The notes beneath the pieces were generated by a model. It was not told the DNA's origin and searched no databases. It saw nothing but the letters and a program-made list of their open reading frames with translations. The translations under genes and the position numbers were made by a program. DNA of 63,200 bases, counting the filler, from Craspedostauros australis (taxonomy: Eukaryota): NCBI GenBank assembly GCA_030167865.1. It is 6 parts of 6 records of this genome, joined end to end, with 100 filler letters (N's around TTAATTAATTAA, not from the genome) between each part and the next. Parts side by side here need not be neighbours in the genome. Positions count along the whole stretch, not along the records: positions 40,745 to 56,770 come from JALAGF010006193.1; 5 more parts are not named here. One strand, 5' to 3'. Below are positions 1 through 63,200 of the stretch, in pieces. How positions within the stretch are numbered: position 1 is the stretch's first letter; each line of letters starts with the position of its first letter.

Positions 1-1449
1 ATCTTCACCTTCGCGGATGGTGGAAAGATGGGAGCCGTGGTTGTAGCTGGCACCAACGACGTTCTCTGCCAGTCCGTATGCTGCAACGAACCAGTCCTTG
101 CGCAAGCCATACGAACAGAATGCGTCAGAGAAGCGCTTTTCTGTGTCAAGCCGGATTGGCTCTGCAGCGTTCTGGAGATGAAGCAGATTGGAGAGATCCA
201 GCTTGTGGGTAAGTTCTGCTTTGGTCTCGTTGAACTTGCGGGTGACCAACCGATAGGCAAAGTCGGGAGCGGCACNNNNNNNNNNNNNNNNNNNNNNNNN
301 NNNNNNNNNNNNNNNNNNNNNNNNNCGGATGAATGAGACCGGTGATGTCATGTGGACACGGAAGGCGCCTGCCAATGGCGTGACGGCCATTTGGATAAGG
401 CCCATGTCATGGTACTGCGGCAACCAAGAGCATATGGCGATGCGCTTTGGGATTTCGCTCGTATCACCCAGCTGGTCTTGGAACGAAGCGAACCACTGGC
501 TCTGTGTGAGCTCGATGTTGGCCCGCAGTGCATCATGAGTCACCATGACGCCCTTGGGGTTGCCAGTACTCCCGGATGTGTACTGGAGGAAGGCCAGATC
601 CGATCCTGCGATGTTTGGTTCATCGAAGGAAGGTGGCGGCGACGAGGAGCGGCCAGAGATGAGGCTGGAAAGGAAGCCTTTCTTGGCTTGCTTGGAGCTG
701 TTGCTGTTGCTCTTGTTTTTGTTGATGATGAACGGATCGTGACGGATGATGCGATCGGTGACTTGGTACTTCACCCCGCTTGGCCACATGGACCGGCTTT
801 TGGATGTTGGGTTGGCACGATCGGCGGCTCGAAGGAGGTTGATGGATGTCTGAGTGAGGATGAGTGCCGGAGAGCAATCTTTGATCACCTTGTTCATCTT
901 GGTGAGCGACTTGACGAGCGGTGGTCCCGGAGGGTAGACCAACACGGCTGTCACTCCTGCACGGAGGCATCCCAGGAAGATGGCGAAGAAGTGCAGACCG
1001 AAGTCGTAGCAGAGGACGACACGATCACCTTTGTTGACATCCCATTTGTTGCGAAGGAGGTGGGCACAGTGCCCCGCTTCGTCCCAGAGCTGTTGGAAGG
1101 TGTAGTTGTTGATTGCCTTTCCCTTGTCGTTGTACCAAGTGGAGAAGACGGTGTCAGACTTGAGTTCGACGATGAACTTGATGTGGTCGATGAAGGACTT
1201 GTTTTGGATGGATTTGTGGATGACGTCATGCTCGCTGATAACAGCAGTGTTGCTGTCGTTGGACGAAATCAACGTCGTTGGTGCCTGCGACGGAGGCAAT
1301 GATCGTGTCTCCCCGATGCCTGGTTTGACATCATCGGTGATGTCTGGCGCAGGAGAGTCCTTGTCATTGCCATTGGATTTGTTGGATGCGGTTGTTGCGA
1401 CATCGCCGGTATTGTCTTCGGCTGTTTGGTTACGGTCGTCGTCGCGCAT
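1..1449 (-). CDS. 5' part of a FAAL-type adenylation enzyme, paralogue of 6173-10876; runs off the window edge
   Basis: Manual minus-strand translation from ATG at 1449: MRDDDRNQ...EHDVIHKSIQNKSFIDHIKF...LAFLQYTSGSTGNPKGVMVTH...SWLPQYHDMGLI...NAAEPIR...YGLAEN. DNA 1-1230 is near-identical to about 9440-10670. No intron seen; N-gap at 276-325. Confidence 0.9.
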   Translation of the reverse strand, partial: MRDDDRNQTAEDNTGDVATTASNKSNGNDKDSPAPDITDDVKPGIGETRSLPPSQAPTTLISSNDSNTAVISEHDVIHKSIQNKSFIDHIKFIVELKSDTVFSTWYNDKGKAINNYTFQQLWDEAGHCAHLLRNKWDVNKGDRVVLCYDFGLHFFAIFLGCLRAGVTAVLVYPPGPPLVKSLTKMNKVIKDCSPALILTQTSINLLRAADRANPTSKSRSMWPSGVKYQVTDRIIRHDPFIINKNKSNSNSSKQAKKGFLSSLISGRSSSPPPSFDEPNIAGSDLAFLQYTSGSTGNPKGVMVTHDALRANIELTQSQWFASFQDQLGDTSEIPKRIAICSWLPQYHDMGLIQMAVTPLAGAFRVHMTSPVSFIXXXXXXXXXXXXXXXXXXAAPDFAYRLVTRKFNETKAELTHKLDLSNLLHLQNAAEPIRLDTEKRFSDAFCSYGLRKDWFVAAYGLAENVVGASYNHGSHLSTIREGED

Positions 1450-2710
1450 GATGGAAGGTTGGTGCGTTTGGTACGACTACTTGTGTCAGCAGGAAACGTG
1501 GAGTGTGTTTGCGCTGTTCCTCCAGTTTGTGAGCATCCGCCACAAGTGCGGAAGTTGTGCGTCGAGGAAGAGCGAACCTTGGCACGCTTGATGGATGTAC
1601 GGGGAAATGACCCCCGTTTTGACATCGCAGCGCACAGGGAGTGCCCAGTTGGCGCTTTTCGCGATCAGCGCGGAAGGGGATCATGACTGGTCCTTGTGAA
1701 CCCAAGAGCATTTATGTCTCGTGTCGGTTGTTGGCAATAACATCCCGGACAAACTGTCATTGGAAGCGTGAATGAAGTGCGTTGTGCCCGCATCGATTCC
1801 CAGTTTGTTGCTCGTTCCTTCATGTCGCTGCGCCATCTTCGCCCCATCGCAAATAAATTCCACCAGATCGATCGCAGAATGAGAATGAGACGTGCGAGAC
1901 TTCATTGGTGTTTTTGGGAATTGATCTGTTCGTCCGCAACGATCAATACCGGCATGTCTCGTTCTTGCTTCTGACAAAGAGTACTTAGGTATGGTGCTTC
2001 TACCGTGCTCGTGCCGTGGCTCGTGCTGACAGCGACGAACTGTTCCTCACCATCAGCGACAACTCGCTCAGAAAGTGAGCAGTGTGGAAGTTTGTCGGAA
2101 GTTTGTTGGAAGTGTCTCGTGTTCACGATTGTCAGCGCAACCACACAAGGCTCACAAGCGACCACGCAAGCGAGCTTTCCAACTTTGTCCGAAATAGAGC
2201 CACATCAATTGAAAAAACAGATTCCACGGTCCGTCATTGGTCTACAGTCCTGTCCGTTTCATAAGTCCGACAATAAATGGAGGATTGCTGTTATCCACAT
2301 CAAGAACACTCTATCTCGAGTCTCGCTTTTCTTTTGTTCACGATTCAAGAGACACACAAATCAAAAGAACACGATGACCATTCGTCACGGCAACACGATG
2401 GGCGGCGATGCTTGTGGATACGGTTTCGACTCATTCGATTGGCAAAGTGCAGCGAAAATCAGAACACGAGGCAGAATTTGACACATCCTTCGCATGATCC
2501 CCAACGCCAACGCTCCAGAGAGAGACATGCTCATACAACAACGTTCAAGGAAGCACATGCCTACGGCTACACATACCGCATGCGATACCATAGGCCGTAC
2601 CGTACATAAGAATCACAGCATAGTACCCACTCTCTTTCTCTCTACGAGTAGCTCGGACACCTACCATCCAAGCAACAGACCATCAAGTAAAATCAAAGGC
2701 GAGAACGACA

Positions 2711-4924
2711 ATGGAAAAGGTGTCCCCTTTGATCCGTCCGCGGACCCTCGAGGAGCTATGTGCGCAGGCCAGCTTGCCATTGGAGTTGGTGCTGGATGCA
2801 TCCGAAGAAGAATGGCAAGAGATCTCTCTGAAGGTGTTTCGCAACAGCATCGTCGAGCACGCCAAACTGTCTCTCGTTCGCACGAACCTGAGAATCCGTT
2901 GGAAGAACGGGAAGGCAACTCAGCCCACGCCACCACAGCAACAGGATCGCGGTGAGAGCGATGAAGTGCCGATGCCCCATGCTGACGACAGCAACAGCGA
3001 GAGGAAAGGAGAGCGCCAGATTGGGAATGGCCGTGGAGATGACAGCAAGAGCGAAGATGAGGATGCGGATGACGTGGACCATCAACATGGAAATGGAAAC
3101 GAGATTGAACGTGAGTGGAAGAATGAGAGAGGGGGCGACAGGAACCCCGGAGGCAAGGGCAGGGACACGTCACCGATCGTCACTCCTGCCAAGAACGCAG
3201 GCATCGCTGCCAGAAGGAGCTACGGGACTCCTCACACTCAAAACATGCAGCAGAGTCCACAACCGACTCTGGTTCTCGATTCACAAAGACACAAACCGAG
3301 GACGCCGGCATCCCCATCAACATCAAGGCATTCAGATGGACGAAAGAGAGCATCCAACCAAATATCAAGGTCCCCATCCCAAGAGTGCGCACGTGGAGCT
3401 GGATCGCACAAGAAACAACGCTGTCGTGCCGAATCAGGTAGTCAGCCACGAGATGCTGCGTCAGCGGCACCGTCACATCCAGACATATCTCCTGATGATC
3501 AGCCGACCTCTTCACAATGCGCCGCAGGAAGTCATGAAAACAGCAAAGCACCATCGCCCAAGCGAACCAGCAAAGAGAAAGAGGGTGCTGCAAACAGTTC
3601 CGTGCGCAAGGCTAGCCACAAGACATGCGCTTCAACCAGCACTTCGCGCGCAGTGCCAGCTTTCTCAAAGTCCATGTCAGCGTCAATGACAGCATCTTCG
3701 CCCCTTTCAAACTTCAACATCTTTCACATTGATATCTTTGGCGATATACTTGGTGCATACATGACAACCCGCAAGGCTGCACAGATAACTCAAATTCCAG
3801 AGAACAAGATCATTGAATCCTGTGAGAAGCGGACGGACCTTGGCAACATTGCCTTTCGTTACAACGGTGATCAACACCTGATCCCCAGGGGCGGCAATGA
3901 AGAGGTGATCGTTCTAGGGAGCCACACTGCACAGGCGCCAATAAAAGCTCACCGCCAGCATTACCCTCCCCATGGCAAAAGGAAAAACCAAAAAGAGGCG
4001 CCGGCGAAGAACGCGCACTCCGACAAGAAGACGTGCGGACGAGAGAAGCACACACGTGGGAAAGGAGGATGCCTCATCTCACACCTCAACTGGAAACCTG
4101 ATAGTTTCTTGCGACGGTTGTTCCGGCGGATGCCTCCACTCCAAAACGCACCCTCTGAAGAGGTCTTGAAGGCGTGCGGTAAAGGGATGGCTTTGAATTT
4201 ATTCGGAGAGACTGTTTGGAAATTGCTCAAAACGCAGTATGGATGGCTCCATGAGTGTCAATACAAAAGTATTCGGTTGGTGTATCGTGAGCCTCAAACG
4301 AGCGGCGGCAGGTCGTTCTCGTCGCGCGCTGCAGTTTTGTATCACCTGCTCACATCGCCGAAATGGCAATCCAGACCGGATCTCCGGGCCGCGACGGCGT
4401 TAGTTCTTTCCGATATGTCGACTATGCTGGAGGAACTGGCCGAGAGTGACCATGACTCCAATCCTTCGTCGGACACGGAGTCAAAGGATCGACCAACTCT
4501 GGATGATTCCGGCGACCATGATTTCGCTTACATCAGAATCAAGCGTCGGGATATCCAACCGGAAGAAATAGAGCAGATGGCCACTGATAGCGGCTGGTCG
4601 GTGTTTCTAAATGAAGATGGGATGCCATCCGTCCGCAAAAAGCGAAAAGAGCGCCATTGCATCTTTGGCCTTTACCTTTCTGGCCAAGAAGATTCAGACC
4701 GCCCCGCCGAGCGTAGAGTCGCAGCGGCTGCTCCAGCAGCCACCCCGGTAATCATGCCCCCAAAGAGACCAGCCCAAGACATAGGAATGAAGTCAGCTCC
4801 AGTGCCTGGGAACCGACTGGCGACGGCCAATCTCCCGCGTCAACGACGGCACCATGATCAACCGATGTCATCCAGAGATGACACATTTAACAGTGAATCT
4901 CCCACTCTCGAACGCGCAAACTGA
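2711..4924 (+). CDS. 737-aa, largely disordered protein with a NUMOD1-like HTH motif and an MBD-like segment; probably nuclear DNA-binding
   Basis: Long ATG-initiated ORF. IFHIDIFGDILGAYMTTRKAAQITQIPENKIIESCEKRTDLGNIAFRY (~3718-3862) resembles NUMOD1/IENR1. YGWLHE...VYREPQTSGGRSFSSRAAVLYHL (~4228-4350) resembles an MBD fold. Basic NLS-like stretches (RKKRKER). Confidence 0.6.
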   Translation: MEKVSPLIRPRTLEELCAQASLPLELVLDASEEEWQEISLKVFRNSIVEHAKLSLVRTNLRIRWKNGKATQPTPPQQQDRGESDEVPMPHADDSNSERKGERQIGNGRGDDSKSEDEDADDVDHQHGNGNEIEREWKNERGGDRNPGGKGRDTSPIVTPAKNAGIAARRSYGTPHTQNMQQSPQPTLVLDSQRHKPRTPASPSTSRHSDGRKRASNQISRSPSQECARGAGSHKKQRCRAESGSQPRDAASAAPSHPDISPDDQPTSSQCAAGSHENSKAPSPKRTSKEKEGAANSSVRKASHKTCASTSTSRAVPAFSKSMSASMTASSPLSNFNIFHIDIFGDILGAYMTTRKAAQITQIPENKIIESCEKRTDLGNIAFRYNGDQHLIPRGGNEEVIVLGSHTAQAPIKAHRQHYPPHGKRKNQKEAPAKNAHSDKKTCGREKHTRGKGGCLISHLNWKPDSFLRRLFRRMPPLQNAPSEEVLKACGKGMALNLFGETVWKLLKTQYGWLHECQYKSIRLVYREPQTSGGRSFSSRAAVLYHLLTSPKWQSRPDLRAATALVLSDMSTMLEELAESDHDSNPSSDTESKDRPTLDDSGDHDFAYIRIKRRDIQPEEIEQMATDSGWSVFLNEDGMPSVRKKRKERHCIFGLYLSGQEDSDRPAERRVAAAAPAATPVIMPPKRPAQDIGMKSAPVPGNRLATANLPRQRRHHDQPMSSRDDTFNSESPTLERAN

Positions 4925-6172
4925 AGATCAGGCACCTGCGGCGCTTCAGGAATCTGCTCGTTGGAATGGATGTCGTGCGCGGAACGAGGCAGGACAGTTC
5001 GCAACGCGCACGACCCACAACATTGTAGAACTAAACCGCAGATTGGGTCGCCCACAATACAATACAAGACGCAGAGTGGACTTGAAGACCGGGGCTCTCG
5101 GAGCAGCATGCTCTTGTCGCTGTCAGTAAAGCGAAAAGGAAACAGAGACGAGGCACGGTGGCAAGAGCTCTCGGCATGGTTTGGCATCGCACGACATCTT
5201 GATGCTGGCACAGACTTCTGCGAAGGGGAAAGAGTGCCGACTTCACGGTGAAATGTTTCTATGGTAGTGTGAATGTAATTGATATATTTATTTCCAAGAA
5301 GTGCATGGAACAAGTACGGAGTGGCAGTGTCGGACGGGCAATGCCGCAGATGAAGCCGCAAAAGGTTTTCATTTCACAATGGTTGTGCTGTTGGTTTCAC
5401 GAGTGTGTGCAGCCACTGACAGGATCTCGCGGTCATGCGTCTGATTCGATTCCATCCGCTTTGCATCAGAGTGGAGTTCATCGGCGCGACTGCGGTGGGG
5501 AGGCTTTTGCCAAGTCGCCGGTTGGTACTTTGCCGCAAACATCAAGCAACAGCATGCGCGTGAATATTGGCGTGGCCGTCGATGTTGGGGCACCAAACGG
5601 TATCCGTGTACTTTGAGCTGAAAGCGAGAGGCGCTGGTGCGCATTTTCTCTCCGAAAACGCTCTCCGCAGATCTTTGGCTCGTCGATAGATGTCGCAGCA
5701 TCTCCATTACAGTATGATCGCGGTGAGACTGAAATATAATAGGTTCCGTGTGTGCAGCGGCTAGCGACCTCCTGCATCAACAGATGTACGGCACTCGTAC
5801 TCGTATCGATGGGTGATGAGACTTGGCGGTTGCAGAGGCCCTCGCGCTATTGAGTACCAACGTGCCGCAGCCACCGGGCGAGTAGCCACGCCAGCGGCAA
5901 TCCGCAACCTTTCCTCTGGGCGTGATCTTTCCGTCCTCTGCAATGGATGCAATCATGGCTGACGGACGCACTGGCAGCAATGCGATACTCGAGAGTACAG
6001 CAGCATCGGCAACGGAGAGAACGAAGAACCGCTACGAAACGCTCATCAACGGTGTGCCCCAAAGAACGGATTCGCAGAATCATGTCTGATACAAATAGTC
6101 GCAGCTACCATACGACCTAGAGAAAGTACTTCGCAATGAGTTGTTTACATCGTTGTGATTCTGGCTGAGCAA

Positions 6173-9100
6173 TCAGACACAAGCTGCTTGCGCATCGCTC
6201 ACCGTGGTAGCAGTATTGCCTAGCCCTCCTTGTTCCGCTTTTGCCGACAGTTCTTCACACGATCCATCGCTGATTGATAGCTGCGGCGGCTCCTGCGGTT
6301 GCTTCAAGCATGATGGTCCGAAATCGCCGACCATCTTGCCTGGGCCGTGCTCAATTGTGCTTGGACATGCAGTTTGGGTTGTTGGTACGCTCCGAGTCAA
6401 TGTAAAGCATCTTTGATGCATGATACCATCGATGTAGCATTTTCCCAGAGTGATCGTTGAGAATGTGCCGTAATGGCCAGAGATGCTTGATTCGTCCACC
6501 ACGGCCCCATCACCAAATATCATCAGAGAAGTTTCGTACACTCGAAATCCAAAGTACAGCAATCTTCCCTGTACATCTGCACCCTGGAGTCGGAGCACTG
6601 TATTCATCATTGGCGTGCCCCACAAAAGCGACACGAAGGACCAGACTTGGACCGAGTAGCACAAGGATTGGTAGACCATGTACAATGGGACGCACCATAG
6701 TTCGGTGCGGTTCCCACTTCCCGCGAGCGTGACTAGCTCAACTGCTCGCAACAGGATGAGCCAAACGACGGTCTGGATGACGACGCACGCTACAACGACC
6801 GGCACCGCACCCAACGGCGTCTGTGGCTTGATGACATTCATCCACAGCTCGAATGCTGGAATGAAGCTGGCAGCGACCATGACCAGCATGATGATGTGCA
6901 GGATCGTGTTCAGGAGGACGATCCATATCAACTCCCAACCTGTGACAAGTTCATTTCTCGGGTCGTGTCGATCGTGGACCAGGTTGGTGGTGACATACGT
7001 GGCTGGAGACACTAGGGATTTGCTGACCGTCACGCCTGGGCTGCAGACCACGTTCAACCCGATGCTGCTGTCTTCAACCTTGATGGCTTTGTATTGGCCA
7101 TCCTGTTTGATGTCGAAGGTAGATTTGGACACGAAGGATCGTTTGACTGTGATGAGGTCCAGCTGAGATGGAAGGAAGGCATGTGCTGCGACATGCGATC
7201 GGAGATCAATGTCCATCCCGAATGCCAAGAGGATGACATTCCAAATCGATGAGTGAAACGTCAATCCATATAGCACGGCGCCTCCGATGCTGTAGTGGAA
7301 GTCACAAGCCCAACTGGCAAGTTCCGACGGCACACTCTGACATGCAGGGCCTGGCCGTTTTTTGCCGATTATAATCCATTTCAAGATGATGCTGGAAACG
7401 ATGAAGAATGTGGAAGTTAGACCAATGGAAGTAATCCAATAGAGCAGCCTCGCATACCTCCAGTCTGGCAACTCATCCCGGACCAGGATATCGACCACCA
7501 GAAAGCAGGTGAAAGCGAAGTAAAGTTCCACCAGCAACCACAGCATTTTCATCGCACCCAATATGATCCATCTGCGATTACCCGCGTTGGAATGTGTGGT
7601 GGGGCGAGTTTCGCTTGTCGTCATCTCCAGACTGTCATTGTTACTGCCAGCGTCTGCGTCTGTGGCTCCATGCGTGCGTGTGGAATGAATGAAGCCTGGA
7701 TTGCCGCGGATGGTAGTGTTGGGCGGTGCTTGTGCTCCTTCCACCAGCACAGACGTGCGAGAGACTTGGCAGTTGGACCCANNNNNNNNNNNNNNNNNNN
7801 NNNNNNNNNNNNNNNNNNNNNNNNNNNNNNNAAGAATGCCCTTGATGTCTGCACTTGCTCCAACTTGGATCGTGCGGAATCTCAAGGTGGGGCCTTGGCA
7901 GCCGTCTTTGCACGGGCCGAACATGCGACACCGGATACCCTCGCTCACCGTGGCATCGGGACCGATATCCACGAGATCGAACTCACGGATGAATGCATCG
8001 ATGCTCGATGATGCATGCACATTCGCTCCCATCAAGTAATCGAAGAACGCCAACAATGGGGTGCCCATGATGAAGCGTCCAAGGAAGCTCTCCCAGATGT
8101 GCACAAGCCGATCCACGAACCACCATCGAAGAAAGTAAATGTCGGTCTGACTGATGTACCCCTCTCTGTATCTGCCAATGACGATCCACTTTGCGAGAAT
8201 GACTTCGATAGTGAACGTGATGGCCCAGAACGGGACGACGAGTGGATACCACACCCACACGTACGGAGAGAGGTCAATGAAGAAGAGCTCGTAGGCGCGA
8301 TCGTCGTTGACCAGCACCTTCCCAATCTCGTAGGCGGGCACGATGGGAAGTGCGAACATGAAGAGGATGACGAGCACACCGACGAACTGAATGGTGGCGG
8401 ATGTGAGCGGTGCAAGCGGTTTCTCATCTAGAAAAGTGACAAGTCTCTTGAGTTTTGGAAGGCTGGTTGGCAGTGCCTGCCCAGTAGATGCCTCCAGAAA
8501 TATTTCCAAGTCTACGACTGTCGGAAATAGCTCGAAGCAGTTGGAAGGGAGAGACGTGTTGTATCGTTGAGCAAGAGACTGTCGCAGCTCGATCTCCATC
8601 ATGGATGATAGCCCAATGTCCTTCCACGTGTCTTCGGCCTTGACGTCTGCTCCAATGCAGCTCTTCACAAGCTCGCAAAAGTCTATGTCTCTGCTGTCTT
8701 CGAATTGGTCGGTGTTTCTGGTCGATATTGTTTTGGTGGACGACTTGACATCGCCATCCAGTGCAACTTGGGCGGTTGGAGTTGGGTTTGCACTGAAGTT
8801 GAATATTGCTTTCTGGTCTCCATCGCGAAGACGTTGGCGATTTTGGCGTCTCTGGATCTTGCCGCTTGTTGTTTTGGAGATGGTGCGTTCCTTGACGGCT
8901 GCGATTGTGACAGGTGTCAACCCGATGTGCTCAATCACGACCTTTCTGATCTCCTGACAGACTGTTGCGGCATCGTCTGCATGATTGACTCGGATCTCAA
9001 AGACGATCTCGAGCTGTCCATCGTTGCCGGTTTCATCAGATGAGAAGGCAGCGACACACCCTGGACGGACGGCAGATGAGGCCTCTTCAACGGCGTGCTC

Positions 9101-10876
9101 GATATCTTGCGGGTAGTAGTTGACACCATTGACGATGATGATGTCCTTCTTGCGTCCGCAGATGTAGAGATAGTCCTCTTGGTAGAATCCGTAGTCTCCT
9201 GTCCGCAAGTAGATCTTACGATCGGCATCGGATGATGAATCGCCTTGGAGTGTAGCTTGGAAGGTTTCGGCGGTGAGCTGTGGCTGATTGTAGTACCCAG
9301 CGGTCACAGAGGCCCCGGCGATCCAGATCTCTCCCGTGACGTTGTCTGGACGCTGTACTCGGGTATCCGAGTCCACGATGATGATATCGATGGAGCTGTG
9401 CAGATTTCCGCGATGTGCGATGGCGATGAATGGTTGGAGATCTTCACCTTCGCGGATGGTGGAAAGATGGGAGCCGTGGTTGTAGCTGGCACCAACGACG
9501 TTCTCTGCCAGTCCGTATGCTGCGAGGAACCAGTCCTTGCGCAAGCCATGCGAACAGAATGCCTCGGCGAATCCTTTCTCCGTGTCCAGCCGGATTGGCT
9601 CTGCAGCGTTCTGGAAATGAAGTACACTGGAGAGGTCCAGCTTGTGGGTAAGATCTTCCTTGGTCTCGTTGAACTTGCGGGTGACCAACCGATAGGCAAA
9701 GTCGGGAGCAGCACCGATGTGGCACTTGTGTTGTGACATGAGGTCAATCCAAAGCAACGGGTTGCGGATGAATGAGACCGGTGATGTCATGTGGACACGG
9801 AAGGCGCCTGCCAATGGCGTGACGGCCATTTGGATAAGGCCCATGTCATGATACTGCGGCAACCAAGAACATGTTACGAATCGCTCCGGCGTTGTCTTCT
9901 TTTCGTTTGCGCCCTTGGCGCAGCATGCAAGCCAATAGCTTTGCACGAGCTCAACGTTGGCTCTCAGTGCATCATGAGTCACCATGACGCCCTTGGGGTT
10001 GCCAGTACTCCCGGATGTGTACTGGAGGAACGCCAGATCCGATCCTGCGATGTTTGGTTCATCGAAGGAAGGTGGCGGCGACGATGAACGGCCAGAGATG
10101 ACGCTGGAAAGGAAGCCTTTCTTGGCTTGCTTGGAGCTGTTGCTGTTGCTCTTGTTTTTGTTGATGATGAACGGATCGTGACGGATGATGCGATCGGTGA
10201 CTTGGTACTTCACCCCGCTTGGCCACATGGACTGGCTTTTGGATGTTGGGTTGGCACGATCGGCAGCTCGAAGGAGGTTGATGGATGTCTGAGTGAGGAT
10301 GAGTGCCGGAGAGCAATCCTTGATCACCTTGTTCATCTTGGTGAGCGACTTGACGAGCGGCGGCGCCGGAGGGTAGACCAACACGGCTGTTACTCCTGCA
10401 CGGAGGCATCCCAGGAAGATGGCGAAGAAGTGCAGACCGAAGTCGTAACAGAGGACGACACGGTCCCCTTTGTTGACGCTCCATTTGTTGCGAAGGAGGT
10501 GGGCACAGTGCCCCGCTTCGTCCCAGAGCTGTTGGAAGGTGTAGTTGTTGATTGCCTTTCCCTTGTCGTTGTACCAAGTGGAGAAGACGGTGTCAGACTT
10601 GAGTTCGACGATGAACTTGATGTGGTCGATGAAGGACTTGTTTTGGATGGATTTGTGGATGACATCGTGCTCAGTGGCGTTGGCATCACAGTTGAGGCGA
10701 CTCAATGTTTGGCCCTTGTCTGGTGACGACTGCATGGTGTCAGCTGTGATATCCATGGCGTCGATATCCATATGAGGACTATTGGTAGCCTGAGCCGCTG
10801 CCAAGGCAGAGGTATTTGGTACATGAGGCATATCCATGGTAGCTGTGGCTTCAGTATCCACAATCAAAGGAAACAT
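6173..10876 (-). CDS. NRPS-like membrane synthetase: FAAL-type adenylation domain + phosphopantetheine carrier domain + Pls/PosA-like C-terminal region (TM helices and three repeats)
   Basis: Adenylation motifs FLQYTSGSTGNPKG, SWLPQYHDMGLI, AAEPIR, YGLAE, GEIWIAG, YLRTGD, GRKKDIIIVNGVNYYPQDIE, KTTSGKIQR. Carrier motif DIGLSSMM near 8605. Then AKWIVIGRYREG..RWWFVDRL..GTPLLAFFDYLMGANV, LKWIIIGKKRPG, LWGTPMMNTVLRLQGADV, each with hydrophobic helices and hexapeptide-like repeats. 50-N gap at 7792-7841. Confidence 0.85.
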   Translation of the reverse strand: MFPLIVDTEATATMDMPHVPNTSALAAAQATNSPHMDIDAMDITADTMQSSPDKGQTLSRLNCDANATEHDVIHKSIQNKSFIDHIKFIVELKSDTVFSTWYNDKGKAINNYTFQQLWDEAGHCAHLLRNKWSVNKGDRVVLCYDFGLHFFAIFLGCLRAGVTAVLVYPPAPPLVKSLTKMNKVIKDCSPALILTQTSINLLRAADRANPTSKSQSMWPSGVKYQVTDRIIRHDPFIINKNKSNSNSSKQAKKGFLSSVISGRSSSPPPSFDEPNIAGSDLAFLQYTSGSTGNPKGVMVTHDALRANVELVQSYWLACCAKGANEKKTTPERFVTCSWLPQYHDMGLIQMAVTPLAGAFRVHMTSPVSFIRNPLLWIDLMSQHKCHIGAAPDFAYRLVTRKFNETKEDLTHKLDLSSVLHFQNAAEPIRLDTEKGFAEAFCSHGLRKDWFLAAYGLAENVVGASYNHGSHLSTIREGEDLQPFIAIAHRGNLHSSIDIIIVDSDTRVQRPDNVTGEIWIAGASVTAGYYNQPQLTAETFQATLQGDSSSDADRKIYLRTGDYGFYQEDYLYICGRKKDIIIVNGVNYYPQDIEHAVEEASSAVRPGCVAAFSSDETGNDGQLEIVFEIRVNHADDAATVCQEIRKVVIEHIGLTPVTIAAVKERTISKTTSGKIQRRQNRQRLRDGDQKAIFNFSANPTPTAQVALDGDVKSSTKTISTRNTDQFEDSRDIDFCELVKSCIGADVKAEDTWKDIGLSSMMEIELRQSLAQRYNTSLPSNCFELFPTVVDLEIFLEASTGQALPTSLPKLKRLVTFLDEKPLAPLTSATIQFVGVLVILFMFALPIVPAYEIGKVLVNDDRAYELFFIDLSPYVWVWYPLVVPFWAITFTIEVILAKWIVIGRYREGYISQTDIYFLRWWFVDRLVHIWESFLGRFIMGTPLLAFFDYLMGANVHASSSIDAFIREFDLVDIGPDATVSEGIRCRMFGPCKDGCQGPTLRFRTIQVGASADIKGILXXXXXXXXXXXXXXXXXGSNCQVSRTSVLVEGAQAPPNTTIRGNPGFIHSTRTHGATDADAGSNNDSLEMTTSETRPTTHSNAGNRRWIILGAMKMLWLLVELYFAFTCFLVVDILVRDELPDWRYARLLYWITSIGLTSTFFIVSSIILKWIIIGKKRPGPACQSVPSELASWACDFHYSIGGAVLYGLTFHSSIWNVILLAFGMDIDLRSHVAAHAFLPSQLDLITVKRSFVSKSTFDIKQDGQYKAIKVEDSSIGLNVVCSPGVTVSKSLVSPATYVTTNLVHDRHDPRNELVTGWELIWIVLLNTILHIIMLVMVAASFIPAFELWMNVIKPQTPLGAVPVVVACVVIQTVVWLILLRAVELVTLAGSGNRTELWCVPLYMVYQSLCYSVQVWSFVSLLWGTPMMNTVLRLQGADVQGRLLYFGFRVYETSLMIFGDGAVVDESSISGHYGTFSTITLGKCYIDGIMHQRCFTLTRSVPTTQTACPSTIEHGPGKMVGDFGPSCLKQPQEPPQLSISDGSCEELSAKAEQGGLGNTATTVSDAQAACV

Positions 10877-12432
10877 TTGCTTGACTTCAGTTTTTTATGT
10901 TGAGATTTAAATTTGATTGAGGCAGCAGTCGTGGTGGCAGTCGAGTAGTGAAGACGACGGCGGTGATGATCATGCCGATGGTCTATCTGGCTCGCTCTGT
11001 GCTGATCGGGAATTGCTCCCAAGTCATGTCCGAAGGGATGTGGTCGTGTCGATGACATTTTAGTCATGGTCGGTACTTGGGAGAGAATGAAACAGGGAAC
11101 AGGACCCTGCATACTCGTGCATGTTGTACCTCTCGATACAACCTCTCTGTATTTTTGAATAAACGCGTTCCCACAGAGTGCATAAATAACGTTCGTTGGT
11201 ACCAGCGGATGCCTGTTCTCAAAAAATATTCTATGTCGCAGTTCCATTGTGTCGAGAACTGAGGTACTGGTTGGAAAATTGCTCACTCCACGGAGGGGAC
11301 AACAACCAGTGATGAATTCGCTCTTTCGAACAATTTGACAACGCTGTCTCGGTTGAAGGGAGCAGCCACACGCATACACAACTTCATGTGACAACAGAGC
11401 ATGGCGTTGGTAGAGTGGCAGAAAAGGCATCATCCCAGATGCGAAGACTGGCGCAGCACAGCGCCCATCGACGTCAGCTCAGCGTGGGTTTATTTCAATG
11501 ACCAGCACACCTTGTGCCATGAGAATGCCCAAACGCGTTGCGAATGGATTTTGATCAAGTCTCAAAGCATCCACGATCCAGGAATCAACACGCTCCAAAA
11601 TTTCAACAATGCTCCTTGTGTGTTAATCCTGGACCCAAACACGGCGATGGATCCGGATCGATCGTGGATCCGGATGGCCATCGCACAACCGAGCACACCA
11701 TCGGAGTACGATCGCGACCCAAGACCGAGCTATCAATAACACGGTGCATCGCGGTAAATCAAACTGAATGAGGATGATCACGACGGATAACACGGGAGAT
11801 GCTGCTGACCCTGCAACTTGGAATCTGACAGAACAACATCTCATCATCAGCTCATGATCCGCAAGTTCAATCAACTCTACAACCAACTAATCGACAAATA
11901 ACGATTACAATTTAACCTCCAAACCAGAGCCCACGATCTCACCACTACACACGCCAGGCTAACAGTGCTGACATCTGGAACCAAAGTCACACTCAGATGT
12001 CATAAGCTCTTGGCGTCATGGCTTGAATCATCGCTGAAGCCGCACGCCGAGCCTCTTGAGGTTCTCCCTGGCCTGCTGTCTCTTCCAGGCCCTGCTCTGA
12101 AGATATGATCGCTTCGCTGCCTTGGCGCGTTGTACCATGTCAGCCGTGAGGTTGACGGGATTGTGATTCGTTCGGGAAGTTGCTTGCCTGTCCGATTTCT
12201 CGGGTTCCGACCGTTTGCTCGCTTGCGACTGTTGTCGTTGTTGGCACTTCACGGTTGCGGATGAATTGGTTGCGTTTGAGTTCCTCTGTGTGGATGCAGG
12301 CGGCGTCGATCGCCGAGGGGGCGTCACAACATCATCGTTGAGGTCCCAATGTGTTCGTTGGCGATACGGATCATCTTCTACCCATGCTNNNNNNNNNNNN
12401 NNNNNNNNNNNNNNNNNNNNNNNNNNNNNNNN

Positions 12433-12444
12433 TTAATTAATTAA
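12433..12444. other. Artificial scaffold-joining spacer TTAATTAATTAA
   Basis: 12-mer with stops in all six frames, flanked by N runs; identical copy at five places in the window. Confidence 0.95.
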
Positions 12445-12488
12445 NNNNNNNNNNNNNNNNNNNNNNNNNNNNNNNNNNNNNNNNNNNN

Positions 12489-14846
12489 GCTGCTGTTGGG
12501 TATGACTTCGGCACGCGCAACACAAACAGATCAAGCATCCATGGATCCCTGAAGCACTCGGACGGGGACGCTTGTTCCCTCGCACTATCCGTGACAGGGA
12601 GTCAAACCACCGAGATGACCGTTGAAGAGAGTCTCGAGTCGTTGACCTCGCATGACGCAGGCTTTCAACAGATCGTGTTTGGTTTCAAGGTCATCATCAA
12701 GGTGGTCAGCACGACCACACAGCCNGTAGTGTTGTANCTNGATGGTGAGTGAACGGTGGCTGTGGCCAATCGCAGTGGACAGTACCAANTGNCATGGTCT
12801 ATTCGTGTGTCATCACAGAATGCAGCAACTCCCCATTTATCTGTTCGCACACTCACAACTATACGCACATGGCCCAATCCGCCGTCCTTCGCATCATTCT
12901 CGCTATTCCGCTCCGCTCCGCCATCCCATCTCATACTTCACCATGCCACACCCAAACTATTTTGATAGATCTGCAATGGGCCGACGACGCGTCATTGAAA
13001 CTCATTGCCGACATCCTCGTGGATACGTCTATCCAGAATTTGCTGTTGATCGGATCCTACCGCTCCAACGAGGTCAACGACGATGATCGGCATCCANNNN
13101 NNNNNNNNNNNNNNNNNNNNNNNNNNNNNNNNNNNNNNNNNNNNNNTATGACTTCGGCACGCGCAACACAAACAGATCAAGCATCCATGGATCCCTGAAG
13201 CACTCGGACGGGGACGCTGGTCCCCTCGCATCATCCGTGACAGGGAGTCAAACCACCGAGATGACCGTTGAAGAGAGTCTCGAGTCGTTGACCTCGCATG
13301 ACGCAGGCTTTCAACAGATCGTGTTTGGTTTCAAGGTCATCATCAAGGTGGTCAGCACGACCACACAGCCNGTAGTGTTGTANCTNGATGGTGAGTGAAC
13401 GGTGGCTGTGGCCAATCGCAGTGGACAGTACCAANTGNCATGGTCTATTCGTGTGTCATCACAGAATGCAGCAACTCCCCATTTATCTGTTCGCACACTC
13501 ACAACTATACGCACATGGCCCAATCCGCCGTCCTTCCCATCATTCTCGCTATTCCGCTCCGCTCCGCCATCCCATCTCATACTTTACCATGCCACACCCA
13601 AACTATTTTGATAGATCTGCAATGGGCCGACGACGCGTCATTGAAACTCATTGCTGATATCCTCGTGGATACGTCTATCCAGAATTTGCTGTTGATCGGA
13701 TCCTACCGCTCCAACGAGGTCAACGACGATGATCNNNNNNNNNNNNNNNNNNNNNNNNNNNNNNNNNNNNNNNNNNNNNNNNNNNNNNNNNNNNNNNNNN
13801 NNNNNNNNNNNNNNNNNNNNNNNNNNNNNNNNNNNNNNNNNNNNNNNNNNNNNNNNNNNNNNNNNNNNNNCAAGGTCAACGAGCTGGCGACGACGCTGCA
13901 CAACAAGACGAAGGGGAACGTCCTGTACGTTATGCAATCCCTGGAGGAGCTTCATAGGAAGCAGATCCTGGCTCGCAACATCCATACCATGCAGTGGGAC
14001 TGGGANNNNNNNNNNNNNNNNNNNNNNNNNNNNNNNNNNNNNNNNNNNNNNNNNNNNNNNNNNNNNNNNNNNNNNNNNNNNNNNNNNNNNNNNNNNNNNN
14101 NNNNNNNNNNNNNNNNNNNNNNNNNNGTTCAACCAGTCCGTGCTGGAGATCTTACTGGAGAAGGAGGCAGAATGGCATCGCTCCAACATCACTGCTGCCG
14201 ATGGGTTGGACCATGGCGGAAACGCCACCGAGGCGGGCAACCTGGAAAGCATCCTGGAAACTGCCACGAAGGAAGGCTTGCTCCAGAAAGTTGGTCCCGC
14301 GCGAACGCAAGCCCAAACGCAAGCCCCGCAGGAAGGGATGGCATTGGCAGACGCAGACAAGAAGAAGCCTATTGACATAGGCACGCGTCCTTCCTCAGAA
14401 GCTGCCGCTGCCGCTACCCCATGCGTGTACAGATTCGTTCACGACCGGATCCAGCAAGCAGCCCATGCCATGNNNNNNNNNNNNAAGGAACTCGAATGTC
14501 TCAGGCATCGCCTCGGGAAGGCCTTGATGGAGCTTACATCACACCCCATTCTGGGAGAGAGCTGGATGGTGTTCGTTGCTGCGGACCAATTCGAATCGAT
14601 GCCGGTGATGTTGCCTCCAGTTGAAGTCGTTTCGCCGCTCGATTTGGTCCACCTCAACCTCACAGCGGGTCAGATGGCAGTCTCAGTCTCTGCCTTTGTG
14701 CACGCATCGAAGTATCTCAACCGAGCCTTACAGATGATCGAAACCATGGTCCATGATGCGTGGGAAACGCAACATGATCTGTGCCTTGAGGTGTACAAGA
14801 CCTTGGCAAAGGTCGAGCTGAGCCTTGGCTACCATGACCGTGGATC
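12489..14846 (+). CDS. Gapped fragment of a COG3899-type AAA-ATPase signalling protein
   Basis: Removing GT-AG intron 13391-13614 (12745-12968 in the duplicate) restores the Walker B region VVLxLD-DLQWADDASLKLI. Also LLLIGSYRSNEV, KTKGNVLYV, YRFVHDRIQQAA, LNLTAG..SAF..ASKYL. Confidence 0.8.
12501..13734 (+). repeat. ~590-bp near-identical direct duplication across an N-gap (12501-13095 vs 13147-13734)
   Basis: Copies share even the ambiguous-base positions and differ by few SNPs; probably an assembly or haplotype artefact. Confidence 0.85.
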
Positions 14847-14890
14847 NNNNNNNNNNNNNNNNNNNNNNNNNNNNNNNNNNNNNNNNNNNN

Positions 14891-14902
14891 TTAATTAATT
14901 AA
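14891..14902. other. Artificial scaffold-joining spacer TTAATTAATTAA
   Basis: Same 12-mer inside N runs. Confidence 0.95.
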
Positions 14903-14946
14903 NNNNNNNNNNNNNNNNNNNNNNNNNNNNNNNNNNNNNNNNNNNN

Positions 14947-16708
14947 GTTCGCGTAGCTCAAACCATCCTTTCCTCATGTCTGTGTTGACAATACCGGATA
15001 ATGGCGTGATGATACGCATTCTCACTCCCAATGGAAACTTCTTCGACTTCGTGCTGTAGTACACTTCCAGTACTTTGGCCACTAGCGCTCGATCCTCCGT
15101 GCTTGATTCCACATGAAGCGCCCTTGGATCTTTCTTNGTGTCCCTGTTGGGATCGTATTTTTCTCCGTCTGCTATCCGCTTCCATGTGATTGCTACCTGT
15201 GTCTTGGCTAGCTTTGTGAGTTCCGCCTCCAGTGCTTCTGCGTCGATCTGTCGGGTGGAGTATAGGAGCCAACCCAGCGTTGTTGTAGAGTGAGCCTGTA
15301 TCTTCGCCACTTCGAACCTTCCTCCGATGTGTTGGAAGTAGTCCGTCAGCTCTCCTGTGATTTTGCTGATAGGTCCTTTCGCTTCGATCTTGACTTTCAG
15401 GTACCCTTTCTCTTTCGCCGCTTTGTAGATTGGCCGCACTCCTTTGAAGAACCTTTTCAAGTTAGTCATATCTGTTGGGAATGACTCCATTGCGTGCACA
15501 ATCGTTTGGTCTTCGTAAGGGTTCCAAGGCAGCAGTTTTGCTGTCGCGTTCACCCGTTGGATTGATCGTAGGAACTCTTTGCATGATGCAATAGCTGCGT
15601 CGATCGCCGTGCCTGCGTCGTTGGCGCCATCTCCTCCTTCGATCATCATCTGTACGTCGCAGTAGCGTGTCTCAATTGCTTCGCTTTCGCGTGCTCGGCT
15701 CCTTCCGATCCCGCTCTCGTTGCTTCCAGCTTGTGTTTCGTCATCACAATCCATTGGTNNNNNNNNNNNNNNNNNNNNNNNNNNNNNNNNNNNNNNNNNN
15801 NNNNNNNNATTGCCTGTGGTGTCGCTGGTATTGCGTTCGTCGTCTTTTCCTTGTCCTCCAGTGCTTTCTCCTGCGTCTTTTCCGCCTCTGGTTCTTCATC
15901 CCGCAGGTCTGTTCGTTTGGCCGGCAGCTCCACCGCTGTTGAATGTCGCGGGCTTCTTTCCGTTCTTTTCTTGCTGCCTCCCTGATTCGGTGTCTCTTCT
16001 CCCGTCTCCGCTGCCGTGTTGTCCCCTCCGGTTCCTTCCTCCCACGTGTCCGCCCATTCGTTCTCTTCGTCGCTGCTCGTGTCCTCCCCCCCTTTCGCTG
16101 CTTTTGTTTCGTTCGTTCCTCCGCTCGTCCCGTCACGTCGTTGCCCTGTCTCTTCTCCATCTTGCTTTCCATTGTCCTTATCTTCGTTGCCCTTCGTTGC
16201 CTTGATCTCTTTCATCTTGCCCCACTTCTTGCTCAACGCCTTGCGTATTGCCTCCGTTGCTGCTCCAACGCTTCGTTGCNNNNNNNNNNNNNNNNNNNNN
16301 NNNNNNNNNNNNNNNNNNNNNNNNNNNNNNNNNNNNNNNNNNNNNNNNNNNNNNNNNNNNNNNNNNNNNNNNNNNNNNNNNNNNNNNNNNNNNNNNNNNN
16401 NNNNNNNNNNNNNNNNNNNNNNNNNNNGGTACGCCGCACATAATACATCGCACAGCTGCTGCTGCCTGTCCTCTTCCCTTGCAGTACTTGCCTGCGGCGC
16501 ATTCTACCTTGTGAATGCCTCGTCCTTGCTTTCCATCTTTCTCGCCCTGTTGGCCCCCGTTAGTCGTCGCGTCTTGCCCTGTCTTCTCCTCTACTCCTCC
16601 TGGTCTGTTGTTCTTCGCCTTGTTGCTGTTGATGCCGCCTCTGACATACGCTTCCATCGGCATTTGGCCCGTTGGACGCGTCATCTTGCTGCTCCTCGTC
16701 GTCGTCAT
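14947..16708 (-). mobile_element. Probable ORF1 of a diatom non-LTR retrotransposon (Ambal-like), gapped and cut at the scaffold end
   Basis: Purine-rich coding strand; N-terminal Cys cluster (CAAGKYC...CIMC); acidic linker; then LLPW..FP..FF..IQA..LGWLLYST..ALHVE..FPLGVRMR, a pattern I associate with diatom LINE ORF1 proteins. No RT is visible here, so the call is unconfirmed. Confidence 0.45.
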
Positions 16709-18493
16709 TTCGTCGTTGTTCTACTGGTTGTTTTTGCTGTTTGGTGTTTGTCTTCAATTTGTTTATTCGTGGTTTATTTGCTGCGACAATTTCTTCCGGA
16801 AGTTGGTTCCATCTGGAAATTGTGTTCTGCCCGAACATACTCGGACACGCACCTCTATCTATCCGCGCGTCAAGAGGTAGATAGACTGCTGCCCCTGCGT
16901 CCATCCATTCGTCCATCAACAGACAGCGGGTCTGCAACAACGTGCGGTTCTGACGCACGTGCTACGACGAAAGATTCCAAACAAGATCCAAACCACGCAA
17001 ACCAAACCCAACAAAATGGAAAAACGAAAACCCGTCGCGAACGAAAAGTGAAACAGATGCATCGTGCATCCGATGACGATGACGATGACAATGACAATGA
17101 CGATGAGAGGACATCACAGACCCACACCAACGCATCCTCTGCTCTGCAAACGAAAGAATCATCTGTTATCTCACTCAACAGCGCCCACAGCTCTTCCGTC
17201 CCTCCCATGCCCACCAGAAACTAGAGTCCTCATCCGATCCGTGTACCGTACAAAACCATTCTACCATACTCACAATAGAGGCCTATCGCATTTCACATTG
17301 GGAGTCCCACGGTACAAAATAACCTGATAATGACATTTTTAGAGGGGCAACATGCGAACTTCCCCCTCGGAAAGTNAAACTCGATTGCGTTTTAGGAGCC
17401 AAAAACACAATTGAGTTTCACATTGCAGTCCCGGCAAGCCAACCTTCCACGTGTTGGCACGAAACCAATGGCCAATCATTTCTCTTCATTTGCAGCAATG
17501 TTGAGTCGTCCTTGTCGTGCTGATGATAGTTTTTATGAGATGCTAGTGATGATGAAACTAGCATTCCGAATGAGGGGTGCATGGAGCGATAGAGAGTGAT
17601 TACGATGTCGAATATGCCTGTAAGCTTCACATATGATATCTGCGCGCAAGTATCAAAGGCCACCTTCATGATCCAGCTGAGAAATCTTTGCTCATTTCCT
17701 ATTTCACCTGATACAACATCCGCGGCGTGTTCCTGATGCTCTGAGGACTAGTGTAGTCAGATACGACCAGGGACTTCTACCAACGCGCATTTCGTATCCT
17801 TTGGAGATCCTGACTGCCATATCGGAAGTCGTTGGTGGTCTCCAACCAACCCAACATGCAATCGCAATAGTTCTGTGTAGACTGCGTGAAGAGCTTCTAT
17901 TGGACAACAAACTGCTGATCTATCTCCATGATACGGTGATCAAGAGGTCTCTGTCGTCGATATGGGCAACAGAGCCTTGAACAAGCCATGAATTATCAGG
18001 GACAAAATGCTTGCGCATATGTTACCGGACCTCTGTTAGTGGCAAAGTTGAGACAGAAGAGATGGCAGCGAAACTCTCACAACACGAAGCTCCTAAGAGG
18101 AGAAAGAGGGATGTGCGTTGCGTGCAACTCAGAGCACACCCATTAACGATCCTACCATCCTTTGGTCTCAACAAGTGATGCGATAACATGCAACGAAGCA
18201 ATCAGATCATGACAGTCTAAACTCGAACTCTATTCTACAGAAGAGAAGCCGATTCAGTCATGTTGGTCGTCTTTCTGTGTTGATCACGAACGAGTCACGA
18301 GTACCAATGTGAAATCCGAACGTGAGTGCCACATGTGACATGAACACAGGGGTGTGAATGTGAAATGCGATAGGCCTCTAATCTCCCATTAACCTCACAA
18401 AAAGCCCATCCTCATCACGGATACTCGACACACGTAGTATAGTGTATAATACATCTCATCAACACCCAACACCATAGTCGCACATCAACAACC

Positions 18494-19398
18494 ATGTCCA
18501 CCGAAGAATTCTGGAACGTCGCCAAGCCCATGATCGATGTGACAGAGAAGCATCCCTTCCTCGTCGCCATGGTCGATGGTACCCTCAAGGAGGAGAACTT
18601 CAAGTACTACGTCGTCCAGGACACCCTGTACCTCAAGGAGTTTGCCGACTGCCTGACCCGTCTCTCCAAGTCGGCCTCAACGCCGGAAGATGCCAAGCAG
18701 CTGGAGCACTTCGCCCATGATGCGGAGCATGCCGAGCTGGATCTGCACAATTCTTTCTTCAAGGAATGGAACATCTCGGCGGAAGGTGCCACCGAGATGC
18801 CCAACTGCCTTCTCTACACCTCCTACATGAAGCGCATCGTGGCCACCAAGTCCCACGCACATGGATTGGCCACCCTCTTGCCATGCTTTTGGGTTTACAT
18901 GCACGTTGGCAAGTGCATGCTCAAGCTGCGTGAAGAGCTGGGCGATAGGTGAGAGTCGTGTTGCTGTTCTGTTCTGTCTTCGATTGTGTGCCATGTCGCG
19001 CAGTGGCGTGATGTGTCGTACAAGTATTGCGTTGATTTTCTCCATTATGTGTGTTCGACTGAGTGAATGCCTTGCCGCACCATCTCATCCCATCTAACAC
19101 CATACCCACTCCACCTCCATCGACTCCACACGCACTCCGTGTTCACCCATTGCGTCCCACACAACACAGCGTCAAACGCCCACCTCAGTTCGATGCCTGG
19201 ATCGACATGTACGGCGGAGAAGAGTTCGAGAAAGAAGTCACCACATACATCGCCATGGTGGAGGCAGCCATCAAGAAGGCTGATGAGAAGACCGTCAAGG
19301 AGATGCAGGACTGCTTCCTCATGTGCTGCAAGTTGGAGCACATGTTCTGGGATCAGGCCGATACCCTCCTCAAGTGGCCAGATCTGGGTGGTTTGTAG
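18494..19398 (+). CDS. tenA: TenA/THI-4 family thiaminase II (aminopyrimidine aminohydrolase); exons 18494-18948 and 19170-19398
   Basis: HPFLVAMVDGTL..FKYYVVQDTLYL, LLPCFWVY (catalytic Cys), WIDMY, LEHMFWDQA. A GT-AG intron at 18949-19169 joins in frame (LGD-S-VKRPP). Confidence 0.92.
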
Positions 19399-19653
19399 GT
19401 CAGCAATGCCACAGATCCTTTACCAACAATGGCAGCAATGAATCAATTTTACAATCGTCTTCGGCGTCCAGCTCATGCGATTCGAATAGTCCCTTTCAGC
19501 AACATCAACCATTCTCCTCTCTCGTTATATCAATAGAGACTAGAGTAAGCCAATTGCAATTCTAAAATGAACGTCAAGATGTTCAACGACTATGCTAGCT
19601 GCACCATCCCACCACTAGACGCCATAACACGGTGCTCTGCAACAACACGCTCT

Positions 19654-21105
19654 TCAGCTCTTCGTTTCGCGTCGCACGGTCGGAAACGGATTGGTATCAT
19701 CGTCCGTGTGCATCCGTCTCCAATCGCGTGTCCGCCGCCCATAGGGACAGCTCAACGGCCGCAAGTACGTTTTCTGATCATTGATGAGAAGCCGGCACGT
19801 GCCTGTCGCTGACGCAGGCAGACGCGGTTGTTCCAATCGCTGCGGCAGCGCGTCGTACCCCAACTGCTGCAGGATGGACACGCCCTCGTTGTCGAATTCG
19901 GATTGCACGGCACGATCCTTCAGCTGCTGGACTTGGTCCACCGTGAATCGTCGCAGCGACTTGCCGAATTTGGGACTCACGTTCGTCGCGGATTGGTATC
20001 CGTACGTGCCATGTTGCAGGACCTGCGCGATGCGGCGTTGCCAGAGGGCAGCGTCGTCCGCATTGCCACAAAATTGCATTATGCGTTCCAACTGTTGCTG
20101 CGGTTGCGATATCAGATCTTCGTACCGCACCACCAGCAAGGGGGCCGCATGTTGTTTGCGCAAGTAGAATTCATGAAATTGCGTCCAGACTTTCATTTCA
20201 TTCTGGAACAGCGCCCAATAGAAATCCCAATGGCGCAGGTAGACGTCTTCCGTGACCTTTTCGGTGTGCGTGTTGGTGACGCACAGATTCCAGTAGGAAT
20301 CGATGGCATCGTAGGGATTGCGAACCAGCAACACGACGCGGTTGGCGTGGTACTTCTGGCATCCATTGCGTTCCGGCCAGTGCGTTTTGCAAATTCCAAT
20401 GGAAGGATACACCACCGTCGTTGTTGACGTTGCTGCAGAATTCCATCGTTTGCGATGGCAAATGCCTTCTCCCACCAACCCATGCAAGTTCGCCAACGCG
20501 AGGGATAGCGTGCGGTCGGGACGCGTGTCGGATCCTGTGACGATGCCGGTGATTTGTTCGAGGTAACTTCGAACCAAGGAATTGCCAGATCGTGGATAGC
20601 TGGCCAGCAAGGTGATGCCGTCTTGGAACATGTGGTCATCGTTGCGTGACAAGAATCGGAGCAAGGCTGGCAGCGGTGGCAGTCGCGCGGCATCTGCTCG
20701 TATGTTCGCAGTGAGAGTTTCCGTGTTGCGCATTGATCCGGAGTCGATCAAGGCCTCGGATTGGGCCAATTGAGTGACCGTGAGGTTTGTGGGAGGGCGC
20801 CGAGACTGCCGTGATCCTCCAATCGCGTTGCTTCCGGTATCTGCACATCCGCATCGCGCGCACAACGTCCTCGTATTGCGTTGATCCAACCGCACCGTCG
20901 CATCCTGAACGGGAATGGCGATGAACTTGTGACGATTGCGAGCATCATTGCCGGCACCTCTCAATACGATATCATCCGGACGCAAGCGGAAGACCGGCAG
21001 CAGCTGGAATGCCCAGCGGCGTTGCGTGATGAGCAGACTGCAGCCATCCGCCTCGGAAAGGAAGGACAGGATCACGGACAGCGCGTATCGTTCGATGGTG
21101 TCCAT
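19654..21105 (-). CDS. PAPS-dependent sulfotransferase-domain protein
   Basis: 5'-PSB motif LASYPRSGNSLVR; KTH; 3'-PB motif VRNPYDAIDSY; VRYEDL. Confidence 0.88.
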   Translation of the reverse strand: MDTIERYALSVILSFLSEADGCSLLITQRRWAFQLLPVFRLRPDDIVLRGAGNDARNRHKFIAIPVQDATVRLDQRNTRTLCARCGCADTGSNAIGGSRQSRRPPTNLTVTQLAQSEALIDSGSMRNTETLTANIRADAARLPPLPALLRFLSRNDDHMFQDGITLLASYPRSGNSLVRSYLEQITGIVTGSDTRPDRTLSLALANLHGLVGEGICHRKRWNSAATSTTTVVYPSIGICKTHWPERNGCQKYHANRVVLLVRNPYDAIDSYWNLCVTNTHTEKVTEDVYLRHWDFYWALFQNEMKVWTQFHEFYLRKQHAAPLLVVRYEDLISQPQQQLERIMQFCGNADDAALWQRRIAQVLQHGTYGYQSATNVSPKFGKSLRRFTVDQVQQLKDRAVQSEFDNEGVSILQQLGYDALPQRLEQPRLPASATGTCRLLINDQKTYLRPLSCPYGRRTRDWRRMHTDDDTNPFPTVRRETKS

Positions 21106-21591
21106 CCCGGAGATTGTGCGGGTGCGGATGCGGATGGTGAGACTGTGATGATGTCTTTATGAATGAAACGGAGGGCTCGGCTGTTGATGTGGAGACAGTA
21201 CTGTATCCTGTGACCAACCATGATCGTCGCCATCTCCACCCCTCTCTGTCATTCGTTCATTCATTCATCATCACGTTGTTGCATGTCCTGCATCGTGTTT
21301 CGCACTTGGTTTCGCGCCACAATCGTTCCAATGAGAAGCGACACTGACGGCGGCCAGACTCAGTAGTCACACCCAAGTCCCGTGATGGAAACATGAGTCA
21401 TGAATGGGATCGCCGCTGCGTCCATCGTGGAAACACAACGAACACAGCCAGGTCGTTCGCGTTGGTGGCATCGTCATGATGACTTCTGTCGCCACGACAA
21501 AAAAGAAGCTCACAAACAAATAAAAAGAGAACGACAGATACAGAATTGCAACATTGTTCATACTCGCACAACGGAGCAGACAACGTTGAGA

Positions 21592-23337
21592 ATGCCGCCA
21601 TCATCCGCAGACGCAACGCCGAAGGGACAGGAGGCACAGGTGGACGATGCCGCGGTGGATGCAGGAGTCCAACGGCTGCTGGTGGGTGCGGATCTGGGCG
21701 GCGCCATGATCGATCCGTCCTCCATGAAGGCCCTCCAGGATCTGGTTCGTCAGCGCAAGGCTGCTGCTGCTGCTGCTGCGGAGACCAGGATGGATGATGT
21801 GACGACGTCTGCGGAGGAGGGTGCCGTCGAAGGCGCAGTACAGAGGGACATTCCGAATGAGGAACGCAAGATGCCACCATTCTCTGACGCCTTGTCGTCC
21901 ACCACGCCGCCTTCCATGCCGGTGCCTCAGCTTCAGCCTCCACCAGCGAAAGAGGCACCAACAAGGGAAGCTCCAGATCCACCAGCAGTAGCAACTGATC
22001 CATTTGTTGCCTACGATCCACCAACCCCGCCGCCTGCTTACATCCCCAAGACAGCATCGTCAGCGGCAGTGGCAACAGGGCCGACCAATGTGCTTCCCTC
22101 GCAAGCCAGTGCTCATGCCAGTGCTAACCCCAGTGCCAGCCCCAGTGCAAGTGTGAGCAACGTCGGCGTTGATGCAAATGCCAGACCCAACAACCACGGA
22201 AACAGCGAATTCGAGGACCGCATCATGCAGCACATGGAGTATCAAACTAAACTCATTTTGGATCTGCACCAACGCATCAATGATCTGCAGCAGCAGGTGC
22301 AGGCGCCACCCGCACAGGATCCGTCCAGGACCTACGTCGAATCGACCACAACTCGTGTCTTTCGCACAGATCAGGATCCACATGCCCATCCTCTGCAGCA
22401 ACGAATGGAACCAATGCGGGCCCTGATTCCTCCGCAATTGCGTGCACTGGTCCACGATCCCGGTGCAATGCAGGCCCAGATGCAGGCGCAAGCGAATGCC
22501 ATGGGTCCGAATGCAAGAGGCATGCCACAAAATCAGGAGCAGCAACAACAGCAGCAACAGCAACAACAACAAGAGGATGCTGTTCCAAGAGAGCCCATCT
22601 GGAAAAGGCTCGGCGATACAATTCTCAACCTTCCTCTCGTGCAGTTGACGTACGTCTTCTGGAAGTACTGCGTCCCGCCACACATCCGTCTCGTCGATGC
22701 TGGTCTCATCTTCAAGGCGTTCTTCATGGCCGTGGTCATGAGCAACCGCTTGGCATCCAAGTTCCATCACTACGACGACAACAACAACGGTGACCCCAAC
22801 AAGCTCACTGCGCATCAAATGCAGCTCTTGGCAGGCTGCACATTCATCTTCCTCGGCGTCTTCTTTCATCTCGGTTACATCGCCTACGTTTACCGCTTCG
22901 TGGTCCTGGAGAACGTGCCTTTCCGCGTGCTTTACCACGGCGAGAACGCTCTGGAGATATGGAATCCAAATCGCCCACCGCGCAGACGACGACCGCAGCC
23001 GAATGAGCAACCAGATCGCAACAATCAAGATCAGAACAATCCTGCCGTGGCCGCACGCAACGCCATGCTGCATGCTAACAACAACAATGAAGCATTCGAT
23101 TGGCGCCAGACCTTTCTGGGTGGACGTATCGCGGTGCCCAATGCCGAGACCAATGTCATTGTCAAAACGGCGCAGGATATCTTGTACATCGTGGCGAGCT
23201 TCGTCTTTTCCATCTTTCCGATGTGGGATCCGCAGGCCATGGAACGTCAACGGCCGCAGCAAGATGATAACAACAACGGGGGTGGCGATGATAACGATAA
23301 TGGTGACAACGCGCGGGAAGGTGAGGTCCATGGATAG
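21592..23337 (+). CDS. Uncharacterised membrane protein with a Pro/Gln-rich N-terminal half and several C-terminal hydrophobic segments
   Basis: Long ORF with coding-like codon usage, probable start at ATG 21592; hydrophobic segments, and a C-terminal IVASFVFSIFPMW loosely like the HERP/Usa1 C-terminus. Confidence 0.7.
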   Translation: MPPSSADATPKGQEAQVDDAAVDAGVQRLLVGADLGGAMIDPSSMKALQDLVRQRKAAAAAAAETRMDDVTTSAEEGAVEGAVQRDIPNEERKMPPFSDALSSTTPPSMPVPQLQPPPAKEAPTREAPDPPAVATDPFVAYDPPTPPPAYIPKTASSAAVATGPTNVLPSQASAHASANPSASPSASVSNVGVDANARPNNHGNSEFEDRIMQHMEYQTKLILDLHQRINDLQQQVQAPPAQDPSRTYVESTTTRVFRTDQDPHAHPLQQRMEPMRALIPPQLRALVHDPGAMQAQMQAQANAMGPNARGMPQNQEQQQQQQQQQQQEDAVPREPIWKRLGDTILNLPLVQLTYVFWKYCVPPHIRLVDAGLIFKAFFMAVVMSNRLASKFHHYDDNNNGDPNKLTAHQMQLLAGCTFIFLGVFFHLGYIAYVYRFVVLENVPFRVLYHGENALEIWNPNRPPRRRRPQPNEQPDRNNQDQNNPAVAARNAMLHANNNNEAFDWRQTFLGGRIAVPNAETNVIVKTAQDILYIVASFVFSIFPMWDPQAMERQRPQQDDNNNGGGDDNDNGDNAREGEVHG

Positions 23338-23997
23338 AGTGGTCGCAAACAGAAACACATAGTCGTATGTACACGTGTACGATACCTTCATGGCTCATCA
23401 CGTAGCTCGTACCATGGAGAGATGGAAATTTAGAAACAGCGCCGAGCCAGAACCCACTTAGAGCGGAGCAGACTTTGATGCTACGCCAGTGCATAGTATG
23501 ACATACGCATTTAATATTGCAGTAAGCTATGGCATGTGTATTGTTAGACAGGAGTGCGAGCTACGAGTACAGTAGAGTACAGCAGAGTACAACAACCAAC
23601 CCATCCAACCACCCTGTGCCAACCAACGAAGGGATCAAAATGGACATTGGTGGGATCGCGCAGGTCGAGGATATTTGCGCGCACCTTGATCATTGCGTTT
23701 TATTCACACTTGAATACAACTGAATGTTCCGAATAAAGGTGAGCACAAAACACTTCACAAAACCGCGGTGTCACCAGTTCGGAGGGAAAATGGAGGACTG
23801 TTCCGTCAACACGGTCATGGGAACACCAAGATCACTTGGCAATGCTTTCTTGGTCGTCGACATAAAACTTCATTCACAAGCGCAACATCGACAGTAACAA
23901 CAGCAGTAGTTGTAGCAGCAGCAGCAGCACAAGAGCAGGCAACCACAAGTCAACGGCAACGATCACGATAACGAGCACGACCTGCGACTTCGCCATC

Positions 23998-26005
23998 ATG
24001 GCATCCCCGGCAGACGCCACAAGCAGCAGCAGCGCATCTGCTGCGCCACAACCCGACTGCATGGACGCAGTGAACGAGAGCCTTGGGATGGGAGCCGTAG
24101 AAGTGGAAGCACCGGCGCATAACCACCCACCGCGGCGCCAGATCTCCAACGTCTCCATGCCCAAGAAGAAGAGCGGCGTCTGTGGCGCCTCCAGCAACCT
24201 CGTCAACAGCATCGTGGGTGCTGGCATCATCGGCATTCCGTACGCTCTGCGGCAGTCGGGTATCGTCGCGGGAGTCTGTCTTCTTGTTCTTGTGGCGTAC
24301 TGCACTGGTGAGTAGCCGTGTGTTGATAGTGTGTTGATAGTCGATATTGATGTGGCGTATTGCGTCGCAATGTACTATTATATAATATTATGTTATATTT
24401 TAGAATATAATATTACTTTGCACAGTTGCATTTGCCGATCCATCCACTCATCCAAAACCCCTTCATTCATTCATTCATTCATCCAAAAAATCTTCATCCA
24501 TTCATTCATCTACGTCTCCGTATCGCACCAATCCGTTTCACTTCATAGACAAATCGCTGAGGATGATCGTCGAGCTGGCCAGCTTCCATCCAACGTTGCA
24601 GCACATGGGAGTTCACACCTTCGAAGACCTCATGTCGCTTCCGTTCGGAACCAACGGTCGTCGTTTCATCCTTTTCAACATGTTCATATTGGCCTACGGG
24701 GCGATGGTGGCATACCTCCTCATCATCAAGGACACCGTGCCCAGCGTGCTTGGCATTGCCTCGGAACCTGGCGTCGGCTCCTTCCTCGAACGCGAAGTCG
24801 TCATGATCATCACGTCGCTCTCCATCATGGTACCCCTGTCCATCCAGCGCGACATGGCCAGCCTGGCATTCACCTCCCTCATCAGCGTCACGGCAGACAT
24901 CTTCCTCGTCATATTCATCGGTGCCTACGCCCCCATCAAATCCACGGTCGGCGATGCGGGTGGCATCAACACTGTCATCACGGAGAACATCGTCAACTCG
25001 AAGCTATTCATCGGATTGGGCATCCTCAGCACGGCCATGGCATGCCAGCACTCGGCCTTCATCGTCAGCGGTTCCCTGGACAACCTCACCAGCCATCGAT
25101 GGGGCACGGTCACCTTCCGTTCCATCAACATGGCAACCTTCCTCTGCGCCATCCTCGGTGTGTGCGGCTACCTAGGATTCCTCGGTGCGACGCAGGGAGA
25201 CATCCTCAACAATTTCGACGTCGATGCTCTCGAGGCCAACGCGGCGCGCACCTTGCTCACGATCACCATGTTCTTCACGTACCCCATGGAAGCATTCGTG
25301 GCGCGTCACGTCCTCATCCAGCTATTCTACGCCGGTGACATGGACGGGCACATCATCGACCCAGCGACGGGCACGACGCTGCCGGAACCCAAGACTCTTG
25401 GCATCCTCAATCGCCGCCACAAGGTCACCTTGCTCATCTACTTGGCGACCTTGGTCCCTGCCCTGCTCGTGGATGATTTGGGCCCCGTCCTTTCCATCAC
25501 GGGATCGTTGGGCGGATCGTTGCTGAGCTACGTCGCACCTGGCATGGTGTACTTGGGCATTCACGGCGACGACTTCCTGGCCTACATCGCCAACCTCGTG
25601 CATCCGCGTGCGTCGCCACCGAATGCGCAACTCCCCGCGGACGGCGATGCCACAGCGACCATGACAACGAACGATGCATCGTCGATCAAACGACGGCCGG
25701 ATCCGAGCGCGTCCAAACCATGGTGGTGGTATCCAACTCTCATGCCGCTGTGGGTGAAAATCGCCACGTCCGGCGCCGACGGCATGAACGAACGATTGGC
25801 AGCATTCCAGCAGGAGCATGGTCCAATCTCGCCGACGCATCTCAGCCACCCGGACGCGCAACCAACAGAATCGATCGGTCCTTGCAAACGTGATTTTTTT
25901 ATCAGCATGTTCTTTATTTCGTTTGGGATCTTGGCCGCCGTCGTTGGATTGGCCTCCAATATTTATGTCGAAGTCAACGACGTCTTCTTCACGCCGTCGC
26001 GGTGA
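23998..26005 (+). CDS. Amino-acid transporter (Aa_trans/AAAP, SLC38A11-like); exons 23998-24307 and 24549-26005
   Basis: NLVNSIVGAGIIGIPYA, AMACQH, TQGDILNNF, FTYPME; many TM helices; intron 24308-24548 GT-AG joins YCT-D-KSLRMI. Confidence 0.92.
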
Positions 26006-26851
26006 GTGATGGGACTTCCAATTGCTCGAAAAGAGCAAGCTAAGGCACATCCAGTAGAATATACAACTCGGTGAATGGACATATCCGTATGGTACAACAG
26101 CCAAAAAGCTGCGTAGGAACTTTAGGCACTTGCATCTGCCATTGAGTTGAGCTTCTTTTGAGCGTCTTCTGTTGTGTGTGTGTGATTTGAGCTTTCGCAT
26201 GTTGGACGAGCACATGCGTGCGTGCGTGCGTATCTGTTGGTTGCTTGTTTGGTTGCTTGTTTGGTTGGTTGTCGCATCTCCCGTGATCATCGCATGAATG
26301 AAGATTCATTCCTCAAATCTGATGATATATGTACGGAGAGCATGTAACTTGCGCACGATGTCGATACGTGGAGCCTTCGCCGACTTGTTCGTTTGTCCGA
26401 TGGTATCATGGTGCCTTCTGCGCCAGCTTGAGTTGTGTAGATATTCGCTGCGCACTTGACTATCCAATGTGGAGGTTCCAACTCCCCTCCATCCCTTTTC
26501 TGCGTGGGTGGCACCTGAGCCCATCTTGCGTTGTCGGGAGAATGGTGTATCGATTTGTCACATTTCAATCCAGCCTCGTCGACTCCATTTCATTCATTTG
26601 ACCTTCTCTCCTTCATTCATATCATACGGAGCACACCGCAAGTCAGACCAAGCCCTGTCCCTGTGAAGATGGAATAAATTGAACATCATCTGATACGGTG
26701 CAGCATCACCATCTGCGAGACTTTGATTGCAGGGCGAGTGTCCTAAGTTCTGCCACCATCCTTGGCCATGTGTTGCCGTACCATGCTTCTAGGATGTCAT
26801 GCCATGCCATAATCGCGCTTGCACTCCGTTCGTCCGGCATTCTCAAGATTC

Positions 26852-27454
26852 TCATAACGTTGTGGATGCACCTGCCAAGCCACCCATTTCAAGAAAGTTG
26901 GTCTTGACCAGCGTCTTCATACCCCGGAACGTCGGCCGATGCTTGGGAAGGACGGCGACGGCATCGAATTCACCGACCTGGATGAGACCTTCGTCGAGGT
27001 CCAGCTCCACTGGCTCTTGCGTCCGCGCCTTGTAGCACACCACATCGACATCGACACCTTGCTCCGGCTTGCCGAACTTGATGACGTAGCCCTCCATCGC
27101 TTTGGCCAGCTTGATGAACTGGCACCAGCCCGAAAAGTACTTACGCCGGTTCTGATCGCCGCCCGCGATGCCCTTGATCAATTCCACGCGACCGCCGGCC
27201 TGGCGGAACTTGAAGCCCTGGATGCTGCGTCCCTTGCCGGAGCAGAAGAAGCCGATGGCGTTGGAGGGGATGGGTCCCCTGCTGTAGTACAATACCAGCC
27301 GTCCGCCCGACGAAGGTTCGAAGGTGAGGTAGCAGCCTTCGGGCCCGTCGTCCGCCAGGATGAAGGCCTGCTTGCTGGATGATGATGCTGACAGAACGAC
27401 TCCATCCGCGATGGTCGCGGCCGTATGGGGTGATGTGGGTGAGGAGCTCGTCAT
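26852..27454 (-). CDS. ~200-aa protein resembling the apicomplexan immune mapped protein (IMP1/IMP2) domain
   Basis: GCYLTFEPSSGGRLVLYYS..AIGFF..FKFRQAGGRVELI..RRKYFSGWCQFIK, recalled as similar to IMP2_N; GC3-rich coding; probable ATG at 27454. Confidence 0.55.
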   Translation of the reverse strand: MTSSSPTSPHTAATIADGVVLSASSSSKQAFILADDGPEGCYLTFEPSSGGRLVLYYSRGPIPSNAIGFFCSGKGRSIQGFKFRQAGGRVELIKGIAGGDQNRRKYFSGWCQFIKLAKAMEGYVIKFGKPEQGVDVDVVCYKARTQEPVELDLDEGLIQVGEFDAVAVLPKHRPTFRGMKTLVKTNFLEMGGLAGASTTL

Positions 27455-28171
27455 GTCGTTGCTGTTGCTGGTTGGTGTTGCCTGATCGGATGCGCCGGTA
27501 TGCCAGTACAGCAGAGCAGAGTCGAGTCGAGTACGAGGTTGGGCTGTTTGTTTGTTGATGCTCCCGATGGATGCTCTTTGCAAGTTGCAAGTTGTGAACT
27601 GTGAGTTCCTTGTGGCTTGTGAGTAATGCGTTGGCACCACAAAAGAACACAAATCACTTCTTCGGCAAAACAATGCAAAAGAAGGATACACACGCACCTG
27701 GCATCGCCAGAGAGTCCACATCACGGCCACGACCGCGGCAACAGAGAGTAGTAAGTCGAAGGTGCATGAAGTCTTTGTGGTGGCGCCAAACGAATCCAAA
27801 AGCCGCCAACAGGGAGTTTGGATTTGAAAATGACACGGAATCCTGATCCATATAACCGTTATTTACCTGCCACATGACCACCCGACCGGTTCGACCTATT
27901 CCTGGCAGAAATGCTGCCAACAAGTGGTTGGTGGCAAATTTCGACAAACGCTCGCACTCACAACAACAAATCAAAACCAGGAAAGAGGAATGAAAGAACA
28001 AAATTTCGAACCTCTGTTTCCTCCATCTCTGCCTCTTTTGTGATGCATCTCCATCTCACAAAATCAGATCATCACTGGATCCAAACAGCAACAGCAACAA
28101 AACACAACGACAAGCACACGCATACTCATCTGCACATACTCGCAAAGTATCCATCACAACCGACGTTCAAA

Positions 28172-28906
28172 ATGGCAGCCACAGCCGCAGCAACAATCCG
28201 AAACCCATTCCGCATGTCCAGACACAGCACCAAGACAAGCCCCGCAAAGGCCAAGAAGAGCACCATGACCAAAAAGAGGATGGGCAAAGCCAAGCATACC
28301 ACGCGCAACAACAAGGCTCGTGCGGGTGTCGTCATTCAGCAATTGCCTCGCCGTTCCACAAGGCATCGCAAGCAAACCGAGTTCCTCGCGGACGAGCACG
28401 AGTGCACTCAAACAAAGGCAAGTGGGAAGGCCAGCAGCAAGCCAACGGCCACCACCGTTGCCAACAAGAAGCCCATGCGCGTCAAGCAACCTCAACCCGA
28501 CGCGGAGCCATCACATTTGCACGAGCACCGTGATGCTAACGACATGTTCGGCCCAGACGAGTACGAAGTGCTGTGGCACAACGCATCCAGCCAGTACTAC
28601 GATGCCAACCTGCGCAAGCATCATCGCTGCCACCTGCGCTTCATTCGCCTGCAGTTGCTGCAGCGCATTGACGATGACGGTGATGAGAAGAAACGCTTCG
28701 TGTTGTGGAAGAAGGTGGGGTTCGTCGGGTCAGAAACCTGCGCCAGGATGATTCCGCGCTTCTTCCAGCGCAAGTTGGATGCCACGTGCTCCTTCCGCGA
28801 GGAGTACAAACTCTTCACCGGCAACGCCTTTGACAGCGTGAAGCAGTTCAAGGAAGGTCAGGGACTGGGATACCAGCCAAGTCATCTCTGGGCCTGTGAT
28901 TGGTGA
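28172..28906 (+). CDS. Basic N-terminus plus a divergent WGR-like domain
   Basis: YDANL...RFIRLQLL...FVLWKKVGFVG...A..F.E.YKLFTGNAF follows the PARP-type WGR pattern, with WGRVG replaced by VGFVG. Confidence 0.6.
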   Translation: MAATAAATIRNPFRMSRHSTKTSPAKAKKSTMTKKRMGKAKHTTRNNKARAGVVIQQLPRRSTRHRKQTEFLADEHECTQTKASGKASSKPTATTVANKKPMRVKQPQPDAEPSHLHEHRDANDMFGPDEYEVLWHNASSQYYDANLRKHHRCHLRFIRLQLLQRIDDDGDEKKRFVLWKKVGFVGSETCARMIPRFFQRKLDATCSFREEYKLFTGNAFDSVKQFKEGQGLGYQPSHLWACDW

Positions 28907-29475
28907 AGACATTCGTGTATGACTGGCACGACATCACTCCAAGTTGCACAACAATACTATATAATACTTTAATCTATCCCAAAATACACTCATACTAGTA
29001 TGAAGACCAGAAGTAGCAGCGTGAAAGTAGAATAGTCGAGGAGGGAGGTGTTGCATCCGTCGTGCCATTTATGCTCTACTCGGGTGTGTTTGTGTGTGGG
29101 TTTGGATCACTGTGTCGATTTCATGGCGAAGAAGTCCGCCGAGTCAATCATGAATTGTCTTGAATTGATTCGTTTGACTAAATGTCCCCAACCGTCCACA
29201 TTTTCGACAACCACCCAAAAAACGAAGCTGTCAACCACTTTCTTTCAACATCGTCGCAACCAACGTTGCCAACACCACCGCTTCGTACATTGCCCTCGTT
29301 GAACGTTGACGCTCCGACCATCCAGGCTCCGACTCACATGCTCACATGCTCACATACCCACATACCCACATACTCACAGACTCGCGCATTCACGTCCACA
29401 CTAATAACTGAAAGGAAGAATACAAAGAGTATTATATTATATTGTATTATATTATATCATAGAATACAAAACACC

Positions 29476-32238
29476 ATGGGAAAGGCCAAGATATTGCTGG
29501 CCGGTTCGGTGCAAGGCAACGCGAGTGTGCTGGTGAAGAAGATCAAGGCGTTGCAGTCCAGCAAGGCTGGTCCGTTCGATGTCTGCTTCTGCCTCGGTCC
29601 ATGGCAGAGCCCTGACGTCAAGGTGGACGAAGAGACCTTGCTCAGTCAGGTCAAGGACCTTCCGCTGCCGGTGTACCTGACGCAGTATCCCGGGTTCCTG
29701 TCCGGCGGCACGGATGGCGACGGACCGTCCAAGCCTCTGAAGATTGCGGACAATCTCTTCGTGCTGGGCGACAAGAACGACAACCAGGCGGGATTATGGG
29801 AACTGGAGCTGAGCAGCCACGCCAAGCCGCTCACGGTGGTATCCTGTCCACCGCACTTCCGCATGGATGCGGCGCATGCTGCTGGGTTGCACAAATCGCT
29901 CGCCGATGCGTCGTTCAAGGGCTGCGACTTCCTCTTCACGCATGACTGGCCGCAAGGGATGGATGACATTGTCAACACGGACATCTCCAAGCTCTCCTTC
30001 GATGTGTGCGAGATCGCCATGAAGTGCAAGCCGCGGTACCACGCCTCGTTCAGCGACGGCTTTCATCAGTCGCCCGCATTCCGCCTGCCCGACACGAAGC
30101 ATCTGGGGCGCTTCCTCTCCATGGGACCCGTGGTGCCGGGCAAGCCAGCCAAGACCAAGAAGTACATCCATGCGCTGGGGATCGAACCGGTGCAGGCAAA
30201 TCCAGCACCTCCGACGCCGGACACACCGGCTTTGCCGTGCCCCTACGCCAACGCCGTGGTCAACGATGATCTGATGCGCATCGGCGGCGGACCGGGATTT
30301 TCGCGCATGTCGGGTCCATCGTCCTTCTCGCGATTTGGCAACAACCCCAAACGCAAGCGCGACAATGATCCTCGCAACCAGGGCATGACTCCGCCCAATG
30401 ACAAAACGTCCACGCTCTTCCTGTATGGCATCCACAACGATCGTTCCGGCGACCTGCAGTCCACCCAATCCTTCACCTTGCTGCGCGCCTTCCGCAAGTA
30501 CAAGGCCAAGCAGGTGCGCCATCTGCCCAACTCCCAGGCCCCCAAGTTCTGCTTCTTGGAATTCGATGACCAGCGCGCCGCCATGGAATGTCTCGACGCG
30601 TGTCGCGGCGAGGTCTTCATCAACGGCGTCCGATTGACGCTGAAATGGGCGAACGCCAACAACAATGCCAACAACAAGCGATCCAGGCAGGGTGACGGGC
30701 CGTCCAAATCGCAGTACCCGACGCAAGAGGAAGCAGCCACATCGACGACGCTCTTCTTCCATCCACCGTCCGACAAGAATATTACGCTCATCGATCCCGA
30801 TCAGGGTGATGGTGCTGGTGCTGACGCTGATGCCGACAAGGACAAGGGCAAGGGCAAGGATAAGGATGATGCGGACGCAGACAAGGCCAAGGACGATGCT
30901 GCCGATGCCGACAATGCTGACGACGCCAAAAAGGACAAGGACGCAGAGATGGCGGAAGCGAAGAAGGAGGAAGAAGCAACAGCCGATGGTGATGACAAGG
31001 ATGAAGACAAGAAGGAGGAGGAGACGGAAGGTGGCGATGGCGACGGCGATGATGCCAAGCTTGCAAAAGGAGAGGCAAACGAGGAGGTCAAAGAGGGCGA
31101 TGGCGAAGACGGTGAAAAGAAGCCGGAGAAGCCAGAGCCAAAGAGCAAGTTTGGCGACGCTCTGCGCCTGTTTGTGGCGGACACTCTGGAGCATGTCATC
31201 AACGAGGGTGTGGAGGATCCTGCGGATCGCGTGACCGTGGAGACCGAACCGGCCCTGAAGGTGGAGATCCGCATCAAGGAGAAGTACGGCTTCTTGCAGT
31301 TCGCATCGCATGCTGCAGCCACCATGGCATTGGCGGCGTTGACCACCAGCACCGACGGCGGCGTGTTGGTGCCACCGCCTCCCAGCACCGGTGGTAGCGG
31401 CGGATCGCCAAAGCCGCCATCAGAGCTGGTCGGAACCACGTTGCGTTGGGCCAAGGGAGAGGAAAAGACCGGCAAGGACAGGAAGAAGAAGACCAGCAAG
31501 GACTACATGCAGGCGCTGGGGCTGAAGCGCAAGCACTTCCCGGCCGATGCCAGGACTGACTGCTGGTTCTGCTTGGCGTCTTCGACGTGCGAGAAGCACC
31601 TCATCACTGGTGTCTACGAGACCTCCTACTCGACGATGCCCAAGGGTCCCGCCCATCCCGGGCACGTCCTGCTGGTGCCCGTGGCGCATTCCAGCCAGGG
31701 AGCCTGGACCATGGGATCGAAGGGCGGCACGGAGATCCTGGAACTGAAAGACCGCGTCAAGGAGCACGCCTCAAAGGTGTATGACATGGACCTTTTCGTG
31801 TTCGAGCGTGCCATTGATACGCGCGGTGGATACCACACGCACGTGCAGTGCATCCCCATCCCACGTGGCATCTCGACGGATCTGCAGAAGGTGATGGTGG
31901 CGCACGCCAAGGCCAGCGGCTTCGAGCTGCGGCCGATCCAATCCGATCTGGGCATCACCGCCATGCTGTCCGAGGAGGACAACTACTTTTACGCCGAGGT
32001 TGCCACCGATCTCTCGGTGAGCCGGTTCCTGTACAAGGCTGTCGCAGAGGATGGTGATACTGTGGATGCCAAGACCGGCAAGCGGCGCCCCCGCGTGCCC
32101 CTGCAGTTCGGTCGCGAAGTGCTGGCGTCGGTGCTGAAGAAGCCGGAGCTGGCGCATTGGAAGTCCTGCGTTGTGGATCAAGACAAGGAGGCAGAGATGG
32201 CAGCCACGTTGCGCGAGACGCTGTCCGAGCACACGTGA
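29476..32238 (+). CDS. CWF19L1: CWF19-like protein 1 (Drn1/CwfJ family, lariat turnover) with internal RRM-like domains
   Basis: N-terminal metallophosphoesterase-like region (KILLAGSVQG..KAGPFD..DFLFTHDWP..KPRYH); C-terminal CwfJ region (CWFCL..EKHLI..PKGP..GHVLLVPVAH..FER..HTHVQCIPIP..PLQFGREV). Confidence 0.9.
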   Translation: MGKAKILLAGSVQGNASVLVKKIKALQSSKAGPFDVCFCLGPWQSPDVKVDEETLLSQVKDLPLPVYLTQYPGFLSGGTDGDGPSKPLKIADNLFVLGDKNDNQAGLWELELSSHAKPLTVVSCPPHFRMDAAHAAGLHKSLADASFKGCDFLFTHDWPQGMDDIVNTDISKLSFDVCEIAMKCKPRYHASFSDGFHQSPAFRLPDTKHLGRFLSMGPVVPGKPAKTKKYIHALGIEPVQANPAPPTPDTPALPCPYANAVVNDDLMRIGGGPGFSRMSGPSSFSRFGNNPKRKRDNDPRNQGMTPPNDKTSTLFLYGIHNDRSGDLQSTQSFTLLRAFRKYKAKQVRHLPNSQAPKFCFLEFDDQRAAMECLDACRGEVFINGVRLTLKWANANNNANNKRSRQGDGPSKSQYPTQEEAATSTTLFFHPPSDKNITLIDPDQGDGAGADADADKDKGKGKDKDDADADKAKDDAADADNADDAKKDKDAEMAEAKKEEEATADGDDKDEDKKEEETEGGDGDGDDAKLAKGEANEEVKEGDGEDGEKKPEKPEPKSKFGDALRLFVADTLEHVINEGVEDPADRVTVETEPALKVEIRIKEKYGFLQFASHAAATMALAALTTSTDGGVLVPPPPSTGGSGGSPKPPSELVGTTLRWAKGEEKTGKDRKKKTSKDYMQALGLKRKHFPADARTDCWFCLASSTCEKHLITGVYETSYSTMPKGPAHPGHVLLVPVAHSSQGAWTMGSKGGTEILELKDRVKEHASKVYDMDLFVFERAIDTRGGYHTHVQCIPIPRGISTDLQKVMVAHAKASGFELRPIQSDLGITAMLSEEDNYFYAEVATDLSVSRFLYKAVAEDGDTVDAKTGKRRPRVPLQFGREVLASVLKKPELAHWKSCVVDQDKEAEMAATLRETLSEHT

Positions 32239-32608
32239 AGGACAAGCTGTGGTGGCGATGCATGAATGCAGCATTGGCATGGCATAGCTTGAAACGGAAT
32301 GGAAAATGTAATGCTAATGCAATAGTCGGAAATGATGTGCCCAAACATACACAGAGTACGTACCATATGTTACTACAACTGTACGTATGCTCCATGACTG
32401 GCATGTGTGCTGGTATTGTATAATACCTGGAGTGTGATAGATTGCTCGGGAGAATACGAGTACATGAATGTCACATGCGTCGATAAGCATTCAATCGGGG
32501 GACGACGCCAGGAGCCACACCACCAACAAAGCAGGTAGAGCATCCTCACACAGAGATAAAAGTTGATGGAGGGAACATACCTACGTTAATTAACTTGCGA
32601 TTCCTGCT

Positions 32609-33394
32609 CTAATATACTTGATCATCGTCGTCACTGTCGTCGCTGCTACTGCTGCTGCTTGAACCATCGTCCTCGTCGTTTATATTTTGAGTCGACTTGT
32701 CACTTGATTTCCTTTCGTTTTCACTTTCAGATGAAGAAGAGCTTGAGTCAGAGTCGCTACTGCTACCATCTTCGTCGCCCGCCTTTCCATTCGATTCTGA
32801 TGTCGACTGCTTCGCCTTCTTCTGTTCCTTCTCACTGCTCCCGTCGGCATCCTTTTTGTTGTCATCGTCATCGTCGTTGTTGCTGCTATTGTTGTTCTTC
32901 TTGTTTGCATTCTTTTCCCACGACCGTCGGATGTGATCATCCACTTCGTGGCTGAACATGCAGTTGGCCCCCTTCTTGCAGATGCCCTTCTTGACGAAAA
33001 AGGCGCACAGCCGATCCTTCTTATCCTTGACCTCCTCATCCACAGGCCGCGCGAAACGACACGGCTCATCCGCCTTCTTCTTCATGCAGAAGAAGAAGTA
33101 CTTGCCGACGGCGCGCGAGTTCTCGTTGACACGGGAATGCTTGACCTTCTTGAGACGCGAGGGGATGCCGCAGAAGCACCGCGGCGGCTTGATCTTCTGC
33201 ATGGCGCGGGCACGCTCAATGTCGTCCTGGGAGGGGTCGACGCCGGCCACGGGCGTGTGGCTCGAGTTGCGCATCTTCTTGCGGCGTTTGGGGCATCTCT
33301 GAATCCAGTGGCCGGCGATGTTGCAGTTCTTGCAGACGTAGCCGTCGGAGGGAGTCGACTGCTGTAGCCGTTTCGACTTCACTTCGTCTACCAT
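32609..33394 (-). CDS. Zinc-finger protein (CCHC knuckle + GRF + CCCH) with an acidic Ser-rich tail; 5' end uncertain
   Basis: YVCKNCNIAGHWIQRCP; PRCFCG..GKYFFFC..CRFARP; CAFFVKKGICKKGANCMFSH. Confidence 0.8.
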   Translation of the reverse strand: MVDEVKSKRLQQSTPSDGYVCKNCNIAGHWIQRCPKRRKKMRNSSHTPVAGVDPSQDDIERARAMQKIKPPRCFCGIPSRLKKVKHSRVNENSRAVGKYFFFCMKKKADEPCRFARPVDEEVKDKKDRLCAFFVKKGICKKGANCMFSHEVDDHIRRSWEKNANKKNNNSSNNDDDDDNKKDADGSSEKEQKKAKQSTSESNGKAGDEDGSSSDSDSSSSSSESENERKSSDKSTQNINDEDDGSSSSSSSDDSDDDDQVY

Positions 33395-33947
33395 CGTGTT
33401 GACTCGGGCGTCTTTTAATTGTATTGGGAGGGTGATCCAAATGTGTTCTCTGGATCGTAGTCCTTTGCCAAAGGTTAGGAATCTGAAGAGGAAGAGTGTG
33501 TGGAGGATGCAGAATGCAGAATGTGTAAAGTGTTGTTGATCTTCTTGACAGGAGGTTCTCATTGTGTCAACGAGGCGACACAGCGCCATCATGAAAGACG
33601 CACACAAACAGACACAAGATGGTTGGTTGGCGGAGAAAGTTGGCGCCATTACCGGAGTCCATTGAGTCGAATTGAGAGCAAACAAGAAGTCGTGCATAAT
33701 TGACCCAATCGGCTCTTGAGAGAGAAACACACAGAAATGGATTGGCCAACGCAGAACAAGTCGGAGACGCTGTGGGAGAGATGTGGCAGGCACGGTGCCG
33801 TGAAGGTATCCATAGCTCGCACGCAGAGAGAGAGAGAGAGAGACAGCACAGCACCACAACCATAGGCACATCCATTGCGAGCGTCACACCGTGATCTGCA
33901 TACAACAACAGCAGTAGCATCAGCAGCAACAGGCATCCGTGAGAGTC

Positions 33948-35129
33948 ATGCTGCGCCGTTTGCCTCCTTCGATGATCGGGCGTTGTCGTCATGTGATGGC
34001 ATGCAGGCTGCAGACACAACTGCAGCAACGATGCTTTGTATCCAAACCCCGCACATCAGCCGGGGGTGCTGCAAGTCGCGGCAGGAAGGTTCTGAGCCGC
34101 AAGGAGATGCGACGGTTCAAGCAGCAGGAGAAGAAGAAGGAACGCAAGCAACGCAAGGAAGCAGTGCTGCAGGCCCAGCGCCATCAACAACACCAACAAA
34201 CTAGCTCTGTTGATCAGACTACTGGCATGGCTCCATCCACTGCACCCACTCAATCTAATACCACCAACTCCAGACTCACCAACCTCTGGCACACCCTGCA
34301 GCAACGTCTCAACGCGACGTTCACCACCCTTCCGCGTATCCCGGCCACCGATGTGCCCGTCACGACCGCGCACTACCAATCCCTCGCATACCGCCTGCCA
34401 TTGTTCCTGCTGATCGGCGGCCTCCTCTACACCGACAGCGAAGACTGGACGCCGATGCCGTACAGTCTGCGATGCAGCATCGGTCCCAGCATGCTGCCAA
34501 CCATCCACTTCTTTGGCGATGTCTGGTTGGTGCAGAATTGGGGACGGTCGCATCGCGGCGGCGAGGTCGTGCTGTGGAAGGATCCGCGCACGCAGCAGAT
34601 GTCGTGCAAGCGCATCGTGGGCGTGGCGGGCGATCGCGTGCGGCGGTATGGACAGTACGCGCACCTGTATCAAGATCGAGACGATCTCGGAATCGTTTGG
34701 CCGCGCGATCGTGCTGGCAACAGCGATGAACAGCCAAGGCGCATCTTGGATTCTTCGTGGGATGATGGCGCCGATAGGAGCAGCGCACCATCGGGTTATG
34801 CAGGCCGTGATCACAAGCGGACGATCGAGGTGCCGCCGGGTCATGTTTGGGTGGAGGGGGACTGTCCGTTGTTTTCTTTGGATTCGCGTCATTACGGTCC
34901 CGTACCGTCAGAATGGGTGCGTGGCAATCTGGTGCTGCGACTTTGGCCGCTGAAGCGGGAGCACGATGAGACGGAGGTCGGCATGAGGCCACGGTGGGTC
35001 AAGCAAGAGCGGCCCGTTCCATTCGGTTCCATCGAAGAGTACCTGGGGAGGAAGTTCAGCTTTTACCGCGTCCCAAAACTTCAGCAGAGAGAGCAACAGC
35101 AACAGGATATTCATCCGGCGGAGACATGA
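33948..35129 (+). CDS. IMP1: Mitochondrial inner-membrane protease subunit 1-like (peptidase S26)
   Basis: GPSMLPT (catalytic Ser), KRIVG (catalytic Lys), VPPGHVWVEGD..SLDSRHYGPVP; Arg-rich presequence. Confidence 0.85.
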   Translation: MLRRLPPSMIGRCRHVMACRLQTQLQQRCFVSKPRTSAGGAASRGRKVLSRKEMRRFKQQEKKKERKQRKEAVLQAQRHQQHQQTSSVDQTTGMAPSTAPTQSNTTNSRLTNLWHTLQQRLNATFTTLPRIPATDVPVTTAHYQSLAYRLPLFLLIGGLLYTDSEDWTPMPYSLRCSIGPSMLPTIHFFGDVWLVQNWGRSHRGGEVVLWKDPRTQQMSCKRIVGVAGDRVRRYGQYAHLYQDRDDLGIVWPRDRAGNSDEQPRRILDSSWDDGADRSSAPSGYAGRDHKRTIEVPPGHVWVEGDCPLFSLDSRHYGPVPSEWVRGNLVLRLWPLKREHDETEVGMRPRWVKQERPVPFGSIEEYLGRKFSFYRVPKLQQREQQQQDIHPAET

Positions 35130-35560
35130 GGTGGTGATTGATCACTGCGACGATCACTGCAACTCTCTCACTGTACTGTACGTGCTATCCCACTCATCGT
35201 TGGGTTCAGCTGGAACAAAAAAATCCCTGAATTCAATGAAACATCACACGTTACGTTAGTTCGTTGCTTCTCTTTTACAATAGACATCGAATTGCCTGGT
35301 GTGTGCCTCTTCTTGTGTTGCATTGGATTCTTGACATTGCCGATGTTCATGTCTTTTGCTGCGTGTTGCGTTGAAGCAGTTGCGAAAGCCCAACCAGTAT
35401 CAACGAGCAAGGCTCCCGTTGAATTTGCTGGTATCCATCGTTTTGTTCGTTGTGTGAAACAATCTGGAGAAATCCAAAGTGCATTCTGGCTCGATCGCCA
35501 TGCCCAGTGAGCGACTAAGCATGGGCATGAGCGTGATCGCGTCACGAATGGTGTTGACTT

Positions 35561-38057
35561 TTAGTTGTCCTTGACTTGGGCGGCCAGCCATTCTGGCGTG
35601 ACGGACTTTGGACGCTCCAGTGGCAATCCCAAGGCACGGTCCCAATACAGCTGGCAGAGTCCGCCGACGGCGCGGCTGACGCCGAAGAGGACTGTGTAGT
35701 ACTGGAACTGCGTGAACCCGTAGTGCCACAAGAGCACGCCGGAGTGGGAATCGACATTTGGGTATGGGTTGGCGACCTTGCCGTGCTCCTTCAAGATGTC
35801 GGGCATGACCTGGTAGATGGTGTCGACGACCTTGAAGAGCTCGTCATCCGGCATGTGCTTCAAGGCAAACTCACTGCGAGGAAGAAGAAGATTACGCAAG
35901 CGACGATCACCAAGACCATTTTGAAATTGTTGTCGTCGATTGGGTGATGGGATTGAAAAAGAAGAGACGACAGATTTTTGTGAGATGATTGCCTTGGATG
36001 AGTCCGGACTGGAAGGCTAAGAGGACGCACACACACACACACACACATCCTGTCGTTCTCTCAGTTCTCAGCGAGATCAAAACATGGAGGAGCAAGATGG
36101 AATGCTGTTTGCTCCAAACAGATGTGAAAAGCGTTCGGATGGTTCAGGCGACGTACCGTTGGCATGTGTAACGCGGATCAGTCTTTCTCAAGACGGCATG
36201 TCCGTATCCTGGAATGACCTTTCCGGCATTCAGCGTATCCCATGCAAATTCTGTGATGGTCTCTGGGGAGACCTCCTTGCCCTGCGAATCCAAAAGCACC
36301 TTGAGCTCTTGGATCCACTTGAGGACCTCCTGGTTGGCCAATCCGTGCAGTGGTCCTGCGAGGGCGTTGAGACCCGCGGAGTAGGACAGGTATGGATCAC
36401 TGAGCGTGGATCCGACCAAATGGGTGGTGTGAGCGGAGGCGTTTCCACCCTCGTGATCGGTGTGGATGCAAAGGTAAAGGCGCATCAGCTCATCGAAGCT
36501 TGGGTTGTCGTATCCCAGCATGCGGCAGAAGTTGGCGGAATAGTCGAGGCTGGTGTCCTTGGTGACGACGCCGTCAAAGTAGACGTTGCGGTAGATTGTG
36601 GCGGCGATTTCTGGGAGCTGGGCGATGACCTGCAGGATGTCCTCGAGGACGTATTCGTGGTAGTCCTTCTTTGGCACACCGTCGGAGTAGGCCTTGGCGA
36701 ATTTGGAGTCGGTCTGGCAGGCATTGAGTCCGATGGCGAGCTGGGTCATTGGGTGCATGTCCTTTGGCAAGGAGTTGAGGAGTGGGACGACGTGCGATGG
36801 GAGCTCGGCACGTGCGTTGAATTCGGCGGTGAGCGAATCTGCCTGCTCCTTGGTTGGCACCTCGCTGGTGAGGAGCAGCCAGATGAGTGATTCGAGCAGT
36901 GGCTCGCCATCACCCTGCTTCCCGGAGAAGGTCGGCAGGACGGCCTGGCATTCTGGGATGGTCAAACCGCGGAATCGGATGCCCTCGCTTGGGTCCAGGT
37001 TGGAGGTCTCCCAGAGCATGCACTTGACACCACGCGCGCCGCCGATGCACTGGTCGATGGTGACCTCGCCGATGACCTTGCTGCCGTGCTCCTTCTTGAG
37101 GGCGGCCAAAGCCTGCTGCTTCTCCGGCACCTGCGCGAGGAGCGTCTCCTTCAGCGTGGATGCTGATCGGAAGGAGGTGGAGGTGATGGAGGCTGTCGCA
37201 TTTGGGATCTGTTGGGCATGGAGAGATGTCGATCGTTTTTGCGGTTGCGGTGGCGTTTGCATTTCCATTTGCAATGAGCCCATGCGTGTGTGAATCATTG
37301 CATTTGGCAGATACCAGCATAGTCCAACGGCATGTGCATGATTGCACAAAGTGCATTTCCACAAAGCAGATGCATGTCACGAGTTTGAGACATACAGACG
37401 GAGAACCGGAGACCAATCGATGGAACATGCGGGGGTATCAACGGCACAGATCAATGCAGGAGAGGAGAGATATCCAGGGTGTGTGGTAGATTGGCATCCA
37501 CCATCGATTCGTCCATCCATACGACGGTTGATTCGCAAGATATCAATCATATTATACCCGAGAAAGTTGCCAAATTGCGTTGTGCCAGCCACCAAAGCGA
37601 TCGTCATATTCCATGTACGAGCAAGTGTGCGTGCGCATATGAATAACATCATATGGAAGCCAAGGGATGCAAGCCGGAAAGAAATCAAGGATAGTAGAGG
37701 ATGGGGTAAGTGGAAGAACGGAACGTCCAGGTGAGATGGATATCGCTAGCTCCTTTCGATGCTGAGATCGGGTTGCACAAGCATGCATTGTGCACAAGCG
37801 CCTCATCCAATAACGACACACATTATGCAGTGCACCGTCGCGTGGCATGGACGTAGACTAGTCATCACATCGCATCGCATTGCGTCATGCATGCTGATGT
37901 TGTCGATCTGCCGGATCATTGAGATGCTTTGCACAATTTTTGCGACAGCCGCGCGTTCGCATGATCCCCGAATAACATGACATGCGCTCCATGCGCTCTA
38001 TGATCTCCGTACCTTGCGAACCAAGTTCTTGACGGAGCTGGAGAGGAGGTGTGCCAT
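35561..38057 (-). CDS. CS: Mitochondrial citrate synthase; exons 38057-38013, 37208-36157 and 35873-35561
   Basis: [65 protein letters not shown]. Both GT-AG introns join in frame; presequence [15 protein letters not shown]. Confidence 0.95.
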
Positions 38058-39658
38058 GGTGACGATGCTTGTGCTGCTGCTCCTGCTGTTGTTGCTGTGA
38101 CTGGTCTGCGGCTATGACAGAGTGACTGCGATGATGTGCTGTTGGAAGACAGAACCGATCTGTTTTGTGTTGTGGGTTGTGTCTTGTTGTGTGTGCTCGA
38201 TCGCATTTGTGCAGGAGATTGTTTGGTTGCTTCGGTTGCTTTGGTTATCTTGGTTGGCTCAGCTGTTGTGTTGATTGGTGGTTTGGTGTTTGGATCCGCT
38301 TCGCCTTCCTGTTCTGTTGGATCTGCGTTGCCTGGTCTCGGCAGATGGGAATGTCGGTCATTGTTTTCGAGGGAAGAATATCGACGTACAACAGACAGAC
38401 GGAGCGAATGTCGAACACCTTCCACGTACGTTGTGTACTCAGAGCTACGGCAAATGCAATTTCGCATTTGCCGGTGACGCAGTTCTTCGGATTTGATGTG
38501 TTCTCATTTTTGTCTTCGAGCAGTTCCGATTGTGCGGGAAGTTTGACCAGAAGCAGTTCGAGAGTGCAACGAGGACGCACAAAGGCATGCATCCACGTAC
38601 ACCGCGTCACAAATTGGTAGGACGAGCCATGGTGGGCGATGCGACGACGGGGGCAACGATCATACTGGCCATCATCAACATCATCATCAACAGCAGCACT
38701 CTGGCGGAATCATCAGCGACATGAACATCGCATGACCTGTCACAGCGAGATCGCCCAAACAGAGTCCGTACCGGAACACCAGGCGAGGTGACCTCTACAT
38801 GAGCCTCCAACGTAGTCTACTATACTCCACTCGACTCCACGATCCATGCATCCTCCCACATATTTTATTTGTTCCAGTCGGACCTGTTGCGAACAACATC
38901 ATCGTGCCTCTCGCAGAGGTTCAGCATTCAACTTGCGAAGTTGCCACTGATACTGTGGTGATGCCGCAATGTTGAAGGATGGCATGGGAATCTATCTACA
39001 TCTCACAACACCGCCGAATGGGATGCCCCATCGGATCGCAACTGATCACAGCCATCGCTCGTATTGCGCTGTGACGAGTACTATATGGTGTACTTGCATA
39101 ACGTGTGGGTATGGTACGGATGTCCTCCAGCCCGCGCTCTCCCTGGTGTGCGTGTCAAGGCACCCGTGCGGCGAAGCACAGTATGGTAAATCGTGTGGGA
39201 AGATCTGCGGTACTCCGCAAACATCCATCCCGTCCGCACATTCCAGAGGACAGCACACTTCTGCGTATGGTACCCAGAGGGAGCGACACTGCTCCTCGTT
39301 ATCGCATGATGGAACGAGTTTCGGTGATGTGCATACTGTCGTTCAGTTTGGTTTGGTAACGTTCTCGCTTTACTACTTAGACATGTACGGTTATACTGTG
39401 TACCTTTTACGGGCGATGTCCTGCCAGGGCTGTGGAAATAAGGCATTGGACAGCTGGTTGCACAAGGATGTGCTTTCTCAAGCCCATCCAGGCGCTTTGG
39501 ATATTTCGGTTGGCCGGAAGGCACCGTGTGGAGACGATGATGAGATCATCATCCGTCGTTGGCTCAAGCCCTTCAAGATTTGGGTTTGGCGTGGAGCTGA
39601 TCCGATCAGAGAAGTGGATCGCTCCCTTGGTGCCGCTGCTGCTGAGCAGACAAGCCGC

Positions 39659-40644
39659 TTAAGATGTGCAGGCTGGGCAGGAGCTGCCGGACGCGATGGT
39701 GAAAACGGCAGTGAGAGGATAGCAGGGGTTGGTGGCCACTTTGTCGTAGTAGCAGTAGCTGCATCCGGAGTATTTGGCAACAGGCGTGTCGTTGCACACG
39801 CCATCGGAGAGGTTGATGTCGGCGTTGAAGAAGAACTGGTATCCCAAGTATCGGCAAGAGCTGGCTGGAACGCAGGTGCCATCGCCAATGAAGGTGGATC
39901 CCTCGAACCGGTTGTATGGGGTGTAAAGGGGGGAGCCGCTGGTGACGTGGGTGTTGACGTACGAGCACGAATCGTTGTTGATGCAGGATCCAACCCCGAC
40001 GATGGTGGTGGAGACACGCTTGTTGTCGGTGGTGCCGTTGCCCTGGTCTGGTGTGATCGTGGCGTAGGCCGCTGGTCCGGCACCCATGGCGGCGCAGCCC
40101 TTGGTTCCCTTGCAGGAACCTGCTCCGACAATGGCATCACCGTCGGACTGCTGGGCGAAGGCGTAGCACGACATGTCTCCCGTGCAGGATCCTGGGGCCA
40201 CAATGGAGGCCTTGTTGGTTCCGGAGTTGAAGTTGAAGTATGAGCATGCTTTGTCATCGTTGACCCCGGCGCCACTGAGGCAGGATCCCTGGAAGATGAA
40301 GGACTGGGTCTCGATGCTTTTGCAAGCCTCCGTTCCAATGCAGCTGTTGGATGCGATGGAGGCAACGCCCACCCAAGAGCAAGCGTCGGTCCCAGTGCAG
40401 CAGGTGCGTCCCGCTTCGGCGCACCAGACAGCGGCTTCGGCGGCGGTTCCGGTGAACATGTCTCCGCTGGCGGCGGCTGCGGCAGTGAATATGTCGAGGA
40501 CGCCGGTCTTTCCACTGATGTCGTTGAAGAGGGTGACACCGTCGGCGGTGCTGGCCTGGTTGGCGAAGATCTCGAGGAGGTCGGTCTCGTTCTGGATGAC
40601 CGCGAGGAGAGCAACTCCCTCAGGGGTGCTTGGTGTTCCGAGCG
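39659..40644 (-). CDS. 3' part of a Cys/Gly/Ser-rich repeat protein, probably extracellular; 5' end lost in the gap
   Basis: Open frame from the gap to the stop at 39659, with repeats NSCIGTEAC, GSCTGDMSC, GSCKGTKGC, GSCINNDSC, GTCVPASSC. Confidence 0.75.
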
Positions 40645-40688
40645 NNNNNNNNNNNNNNNNNNNNNNNNNNNNNNNNNNNNNNNNNNNN

Positions 40689-40700
40689 TTAATTAATTAA
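40689..40700. other. Artificial scaffold-joining spacer TTAATTAATTAA
   Basis: Same 12-mer inside N runs. Confidence 0.95.
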
Positions 40701-40744
40701 NNNNNNNNNNNNNNNNNNNNNNNNNNNNNNNNNNNNNNNNNNNN

Positions 40745-41992
40745 GGAGAGCACGCACCATGGTGCCAAACGTGCGATTCAGGCGTTCGACTTTGCCATTC
40801 ATCCAGGCACAGTCCGCACCCGTAGGTTTGACGGTGTAGCCGCATTCCTGCACCATGGTGCTGAACTGCCCGGACCGCGCAAGCTCTCCACCCAAGTCCA
40901 CACGCACAGCGCGGTAGCCATGTTGGCGTCCAAAAGAGGTGAGCACTTGGCGTACAGCCATGAGTGGCGGCGACTTGTCCTTGGTTGGAAAAACCCAAAC
41001 GTAGCAGGTCCATGCGTCCACAACAAGGAGGTATGCGCAGAAGCCGTCGACTGACCGCACCACTCGTTGTGTGTCCTTGGTGCGACGCTGCTGACCGTAG
41101 GAACTGTCAGAGGCCCGCATAAAGCCGAAGTCGATGTGGAACCGTGCGCCAGCAACATTCGCGGTGGCGACGTCAGCTGGCCCACGATTGGCGTGTTGAT
41201 AGCCAGCTTGACTGCACACATCGCAATGACGAAGCGGATGCAAGTGTCGTGTGACATCAGGTGGAATGCCGCTGGAGCACTTGACCAGCTTCTGGAGTTG
41301 TCCGACGCCCACATGACCCAGCCGCATATGCCACAGCTCCGTCACCAGCGCCTTGGATGCGACTCGTGCGGCCATAGCGCGGGGTGATGGTCCGCCAAAG
41401 AAGTAGAGGCCGTTGCGAATGAGCAGTGGAATGCGTAGGTCGCGCTGGGGCGAACGGAATACGATGAAAGCGTCACGAGACGTAGACTCGATGCCAAACC
41501 CGTCGAAGCTGTTGTCGGTCTGTCGGATGATGGCCTGTGGCGACACAAGAGTGTCAGCAAGCAGAGGGCATAGGAGCATGCGAACACTGAGGTCTTCACC
41601 GTCGCCGCACTGGATGCATGCGTATCCCGCACCAGGGCATGGCATGGCCGGCGACGAAGAGTCCGCAGCTGCCAGCATCGACGGTGTACCAAAAGGCACG
41701 TACCGCTTCAGCAGCGCAGCATGCGGCGTGGCACACACGTTGGCTCCCAAGTCGCACTGTCCCTTGACGCGATCTCGCCAATCGGAACTAGCGCAACCCG
41801 CGAGCGCGTGTGCGCGGAGCAGGACTGTCGTGGACATAACGAACGGTCTCAGCTCGGTTGGACGATTGCGTCCACAGGCAGCGTCGAGCGGAGATGCATC
41901 GCCAAGAGGCGTGCCTGTATGCATCCCGCGATCATGACCAGGGGCCTTGTACCGCTCACCAGGGAGTTGGTCTACTCCTGGCCGGCAAGCAC
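40745..41992 (-). CDS. pol: Pol (protease-integrase part) of element A, -1 frame relative to gag
   Basis: Frame is open from the GGATTTT heptamer (CACRPGVDQLPGER...MHTG...) to the gap; integrase HHCC and DDE motifs. Confidence 0.85.
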
Positions 41993-41999
41993 AAAATCC
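41951..41999 (-). promoter_or_regulatory. Putative -1 programmed ribosomal frameshift signal
   Basis: Minus strand: G_GAT_TTT (41999-41993), spacer GTGCTT, hairpin GCCG-GCCAG-GAGT-AGACCA-ACTC-C-CTGGT-GAG-CGGT. Confidence 0.75.
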
Positions 42000-43651
42000 T
42001 GGAAGAGAATTTGGGCCGTGCGGTCAAAAGCCTCACCATCACCGTCGCTGGTGCCGTCAGAGCCGTATTCCTCACGCACCATCTTGACGGCCCGTGCAAC
42101 TGTGCGCGAACGGTCACGGGAGTAGGCCTCCTTGTACGCCACCAGGACCTTCTTGGCCAGGTCAGGCTTCTCCTCGCGAAGCTCTGCGAACGCGAGGTCG
42201 CGCGCCCACGGCAAGCATGTCCCAGAACGGTGCCCTGGCCGGCGGCAGGCCTTGCAGAACGCGTCCTTGTCTGGCTGGTAGAAAGCCGACTTCTTGCGCT
42301 CCTCACAACGGCCGCCACCTCGGTTGTCACGCGTGAAGGACCGAGTCTGCGCGCGATGCTCAACAGGCTTGACAGGCGCAGTGGGGTCCCCACGGATGGT
42401 GCGGGCCAAAGTTGACACGTGGAGATGAGGTGGAACTCGACGAGCGCCAGGCACCAGTTCAAGAGACGTCAGGTGGTGCTCGACAGGCACGCCTTGCGAG
42501 CGGAGCCCTTCAAGGAACCGACGAGTGAGTTCCACGTCAGTGACCACACGCTGGTGTACAACTCCCTCTGTCTGTTGGAACTCGAGGAGAGCGTTGGCAT
42601 ACTGGACAACGTCGTTGAAGTCACTGTACACAGGCGCTTGGCTCACAGTGTTCTTGACCCGCATGTACGCATCCAACAGGAGCTGGTGTAAGAACACGAA
42701 GGACAATAGCCAATGAGGCAAGATCCTGAAGCTCCCAGCGTAGAACATGCTGAGGGATGGATGACCCAGGTCGAGCACACCGGATTGCTGTAGCTTCTGC
42801 TCAAGCAACCGACCAGCGCGGAAGACTTGTGCTCTCGAAGCGCCTTTCGGAAAGACCAAGCAGGCGGGGTTGAAAGCTGAGAGAGGGCAGATGTGCGCCT
42901 CAACGTTGGCAGCCTCACTCTGGAGCTGCGTGTACCACTTGAGGACGCTGGTGGGATCGTCCACCTCAAGCTTGACCTCCCAGCGCTGCCAGAAGCCAAG
43001 CGAATCGCGGTCAGGCTCGATGGGCGACTGCACAGCAACGTAGTGAAAGTGCTGGAGCACAGCGGGGTTGTTCTTCGCCATGGAGTAGGAAAGGCCTGAA
43101 TTGGTGATGTAGTCAGCGGCCTCCGCGCCGTCTTCGCCAACCTGGAACGGACTGTTGGTGGTACCGGTGCCAGCCTGGAAGTCGTGAGCAGGGGCAATAC
43201 CCTGATCAACACGCGGGGTTTCCACGCTGGGAGCGTCACCCGTAGGGCCAGGGTGTTCAGCGACACCTTCGCTTGCGCCTGTGCGCGCAGTAGGCTTGCC
43301 GTCAGCAACGTCCGCGGTATCCGGAGGCAAAGCGGGGTCTTTGGGAACGGGGGCAGCGAACTTGCGAATGTCGCTGCGCGTGAGAGTGGGAAACCACTTG
43401 TCGTAGTCTGGATGCGCCAAGGCGTAGGCGCGGAGCCGCTGCATCCCGAAACGCCTGGTGGATGACCCCTGCTTCCAAGCATCAAAGAGCTGGTCGAAGT
43501 AAGCATCGGGGGCGTCAAGGAAATCGTAGAATTCACCGTCAGTGTTGACCCGTGTCTGTTTCGAGAAATCATCGAGCCATTGCCAGTTGAATCGGTCAAA
43601 AAGGGCACGAGTGACCTTTAAGTGATCGACTTGCTCAGTGGTGTCAGCCAT
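41972..43651 (-). CDS. gag: Gag of Copia element A (559 aa)
   Basis: Intact ORF with CX2CX4HX4C near the C-terminus; homologous to 56938-58035. Confidence 0.85.
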   Translation of the reverse strand: MADTTEQVDHLKVTRALFDRFNWQWLDDFSKQTRVNTDGEFYDFLDAPDAYFDQLFDAWKQGSSTRRFGMQRLRAYALAHPDYDKWFPTLTRSDIRKFAAPVPKDPALPPDTADVADGKPTARTGASEGVAEHPGPTGDAPSVETPRVDQGIAPAHDFQAGTGTTNSPFQVGEDGAEAADYITNSGLSYSMAKNNPAVLQHFHYVAVQSPIEPDRDSLGFWQRWEVKLEVDDPTSVLKWYTQLQSEAANVEAHICPLSAFNPACLVFPKGASRAQVFRAGRLLEQKLQQSGVLDLGHPSLSMFYAGSFRILPHWLLSFVFLHQLLLDAYMRVKNTVSQAPVYSDFNDVVQYANALLEFQQTEGVVHQRVVTDVELTRRFLEGLRSQGVPVEHHLTSLELVPGARRVPPHLHVSTLARTIRGDPTAPVKPVEHRAQTRSFTRDNRGGGRCEERKKSAFYQPDKDAFCKACRRPGHRSGTCLPWARDLAFAELREEKPDLAKKVLVAYKEAYSRDRSRTVARAVKMVREEYGSDGTSDGDGEAFDRTAQILFQDFVLAGQE

Positions 43652-44133
43652 GATGTCAACGAAAAAAGAAAAGAGAGAACGCGGAAAGCGATCGAAGCGA
43701 GGAGCGAAGAGAGGAACGAGGAGCTGCGCCTGGATGGGTATTTCCNNNNNNNNNNNNNNNNNNNNNNNNNNNNNNNNNNNNNNNNNNNNNNNNNNCCCCT
43801 GCTTCCAAGCATCAAAGAGCTGGTCGAAGTAAGCATCGGGGGCGTCAAGGAAATCGTAGAATTCACCGTCAGTGTTGACCCGTGTCTGTTTCGAGAAATC
43901 ATCGAGCCATTGCCAGTTGAATCGGTCAAAAAGGGCACGAGTGACCTTTAAGTGATCGACTTGNNNNNNNNNNNNNNNNNNNNNNNNNNNNNAAAAAAGA
44001 AAAGAGAGAACGCGGAAAGCGATCGAAGCGAGGAGCGAAGAGAGGAACGAGGAGCTGCGCCTGGATGGGTATTTCCTATTGCAGAGAGGGTGACGAAGTT
44101 TATGTGGATGGTCTTCCTGTGGAAGCGTATTTC

Positions 44134-44142
44134 CTCATAACC
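44134..44142 (-). promoter_or_regulatory. Primer-binding site GGTTATGAG, complementary to the initiator tRNA-Met anticodon stem-loop
   Basis: Directly follows the LTR end ...TCATCACA on the minus strand; pairs with CUCAUAACC of tRNA-iMet. Confidence 0.75.
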
Positions 44143-44282
44143 TGTGATGATTGGGAGACGATACGGATGTGTTGTGTGTGTGTGATGATGTGAGATTATT
44201 ATGGATACTCTGATTGTCTCCGCAGAGGCTGTGAACATGGGATTTGCTGCTGCTCCGTCTGTCATCCGACCGTGTACCAACA
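44143..44282 (-). repeat. 5' LTR of element A (~140 bp)
   Basis: Starts TGTTGG and ends CA next to the PBS; its start coincides with the end of homology to the element-B LTR. No second copy in the window. Confidence 0.65.
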
Positions 44283-44594
44283 GAACCTGATGATTGATCG
44301 AATCTGATGGAATATTCACAACATATTTCATTCCTGTAGACCTGGTAGTTAAGGTCTCAATGTGACGTCACGTGTGATGGATACTGTGGTATCCGCTGGT
44401 ATCGCGGTATCCTGTCATCGTAATATCGCAGTATCCTCGTGGTATCTCGGTGGTATCGCTGTGACGTCATAGTTTTGGGTCGTGATTCCGCCACCAAATA
44501 TTCTGGATGATGGCGCGCAAGTGTGACTGATNNNNNNNNNNNNNNNNNNNNNNNNNNNNNNNNNNNNNNNNNNNNNNNNNNACACATTCCGACA
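44283..44594 (-). repeat. 3' LTR of element B (gap inside; last ~4 nt displaced by element A)
   Basis: Begins TGTCGGAATGTGT right after the PPT; reverse-complement homologue of 46875-47157. Confidence 0.85.
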
Positions 44595-46874
44595 CCCTTC
44601 CTGTAGGCGTCAGTCATTCGCTGCTGTCGCCAGTGTGTAGGTAGGACTTCTCGTGCTCGCGCTGTGGCTCCGACTTGATGTTCTTCGTGAAGCCGTCGCT
44701 TCGGTTGTTCTCTGATTTGACGAAGATGATTTCGATCAGCTTGTCATTCACCATGTTGCGGACGTANNNNNNNNNNNNNNNNNNNNNNNNNNNNNNNNNN
44801 NNNNNNNNNNNNNNNNNNNNNNNNNNNNNNNNNNNNNNNNNNNNNNNNNNNNNNNNNNNNGGAGTCTTCACTGGCACTCCCACACTCTCCAGGAGTTGCA
44901 TCACAAAGAAGATCTCCTTCGCCGCTTCGGATAGCGCGATGTACTCTGCCTCTGATGAACTGAGTGTCACTGCCTTCTGTTCCTTGGATCGCCAGAGGAT
45001 AGGGACTTGACAGAGGTAGAGAATGAATCCGCCAACACTGATGCAAGTGTCCTTGTCTCCGGCGTATTCGCTGTCGCAGAACATCTCCATGTTCCATGCG
45101 CTGCTGTCTGTCATGACGGGATGGATCTTCAGACCGTAGTGCTTCGTGTCGATGACGTATTTGATGATACGCCGCATCTCCTTGGTTGCAGCCTTGGTCG
45201 GTCCGTCAAGTACCTTCGTCAGCTCTCTGACAGGGTTGGCGATGTCGGGACGCGAATGCTTGATTAAGAATAGCAGCATTCCCACTCCCTTGCGATAGTC
45301 AGCATGCTCTGCTGCATCTACCTTCTGTAATCTGTTCTCTTCGGATGGGCGAACGATGCTCTGGCTTGGCGTCCCTGGCGTCGCGTAGCGCTGCATCTTC
45401 TCCACCTTCCCACCGAATTCAGTGATTAGGTTTCGGATCAGATGTGGCTGGCGTAGGACGGCTCTGGTCTTGTCTGCGTTTATCTGGATGTTGCAGCTGA
45501 GGTAGTCACCCAAACCCTTCTCGATGGTGACCTTGAACTTGCTCTTCTGGATGTCGTTGATGAATTGTTCGAGTGCCTTCTGATGTCCGGAGGAGAAGCA
45601 GTCGTCAACGTAGATTGCCACAATCACTGTTCCATACTTCGTCTTGCAATGGAAAAGGCACGGATCTGCCGCGCTCTGGTCGAATCGCATTCCCTTCAGC
45701 ATTGATACCAGCATCTTGTACCATTGGCGTGCGCTCTGGACCAGCCCGTAGATTGACTTGTGTAGCAGCAGCGCCTCATCAGGTGTGCTGTCCATTCCGT
45801 TTGGACAATTCATGTACACCTCTTCTTCGAGATTGCCGTACAAGAATGCAGTGACAACTTCCACGAGTGTGTAGTCCATCTTCTGCAGTAGCATGATCAC
45901 CATCATCACTTGGTACGTAACATCATGGATGACAGGCAAGTGGTGCTCTTGGTAGTCCACTCCTGCAACCTGTGAGTAGCCGCATGCTACCAGGCGCGCT
46001 CGATAGGTTCCATTGCACTTTAATTTAAACACCCATTTGCACTTGCAGCATCTGCGGTCCCTCGGGATCGATGAGCGCTTGATCTTGCTGTAGACGGATC
46101 GAGCATCCATCGAGCTGAACTCCTTTGCGATGGCGCCTCTGTAAGCCCTTTTCGTGTGTTGCATTTGGATGGTTGAATGCTTGGTTGAAGGTTGATGGCT
46201 CGATGTGTGTCGATGTCTCTCCTGTCTCATCTTGGGTGGCTGCGCAGATCTCCATCTCAAAATCGTCGGTGCTGATTGCGTTGTTTCCAAATAGAGCATC
46301 AGTGATTGCATTGATGGTGTCTGGTGGAGGAGAGTCGCCGTCTTCGTCGTCCGTAGCTTCATTGTTCTCTTCATTCTCGTCGGTAGTGTTGCCGTTGGTT
46401 TCGTCGTCATTTTTGGTCTCCTCGCTGCTGTCCTGATCGTCGTCTGTGTTTCTCTTGTTGTTGTCGGTATCGCTTCCCCTATTGAAGACAGATAGGTTGG
46501 TTGTGAATCTCTTGCTCTCATCCTTCGCCGTCTTCCCTGGCTTGTTGTAGTTTGCAAGGTTGCGCAATTCGCTCTTTCCTTTCGTGTTGGATGGCAGCGA
46601 TGTACGGGATTTCGCATCCACCTTTGAGTTGTGTCTGCTTTGCTCGATGCATCGTTGGCGTCGTTTGCTGCGAGTGGTATCGCGCTTGCTTGGCCGTCGT
46701 GGAGGGTTGGCTGTTGCGACACGGTTCGTTATTGGATCATCATGCGCTTCGTGCGAACGTTTGCGCGAAGTGGGTGGAGTGCGAAGGATGCTTGGCGGGG
46801 CACTCGGTGGGGCAACATCTTCAATGTTGGTCAGCGTGTCATCATTGGCAGGGATCGTGTCAACGTCCTCTTCA
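44283..46874 (-). mobile_element. Degenerate Ty1/Copia element B, 3' half (linker, RT, RNase H, PPT, 3' LTR)
   Basis: CKWVFKLK, ARLVACGYSQ, KSIYGLVQSARQW, IYVDDC, SRPDIA, FCDSEYAGD, LSSSEAEY, DGFTK; frameshift near 46150; PPT AGGAAGGG at 44602-44595. Confidence 0.92.
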
Positions 46875-47157
46875 TGTCGGAATGTGTGTACTCAGATGTG
46901 TATGCACCAGTCACACTTGCGTGCCAGCAGGAATATTTGTTGGTGCAATCACGACCCAAAATTGATGACATCCCAATGATACCACCACGATACCACAAGG
47001 ACACTACGATACTACAATGCCAGGATACCGCGATACCAGCGGATACCACAGTATCCACCACATGTGATGTCATCTCAAGGCCTTACCTACCAGGTCTACA
47101 GAGAATGAAATATGTTTTAAGTAATCCATCAGATTCCATCAATCATCAGATTCAACA
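46875..47157 (+). repeat. LTR of the element-B family in inverted orientation (283 bp)
   Basis: TGTCGGAATGTGTG...CAGATTCAACA; shares CAGTCACACTTGCG, AATCACGACCCAAAA, GATACCGCGATACCAGCGGATACCACAGTATCCA and CTACCAGGTCTACAG with the 44283-44594 copy. Confidence 0.88.
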
Positions 47158-47407
47158 AAACCTGAGAACGGAACAACAATGAGACAACGAGAGAAAGACG
47201 ACAACGTTGACGATCAAGTCAACATCAACGAGCAACATGAGAGCAATATGCATGGAGGTGCAAGAGTATTGCACCAGCAATGAGAGCAAGGAAGAGATGG
47301 ATCAAGAGAGCATCTTGATCATCTCATTCCACATGCACGCTCATCAACAATCAGTAACAACTACAGTAACAAGTAACAGAAACACTTACAGCCAAAGAGT
47401 GTTACAA

Positions 47408-49474
47408 CTACTGATTCTCTGTGCGCGGAGCCTTCCACCAGCGCCAACAACAGAACCAATTGCGTTGGATGTTGTTGTTGTTGGTGTTGTTGTTGTTACT
47501 TTGGATGTCAATTTTGTTGTTGTTGCGTTGGATGTCGATTTTGTTGTTGTTGCTTTGGATGTTGGTGTCATTGTTGTTGCTTTGGATGTTGATTTTGTTG
47601 TTGTTGCTTTGGATGTTGGTGTTGTTGTTGTTGTGTTGGATGTTGGTATTGTTGTTGTTGCTTTGGATGTCGACTTTGTTGTTGTTGCTTTGGATGTTGA
47701 TTTCGTTGTTGTTGCTTTGGATGTCAATTTTGTTGTTGTTGAGTTGGATGTCAATTTCGTTGTTGTTACTTTGGATGTCGACTTTGTTGTTGTTGCTTTG
47801 GATGTTGATTTTGTTGTTGTTGCTTTGGATGTTGATTTTGTTGTTGTTGCTTTGGATATTGGTGTCATTGTTGTTGCTTTGGATGTCAATTTTGTTGTTG
47901 TTGCTTTGGATGTTGGTGTTGTTGTTGTTGCTTTGGATGTCGACTTTGTTGTTGTTGCGTTGGATGTTGATTTTGTTGTTGTTGCTTTGGATGTCGATGT
48001 TGTTGTTGTTGCGTTGGATGTCATTATTGGCATTGGCTGATGCAACGACGTACTCCACACACTCCAGGTAGCCATTGGAGTGTGCCTCATGAAGGGGAGT
48101 GGAACCAGAGTTGTTTTTGCAGTTGATGTCAGCCCTGCATGATTCGATGAGGTACTTCACACACTCCAGCTTCCCGTTCATGCATGCGAAATGAAGGGGA
48201 GTGTCATCATCGTTGTCTTTGCAGTTGATGTCAGCCCTGCATGATTCGATGAGGTACTTCACACACTCCAGCTGGCCGTTGGAGCATGCGTCATGAAGGG
48301 GAGTGGAACCATTGTCGTCCTTGCAGTTGATGTCAGCCCTGCATGATTCGATGAGGTACTTCACACACTCCAGCTGGCCGGTACCGCATGCCACATGAAG
48401 GGGAGTGGGACCATTGCTGTCTTTGCAGTTGATGTCAGCCCTGCATGATTCGATGAGGTACTTCACACACTCCAGCTGGCCGTTCATGCATGCCACATGA
48501 AGGGGAGTCCAACCACAGTAGTTTTCGCAGTTGATGTCAGCCCTGCATGAGTTGATGAGGTACTTCGCACACTCCAGCTGGCCATCGAAGCATGCGTAAT
48601 GAAGGGGAGTGTTTCCATTGTGGCTTTTGTAGTTGACGTCAGCCCCGCATGATTCGATGAGGTACTTCACACACTCGAGGCGGTTGTTGAAGCATGCCCA
48701 ATGAAGGGGAGTCCAGCCATTGTTGTCTTTGCAGTTGGCGTCAGCCTCACATGATTCAATGAGGTACTTCACACACTCCAGTTCGCCATGCATGCATGCC
48801 CGATGAAGGGGAGTGTTACCATAGTTGTCTTTGCAGTTGATGTCGGCCTCACATGAATCGATGAGGTACTGCACACACTCCAGCTCGCCTTCCATACATG
48901 CCCAATGAAGGGGGGTCCAGCCATTGTTGTCTTTGCAGCTGGAGTCGGCCTCACCTGATTCGATGAGGTACTTCACACACTTCAGGTGGCCGTCATGGCA
49001 TGCCCGATGAAGGGGGGTCCAACCACTGTTGTTTTTGCAGTTGGCGTCGGCCTCACATGATTCGATGAGGTACTTCACACACTCCACTTGGACGTTAAAG
49101 CATGCCCAATGAAGGGGAGTCCAACCATAGTCGTCTTTGCAGTTGGCGTCGGCCTCATATGATTCGATGAGGTACTTCACACACTCCAGGCATCCGTTGA
49201 GGCAATTGTTGTAGCATGTGCCTTGGCATGCACAAACAAGGGGAGTGGCACCACGGTTGTTTTTGTAGTTGATGTTTGCCCCACACGATTCGATGAGGTA
49301 CTTCACACACTCCAGGTGGCCGTACGTGCATGCTTTATGAAGGGGAGTGGTACCACTCGCCTCGAAAGCCTTGTCGACATCAACTCCTTCATTCTGCTTC
49401 TTCCATTCCTTCAACATCGACAAGTCACCTGACCCAGCAGCAATAATGAGGTGTTTGCCTGTAACATTTGGCAT
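47408..49474 (-). CDS. Ankyrin-repeat protein (13 TPL-containing repeats, mostly 34 aa) with a C-terminal Asn-rich 9-aa repeat tail
   Basis: Consensus CKDxxGxTPLHxACxxGxLECVKYLIESCxADxN; intact 688-aa ORF. Confidence 0.92.
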   Translation of the reverse strand: MPNVTGKHLIIAAGSGDLSMLKEWKKQNEGVDVDKAFEASGTTPLHKACTYGHLECVKYLIESCGANINYKNNRGATPLVCACQGTCYNNCLNGCLECVKYLIESYEADANCKDDYGWTPLHWACFNVQVECVKYLIESCEADANCKNNSGWTPLHRACHDGHLKCVKYLIESGEADSSCKDNNGWTPLHWACMEGELECVQYLIDSCEADINCKDNYGNTPLHRACMHGELECVKYLIESCEADANCKDNNGWTPLHWACFNNRLECVKYLIESCGADVNYKSHNGNTPLHYACFDGQLECAKYLINSCRADINCENYCGWTPLHVACMNGQLECVKYLIESCRADINCKDSNGPTPLHVACGTGQLECVKYLIESCRADINCKDDNGSTPLHDACSNGQLECVKYLIESCRADINCKDNDDDTPLHFACMNGKLECVKYLIESCRADINCKNNSGSTPLHEAHSNGYLECVEYVVASANANNDIQRNNNNIDIQSNNNKINIQRNNNKVDIQSNNNNTNIQSNNNKIDIQSNNNDTNIQSNNNKINIQSNNNKINIQSNNNKVDIQSNNNEIDIQLNNNKIDIQSNNNEINIQSNNNKVDIQSNNNNTNIQHNNNNTNIQSNNNKINIQSNNNDTNIQSNNNKIDIQRNNNKIDIQSNNNNTNNNNIQRNWFCCWRWWKAPRTENQ
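47465..48025 (-). repeat. Coding minisatellite, 27-bp unit, about 20 copies ([IVT][DN]IQSNNN[KNDE])
   Basis: Plus-strand unit ~TTGTTGTTGCTTTGGATGTYRAYTTTG repeated in tandem. Confidence 0.95.
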
Positions 49475-49649
49475 TTTGAGAGGTTGCAGGACGATTGGCG
49501 CTGGATTGGCTGTCGAGGAGGTGTGTTGTCTGAGCTATCTGTGGCAGAGATATCGATCGTTTGTCTTCAATAACTTGTTTAATTATGAGTACCATGCAAT
49601 GAGTGGCAATTCGATGTCTGTTGCTGATGTGCTCGAGTATGGGGTTGAG

Positions 49650-49784
49650 TGGTCCTCTCCTTCCCTTGATCGCATGGTCCTCTCCTTCCCTTGATCGCAT
49701 GTTCCTCTCCTTCCCTTGATCGCATGTTCCTCTCCTTCCCTTGATCGCATGGTTCTCTCCTTCTCTTGGTCGCATGGTCCTCTC
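49650..49784. repeat. 25-bp tandem repeat, ~5.4 copies (TGKTCCTCTCCTTCCCTTGATCGCA)
   Basis: Read directly; no spacers; about 175 bp upstream of the ankyrin start codon. Confidence 0.95.
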
Positions 49785-51368
49785 TGGTTCTGGTTTGTGC
49801 GACATCGTTGAAATGAGAGTCTTCGACTGATGCGACTACGATGAAGATCATCGAAAAGATCCATGACTGTTTGGACATCTGTCGAAGCACAACGAATCGG
49901 AGAGATCATTCATCGCGACATGCAGATGATTTGAGTGTTTTCATTGGTCTGAACGATCTTGTGGCTTGAGTCTGCCTCCGACAACTCGGCTCCAGCCACA
50001 ACCAACATCACATCAATTCGAAGCCAGCAACGCGAAAGTCTGCGGAGACAGAGAGAGAGAGAGGGAGATGTCCTTGCCACCACCACCATGTGCGCCATGT
50101 GCACCATGGCCCACACTTGCTTGCGTCATCATGGCATCTGTAAGACCGCTGGCCCTCGTCCGCGTACCATTGCATGCACCAACTTGAGGTGTGAAGCAAT
50201 GCCTCGAACAACAATGAAGCCACTGATGCGACTGCGTTTGTTGGTTGCCTTTGGTGGTTGTGATCCACCTCATTTGGATTTGGCTGGTTGCCATCCCACC
50301 GCATTGCAATCATCACCATCCGTGCGGGCAACAAAAATCCTCAACATCAAACCAACACCACATTGCGTATTGGGATGGGTTGGCACCTTCAACAGTCAAC
50401 ATGCGGAGCGATACTGTGCCACCTGCACTGTTCCTGTTGCATGGACCGCCAACATACAATACCATGCGCGTTCTGTCCAGAGGCACCAGCGCCGCTGTGT
50501 TGGCTCGTGGCTTCCAGAGCATTGATGCTCAACCAAGGCGATTGACAGGAACATCCACCTCACGAACAAAGTCGGGAGCACCACGAAGGAGGACATGTGG
50601 GTGTACGGTGCTTGTGGGCCATGAATTGCTGGCTGTGTGTGTTGGAAATCCGGGGTTATGGTAGTAGACTAATCTGTTATCAATCTGTACCGTTTTAGAA
50701 CTGTGAGAACAAACTCCTTGACTCTTCAATTCCAATTCAGCAGCAAGTGAAATGCATAGCACCTCTCCATGATCATGCACTTGTTCATTGTTGCTTTCAT
50801 CTGCTTCACCATCTTGCTTTCATGCTCTCTTCTGTAGATTCATCGTGCATCATCATTGTCGAGATGTACATGTGAGTATATGTCGAGATATACGTGTATA
50901 TGTGCATCATTCACCCGTTATTCTCTCATACGCACTTGGACGGTATAACTACATTCGTGTCAATAGTATAATGTGATTCGTCAGAATTACAGCGGAAATG
51001 GAACACACGAAAATGAGCAAGATTTCTGGAGGAAATTTGCAATCGACGATTTCTGAGAGAATNNNNNNNNNNNNNNNNNNNNNNNNNNNNNNNNNNNNNN
51101 NNNNNNNNNNNNNNNNNNNNNNNNNNNNNNNNNNNNNNATATCATCTGACAGACTGCTGCATCACCAATGGAACATGACATCTGGAGAGCAGAAGGACGC
51201 CTACTGACGTTGACAGGATGTCATCGTGTCGCCACGTCGACATCTGTCTCCAAGTCAGAGCAGGAGGCGAAGATCCGATGACCGAAGAGGATCAGCATCA
51301 TGGATACTGAAGGTGAACTTCAAATGGTAAGTACTCATGGAGTAGGAGCCAGTACTGAACGAACGGAG

Positions 51369-54300
51369 TGTCGAATACGGAGTACGCATCGAACACGGAG
51401 TATCGTGTAACACGAATACACAACGTTGAGAGAGAGAGAGAGAGAATACAGAGAGGAGCGAGAGAGCATCTCGCGTGCCGACTCATAGTCGGTGACCGAA
51501 TCTACGAAACAGATTGAAGCGCCAAGAGCATCGGGCAAGACAACTGGTGTACACCGAGAGGATTGGAGTAACCAACTAATGAAATAGCAAACAGACGACT
51601 ATCAACCAACACCATCTTCCACGATCGCAGGTTACCGTGAGCGGAACTTGCCAACACGTTTATAAACGATAGATCAGGGCAAGCCCGCGGATCAGATCGT
51701 GCGAGGAAGACGAACATCATTCAGGAGCAGCAGGCTGAATGAGCAAGGAAGAGGAATTGAAAGGCATCCCTCTGTCCAATCCGGCTATCAAGCAAGAAGA
51801 AGGTGCAAGCGAGACTCGACTTCAAGAACAGAAGGAAGCAGCCGCGGCTACTGTCCTATCAGGCGCAGAGGCAAGCGCAATCGACGAGACCGAAGAAGAA
51901 CGGTCTGCAAGACTACATCGCGAGGAGAAGAGCATTCTCAAGGCGAGCAAGAAAGAGGAGACTGGTGCGACGGAGAGCATTCGCACAGCCAAACAGAGTG
52001 GGAAAAGTGAGACACCACCAGGAGGAGAATTTGTGACGAAAACAATCTCCGCGCAACTACGAGCGAAAATCGAAGAATCGACAACACAGAAACAGACGGA
52101 AATCAAGGGCGCGAGCGCACCAACGACGAAACAACGAACCAATATGGCGACATCAGCCAACGTGAACAAGCGACGCATCAAGGCGCCGATGTTCAGCGGT
52201 GAACAAGAAGACTACAGCGCATGAGAGTCCCCAGCGAAGGCATACGCTCGTGCGCAGAAGACGAGAGACATGATGTTGGGCAAGACCAAGGTGCCAACAG
52301 TGAGCGAGATCGCGGCCGCCGCCGGCAATGCCAAAGAAGCGATGGAGGAGATCTACAAACTGGGATGCGATTGCTTCAGCGATCTGATCCTCATGATAGA
52401 TGCAGAGAAAGGAAAAGGCAAGCAAGCCATCCAGTACATCAACCAGTGCGTCTCCGACGACTACCCCGAAGGAGATCCACACACAGCGTGGAACGTTCTC
52501 GCGGAGAAGTTCCGTCCATCCGACGCGGCGACGAAGATCAAACTCAAGCGCCAATTCAACAACAAAAAGATGAAGAGAGACTCGGACCCCGATATCTACA
52601 TCACGCGACTCGAGGGTCTACGATCGCGTCTCCACGATGTCAAGTACGAGATCACAGACGAGGAAATGATCATGCAAATCCTCAGCACGGTGAGCGTGGA
52701 ATACAGAACCCACATCGTGAACTTCCAACATCAACTCACGTTTAATCCGGAACTGGTCACCATCAACACGGTGAGAGGAGTACTCCGTACAGCATACACC
52801 ACTCATCAAGGAGGCAAGGCATACATCGACGACTTCCAAGACAGTAACACGAAGAGCAACGACACCGGCTTCACGAGCACCGGTAACTTCAAGGGAACCT
52901 GTCACAACTGTGGTGTGTATGGTCACAGATCCGCCGATTTCCCAGAACGCAAGAAATCGAACAACAAGAAAAACAACAACAACAACAACAACAAGATGAA
53001 CGGAAAGCGCAACAACAACCGCAACAAAGGAAGCGGCTTCAATGGGAAGTGCAACTACTGTGGCATCTTCGGACACCGCGAGGCGGAGTGCCGAAAGAAG
53101 AAGTTCAACAAGAAGAAGAAGGCCGACGAACAGGCCAACACAGCAACACAAGGACACGACAAGAGCGGGCACGAGATGGTACTCTCAGCAAAGGACATGC
53201 CGCTCTGCATGTTGGTGTCTGACAACTACATTGAAGACTCCTTCTTCGATAACTTCGAGTGCGTCGGGAGTGACGACGAAGTGCAGGACGATGAGATCGT
53301 CCCAGAGTGGCTCAGCGAGGAGCCAATCATCCACGAGGTGGATCCAAGACGCGAAGTGAGCCACGAATGCTGCTTCAACGCGCACGACTTGATTGGTCCA
53401 TACGGCGACGGAGCCGAGATGGGCAACGAGGCCAACGATAGTGACATCGAGGAGGCCATGAGTGAAGAGGCCGACGACGAGATCAACGACAATGATAGAG
53501 GCCAAGACGAAACGAATGGCGGCGCGGCGCCGCCTCCTCCAGCGGCGGGGAACAACAGATCGGGCATCTTCAACGAGGATGACAGCGACGAATCCGAGGA
53601 TGGCAATCATCCAGACGACAGCTTCAATCCAAACGAGCGTGTCGTCTACCCAGGGAACATCGACTTCCCACCAATCGAGGATCCCAACAGGTCCAACTAC
53701 CTCCATCGTCATGACACCGTCCCATATGCAACAGAGACAGCATTGGTAATCCAGAAGCAACTCATCTTCGATGCAGTGATGGAAGCAGGAGTGAGCCTGT
53801 TCCCAGGAATCGAACGAGGAGTACTCAGACCGATATGGGTCAACATGATGGGATCCATCCTATCCGAGAACTTCAGATCGATCGAAGAGATTCTGACCAA
53901 TTCGGTTGTGATCAATCGCATACTGGAAGCAGCCGAGACAGAGACGATCCCAGAGACNGATCTTCATTACATCCTTGGAGGATGTATGCGCGTACTCTTA
54001 CGCGAACGACCACGGGTCCATCCATACGATCCAGCCACAGGATCTCATCGGAACAGTACGATTCCATCGGACTTCGCAGAACTACCAAGCGATGACAACA
54101 TGGACGACGAGGAACATCATAATCCATACAACAAAGATGGAGTTCACGAAGATGACGATGACGGCAGCTTCGACGACGAGATAGCTGCAGCAGCTGTGGA
54201 GCAGCTCCACGAGCTGAGCACCAGATACTAGGACAAGGTCAACAAGGACACCTGGCTCGCCGATAGCGGAGCTTCGTGTCACATCGTCAACTCGGACGCC

Positions 54301-56770
54301 GCTCTCTTCAACGTGCGGCACATCAAGTCCTTCGTCCAAGTGGGAGACAGCACGAAGCTGGACTCTCCCAAAGTGGGATCCATTCACTTGAAGGTCAAGC
54401 AACAAGACAACACTGGCCACATCATCCGGCTCGATGATGTGAAGTACACACCGAAAATGGCGGTGAACCTTTTCTCCACGAACAAGGCTCTGTACAACGG
54501 TTACCAGCTTGGTAACAACGGCATTCTGATGGACATCATCAACGGATCCAGAACAAAGATCGTGTTCGATCGAGTCTTCCCTACATCCAACGGATTCATC
54601 ACGGGAGTGCAGATGCATCCCATCATGCCAACGGACGACGACAAGGCTTGCACAGCCATCATCAAGAATCCGTCGAAGGAGATCAGCGCGACGAACTTAC
54701 ATCGAATGCTTGGCCACGCACCGCTCGAGGCCATGAAGCGGGCAGCCGCCCAATACGGATGGAAGATTATCGGCGAGATGCCGGTATGTCGCGACTGCGC
54801 AGTTGCAAATGCGAGAGTGAAGAACATTCCGAAGGCAACAATCCCGAGAGCAACTCGCCACGGCGAACGTCTCTTCATTGACATTAGTTACACTAAACAC
54901 ATAAGCTTCGGAGATAAACGCTACTGGACCCTGATCGTGGACGACTGCACAGATCACTGCTGGAGTTTCTTTCTCAAGAACAAGAGTGATCAACCAGGAT
55001 ACATCAAACGATTCATCCAGACGATCAAGTCACAGACTGGTGACCACCAGATCATCTTCCGAGGTGACAACAGCGGAGAGAACAAATCCACGGAGGATAT
55101 TCTCATCGATGCAGGACTCAACGTGAAATTCGAATACACGGCATCGAACACGCCGCAACAGAACGGAAGAGTGGAACGCAAGTTCGCGTACCTCTATACC
55201 AAGATCCGCTCCATGCTCAATGGAGCACAGCTCAACGAAGAGTATAGGCATGGCCTGTGGGCAGCAGCTGCGAGCACTGCCACCGCCATCGCCAACATCA
55301 CTGTAGCGAAGAATCAGAAGGAGTCACCACATCGCCAATTCTTCGGCAACGATCCACCACATGCGGATGCACTCCGCACATTTGGAGAGGTAGGTGTTGT
55401 GAAGACTACTTATGGCGGGATCACCTCCAAGCTCAAGAACAGAGGAGAAGAGATGGTGTTCATCGGATATGCACACCAACATGCATCAGGAGTGTATAAC
55501 ATGTACAGACCATCGACCAAATCACTGGTCTGTTCTTGCGACATCAAATGGCTAAATCAATCATATGGACAGTTTCGTGGCTGGGCGCCAGCATCAAACA
55601 TATCCAATAAAGCAGGAACAATAGACGCAGACGGCTTCATAACCATCGGACGGAAGGGAGCAATGCCAAGGACGGCAATGCGTCAAGCATCAGAAACGAA
55701 GAGAGTATCTTTCGCTAACAACAACAGGTACTACATCCTATCAGACAGCGACGATGAGGATGATGAGGACGATGGAGTAGTGACTCAACTAATCCATAAC
55801 AACGAGAAAGATCGGAGCGAATCCAATCATGAGGATGACGAGATCCCACCATCCGGCGACGAAGCCGACAATGACACAGGTGTCACTCCTCCGAACACAC
55901 CAGCGAGGTCTACACATGACACACCATCCAGACCTCCACCAAACAAACCAAGCAAGCATGACATAGCTAGAAAGGAGAGAATCCGACGTCACGAAGCACG
56001 AGGCAGGAAGGGAGAAGCTAATCCCAAGTCAACTGTAGGGAAGAGTATTCCCAGAGCTCTGCGCGAGCTCGCAGACTTCAACGAACGAGGTCGAAAGGAG
56101 GAAGGTTATGAGAGTGAGTCATCATCCAACAAAGATAGTGACAAACTCAGCAACGAGATAACCAACGAATCCAACAACGAAACTACAGATGACGAGGAAG
56201 TCATAGACGAAGAAGAAGAGATCGAGATTACCCACCACAGTACAACTGGACTATAAGGAATGAACGCAATCATCACTGAGACACCAGCGATCGACATTGG
56301 ACTGTCGATGCAGGACGAGAACAAGGAACCAGAGAAGCACATCGAACCAACAACATTCGATGGAGCCTTCAATCACCCAGATCCATCCATCGAAAGGGAT
56401 ATCGAGCAGCCATCAAAAAGGAGTTCGACTCCATGGATACACGCAAGGTGTACAGCAAGATCAAACGAGACGCCATCCCACGCGCCGCAGATGCTGCAAG
56501 TGCAAATGGGTCTTCAAGTTGAAACGCGATGGCACACATCGAGCGCGGCTCGTTGCATGTGGCTATTCACAAGTCGCAGGAGTAGACTTCCAAGAGCATT
56601 ACTCACCCGTCATCCATGACGTGACCTATCGGGTCATGATGGTGATCATGCTAATCAAGAAGATGGACTGCGCACTCGTCGATGTTGTAACGGCATTCCT
56701 ACATGGAGACCTTGACGAGGAGATCTACATGAACTGTCCCAACGGGATGGATCATCAACCAGACGAAGCC
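51369..56770 (+). mobile_element. Defective Ty1/Copia element C (same lineage as B): gag, protease, integrase, start of RT; LTR bounds uncertain
   Basis: Gag W..L.EKF..DPDIYITRLE with two knuckles (one Cys-to-Phe); WLADSGASCH; LHRMLGH..CRDC; FIDIS..RGDNSGE..PQQNGRVER; CKWVFKLKRDG..ARLVACGYSQ. Lesions: frameshift ~52220, TAG 54229, TAA 56254, frameshifts ~56390-56490. Candidate LTR TGTCG..CCAACA 51369-51656. Confidence 0.9.
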
Positions 56771-56814
56771 NNNNNNNNNNNNNNNNNNNNNNNNNNNNNN
56801 NNNNNNNNNNNNNN

Positions 56815-56826
56815 TTAATTAATTAA
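56815..56826. other. Artificial scaffold-joining spacer TTAATTAATTAA
   Basis: Same 12-mer inside N runs. Confidence 0.95.
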
Positions 56827-56870
56827 NNNNNNNNNNNNNNNNNNNNNNNNNNNNNNNNNNNNNNNNNNNN

Positions 56871-59800
56871 TTTCACGACTCCTCGTCTCCCGGCAGAGGA
56901 CTTCGACTACGTCACTGACTCTGGAGTTGACTACTCTGTGGCCAACGCCAGCCCCGCGTTCCGGCGACACCGTACCTACCAGGTCCCGCCCGCTCTCGAG
57001 CGTCTGGACTACGGTGTTGGTCAGGCCTGGGACAAGTGGCGCCTGCCCCTCAAGGATGACTCGCCCACTGCGATCTTCAACTGGTATGGCCAGTTCCAGG
57101 CTGCTGCTGCACGTGCGGACTTGCACTCTTGCCCGCTGAGTTCGTTCCAGCCGTCCTCTTCCGTCATTCCTCGCAATGCCCACGGTCACCGTGTCTTTGC
57201 CATGAATGACCAGCTGGTGGTGAAGCTGCAGGCCGATGGTGTCATCAACCTGGAGCATGCCGCGCTTCGCCTGAAGTACACCAGCAGCATCGGCATCATG
57301 CCGCACCGGCTTTCCGCGTACGTCTTCATTCATACACTGCTCTCCGGCGCGTATGATGCCGTCCAGTCGCAGGTCCACAAGGCTCCAGCTTTTCAAGGGT
57401 CCGTTGCGACGTACGCTGAACAGCTGCTCAGCTTCCAGCTTGTGGAGGGCCTCGTGTTTCGCCGACACATCTCCCAGCTGGAGCTCACGCGCCACTTCCT
57501 TGAAGAACTTCGTGGTCATGGGTACGAACTGGGGCACTTCCATACTGCCGTCCGTGGCGTTGCCGTGCCCAAGGACCTTCCCATCAATCTGCGCGTGGAG
57601 CAGCTTGGGCAGGAAATTACGGATCTTCCCCAGCAGCCTGCTCGAGGTGTCGCGCATCGTGTCAACACATGCAGTCAAGGACGCAGTGGTGGTGGTGGCC
57701 GAGGCCAACGTCCCGAGAGGCGCCAGCACGCCTTTTACAAGCCAGTGCCCGGTGCCTTCTGTGAGGCCTGCTGCAACATGGGTCACACCAAGGACACGTG
57801 CAAGACTTTTGGGCGCCATGTGCACATGAACGAGTACGCTGCATCGCATTCGGAGTATGCTGACGCCATGCGTGACAAGTTCCGCGGGCACTTCACCAAG
57901 CAGACCTTCACGGCCAACGCTCGGGCCATCCAGCGCTACAGCGGGGATGAACATGAGTCCATTGCCAACCTCGTGGTGTCTGATGAAGTGCTCGAATCCG
58001 TTGACCAGGATTTTTGGTCTGCCGGCCAGGAGTAAGCGAGCTCTCTGGTGAACGGCCATCTTTCAACAATCGTGACAGCGGGAAACCAGCAGGTCATCAC
58101 GTCGATGAGGTTTCCGTGCTTGCTCTTCCTGCTCCCTCCGCCATCCAGCCTCATAAGCTTATGGGATATGCTGTGGTCAGGGCCTGCCGTGTTCACGCCG
58201 CCCGTACTGATGGATCCGGCATTCGGGCCTGGAATCCTTATGGTGGTGTGGGTCAATGCGACATCGGTGCCAATGTGAGCGCGACTCCGTACAAGGAAGT
58301 CCTGAGGGATTACCAACCTTTCTCCTCACCTCTCATGCTGGCGGCAGCTGATGCTCTCGCTGAGTCCATGGTATGCCCGGGTGAAGGCTTCCTGGACGTT
58401 CCCACATGCGAGGGGTCGGCTATCTCAGTCCGGACTGCGCTTTGCCCCAACCTGGCTGAGACACTCATCTCGCCACAGTCCATCGTGCGACAGAGTGACA
58501 ACACATTCCAGCACTTCACATTTGCATCCACCCTACAAGGCGCCACGCTCATGTTCCATGGTGCAAGCGGTGACTGCTCTGCCTCTATGACTCAGTCCAA
58601 TGGGTTGTACTTCTTCAACGGCGACTCCACACGGTCACCCATGGCGTTCGCCATTCAAACTTCGTCGCCGGCCTTGCAAGCGGAGCTATGGCACCTGCGC
58701 CTGGGACACCCCGGCATGTCGCAGTTGGAGAAGTTGCCTGCGCATGTCACTGGCGTCCCTGGCAAACTACGGTCCAGCGCGCACCCGTTGCGACACTGCA
58801 CGACGTGCAGCCAGGCTCACCGCCAGAAGGCCGCTTGCGGACCCAACGTGGACACTGTCGAACCACATCCGGGCGCTCGGTTCCATGCAGACTTCGGTTT
58901 CATGCGTGCCACCAACGAGGCGTACGGTGCTGCAAAGCCGCGCGGCCGCGATGCCAATCGCCGTGTTGTCCTATCCCTTGAAGGCTTCACGTCATACCTC
59001 CTCATCACGGATGCGTACACGCGATATACGTGGGTGTTTCCAACGAAGGACAGGTCGCCTCCAGTTGAGATATTCTCCAAACTTCTGGGTGATTTTGGCC
59101 GACGTTCGGGTCATCGCGCGGTGCGTGTCGATACAGGCAGGGAGCTTGCTCGATCCGGAGCTTTCCAAGTGGCCGTCTGCGATGCTGGGTACAATCTCGA
59201 GCCCACTGGTGCTGGTTGCTCCTGGATGAATGGGAAGGTGGAGCGGCTGAACCGCACTTTTGGCGTCATGACGAGGGCCCTACTGTATTCCGCGGGTCTC
59301 AAGCCGCAGTTCTGGGCCCTTGCGCTCGTGCATTCGGTCTACCTGAAGAACCGGTTGTGGCATGCGTCCATCTCCAAGACTCCCTACGAGCTCCAACATG
59401 GGGTCAAGCCGGATCTCGGGCACCTACGTGTTTTTGGGTCTCGTGTTACTGTCAGGAAGCCAGGACATCCACCTGCCAAGCTTGACGTTCACACGTACAA
59501 TGGAATCTTCGTGGGTCACACGGCGACACCGACTCTCCACAAATACTACGACCTTGATTCTGGCCGCATCAAAACAGCTGGCAACATCGTCTTCGACGAG
59601 GTTCACTTCACGTCCAGCAGTCGGCCTCCAGGACCACAACTCCTGTTCGAACTGGGATTCCGTGACCCTCGAGGTGATGCAACACTGATCCCTACGAAGG
59701 ACGGCGCACTCAAGGGTGACAATGCGGATGCAGGGCGTACACCCGTTGAGTCCTGCGTTGCGTGTGGTGATTCGGAGTTACACGCAGCCGCTGCCACGTG

Positions 59801-61683
59801 CTCATCCACACCTCATCGTTTCGTGCGGTCACTGGAGATGACGAGTGAGCCTTTCGGTTTTCCGTTCGCGCAGGACATTGAGGTGAATGGATCCGATCCA
59901 TGTGCTGGGTTGGTGCTGGTGCCCGACGATGCTCGAGGGCGACTGCAGCTGCAAACATGCAAGCCTGGCACTCCGGCCGCTCGCATTCCCCGGTGGCGAT
60001 CGCGTCTTCGGTCTGCACATCTGCTNNNNNNNNNNNNNNNNNNNNNNNNNNNNNNNNNNNNNNNNNNNNNNNNNNACGTGTGTTTGGGTCTCGTGTCACT
60101 GTCCGGAAGCCAGGGCATCCGCCTGCCAAGCTTGACGTTCACACGTACAATGGCATCTTTGTGGGACACACGGCGACACCGACTCTCCACAAATACTACG
60201 ACCTTGATTCTAGCCGCATCAAAACAGCTGGCAACATCGTCTTTGACGAGGTTCACTTCACGTCCAGCAATCGGCCTCCAGGACCACAACTCCTGTTCGA
60301 ACTGGGATTCCGTGACCCTCGAGGTGATNNNNNNNNNNNNNNNNNNNNNNNNNNNNNNNNNNNNNNNNNNNNNNNNNNCACTTCACGTCCAGCAATCGGC
60401 CTCCAGGACCACAACTCCTGTTCGAACTGGGATTCCGTGACCCTCGAGGTGATGCAGCACTGGTCCCTACGAAGGACGGCGCACTCAAGGGTGACAATGC
60501 GGATGCAGGGCGTACACCCGTTGAGTCCTGCGTTGCGTGTGGTGATTCGGAGTTACACGCCGCCGCTGCCACGTGCTCGTCCACACCTCATCGTTTCGTG
60601 CGGTCGCTGGAGATGACAAGTGAACCTTTCGGTTTTCCGTTCGCGCAGGACATTGAGGTGAATGGATCCGATCCATGTGCTGGGTTGGTGCTGGTGCCCG
60701 ACGATGCTCGAGGGCGACTGCAGCTGCAAACNTGCAAGCCTGGCACTCCGGCCGCTCGCATTCCCCGGTGGCGATCGCGTCTTCGGTCTGCACATCTGCT
60801 TACCCTGGATGGCGACGACGTGTTGCGCGGTGATGATGTCGTCCGCATCGTTTCAAACGCGCGGCAGCGTCAGACGAATCCAATCGTCGCCATCTTCGCT
60901 TTTGATGAGGCGCGCAATGCTCTCTCCCAACAAGGTGTTCCGCAGCTCTACTTCGACCAGCTTCGACATGTGAAGGACGTCATCCGGCAGATATCGCCAC
61001 GCGCTCGCGCCGTTGCTGCTGCACCCAAACTCACACGGCGCAAGTTGCTGTTGGGCGATGACTGGGATGAGTGGCAAGCTGCGGAGTTCAAGCAGATGGA
61101 GCAATACCACCACCAAGGGATGTTCGGTGATCCAGTGGAGCCTCCGTCTGGCGCAGCTGTGTTCAACTGGGTCTGGGTGTATGTTGTGAAAACCCACGAG
61201 AACAATCGCAAGAAGGCCCGCGCGGTGTGTGATGGTTCCACCCGAGGAGGCAACGTCCGTGTATTTGGTCACACGTATGCTGCCACGCCCGATCTCACCG
61301 AATTCCGCATTCTTGTGGCCATCGCCGCTGTCCAGCGCCTACTCATCTTTGGAGCTGATGTTGCCAATGCATTTGCTGAAGCTCCAGCCAGCGCCCAGCG
61401 ATACTACATGAAGGTGGACGATCAGTTCCGTTCGTGGTGGGAACACAAACATGATGCTACCATTCCGCGTGGCCATGTTGTGCCTGTCCTCAAGAACCTC
61501 CAAGGTCACCCTGAGGCGCCTTGGCAGTGGAGCATTCATGTCAATGGAATCATGCGCCGCATGGGCCTGACGTCAACCACCCACGCTCCATGTCTCTACA
61601 CTGGGGTCGTTCAGAGCGAGCGCGTCTACATTTTGCGGCAGGTCGACGATTTCGCAGTGGCCACCGCCCGACAGAGCACCTAC
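56871..61683 (+). mobile_element. Ty1/Copia (CoDi-like) element D, internal part: gag (to 58035), then pol in the -1 frame (protease, integrase, PDZ-like segment, RT)
   Basis: Knuckle CEACCNMGHTKDTC; CDIGAN; LWHLRLGH..CTTC; FHADFGF..RVDTGREL..NGKVER; HLRVFGS; WVYVVK..KARAVCDG; ADVANAF; LQGHPEA; LRQVDDF. Segments 60076-60328 and 60379-60800 repeat 59426-60025 across gaps (assembly artefact). Confidence 0.93.
58008..58056 (+). promoter_or_regulatory. Putative -1 programmed ribosomal frameshift signal
   Basis: G_GAT_TTT (58008-58014), spacer TGGTCT, hairpin GCCG-GCCAG-GAGT-AAGCGA-GCTC-T-CTGGT-GAA-CGGC (58021-58056). Confidence 0.75.
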
Positions 61684-61727
61684 NNNNNNNNNNNNNNNNN
61701 NNNNNNNNNNNNNNNNNNNNNNNNNNN

Positions 61728-61739
61728 TTAATTAATTAA
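61728..61739. other. Artificial scaffold-joining spacer TTAATTAATTAA
   Basis: Same 12-mer inside N runs. Confidence 0.95.
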
Positions 61740-61783
61740 NNNNNNNNNNNNNNNNNNNNNNNNNNNNNNNNNNNNNNNNNNNN

Positions 61784-62465
61784 CGGAGATCAGTGTGGCC
61801 TTCTCTGCATGATGTGGTTCATAGTGGAGGATTTGTTCCTCCATCTCAATTGCATAATTCAACACGTTGTTGTCAAAGTTGTTGTCAATGTTGCAATCCA
61901 TAGATACGTCATCCTCCGGCTCTTCAGATCTGCCGTCAATACTGACTTTGTTGGTTGGGGGCGTGTGCGAAGAGTTTGTTGGTTGGGAAGTCGCGGCCGG
62001 AACGTTGGTCAGGTGAATGTTGATGGGAGGAGAGTTCAGTGGTAGAGAAGTTGCAGCCGGATTGTTGCTTGGGAGAATGTTGCTGGATGGAGAGTTCGTC
62101 CCAACACCCAAGTCTTGGCTGACTGCAGGTGCATCCGCCGGTCCAGTGATTGTCTCTGGTGGCGGGAGGAATCTGTGGCTCTTCGCAAAAGCATCCAATG
62201 CCGCAACTCCTTTTCCAACAAAGATGGTTTGAATGTATTCTTCGACCTTGGTGTCGGGAAGTGGACTTTCATTGCCTTCCAGGCGAATGAGGGTTTGGGA
62301 ACTGTGTTGGCATACAACACCCAAGGATTCCCAATGGACGATCCAGTTGTGTTTGGGAAGAACCTTGATCGTGCGTCCCACGATGTAGCCATGCTTTTTG
62401 CGAGGTGCGTTGGACCTACGAGGCCCGCATCTGCAAGCGACCTTGGCTCCGAGAGTGATCCTCAT
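61784..62465 (-). CDS. 5' part of an unknown ORF with a small beta-rich (SH3/Tudor-like) N-terminus; possibly transposon-derived
   Basis: ATG at 62465, open to the gap; ITLGAKVACR..IVGRTIKVLPKHNWIVHWE..HSSQTL followed by a Pro/Ser/Asn linker. Confidence 0.4.
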
Positions 62466-63200
62466 GTTGATGTTGTTCGTGTTGCGGAGATGTTGGGAGG
62501 GGGATGATCAGAATGTGTGCGATGAAAGTGTTCATGTCTCAATCAAATGTTGTGTGCATGTTGATGTGCAAGAAGTGATACAGCGTCACACCCCAACAAA
62601 TCGAGCGATCGCCGACTGTTATGGATCTGTTGCACTGCTCTGAAACCATTGTTGCCAGCAACGATCATTGATAGATGGTGGCAACATGTTGGAATGGCCT
62701 CATGTTCATTGCTGCATGTGAACATTGGATTCAAATACAGGTGTTGGTGTGTTTGAAGTCGCTGACACGACAAATTTCGAATCACGAGCCGAGAGCACCA
62801 ACTTCAACGGCACACAAGGGGCCGACGAACAACACACAGCAAGCAACCACCACACCACCGCAACCGGAAGAGACTCGCGATTCCATCGATGCCACGAACA
62901 GGTCCAACAGACGAAACAAAGTGCCAACCGGGGATGGAANNNNNNNNNNNNNNNNNNNNNNNNNNNNNNNNNNNNNNNNNNNNNNNNNNNNNNNNNNNNN
63001 NNNNNNNNNNNNNNNNNNNNNNNNNNNNNNNNNNNNNNNNNNNNNNTTTTTTTTTCGCGGTCGGTTTGGGGAAAACCTCCAAAATGGGGTCAACACAAGC
63101 AATAAAATGGAATCCAAGTGATCAACACACAGCAAGTTTGACAACATCATCAGATAGATCTCACTCTTGGCTTTCGATTGATACCATTATTATACATTGT

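What the first reader, a model, noticed from the sequence alone, without database searches (positions are those of the whole stretch)
6173..10876. FAAL-carrier-Pls-like membrane synthetase in a eukaryotic alga
Seen: one apparently intronless 1567-aa ORF with a FAAL-type adenylation domain, a carrier domain (GLSSM), and three units of TM helices plus KW..IG/GTP..L..GA and hexapeptide-like repeats. No condensation, thioesterase or reductase domain is recognisable. Known: adenylation-carrier-(TM/C-like)x3 is the layout of Streptomyces epsilon-poly-L-lysine synthetase and related homopoly(amino acid) synthetases (TIGR02353 terminal domain), which use an amino-acid adenylation domain. Inference: a FAAL in that position would load a fatty acid, possibly hydroxy- or amino-substituted, for transfer or polymerisation at a membrane. 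That points to an uncharacterised lipid or polymer pathway, possibly of bacterial origin. The product is unknown.
Basis: partly seen in the sequence, partly recalled or inferred. Interest (0 to 1): 0.8.

Follow-up and report, generated by a model that had tools for sequence, protein, structure and literature searches.

The report
Expanded diatom fatty-acyl membrane synthetases
This diatom gene is one of dozens of copies in its genome that join a fatty-acid-activating unit and a carrier to a membrane domain known only from polylysine-making enzymes, so it probably attaches fatty acids to a membrane-side partner, or chains them, without using coenzyme A; the product is unknown.

Summary
The ORF is real (6173-10876, minus strand). 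The N gap is at 7782-7831; paralogues show it stands for about 17 bases, so the frame holds and the protein is about 1556 aa. Order: FAAL (best structural match a cyanobacterial FAAL, Z 45.8), carrier (invariant Ser758), three homologous membrane-hairpin plus left-handed beta-helix units homologous to the Pls/PosA terminal domain (profile E 3e-46, but far under the TIGR02353 cut-off). Only unit 3 keeps the histidine (His1468) shared with bacterial Pls-family proteins. The genome is a diatom's and holds about 40 matches, at least 16 distinct among 19 compared, under purifying selection and apparently mosaic; a second copy lies 4.7 kb away. The layout recurs in Seminavis, Chaetoceros, brown algae, pelagophytes, chlorarachniophytes and a choanoflagellate, so recent bacterial transfer is not supported. 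Best reading: a CoA-independent membrane acyltransferase with one active site (0.55); rival: a polymerase of hydroxy/amino fatty acids (0.25). No description of the architecture turned up in my literature searches; this scan noted the same core layout before in a fungus.

The parts
6173..10876 (-). Whole ORF: FAAL - carrier - (membrane hairpin + left-handed beta-helix) x3; about 1556 aa once the gap is sized
   Evidence: dN/dS 0.07-0.35 against 18 paralogues
8792..10651 (-). FAAL adenylation domain (residues 76-695)
   Evidence: NCBIfam FAAL models E 2e-88 to 9e-68, under their cut-offs; PDB best hits FAALs; model pLDDT 89.8, best matches 7r7f Z 45.8, 3kxw Z 45.4, 3pbk Z 42.6
9875..9964 (-). 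Variable segment after the P-loop (residues 305-334), swapped between paralogues; possibly tunes acyl-chain choice (inference)
   Evidence: 46-61% mean pairwise identity against 87-93% in the flanking bins
8477..8689 (-). Carrier domain (residues 730-800); predicted phosphopantetheine site Ser758 at 8603-8605
   Evidence: PF00550 19.4 bits, under the 20.8 cut-off; Ser in 72 of 72 aligned rows with a residue; carrier fold Z 8-10
7697..8413 (-). Unit 1 (residues 822-1060): membrane hairpin, interfacial helices, longest beta-helix; Arg984 where unit 3 has His
   Evidence: (maltose O-acetyltransferase-like, Z 10.4-10.5, rmsd 3.4, about 150 aligned)
7782..7831 (.). Assembly gap, 50 N standing for about 17 bases
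6977..7585 (-). Unit 2 (residues 1098-1300): membrane hairpin and beta-helix, no His at the equivalent site
6341..6949 (-). Unit 3 (residues 1310-1512): membrane hairpin and short beta-helix; His1468 at 6473-6475, the proposed catalytic base
   Evidence: His in 69 of 72 rows with a residue, including 7 of 7 Pls-type rows; starts the hairpin that interrupts the beta-helix in the model
1..1449 (-). Tandem second copy, 5' part of the FAAL, running off the contig end
   Evidence: 80% identical over 465 aa counting its X run, nearly identical except the variable segment

Best explanation
A single-chain, CoA-independent membrane acyltransferase. The FAAL adenylates a free fatty acid (domain identity shown by sequence and model; substrate inferred) and loads it on phosphopantetheine at Ser758 (site inferred). 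The carrier delivers the thioester to a pseudo-trimer of three beta-helices standing on six membrane helices (fold predicted). Only one of the three inter-helix clefts has a histidine; His1468 activates a hydroxyl or amine of a separate membrane-side acceptor (lipid, sterol, glycan or amine), which takes the acyl chain (inferred from LbH acyltransferase chemistry). The many paralogues pair different FAAL pockets with different transferase ends and so probably make a range of acylated products.
For: FAAL identity, with the CoA-blocking residues and helix at the same spacing as EcFAAL. Invariant carrier Ser; two phosphopantetheinyl-transferase matches in the genome. Terminal region homologous to Pls-family proteins; three homologous units; model pLDDT 91.8, pTM 0.91 agrees with the published PosA model; nearest solved folds are LbH acyltransferases, whose catalytic His lies in a loop protruding from the helix at a subunit interface. 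An ordinary fatty acid has no second nucleophile and this protein has no tailoring domain, so it needs an outside acceptor. Purifying selection in all domains.
Against: All characterised relatives named in the papers I read are polymerases. No acceptor is identified; neighbours of the paralogues differ from locus to locus and give no pathway. The FAAL-specific insertion is 14 residues shorter than in 7r7f.
Confidence: 0.55

Rival explanations
1. A Pls-type polymerase for lipids: the FAAL loads a hydroxy- or amino-fatty acid and the terminal domain joins monomers head to tail into an estolide, polyester or polyamide that leaves through the membrane helices.
For: Same layout and same His as Pls-family proteins, all characterised members of which polymerise. 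Relatives carry flavin oxidoreductase or ketosynthase domains that could create a second functional group (P0010, P0020, P0052, P0139, P0132).
Against: This protein and most relatives have no tailoring domain. The terminal domain scores 62.5 bits against a TIGR02353 cut-off of 423 and has its own conserved charged residues (D922, E929, R964, E965, R984, K1110, E1343) absent from 7 of 7 Pls-type rows. FAALs are known mainly as loaders of plain acyl chains.
Confidence: 0.25
2. Same relay, but the acid activated is not a fatty acid (an aryl, keto or other small acid).
For: FAAL-like folds that take other acids rank close behind: keto-acid domain 6uly Z 41.1, McyG 4r0m Z 40.5. The insertion is short and the pocket-side segment varies.
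Against: The eight best structural matches and the twelve best sequence matches are FAALs or FAAL-type FadD enzymes.
Confidence: 0.12
3. The terminal domain is mainly a membrane anchor or hydrolase, and the acyl group goes to CoA, water or a partner enzyme in trans.
For: Short FAAL insertion; deletion of it gives weak CoA activity in other FAALs. His1468 is replaced in 3 of 47 close homologues.
Against: His and many polar residues are conserved across distant eukaryotes and Pls-type proteins; dN/dS 0.18-0.35 in the terminal domain; the CoA-blocking helix is present.
Confidence: 0.08

Closest known systems
Pls/PosA family homopoly(amino acid) synthetases (Streptomyces epsilon-poly-L-lysine synthetase Pls, Acinetobacter PosA; NCBIfam TIGR02353)
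   Same: Adenylation - carrier - three (membrane hairpin + left-handed beta-helix) units, no condensation or thioesterase domain; homologous over all three units; shared His in unit 3.
   Different: FAAL instead of an amino-acid adenylation domain; score far under the family cut-off; unit 3 lacks KW..IG and is shorter; separate clade; multi-copy in a eukaryote; no polymer shown.
Fatty acyl-AMP ligases (Synechococcus olefin synthase FAAL 7r7f, Legionella 3kxw, E. coli 3pbk)
   Same: Fold, 27-34% identity in structural alignments, CoA-blocking residues and helix, fused carrier.
   Different: Followed by a Pls-like membrane domain instead of PKS/NRPS modules; shorter FAAL-specific insertion.
Left-handed beta-helix acyltransferases (maltose O-acetyltransferase, serine acetyltransferase, NeuO)
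   Same: Beta-helix with a protruding hairpin bearing a His; three helices per active assembly.
   Different: Three different units in one chain, one His instead of three, membrane hairpins, donor is a tethered carrier and not acetyl-CoA.
Uncharacterised plant FAAL proteins between HemY and catalase or amino-acid oxidase domains (PMC8460268)
   Same: Eukaryotic multi-domain FAAL proteins without PKS/NRPS, function unknown.
   Different: The window protein has neither oxidase nor catalase domain. That the plant proteins also carry beta-helix repeats is my recall; no named plant protein appeared in my searches, so kinship is untested.

Membership tests
Pls/PosA family | Adenylation + carrier + terminal domain of three membrane/beta-helix units, no C or TE domain | tested here: met
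Pls/PosA family | TIGR02353 score at the curated cut-off (423 bits) | tested here: not met
   62.5 bits, E 2.5e-17
Pls/PosA family | Amino-acid (diamino acid) adenylation domain | tested here: not met
   TIGR01733 142 bits against cut-off 317; FAAL models score 187-297; structure closest to FAALs
Pls/PosA family | Conserved His of the third unit (QTH in Pls-type rows) | tested here: met
   His1468 aligned, 69 of 72 rows; its catalytic role is inferred
Pls/PosA family | Makes a homopolymer | not testable with these tools
   needs enzyme assay
FAAL | Closer to FAALs than to acyl-CoA ligases or NRPS A domains | tested here: met
   (FAALs Z 41-46; acyl/aryl-CoA ligases at most 39.2)
FAAL | Bulky residues and FAAL-specific helix blocking the CoA pocket (EcFAAL W224, M231, F279, T252-R258; P226) | tested here: met
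   W338, P340, M345, F393 and a modelled helix at 366-371 lie at the same offsets; mapped by spacing, no residue-level alignment to 3pbk was seen
FAAL | FAAL-specific insertion | tested here: inconclusive
   14 residues shorter than 7r7f after residue 469, equally short in the relatives shown
FAAL | Transfers acyl to holo-carrier and rejects CoA | not testable with these tools
   needs assay
Carrier protein (PP-binding) | Four-helix carrier fold with conserved Ser | tested here: met
   Z 8-10; Ser 72 of 72; Pfam score 19.4 is under the 20.8 cut-off and the usual Asp before the Ser (recalled) is Ser here
LbH acyltransferases | Catalytic His in a loop protruding from the beta-helix | tested here: inconclusive
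   position fits; searches gave no residue-level match to a solved catalytic His

The most novel reading that the evidence does not exclude
Diatoms and other protists make a so far unrecognised class of fatty-acyl polyesters, estolides or lipid amides with a Pls-type membrane polymerase fed by a FAAL, and this diatom diversifies them by recombining FAAL and transferase modules among dozens of paralogues, for use at the cell surface (wall coat, adhesion or defence).
Probability: 0.2. Interest if true: 0.85.

Novelty: new variant of a known kind. Interest (0 to 1): 0.62.

Why it matters
A 2026 survey found that diatoms have the most FAALs per genome among eukaryotes (16 in Seminavis robusta) and named only FAAL-PKS fusions for them in the section I read (PMC12820801). 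Here 21 of the 22 S. robusta-labelled proteins that my searches returned have this FAAL-carrier-Pls-like layout, so this one uncharacterised enzyme type probably accounts for most of that excess. It points to a CoA-independent lipid pathway in major primary producers, gives testable residues (Ser758, His1468), and would show whether the Pls terminal domain, for which no solved structure was found, is a general membrane acyltransferase and not only a polyamide polymerase.

Tried and rejected
Gap splits the ORF: rejected. Bacterial contaminant: rejected; the genome has 92 silicon-transporter matches, paralogues sit among eukaryotic genes, nearest named relatives are diatoms. Copy number as whole-assembly redundancy: rejected; two housekeeping probes gave 1 match each, though a few contigs are duplicates (L021 = L024). 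Pseudogene: rejected. Biosynthetic cluster: no shared neighbours among 16 flanking frames scanned. Positive selection on the variable FAAL segment: not seen, pN/pS 0.40. Solved Pls terminal domain: none found by sequence or fold; the units were not folded alone. Mapping His1468 on a solved catalytic His: no usable alignment. Expression: no RNA holder listed. Plant relatives: no named plant protein among the listed hits or the 30 clusters looked up. The first tree run did not finish; FastTree was used. Paper search was swamped by an unrelated term and says little. Earlier-findings look-ups by sequence and by place returned nothing.

Full report
Observation. I mapped its two flanks on 10 own-genome paralogues; in the 6 where both mapped they are 17 bases apart, and all 46 other rows of a protein alignment have 13 residues where the window protein has 24. 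50 and 17 share a phase, so the ORF is continuous and about 1556 aa. The window is a string of contigs joined by N-flanked linkers; the gene lies on G000:C6186, whose coordinates equal the window's and which ends at the first linker near 12388, so genes beyond that are not neighbours.

Organism and copy number. The genome has 92 matches to the silicon transporter family and the nearest named relatives are from Seminavis robusta and Chaetoceros tenuissimus: a diatom. A unit-1 probe matched 40 of 40 candidates in the genome and a FAAL probe 50 of 56, the last few weak. Two housekeeping probes matched once each. I fetched 20 of the unit-1 loci more widely; 18 gave a frame of over 1250 codons (two shorter, contig-cut frames were left out of the alignment). 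With the window gene these 19 fall into 18 groups at 97% DNA identity, 16 at 95% and 9 at 90%. dN/dS to the window gene is 0.07-0.35 in FAAL, carrier and terminal domain wherever dS could be computed. A second copy starts at window 1449 and runs off the contig. The copies lie among unrelated eukaryotic genes, with no shared neighbour among 16 flanking frames.

FAAL. NCBIfam FAAL models score E 2e-88 to 9e-68, all under their cut-offs, and the amino-acid adenylation model scores lower. A model of residues 76-700 (pLDDT 89.8) matches best the olefin-synthase FAAL 7r7f (Z 45.8, rmsd 2.2, 545 aligned), Legionella and E. coli FAALs, ahead of acyl/aryl-CoA ligases (Z at most 39.2). The CoA-blocking features given for EcFAAL in PMC8460268 (W224, P226, M231, helix 252-258, F279) recur at identical offsets: W338, P340, M345, helix 366-371, F393. 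Against this, the FAAL-specific insertion is 14 residues shorter than in 7r7f.

Carrier. Pfam PP-binding scores 19.4 bits, under its cut-off of 20.8, but the model matches carrier proteins at Z 8-10 and Ser758 is present in 72 of 72 rows with a residue. The genome has two phosphopantetheinyl-transferase matches. Modification is not shown.

Terminal domain. TIGR02353 matches at E 2.5e-17 but 62.5 bits against a cut-off of 423. A profile comparison with 8 Pls-type proteins (2 named bacterial Pls/PosA, 6 unnamed) gives probability 100, E 3e-46 over carrier and terminal region. A model of the carrier and terminal domain of paralogue L017 (94% identical there) has pLDDT 91.8 and pTM 0.91 and shows three units, each two long helices, interfacial helices and a beta-helix, as described for the PosA model (PMC10522769). 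The units are mutually homologous (probability 97.9-99.6). Nearest solved folds are LbH acyltransferases (Z 10.4-10.5 for unit 1); no solved Pls terminal domain was found. His1468 of unit 3 aligns with the QTH histidine of the Pls-type rows and is present in 69 of 72 rows; unit 1 has Arg984 there, and unit 2 no His. It begins the hairpin that interrupts the beta-helix, where LbH enzymes carry their catalytic His (PMC3046976). Two attempts to align it to a solved catalytic His failed, so the role is inferred.

Range and origin. A terminal-domain profile finds 2003 clusters at 50% identity. Named proteins with FAAL-type head and this tail come from diatoms, brown algae (Ectocarpus, Scytosiphon), pelagophytes (Aureoumbra, Chrysophaeum), chlorarachniophytes (Amorphochlora, Bigelowiella) and a choanoflagellate (Salpingoeca). 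Of 22 S. robusta-labelled proteins returned, 21 have the tail and one is a FAAL-PKS. None of the 11 newly listed, named bacterial FAAL proteins has it. A GTDB scan with two narrow patterns gave 1 confirmed locus of 24 matches, a Myxococcota protein whose adenylation domain lacks the FAAL motif by eye; this is weak negative evidence. In a FastTree tree of 69 terminal domains the window protein lies in a 22-row clade with the named diatom proteins (support 100) and the Pls-type rows with amino-acid domains form a separate 12-row clade (100); the deep branches are weak, three FAAL-type rows fall outside the main eukaryotic group, and the root is only a midpoint. So the fusion looks old in eukaryotes; its first source is unresolved. 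Some relatives add a flavin oxidoreductase, an alpha/beta hydrolase or a ketosynthase.

Mosaic paralogues. Identity to the window gene changes in blocks, and trees of FAAL, carrier and terminal parts disagree. In five triplets chosen after seeing that table, the nearest partner switches between regions with Fisher p from 5e-13 to 3e-58. The tandem copy is nearly identical but for residues 305-334, a segment that varies among paralogues without sign of positive selection (pN/pS 0.40). This suggests module exchange between copies, but chimeric assembly of similar copies could give the same picture and I could not exclude it.

Mechanism. Shown by sequence and model: domain order, homologies, conserved Ser and His, selection. 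Inferred: fatty acid to acyl-AMP to carrier thioester to His-assisted attack by a hydroxyl or amine at the one complete cleft. A plain fatty acid cannot be its own acceptor and no tailoring domain is present, so I put transfer to a separate membrane-side acceptor first (0.55), polymerisation of hydroxy/amino fatty acids second (0.25, the Pls precedent), a non-fatty acid third (0.12), and an anchor or hydrolase role last (0.08). It works like Pls in layout and probably chemistry but is not a member: the adenylation domain and the family cut-off tests fail.

Literature. Ten searches (57 was swamped) found no description of a FAAL-carrier-Pls-like enzyme; the library lacks most subscription papers. 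Seen: PMC8460268 passages, sections 7 and 10 and the first part of section 4 (plant HemY-FAAL-catalase proteins, function unknown; its figure of architectures not seen); PMC12820801 passages, section 3.1 and a search of 5 held supplement files with no hit for Seminavis, TIGR02353, LpxA or NRPS_term (its large tables may be cut or missing and could list this layout); passages of PMC10522769, PMC8506220, PMC7073580, PMC11837247, PMC3046976 and bioRxiv 10.64898/2026.02.10.704744; all others as search listings only. This scan had noted the same core layout in a fungus, with added oxygenase domains (e1-7652474), which I did not test.

Verdict. A real, selected, multi-copy diatom gene of an uncharacterised eukaryotic FAAL-carrier-Pls-like type: a new variant of a known kind, interest 0.62.

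Noticed in passing
window 1-1449 (-): Tandem second copy of the gene, cut by the contig end, with its own 50-N gap (276-325); differs from the main copy mainly at FAAL residues 305-334.
   Followed up: yes
window 12389-12488, 14847-14946, 40645-40744, 56771-56870, 61684-61783: Paired 44-N runs 12 bases apart (a TTAATTAATTAA linker where read): the window is several contigs joined, so order across them is not genomic.
   Followed up: yes
window 2624-4924 (+): 766-codon low-complexity frame between the two copies, no Pfam match.
   Followed up: partly
window 40692-46728 and 52225-61728: Pieces of copia-type LTR retrotransposons (gag, pre-integrase, integrase, RVT_2) in several frames.
   Followed up: no
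G000, many contigs: 92 matches to the silicon transporter family, about a dozen long ones: a large expansion for one genome.
   Followed up: no
L028 (G000:C6421): Copy whose frame stops early in unit 3, with the end of unit 3 about 1 kb further on, past an N gap; its carrier groups with L029 but its terminal domain with the window gene.
   Followed up: partly
G000:C5290:2077-3144: Two P-loop-region matches within one 932-codon frame, perhaps an internal duplication.
   Followed up: no
P0132, P0010, P0052, P0158: Relatives with extra domains: FAAL-carrier-ketosynthase-carrier-Pls-like (P0132); inserted flavin oxidoreductase plus C-terminal alpha/beta hydrolase (P0010); two adenylation domains plus oxidoreductase (P0052); a long insert after the carrier that looks by eye like an acyl-CoA dehydrogenase (P0158, recalled, no Pfam match at 1e-4).
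   Followed up: no
L038:3763-8181 (+): Myxococcota protein with an acyl-CoA-ligase-like adenylation domain (by eye), carrier and Pls-like tail: a third kind of head on this tail.
   Followed up: partly
window 26855-27862 (-) and 47411-49534 (-): An IMP2-domain protein and a 13-repeat ankyrin protein.
   Followed up: no

Follow-up and report, generated by a model that had tools for sequence, protein, structure and literature searches.

The gag and pol genes of two retrotransposons in DNA from Craspedostauros australis are joined by a short conserved cassette that is probably a programmed -1 ribosomal frameshift signal, located at the gag-pol junction of a Ty1/copia lineage in a protist-like eukaryote. 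Slippage, a certain efficiency of slippage and a stimulatory role for a downstream hairpin are what the reading frames, the heptamer, the spacing, the fold and the conservation would lead one to expect.

The window, by which we mean the whole stretch of DNA that was analysed, consists of 63.2 kb of joined contigs from the C. australis (Eukaryota) assembly GCA_030167865.1. It looks eukaryotic, with long intron-poor ORFs, among them AMP-binding/DIP2-like, sulfotransferase, amino-acid transporter, CwfJ, signal peptidase and ankyrin genes, and with several Ty1/copia elements. The start of the AMP-binding (DIP2-like) gene is found twice, at 1-1449 and at 9440-10876 (minus strand), 9439 bp apart and 92-95% identical, as a segmental duplication or a haplotig. 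The ankyrin-repeat ORF at 47381-49355 (minus strand, 688 aa) is made up of tandemly repeated DNA, whose near-perfect units recur with periods of 27 and 102 nt. A third copia element, C, lies at 52270-56818 on the plus strand and has a Retrotran_gag_2 domain in its gag. This gag, which shares its frame with pol, ends with a TAG at 54229-54231, and a protease-like DSGAS motif follows about 15 codons later; the TAG may be a readthrough site or simply a mutation. The contig joins, at 12389-12488, 14847-14946, 40645-40744, 56771-56870 and 61684-61783, each consist of 12 bases set between two runs of 44 N, and in the frames seen these bases give a stop ('LIN' ends). The two elements that carry the cassette, A and D, are both cut by such joins:

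40745-56770: contig of element A, with the element on the minus strand and cut at 40745
41972..43651, minus strand: gag ORF of element A, 559 aa, ending in QDFVLAGQE and then TAG (41974-41972)
40745..41993, minus strand: pol of element A in the -1 frame, with the protease and the N-terminal part of the integrase, cut by the contig end at 40745
56871-61683: contig of element D, with the element on the plus strand and cut at both ends
56872..58035, plus strand: gag of element D, its 5' end truncated by the contig start, ending in QDFWSAGQE and then TAA (58033-58035)
58014..61683, plus strand: pol of element D in the -1 frame, with protease, integrase and reverse transcriptase, cut by the contig end

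A and D are Ty1/copia (Pseudoviridae) elements: D has a copia-type reverse transcriptase with the integrase upstream of it, and A carries PF13976. The Pfam matches on which this assignment is based are gag_pre-integrs (PF13976, E 2.9e-09) in the pol of A and, in D, PF13976 together with SH3_retrovirus (PF25597) at 58014-60100 and RVT_2 (PF07727) at 60598-61680. A search against Pfam gave no family for Gag; a CCHC-like knuckle in Gag A aligns with Gag D and with relatives. In a repeat search no LTR pair was found for A or D, both of which are cut by contig ends. The pol of D is broken by two 50-N gaps with duplicated flanks. Direct repeats that are 96-100% identical (43466-43633 / 43796-43963 and 59426-59903 / 60076-60678) flank 29-N and 50-N gaps within the elements or adjacent to them and duplicate part of this pol; in all likelihood they stem from overlaps in the scaffolding or from duplicated haplotypes and not from biology. 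Since the Gag proteins of A and D share only 37% of their amino acids and the pol parts about 47%, the two elements represent different families and not recent copies of each other. In both, long open reading frames for gag and pol are found on either side of the junction, and pol sits in frame -1 with respect to gag and overlaps it.

At this junction, the same succession of parts is found in A and D, namely CAG, the heptamer G_GAU_UUU, a spacer of 6 nt and a bulged hairpin of 36 nt:

42001-41951, minus strand: whole cassette of element A
41993..41999, minus strand: slippery heptamer G_GAU_UUU of element A, in the gag frame, with Asp-Phe codons
41987..41992, minus strand: 6-nt spacer of element A, 4 of its 6 bases differing from D
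41951..41986, minus strand: bulged hairpin of element A, 36 nt, from folding and the pair table
58006-58056, plus strand: whole cassette of element D, counterpart of that in A
58008..58014, plus strand: slippery heptamer G_GAU_UUU of element D, in the gag frame
58015..58020, plus strand: 6-nt spacer of element D, compared with that of A
58021..58056, plus strand: bulged hairpin of element D, 36 nt, with the same architecture as in A

The first-pass annotation had given the minus-strand string of the cassette in A exactly, though with the range 41951-41999, so that the CA of the initial CAG falls 2 nt outside it. Its description of how A and D differ holds in every part. The hairpin has a lower stem of 4 bp, formed by GCCG and CGGY, three bulged bases on the 3' side, and an upper stem of 9 bp that is broken by one bulged pyrimidine and capped by a 6-nt loop. 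All 13 pairs are standard in A as well as in D. As had been claimed, spacer and loop change in sequence while keeping their length of 6 nt each (4/6 and 3/6 bases differ), and the bulged bases vary, with C in A and U in D for the 1-nt bulge, and GAG in A and GAA in D for the 3-nt bulge. The two changes in the stem, likewise as described, preserve pairing: A has U-A as the loop-closing pair and G-U as the basal one, where D has U-G and G-C. The gag stop codon, which takes in the loop-closing U together with loop bases 1 and 2, is TAG in A and TAA in D, again as noted earlier; it lies 27 nt past CAG.

The -1 frame opens 30 nt (A) or 9 nt (D) upstream of the shift codon, and the overlap of gag and pol, counted from the upstream -1 stop to the gag stop, amounts to about 57 nt in A and about 36 nt in D. 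Through the cassette, this frame encodes CRPGVDQLPGER in A and CRPGVSELSGER in D, so that the reported CRPGVxxLxGER is indeed common to both. There is no canonical X_XXY_YYZ heptamer within the gag/pol overlap of either element. G_GAU_UUU, which lies in the gag frame in both, does not strictly follow this scheme and is non-canonical because the re-pairing of GAU on GGA in the P site is imperfect.

The cassette is better conserved than its surroundings. Over its 49-nt block, A and D are identical at 39 of 49 positions, and the 150 columns upstream and downstream are identical at 56/150 and 69/150, that is, 37-46%. In the 2456-column alignment of gag-pol from A and D (50% identity overall), a score of at least 39 matches is reached in 10 of 2408 windows of 49 nt, and these 10 make up three peaks, at the cassette, at 41558-41510 (a protease motif) and at 40812-40757 (an integrase motif). 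The sliding-window identity of A and D thus has a peak at the block, as the first-pass annotation had predicted, and it is one of three. When an 18-nt pattern was searched for in the window, 20 matches with up to 3 mismatches were obtained against 18 expected; with at most 1 mismatch, only A and D remain, both at gag-pol junctions.

The distribution of the differences within the block follows the predicted structure. Differing bases are found at 2 of 26 paired positions versus 9 of 16 unpaired ones in spacer, loop and bulge (Fisher p=0.0009). Furthermore, identical residues are encoded by identical codons more often inside the cassette than outside it, both in gag (7/7 versus 55/126, or 44%) and in pol (8/9 versus 74/181, or 41%), and the one synonymous difference within the pol-frame peptide, GAG against GAA, is located in the 3-nt bulge. 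The proteins themselves are poorly conserved on either side, with 18/87 identities in the 90 residues of Gag before the cassette and 11/60 in pol just after it. The 3' arm of the hairpin is conserved even though it lies past the gag stop, where only poorly conserved pre-protease pol is coded. This avoidance of paired bases, the frozen synonymous sites and the conservation of the 3' arm all speak for selection on the RNA. As the 5' arm is coding in two frames, part of its conservation could reflect protein constraint. Moreover, between A and D, the two DNA copies compared, no double compensatory change is found in the GCCG/CGGY and upper stems. Both stem changes are one-sided transitions via G-U wobble and therefore compatible rather than double compensatory, and with two copies covariation is limited to these.

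When folded in isolation, the 36-nt hairpin has a predicted free energy of -15.8 kcal/mol in A (z -2.30, 7/200 shuffles fold as well) and of -17.0 kcal/mol in D (90% of the ensemble, z -2.36, 4/200 shuffles). In longer contexts, the z-scores are -2.79 (A) and -0.91 (D) for 62 nt, and -0.27 (A) and -1.10 (D) for 66 nt. The predicted stability is thus moderate and the thermodynamic signal modest. The 9-bp upper stem is present in every minimum free energy fold, and the pairing of the lower stem appears ambiguous. For A and D together, RNAalifold favours another lower stem, in which spacer columns 10-14 pair with columns 49-53, with two changes on both sides. This stem starts directly after the heptamer and so would leave no spacer; it would be melted when a ribosome occupies the shift site. 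The spacer measures 6 nt with the GCCG/CGGY lower stem and 10 nt with the upper stem alone. With the former, the modelled structure would begin 6 nt past the heptamer, within the 5-9 nt expected for -1 signals. A pseudoknot between the loop and downstream sequence was rejected, being no better than shuffles (231/2000 in A, 1534/2000 in D). In Rfam, the region in A had no match at E values up to 10, and that in D had two at chance level only, on the opposite strand; no curated frameshift family was matched. The earlier claim that selection acts on RNA structure is therefore supported by the substitutions, the synonymous sites and the 3' arm, though less strongly than had been implied, given the missing double compensation, the other lower stem and the modest z-scores.

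Relatives of the two elements extend the comparison to other sources. For the pol of D, about 23 relatives at 31-46% identity are found in ENA, JGI and other assemblies, followed by generic copia elements; the relatives carry PF13976 and PF07727. A word-based homology search with Gag A gave no match, and the transframe peptide, represented by pol residues 1-40, retrieved nothing either. In the ESM Atlas, Gag A retrieves only unnamed or zf-CCHC clusters, at 0.92-0.93, which is not informative. A profile made from the two Gag sequences, on the other hand, detects 59 relatives among 1.84 billion representatives. Twenty-five of these were set aside, because the matched region does not extend to profile position 330 or breaks off over 100 residues short of the protein's end, and none of the 25 has DF near its end. 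Among the 34 that reach the C-terminus, 21 have DF in their last 10 residues, compared with a control rate of 48/2207 for stretches of ten residues taken from other parts of these proteins. Many end in DF plus 0-1 residue, or in DF followed by R, Q or H and then SPG, and five clusters (P0066-P0069 and P0075) end in DFxxAG followed by Q or H, as in A and D. In an alignment of 7 Gag sequences, 16 columns are invariant, of which four form the CCHC knuckle and four are the specified residues (D, F, A, G) of the terminal DFxxAG. P0066 derives from a 5817-nt transcript in a marine-eukaryote transcriptome and ends in AGQE, so at least one member of the family is transcribed with the stop in place. 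From these protein sequences one may expect that the relatives, too, have a stem and GAU_UUU codons with a G in front of them. The remaining 13 of the 34 have no terminal DF, and several end in SDE or similar. Acidic tails (SDE, TSE, HEE) take the place of DF in P0098, P0107, P0115, P0120 and P0121, which hints that the lineage has a third type of gag end.

A scan of metagenomes with the pol alignment yielded 82 relatives, of which 80 loci were kept. The only close one (L001, 47%) has no gag-pol junction, and three others (L002-L004) belong to a more distant lineage. In two of these copia loci, with about 30% pol identity, gag and pol are in the same frame with UGA-CGG between them (L002:3414-3495 and L003:3278-3360). 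An extended stem-loop starts 1 nt past the stop, with 19 predicted pairs, 3 of which are changed on both sides between the loci. This junction looks like a stop-codon readthrough signal, judging from the modelled stem, and we take it to resemble the published signals made up of UGA-CGG and a 3' stem. Viral contigs gave no match, either to the pol alignment or to the exact cassette pattern, and contigs of prokaryote genomes gave one distant match to the pol alignment (L082, 24% identity). The exact cassette pattern was found a single time, in a Bacteroidia MAG (L081), which is about the chance number that we estimate for 20 fixed bases in that collection.

How the cassette would work can be pictured as follows. 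Most ribosomes would stop at the gag stop, 7 codons past the Asp-Phe codons, and release Gag alone. A minority would pause while the P site holds tRNA-Asp (GAU) and the A site tRNA-Phe (UUU), because the bulged hairpin 6 nt downstream would then sit at the mRNA entrance. Both tRNAs could slip by one base in the 5' direction (GAU to GGA, UUU to UUU), and translation would go on in the pol frame, giving a Gag-Pol fusion that reads QDF and then CACRPGV in A, or QDF and then LVCRPGV in D.

It is conceivable, though unlikely, that the ribosome shifts at G_GAU_UUU while the conservation downstream is at the protein level, in DFxxAGQE and in the transframe CRPGV..L.GER, for example as a protease cleavage or docking site, with the hairpin being incidental or a weak stimulator. 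The dual coding of the 5' arm, the invariance of DFxxAG in 7/7 aligned Gags, the modest z-scores and a stem that has no double compensatory change would all be in accordance with this. A constraint on protein is disfavoured, however, by synonymous sites that are frozen in 7/7 and 8/9 codons against a background of about 42%, by substitutions that cluster in the spacer, the loop and the bulges, with GAG/GAA itself in a bulge, and by pol residues that are barely conserved immediately after the cassette (11/60). Somewhat less probable still is that Pol is made by another route, be it transcriptional slippage on a T run, reinitiation or internal initiation, and that the cassette serves this route, or packaging or dimerisation. 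The heptamer region does contain a T run, of T4 in A and T5 in D, but these runs are short, and we know of no polymerase-slippage site that does not need a longer homopolymer. A pol-frame ATG is present 69 nt past the shift codon in A; yet the first such ATG lies at +147 nt in D, so its position is not conserved, and it falls within poorly conserved sequence. Furthermore, heptamer, 6-nt spacer and hairpin together have the classic geometry of a -1 ribosomal signal.

Finally, A and D might be dead copies, their shared frame break and local similarity being due to chance or to an artefact of assembly. The assembly is fragmentary, with N gaps that have duplicated flanks, and both elements are cut by contig ends. 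Against this stand the identical junction on different contigs despite 37% Gag identity, the long open gag and pol frames on both sides, the identity peak at the cassette, and the Gag relatives from other sources that stop at the same place, which together make the idea very improbable. The first-pass annotation had argued that the junctions are not two chance frameshift mutations, and such mutations are effectively excluded, because the same architecture is shared by two elements with 37% Gag identity, the overlap of only about 36 nt in D contains G_GAU_UUU, and distant Gags end in DF. A programmed -1 ribosomal frameshift thus seems the best explanation of the cassette.

Several known systems are reminiscent of this arrangement. 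Retroviruses and Ty3/gypsy elements share with A and D a heptamer that is read in the gag frame and followed, after some 6 nt of spacer, by a stem-loop, together with a pol in -1, so that Gag-Pol would be made at a set ratio. The gag-pol signal of HIV-1, for instance, consists of a U_UUU_UUA site and a hairpin. A and D differ from these in belonging to the Ty1/copia superfamily, in which the integrase precedes the reverse transcriptase, and in their non-canonical heptamer. The review by Atkins et al. (PMC5009743) cites a 2003 survey in which 28 of 51 animal retroelements had pol in -1, and gives G_GAU_UUU, followed by _UGG_UAG, as the -1 shift site of PEMV. The motif has also been reported for umbraviruses, totiviruses, unirnaviruses and insect flaviviruses. 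With the umbravirus PEMV2 there are several likenesses: the heptamer is identical, the next codon in element D (UGG) also matches the PEMV context, a 0-frame stop lies close downstream, and downstream RNA structure is involved (PMC4737148). PEMV2 is, however, a plant RNA virus that expresses its polymerase in this way and has, according to the same source, three hairpins near the site (PMC4737148). A and D have a single local hairpin and a stop 7 codons past the shift codons, and no homology is implied.

Within their own superfamily, the recoding that we find documented takes other forms. The usual description of Ty1/copia elements is that gag and pol form one ORF or, in yeast, are joined by a +1 shift, and a 2003 study by Gao and co-workers is said to have described copia elements as mostly single-ORF. 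The yeast +1 shift uses a rare-tRNA pause and not tandem slippage with a downstream hairpin. The yeast elements Ty1, Ty2 and Ty4 are similar to A and D in superfamily and in making Gag-Pol by recoding (PMC7175516), but they shift in the opposite direction, +1. The same source lists a +1 shift for Ty1-Ty4 and a stop codon for Tca2 (PMC7175516). The CoDi elements of diatoms (Maumus et al. 2009, PMC2806351) are, like A and D, copia elements of marine protists; their main text, however, gives no frameshift site, heptamer or structure (PMC2806351). Our literature search turned up no report of copia elements with a -1 slippery site, although Gao et al. 2003 and the supplement of Maumus 2009 may list one. 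While the mechanism is a textbook one, the host superfamily, the lineage and the DF hallmark thus appear to be undescribed in the literature searched.

It is possible to go a step further, at about even chances, and to suppose that a whole marine and freshwater protist clade of Ty1/copia shifts -1 on the non-canonical G_GAU_UUU of the umbraviruses, of which the terminal DF is the trace, and that a sister clade has switched to UGA-CGG readthrough with an extended 3' stem-loop. If so, a single retroelement lineage would show an evolutionary exchange between two recoding mechanisms. A conserved -1 signal of the retroviral type in protist copia elements would widen the known range of recoding in Ty1/copia, and the cassette would add an example from a cellular genome of a G_GAU_UUU shift site that is otherwise known from RNA viruses. 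It would also provide a rule for annotation: where a Gag ends a few codons past Asp-Phe, gag and pol should be joined, and the element should not be taken for a pseudogene.

Follow-up and report, generated by a model that had tools for sequence, protein, structure and literature searches.

A predicted, conserved G_GAU_UUU -1 frameshift cassette at the gag/pol junction of diatom Copia retrotransposons

Two Copia retrotransposons of the diatom Craspedostauros australis, referred to here as elements D and A, carry a slippery heptamer, a 6-nt spacer and a predicted bulged hairpin at the junction of gag and pol. In the lineage to which both belong, Gag-Pol is probably produced by a conserved, hairpin-aided G_GAU_UUU -1 frameshift, the slippage itself being a prediction. 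According to the proposed mechanism, most ribosomes would terminate at the gag stop codon and release Gag. A minority would pause on GAU_UUU with tRNA-Asp and tRNA-Phe, held by the hairpin located 6 nt downstream, then slip one base back to GGA_UUU and go on in the pol frame. In D, the expected product is a Gag-Pol fusion of the form ..QDF-LVCRPGV.. with protease, integrase and reverse transcriptase. We infer the slippage, its efficiency and the stimulating role of the hairpin from the sequence.

Results

Both elements are located in a window of 63,200 nucleotides (the whole stretch of DNA that was analysed, filler included). A 4.8-kb contig carries D alone; it is flanked by the contig linkers N44-TTAATTAATTAA-N44 at 56771-56870 and 61684-61783. 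Because D sits on this separate contig between linkers, its gag lacks the 5' end. The gag ORF of D (56871-58035, plus strand), cut at the 5' side by the contig end and homologous to 54 Gag-like proteins, encodes a nucleocapsid-type zinc knuckle CX2CX4HX4C (57760-57801, plus strand), whose Cys/His columns are invariant in the Gag alignment, and a C-terminus ..VDQDFWSAGQE followed by the TAA stop codon (58033-58035, plus strand). The pol ORF on the same strand extends from 58005 to the first assembly gap at 60025 and encodes the protease, with the D-I-G-A motif at 58260-58271, and the integrase. Its continuation, which encodes the reverse transcriptase (RVT_2), lies at 60379-61683 (plus strand), after gap-linked duplicated pieces, and reaches the contig end; the seeming break of pol near 60.0-60.4 kb is formed by duplicated pieces flanking two 50-N gaps. 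The gag codons of D start at positions 3n+1 and the pol codons at 3n. [quoted passage not shown]

Element A lies on the minus strand. Its gag ORF (41972-43651) begins with a Met start and ends with ..LFQDFVLAGQE and TAG (41974-41972). The pol ORF (40746-42023), which is cut by the contig end, is open from 42023, and thus the downstream ORF is again at -1 and overlaps gag. The BLAST frames of Gag and Pol were 1 and 3 in D, and -2 and -1 in A. The CX2CX4HX4C knuckle is present in the Gag of both elements, and the order of Pfam domains in Pol is gag_pre-integrs, SH3_retrovirus and RVT_2. D and A are Ty1/Copia (Pseudoviridae-type) LTR retrotransposons, with the Gag knuckle followed by protease, integrase and reverse transcriptase (RVT_2). 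Both are incomplete in the assembly and both lack the 3' end; their LTRs are not visible because the contigs end inside both elements. Another element of the same window, C (52225-56253), has a stop-codon gag/pol layout.

The slippery heptamer of D, G_GAT_TTT (58008-58014, plus strand), is in the gag phase (CAG GAT TTT) and supplies the Asp-Phe codons that are kept at the Gag ends of relatives. It is followed by the spacer TGGTCT (58015-58020) and by a 36-nt bulged hairpin (58021-58056), the predicted frameshift stimulator, which holds the gag stop codon; TAA occupies the top of the 5' arm and the loop. These results confirm the in-phase heptamer, the 6-nt spacer and the 36-nt bulged hairpin with the gag stop that had been reported for D from inspection. 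[quoted passage not shown] It ranked first among 3119 windows of 36 nt by stability (mean -7.1, sd 2.7). Among 200 shuffled sequences (mean -10.7, z -2.4) 4 were equally stable; measured against shuffles, with z at about -2.3 to -2.4, the hairpin stands out only moderately. Rfam 15, with its curated frameshift-element models, gave no matches at E <=1 in the region 57800-58300. A pseudoknot between the loop and the downstream sequence was considered by eye; its pairing is not preserved between A and D. G_GAT_TTT by itself is not rare, with 6 occurrences in the window, both strands counted; what sets the junction heptamer apart is its position, phase and conservation, not mere occurrence.

The same geometry was found in A, in agreement with the earlier note, despite the strong divergence of the two elements, which share 37% identity in Gag and 48% in the Pol N-terminus. 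The whole cassette of A spans 41999-41951 on the minus strand and comprises an identical G_GAT_TTT in the gag phase (41993-41999), a spacer of the same 6-nt length and different sequence, GTGCTT (41987-41992), and directly after it a predicted bulged hairpin (41951-41986). The A hairpin has a predicted stability of -15.8 kcal/mol and, as in D, a 3'-side internal loop of 3 nt; it belongs to the 4 most stable distinct places of 2871 windows. The third codon positions of A and D are 37-39% identical. In about 2.4 kb of codon-aligned coding sequence, only 6 runs of at least 9 nt are identical in A and D. The longest of them (15 nt, 58020-58034) lies at the junction, and a second junction run comprises 10 nt (58005-58014). 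When windows of 10 codons were compared, the junction ranked first in gag, where 24/30 positions matched (mean 13.8, sd 3.8); in pol it shared the first rank with 26/30 (mean 15.8, sd 4.3). The heptamer and the core stem are identical in both elements. Within the 36-nt hairpin A and D differ at 7 positions, 5 of them unpaired and 2 pair-keeping (U-G to U-A and G-C to G-U); the probability of so few of the 7 differences falling at paired positions is P <=0.0105. Because the core stem is invariant between the two sequences, it contains no compensatory change. RNAalifold, applied to two sequences only, proposed another pairing of the lower stem, in which 2 pairs are compensatory. Both frames are coding at the junction (gag ..AGQE; pol ..CRPGV..L.GER), and therefore part of the nucleotide conservation could come from double coding. 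The nucleotide evidence for the cassette comes from two sequences only, D and A.

The Gag ends of relatives extend the comparison at the protein level. A profile search of 1.84 billion representative proteins with Gag gave 54 matches, derived from metagenome records and one marine eukaryote transcriptome set. Asp-Phe was present within the last 10 residues in 21 of these 54 proteins. The CCHC knuckle was intact in 31/54, and 20 of these 31 end with Asp-Phe plus 0-7 residues. The overall frequency of Asp-Phe is 0.0038, and none of 21 Pol proteins used as a control had such an end. All 21 proteins have one of E, Q, A, S, T and P directly before Asp-Phe, so that a G-ending codon is possible in each of them; residues without a G-ending codon were expected in 34% and observed in 0/21 (P = 1.4e-4). 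This G-compatible residue fits the G that would be required at heptamer position 1. Together with the sequence of the two junctions, the 20/31 Asp-Phe ends and the G-compatible residue support the idea, put forward in the earlier note, of a virus-like -1 shift for Gag-Pol in this Copia lineage. The Gag of the nearest relatives ends with DFxxAG(Q/H).., and in D and A the AGQ codons make up the hairpin's 5' arm. Of the 21 Asp-Phe relatives, 13 reach their stop after 0-1 codons, and in such proteins a nearby stop codon may act as the stimulator instead of a hairpin.

What is conserved in the Asp-Phe end could also be a motif of the protein and not a signal in the nucleotide sequence. The end and the hairpin might be kept for reasons other than recoding, for instance because Gag needs a peptide motif at its C-terminus or a site for protease cleavage, with the shift taking place at another site or the copies being dead. 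Such an explanation draws on the fact that the relatives are known by their protein ends alone, that the invariant stem offers no covariation, and that both copies in the window are incomplete. However, the 31-nt overlap of D contains no second shift-prone heptamer, and both copies, whose silent sites are near saturation, have the same frame relation. Among the relatives, between 0 and 7 residues follow Asp-Phe, a variation unlike that of a fixed C-terminal peptide motif. Moreover, all 9 members of the P0031 cluster have the same length of 575 aa and end with ..PADF; as the members keep their ends, these ends belong to intact families and not to decayed copies. Retention for purposes other than recoding is thus judged very improbable compared with the proposed frameshift.

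Not all relatives share the end. Eleven of the 31 knuckle-bearing proteins lack Asp-Phe there, one having Asn-Phe and several ..SDE. An arrangement of gag and pol in one frame, which the earlier note had named as contrary evidence, was found in only one of the 54 matches, the distant P0075 (E 2.5e-4), in which Gag continues into a protease motif, DTGAS. For P0006, whose N-terminus is MNGF.., a Gly-Phe reading of the site in the pol frame was considered and rejected, since its ATG would put TGA in the gag frame. The protein search with the Pol N-terminal stretch (region 1-85) gave no matches, the search with a broad Gag alignment gave P0044 as the only match, and a narrower Gag alignment had no matches in prokaryote genome contigs. 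Scans of viral contigs with the cassette pattern, with Pol and with the alignments of Pol and of Gag found no relative. The metagenome scan was filled by bacterial integrase look-alikes and contained one true relative (L001, 46% identical), which begins downstream of the junction and carries a frame break of its own. The cassette pattern had 9 matches in prokaryote MAGs; none of them encodes Gag or Pol, and they are therefore regarded as chance matches.

Gag and pol could instead be joined at the RNA level, either by splicing, for which the conserved GGAGTA at the gag terminator looks like a donor site, or by slippage of the polymerase along the T run. The putative donor reads GA|GTAAGC in D; in A the sequence is GA|GTAGAC, its GT aligning with that of D. 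In D, 27 GT..AG pairs would give the correct frame change. Splicing is also used for gag expression by copia, BARE and EVD, according to the accessible literature. However, the D acceptors that fit the donor at 58032 (58079 and 58181) are not AG at the aligned positions of A. With 5 nt in D and 4 nt in A, the T run is short for slippage of the polymerase during transcription. The top Gag match, P0027, ends with ..EDFCNAGQE, and its ORF was called on a 5817-nt transcript of the marine eukaryote transcriptome set. Since the ORF was called on a transcript, the gag stop is present in that RNA, which speaks against joining before translation. The open pol frame from the heptamer to the protease motif was also considered as an argument excluding splicing; it is weak evidence, because 862 of 3026 off-frame windows of 84 codons (28.5%) are open in these G+C-rich elements. 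Among the alternatives considered, joining at the RNA level is the least probable.

Separate translation of Pol, through internal initiation or termination-reinitiation at the gag stop, has also to be weighed. The hairpin would then serve this process, or RNA packaging or dimerisation. An in-frame Met is present before the protease motif at residue 53 in D and residue 34 in A, but the two do not align with each other. A conserved stem at the gag end is reported for plant sireviruses, likewise Copia elements, whose mode of pol expression is described as unsettled in the accessible part of a review. Separate translation leaves unexplained, however, both the conserved in-phase Asp-Phe heptamer and the G-compatible residue in 21/21 relatives. 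LTR elements also usually depend on a Gag-Pol fusion for taking Pol into their particles. An independently translated Pol is accordingly considered unlikely, and the -1 frameshift at G_GAU_UUU is the preferred explanation for D and A.

Discussion

The presented data fit a G_GAU_UUU -1 site that is conserved across a Copia clade whose hosts are marine microbial eukaryotes. A broader proposal is that the whole widespread marine clade has used this shift since its origin, with the help of a stop 0-1 codons behind the site in most families or of the bulged hairpin 6 nt behind it in the D/A sub-clade; the chances for and against this are about even. Copia elements are textbook cases of every way of balancing Gag and Pol except -1 slippage, i.e., a single ORF, splicing, a +1 shift and a stop codon. 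If true, the -1 signal conserved in this Copia clade, which is frequent in marine plankton, would close that gap, and under the whole-clade proposal the clade would be the first among Copia elements to have a conserved -1 signal defined. Annotation would gain a rule, according to which gag and pol are joined where Gag ends with Asp-Phe and pol lies at -1, and for G_GAU_UUU and the part played by a nearby stop there would be a natural test case in a eukaryotic alga instead of a plant virus. The general view of how frameshifting works is unchanged by the finding. A literature search found no paper on a -1 signal in Copia elements of diatoms or other algae.

Among known elements, the CoDi elements of diatoms (Maumus et al., 2009, PMC2806351) are, like D and A, Copia elements of marine algae; unlike in D and A, no shift site or structure is described for them in the accessible part of that paper. 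The usual Ty1/Copia strategies listed in the earlier note (one ORF, splicing, +1 shift or readthrough) match the reviewed cases as far as the accessible sources go: Ty1-Ty4 use a +1 shift, Ty5 has a single ORF, Tca2 uses a stop codon, and copia, BARE and EVD rely on splicing. These strategies share with the proposal for D and A the goal of an excess of Gag over Pol. Since gag and pol of D and A are in different frames, however, those that involve no frame change cannot give Gag-Pol here. Ty1, Ty2 and Ty4 of yeast, members of the same superfamily, resemble D and A in that gag and pol lie in different overlapping frames and Gag-Pol arises by recoding. They differ from the mechanism proposed here in both direction and signal type, as theirs is a +1 shift that involves no tandem -1 slippage.

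The arrangement of D and A is closer to that of retroviruses and many Ty3/Gypsy and BEL elements, in which pol also overlaps the gag end at -1, with an in-phase heptamer, a short spacer and a downstream structure. The purpose of -1 shifting in those elements, a low ratio of Gag-Pol to Gag, is the same as that proposed here. A 2003 survey, as cited in the accessible text of PMC5009743, found pol at -1 in 28/51 animal LTR elements. Unlike retroviruses, Gypsy and BEL elements, D and A are Ty1/Copia, with the order protease-integrase-reverse transcriptase, and their heptamer is the non-classical G_GAU_UUU, not X_XXY_YYZ.

The heptamer itself is known from RNA viruses, as the earlier note had stated. 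G_GAU_UUU is given as a typical -1 slippery motif in the accessible part of PMC11050907. The accessible text of PMC5009743 reports that dianthoviruses, umbraviruses, mesoniviruses and insect flaviviruses have shift sites of the G_GA type, and that G_GAU_UUU occurs in umbraviruses, including pea enation mosaic virus 2, which needs a stop one codon behind the site. In this virus the same heptamer is followed by UGG, as in D, and the stop shortly behind the site resembles that of the 13/21 Asp-Phe relatives. Barley yellow dwarf virus, described in the same source, has a bulged stem-loop 6 nt after the site, like D and A, and similar structures are predicted in dianthoviruses and umbraviruses. The viral sites differ from those of D and A in that they serve the expression of a polymerase in RNA viruses; their stimulator pairs with a distant 3' element, the 3' ends of D and A being missing. 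The likeness to viral G_GA-type sites implies no common descent; if the whole-clade proposal is correct, it would represent convergence between the recoding signals of retrotransposons and plant RNA viruses.

The gag/pol junction of elements D and A

The junctions of the two Ty1/Copia copies compared here, elements D and A, contain the same cassette. The gag codons of D begin at 3n+1 and end ..GTT GAC CAG GAT TTT TGG TCT GCC GGC CAG GAG TAA, the TAA stop lying at 58033-58035 on the plus strand. The pol frame is closed by a TGA at 58002-58004 and is open from 58005; since gag continues to 58035, pol is in the -1 frame and overlaps the end of gag, as an earlier note had proposed, with an overlap of 31 nt. 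The remaining features described in that note were also found in D: the heptamer G_GAT_TTT at 58008-58014 (plus strand) in gag phase, a 6-nt spacer, and a 36-nt bulged hairpin at 58021-58056 (plus strand). The predicted fold has 13 bp, one bulged U, a 3-nt internal loop and a stability of -17.0 kcal/mol, with the gag stop codon at the top of its 5' arm. In element A, on the minus strand, the heptamer occupies 41999-41993, and it is also followed by a 6-nt spacer, unlike that of D in sequence, and by the same predicted hairpin (41986-41951, -15.8 kcal/mol). The gag stop of A, TAG, is placed equivalently to that of D.

The simplest reading of this arrangement would be -1 programmed frameshifting on G_GAU_UUU in the D/A Copia lineage. 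The tRNA-Asp would re-pair from GAU to GGA and the tRNA-Phe from UUU to UUU, and the predicted hairpin 6 nt downstream would hold the ribosome during the slip. Such a tandem -1 slip in D would produce ..Q-D-F-L-V-C-R-P-G-V.., which agrees with the transframe peptide expected in the earlier note.

Conservation and predicted structure of the cassette

The window contains 6 copies of the heptamer; as the sequence alone is common, the case rests on its place and conservation. That pol is open all the way between the site and the protease motif is a weak argument and was dropped: in these G+C-rich elements, 28.5% of off-frame 84-codon windows are likewise open. The strong divergence of element A, claimed earlier, is borne out by identities to D of 37% in Gag and 48% over the first 426 Pol residues. 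At third codon positions the identity is 37-39%, which puts silent sites near saturation between the two elements. Against this background, the 10-codon window at the junction ranks first in gag (24/30 matches; mean 13.8, sd 3.8) and shares first place in pol (26/30; mean 15.8, sd 4.3), and both match the best integrase motif in conservation. Within about 2.4 kb of codon-aligned sequence, the longest run identical in A and D is that of 15 nt at 58020-58034, and the 10-nt run at 58005-58014 is among only 6 runs of at least 9 nt. The conserved GGAGTA is a possible splice donor through which gag and pol might be joined; however, the matching acceptors of D are not AG in A, and splicing is unlikely. 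The T runs are only 4-5 long, which also makes transcriptional slippage at this place unlikely.

The D hairpin is the most stable among 3119 36-nt gag-pol windows (mean -7.1, sd 2.7), and that of A ranks within the best 4 places in 2871 windows; compared with dinucleotide shuffles of the hairpins themselves, they are only moderately unusual (z -2.4 in D and -2.3 in A). The two hairpins differ at 7 positions, of which 5 fall in the loop, bulge or internal loop and 2 preserve pairing. The probability of so few differences at paired positions is 0.0105 or less, in a test biased towards structure, as the structure was derived from the same two sequences. RNAalifold also predicts an alternative lower stem of 5 pairs between the spacer and the 3' flank of the hairpin (D 58015-58019 with 58054-58058; A 41992-41988 with 41953-41949), in which 2/5 pairs are changed on both sides from D to A (U-A to G-C and G-C to U-A). 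This stem could extend that of the hairpin down to the heptamer, and its two compensatory pairs, coming from two sequences, are only a hint.

C-terminal ends of Gag relatives

Relatives were compared as proteins, using a profile of D and A Gag against 1.84 billion representatives. The search gave 54 matches, 31 with E <= 1e-10 and 8 with E <= 1e-30. In the best ones the alignment extends to the last residues of both profile and protein, which indicates that Gag ends in them where it does in D and A. The best match, P0027, derives from a 5817-nt transcript in a collection of marine eukaryote transcriptomes, so that its RNA contains the gag stop. A full Pol follows Gag in none of the 54 matches; four exceed 700 aa, with the Gag part C-terminal in three. 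The distant match P0075 (E 2.5e-4) continues in one frame for 186 residues beyond the knuckle into a DTGAS protease motif, so single-frame relatives exist further out.

Asp-Phe was found within the last 10 residues of 21/54 matches, and likewise in 20/31 matches with an intact knuckle. Its overall frequency in these proteins is 0.0038, and such an end occurs in 0/21 control Pol-type proteins. It is followed by no residue in 2 matches, by 1 in 11, 4 in 3, 5 in 1, 6 in 2 and 7 in 2. Among the 11 knuckle-bearing matches lacking it, one ends in Asn-Phe and several in ..SDE, and some others are truncated or extended. In an alignment built from matches picked for Asp-Phe ends, Phe does not vary and Asp hardly varies, as is true of the knuckle Cys and His; only counts of the 21/54 and 20/31 type are unbiased. 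The closest relatives end in DFCNAGQE, DFLFAGHQG, DFLFAGHLD, DFINAGQM and DFYKAGQ, and the AGQ codons form the 5' arm of the hairpin in D and A. In the P0031 cluster, 9/9 members are 575 aa long and end in ..PADF; one member of the P0032 cluster has upstream differences but retains SDFP.

A G_GAU_UUU site requires a final G in the codon that precedes Asp. In 21/21 matches this position holds E, Q, A, S, T or P, and in D and A it holds Q. Amino acids without a G-ending codon (D, N, H, Y, F, C, I) precede Asp-Phe in 0/21 relatives, against a share of 34% in the 30 residues upstream (P = 1.4e-4 for their absence). Independent initiation of pol is a less likely reading; it leaves the Asp-Phe ends and the G pattern unexplained. 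The claim that this Copia lineage makes Gag-Pol by a -1 shift fits both the conserved cassette and the Asp-Phe ends, and at sequence level frameshifting appears the better account.

Integrity of the elements and other Copia sequences

Element D (56871-61683, plus strand) fills one 4.8-kb contig, and element A lies on the minus strand in the first part of the 16-kb contig 40745-56770. Pfam places gag_pre-integrs and integrase SH3-like domains in the D ORF 58005-60440 and RVT_2 in 60328-61731; the domain order, protease-integrase-RT, is that of Ty1/Copia. The Gag of both elements has a CX2CX4HX4C knuckle. The pol frame of D seems interrupted near 60.0-60.4 kb; mutation was rejected as the cause, the break being an assembly artefact from duplicated pieces flanking 50-N gaps (60026-60075 and 60329-60378). 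These direct repeats (59426-59678 / 60076-60328 and 59604-59903 / 60379-60678) are 96-97% identical; scaffolding has most likely joined two copies, or two haplotypes, of the element here. The protease active-site motif in D (58260-58271), at the aligned A site and in the protein representatives P0004-P0010 is D-I-G-A or D-L-G-A (QCDIGAN, QCDLGAN) instead of the usual D-S/T-G-A; the more distant P0012 and P0013 have DSGAN. A dUTPase domain (PF00692) lies inside Pol of several relatives at 32-41% identity, namely P0013, P0015, P0016, P0019, P0021 and P0022, and none was found in the assembled parts of D.

Five N44-TTAATTAATTAA-N44 blocks (12389-12488, 14847-14946, 40645-40744, 56771-56870 and 61684-61783) look like six-frame-stop linkers joining concatenated contigs, so that sequences on either side of a block, such as elements C and D, are not real neighbours. 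Element C (52225-56253, plus strand) is a different Copia element, with Retrotran_gag_2 and CCHC in Gag and Pol_BBD and integrase SH3-like domains in Pol. Its Gag and Pol share a frame, with a single TAG between them (54229-54231; ..AGA TAC TAG GAC AAG..) about 10 codons ahead of the L-A-D-S-G-A-S protease motif, which would be either a layout for readthrough or the result of one mutation. A Copia reverse-transcriptase fragment just upstream of element A (44617-46728, minus strand; RVT_2 E 1e-36) shows only 23-24% identity to the Pol relatives of D and A; it has no gag and hence no junction to compare. The sole true Pol relative found in metagenome contigs, L001 (1963 nt, 46% identical), is broken in frame from query residue 395 to 398 and is therefore probably a decayed copy.

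Comparison with known systems

No Rfam family matches the cassette region 57800-58300 at E <= 1, and the full-text literature search brought up no description of a -1 signal in Copia elements of algae. The strategies described in parts of the literature for the Copia superfamily are a +1 shift in Ty1-Ty4, a single ORF in Ty5, a stop codon in Tca2, and splicing in copia, BARE and EVD, all of which differ from the -1 shift proposed for D and A. The 2003 survey by Gao et al. reportedly found mostly single ORFs in the Copia group. Separate frames in Copia elements were noticed earlier by Maumus et al. (PMC2806351), where the main-text parts describe no shift signal and the per-family table lies in the supplement. 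In retroviruses and many Gypsy and BEL elements, -1 gag-pol frameshifting is classical, and sections of Atkins et al. (PMC5009743) name dianthoviruses, umbraviruses, mesoniviruses and insect flaviviruses as having G_GA-type sites. The site of pea enation mosaic virus 2 is G_GAU_UUU_UGG_UAG, where shifting requires the stop that follows one codon later (PMC5009743); the UGG after the heptamer also occurs in element D. The stop follows 0-1 codons behind Asp-Phe in 13/21 relatives with this end, which by analogy suggests that these families may use the same stop-assisted variant. The proposed mechanism is a familiar one; what is new is the lineage and its use of a non-classical heptamer.
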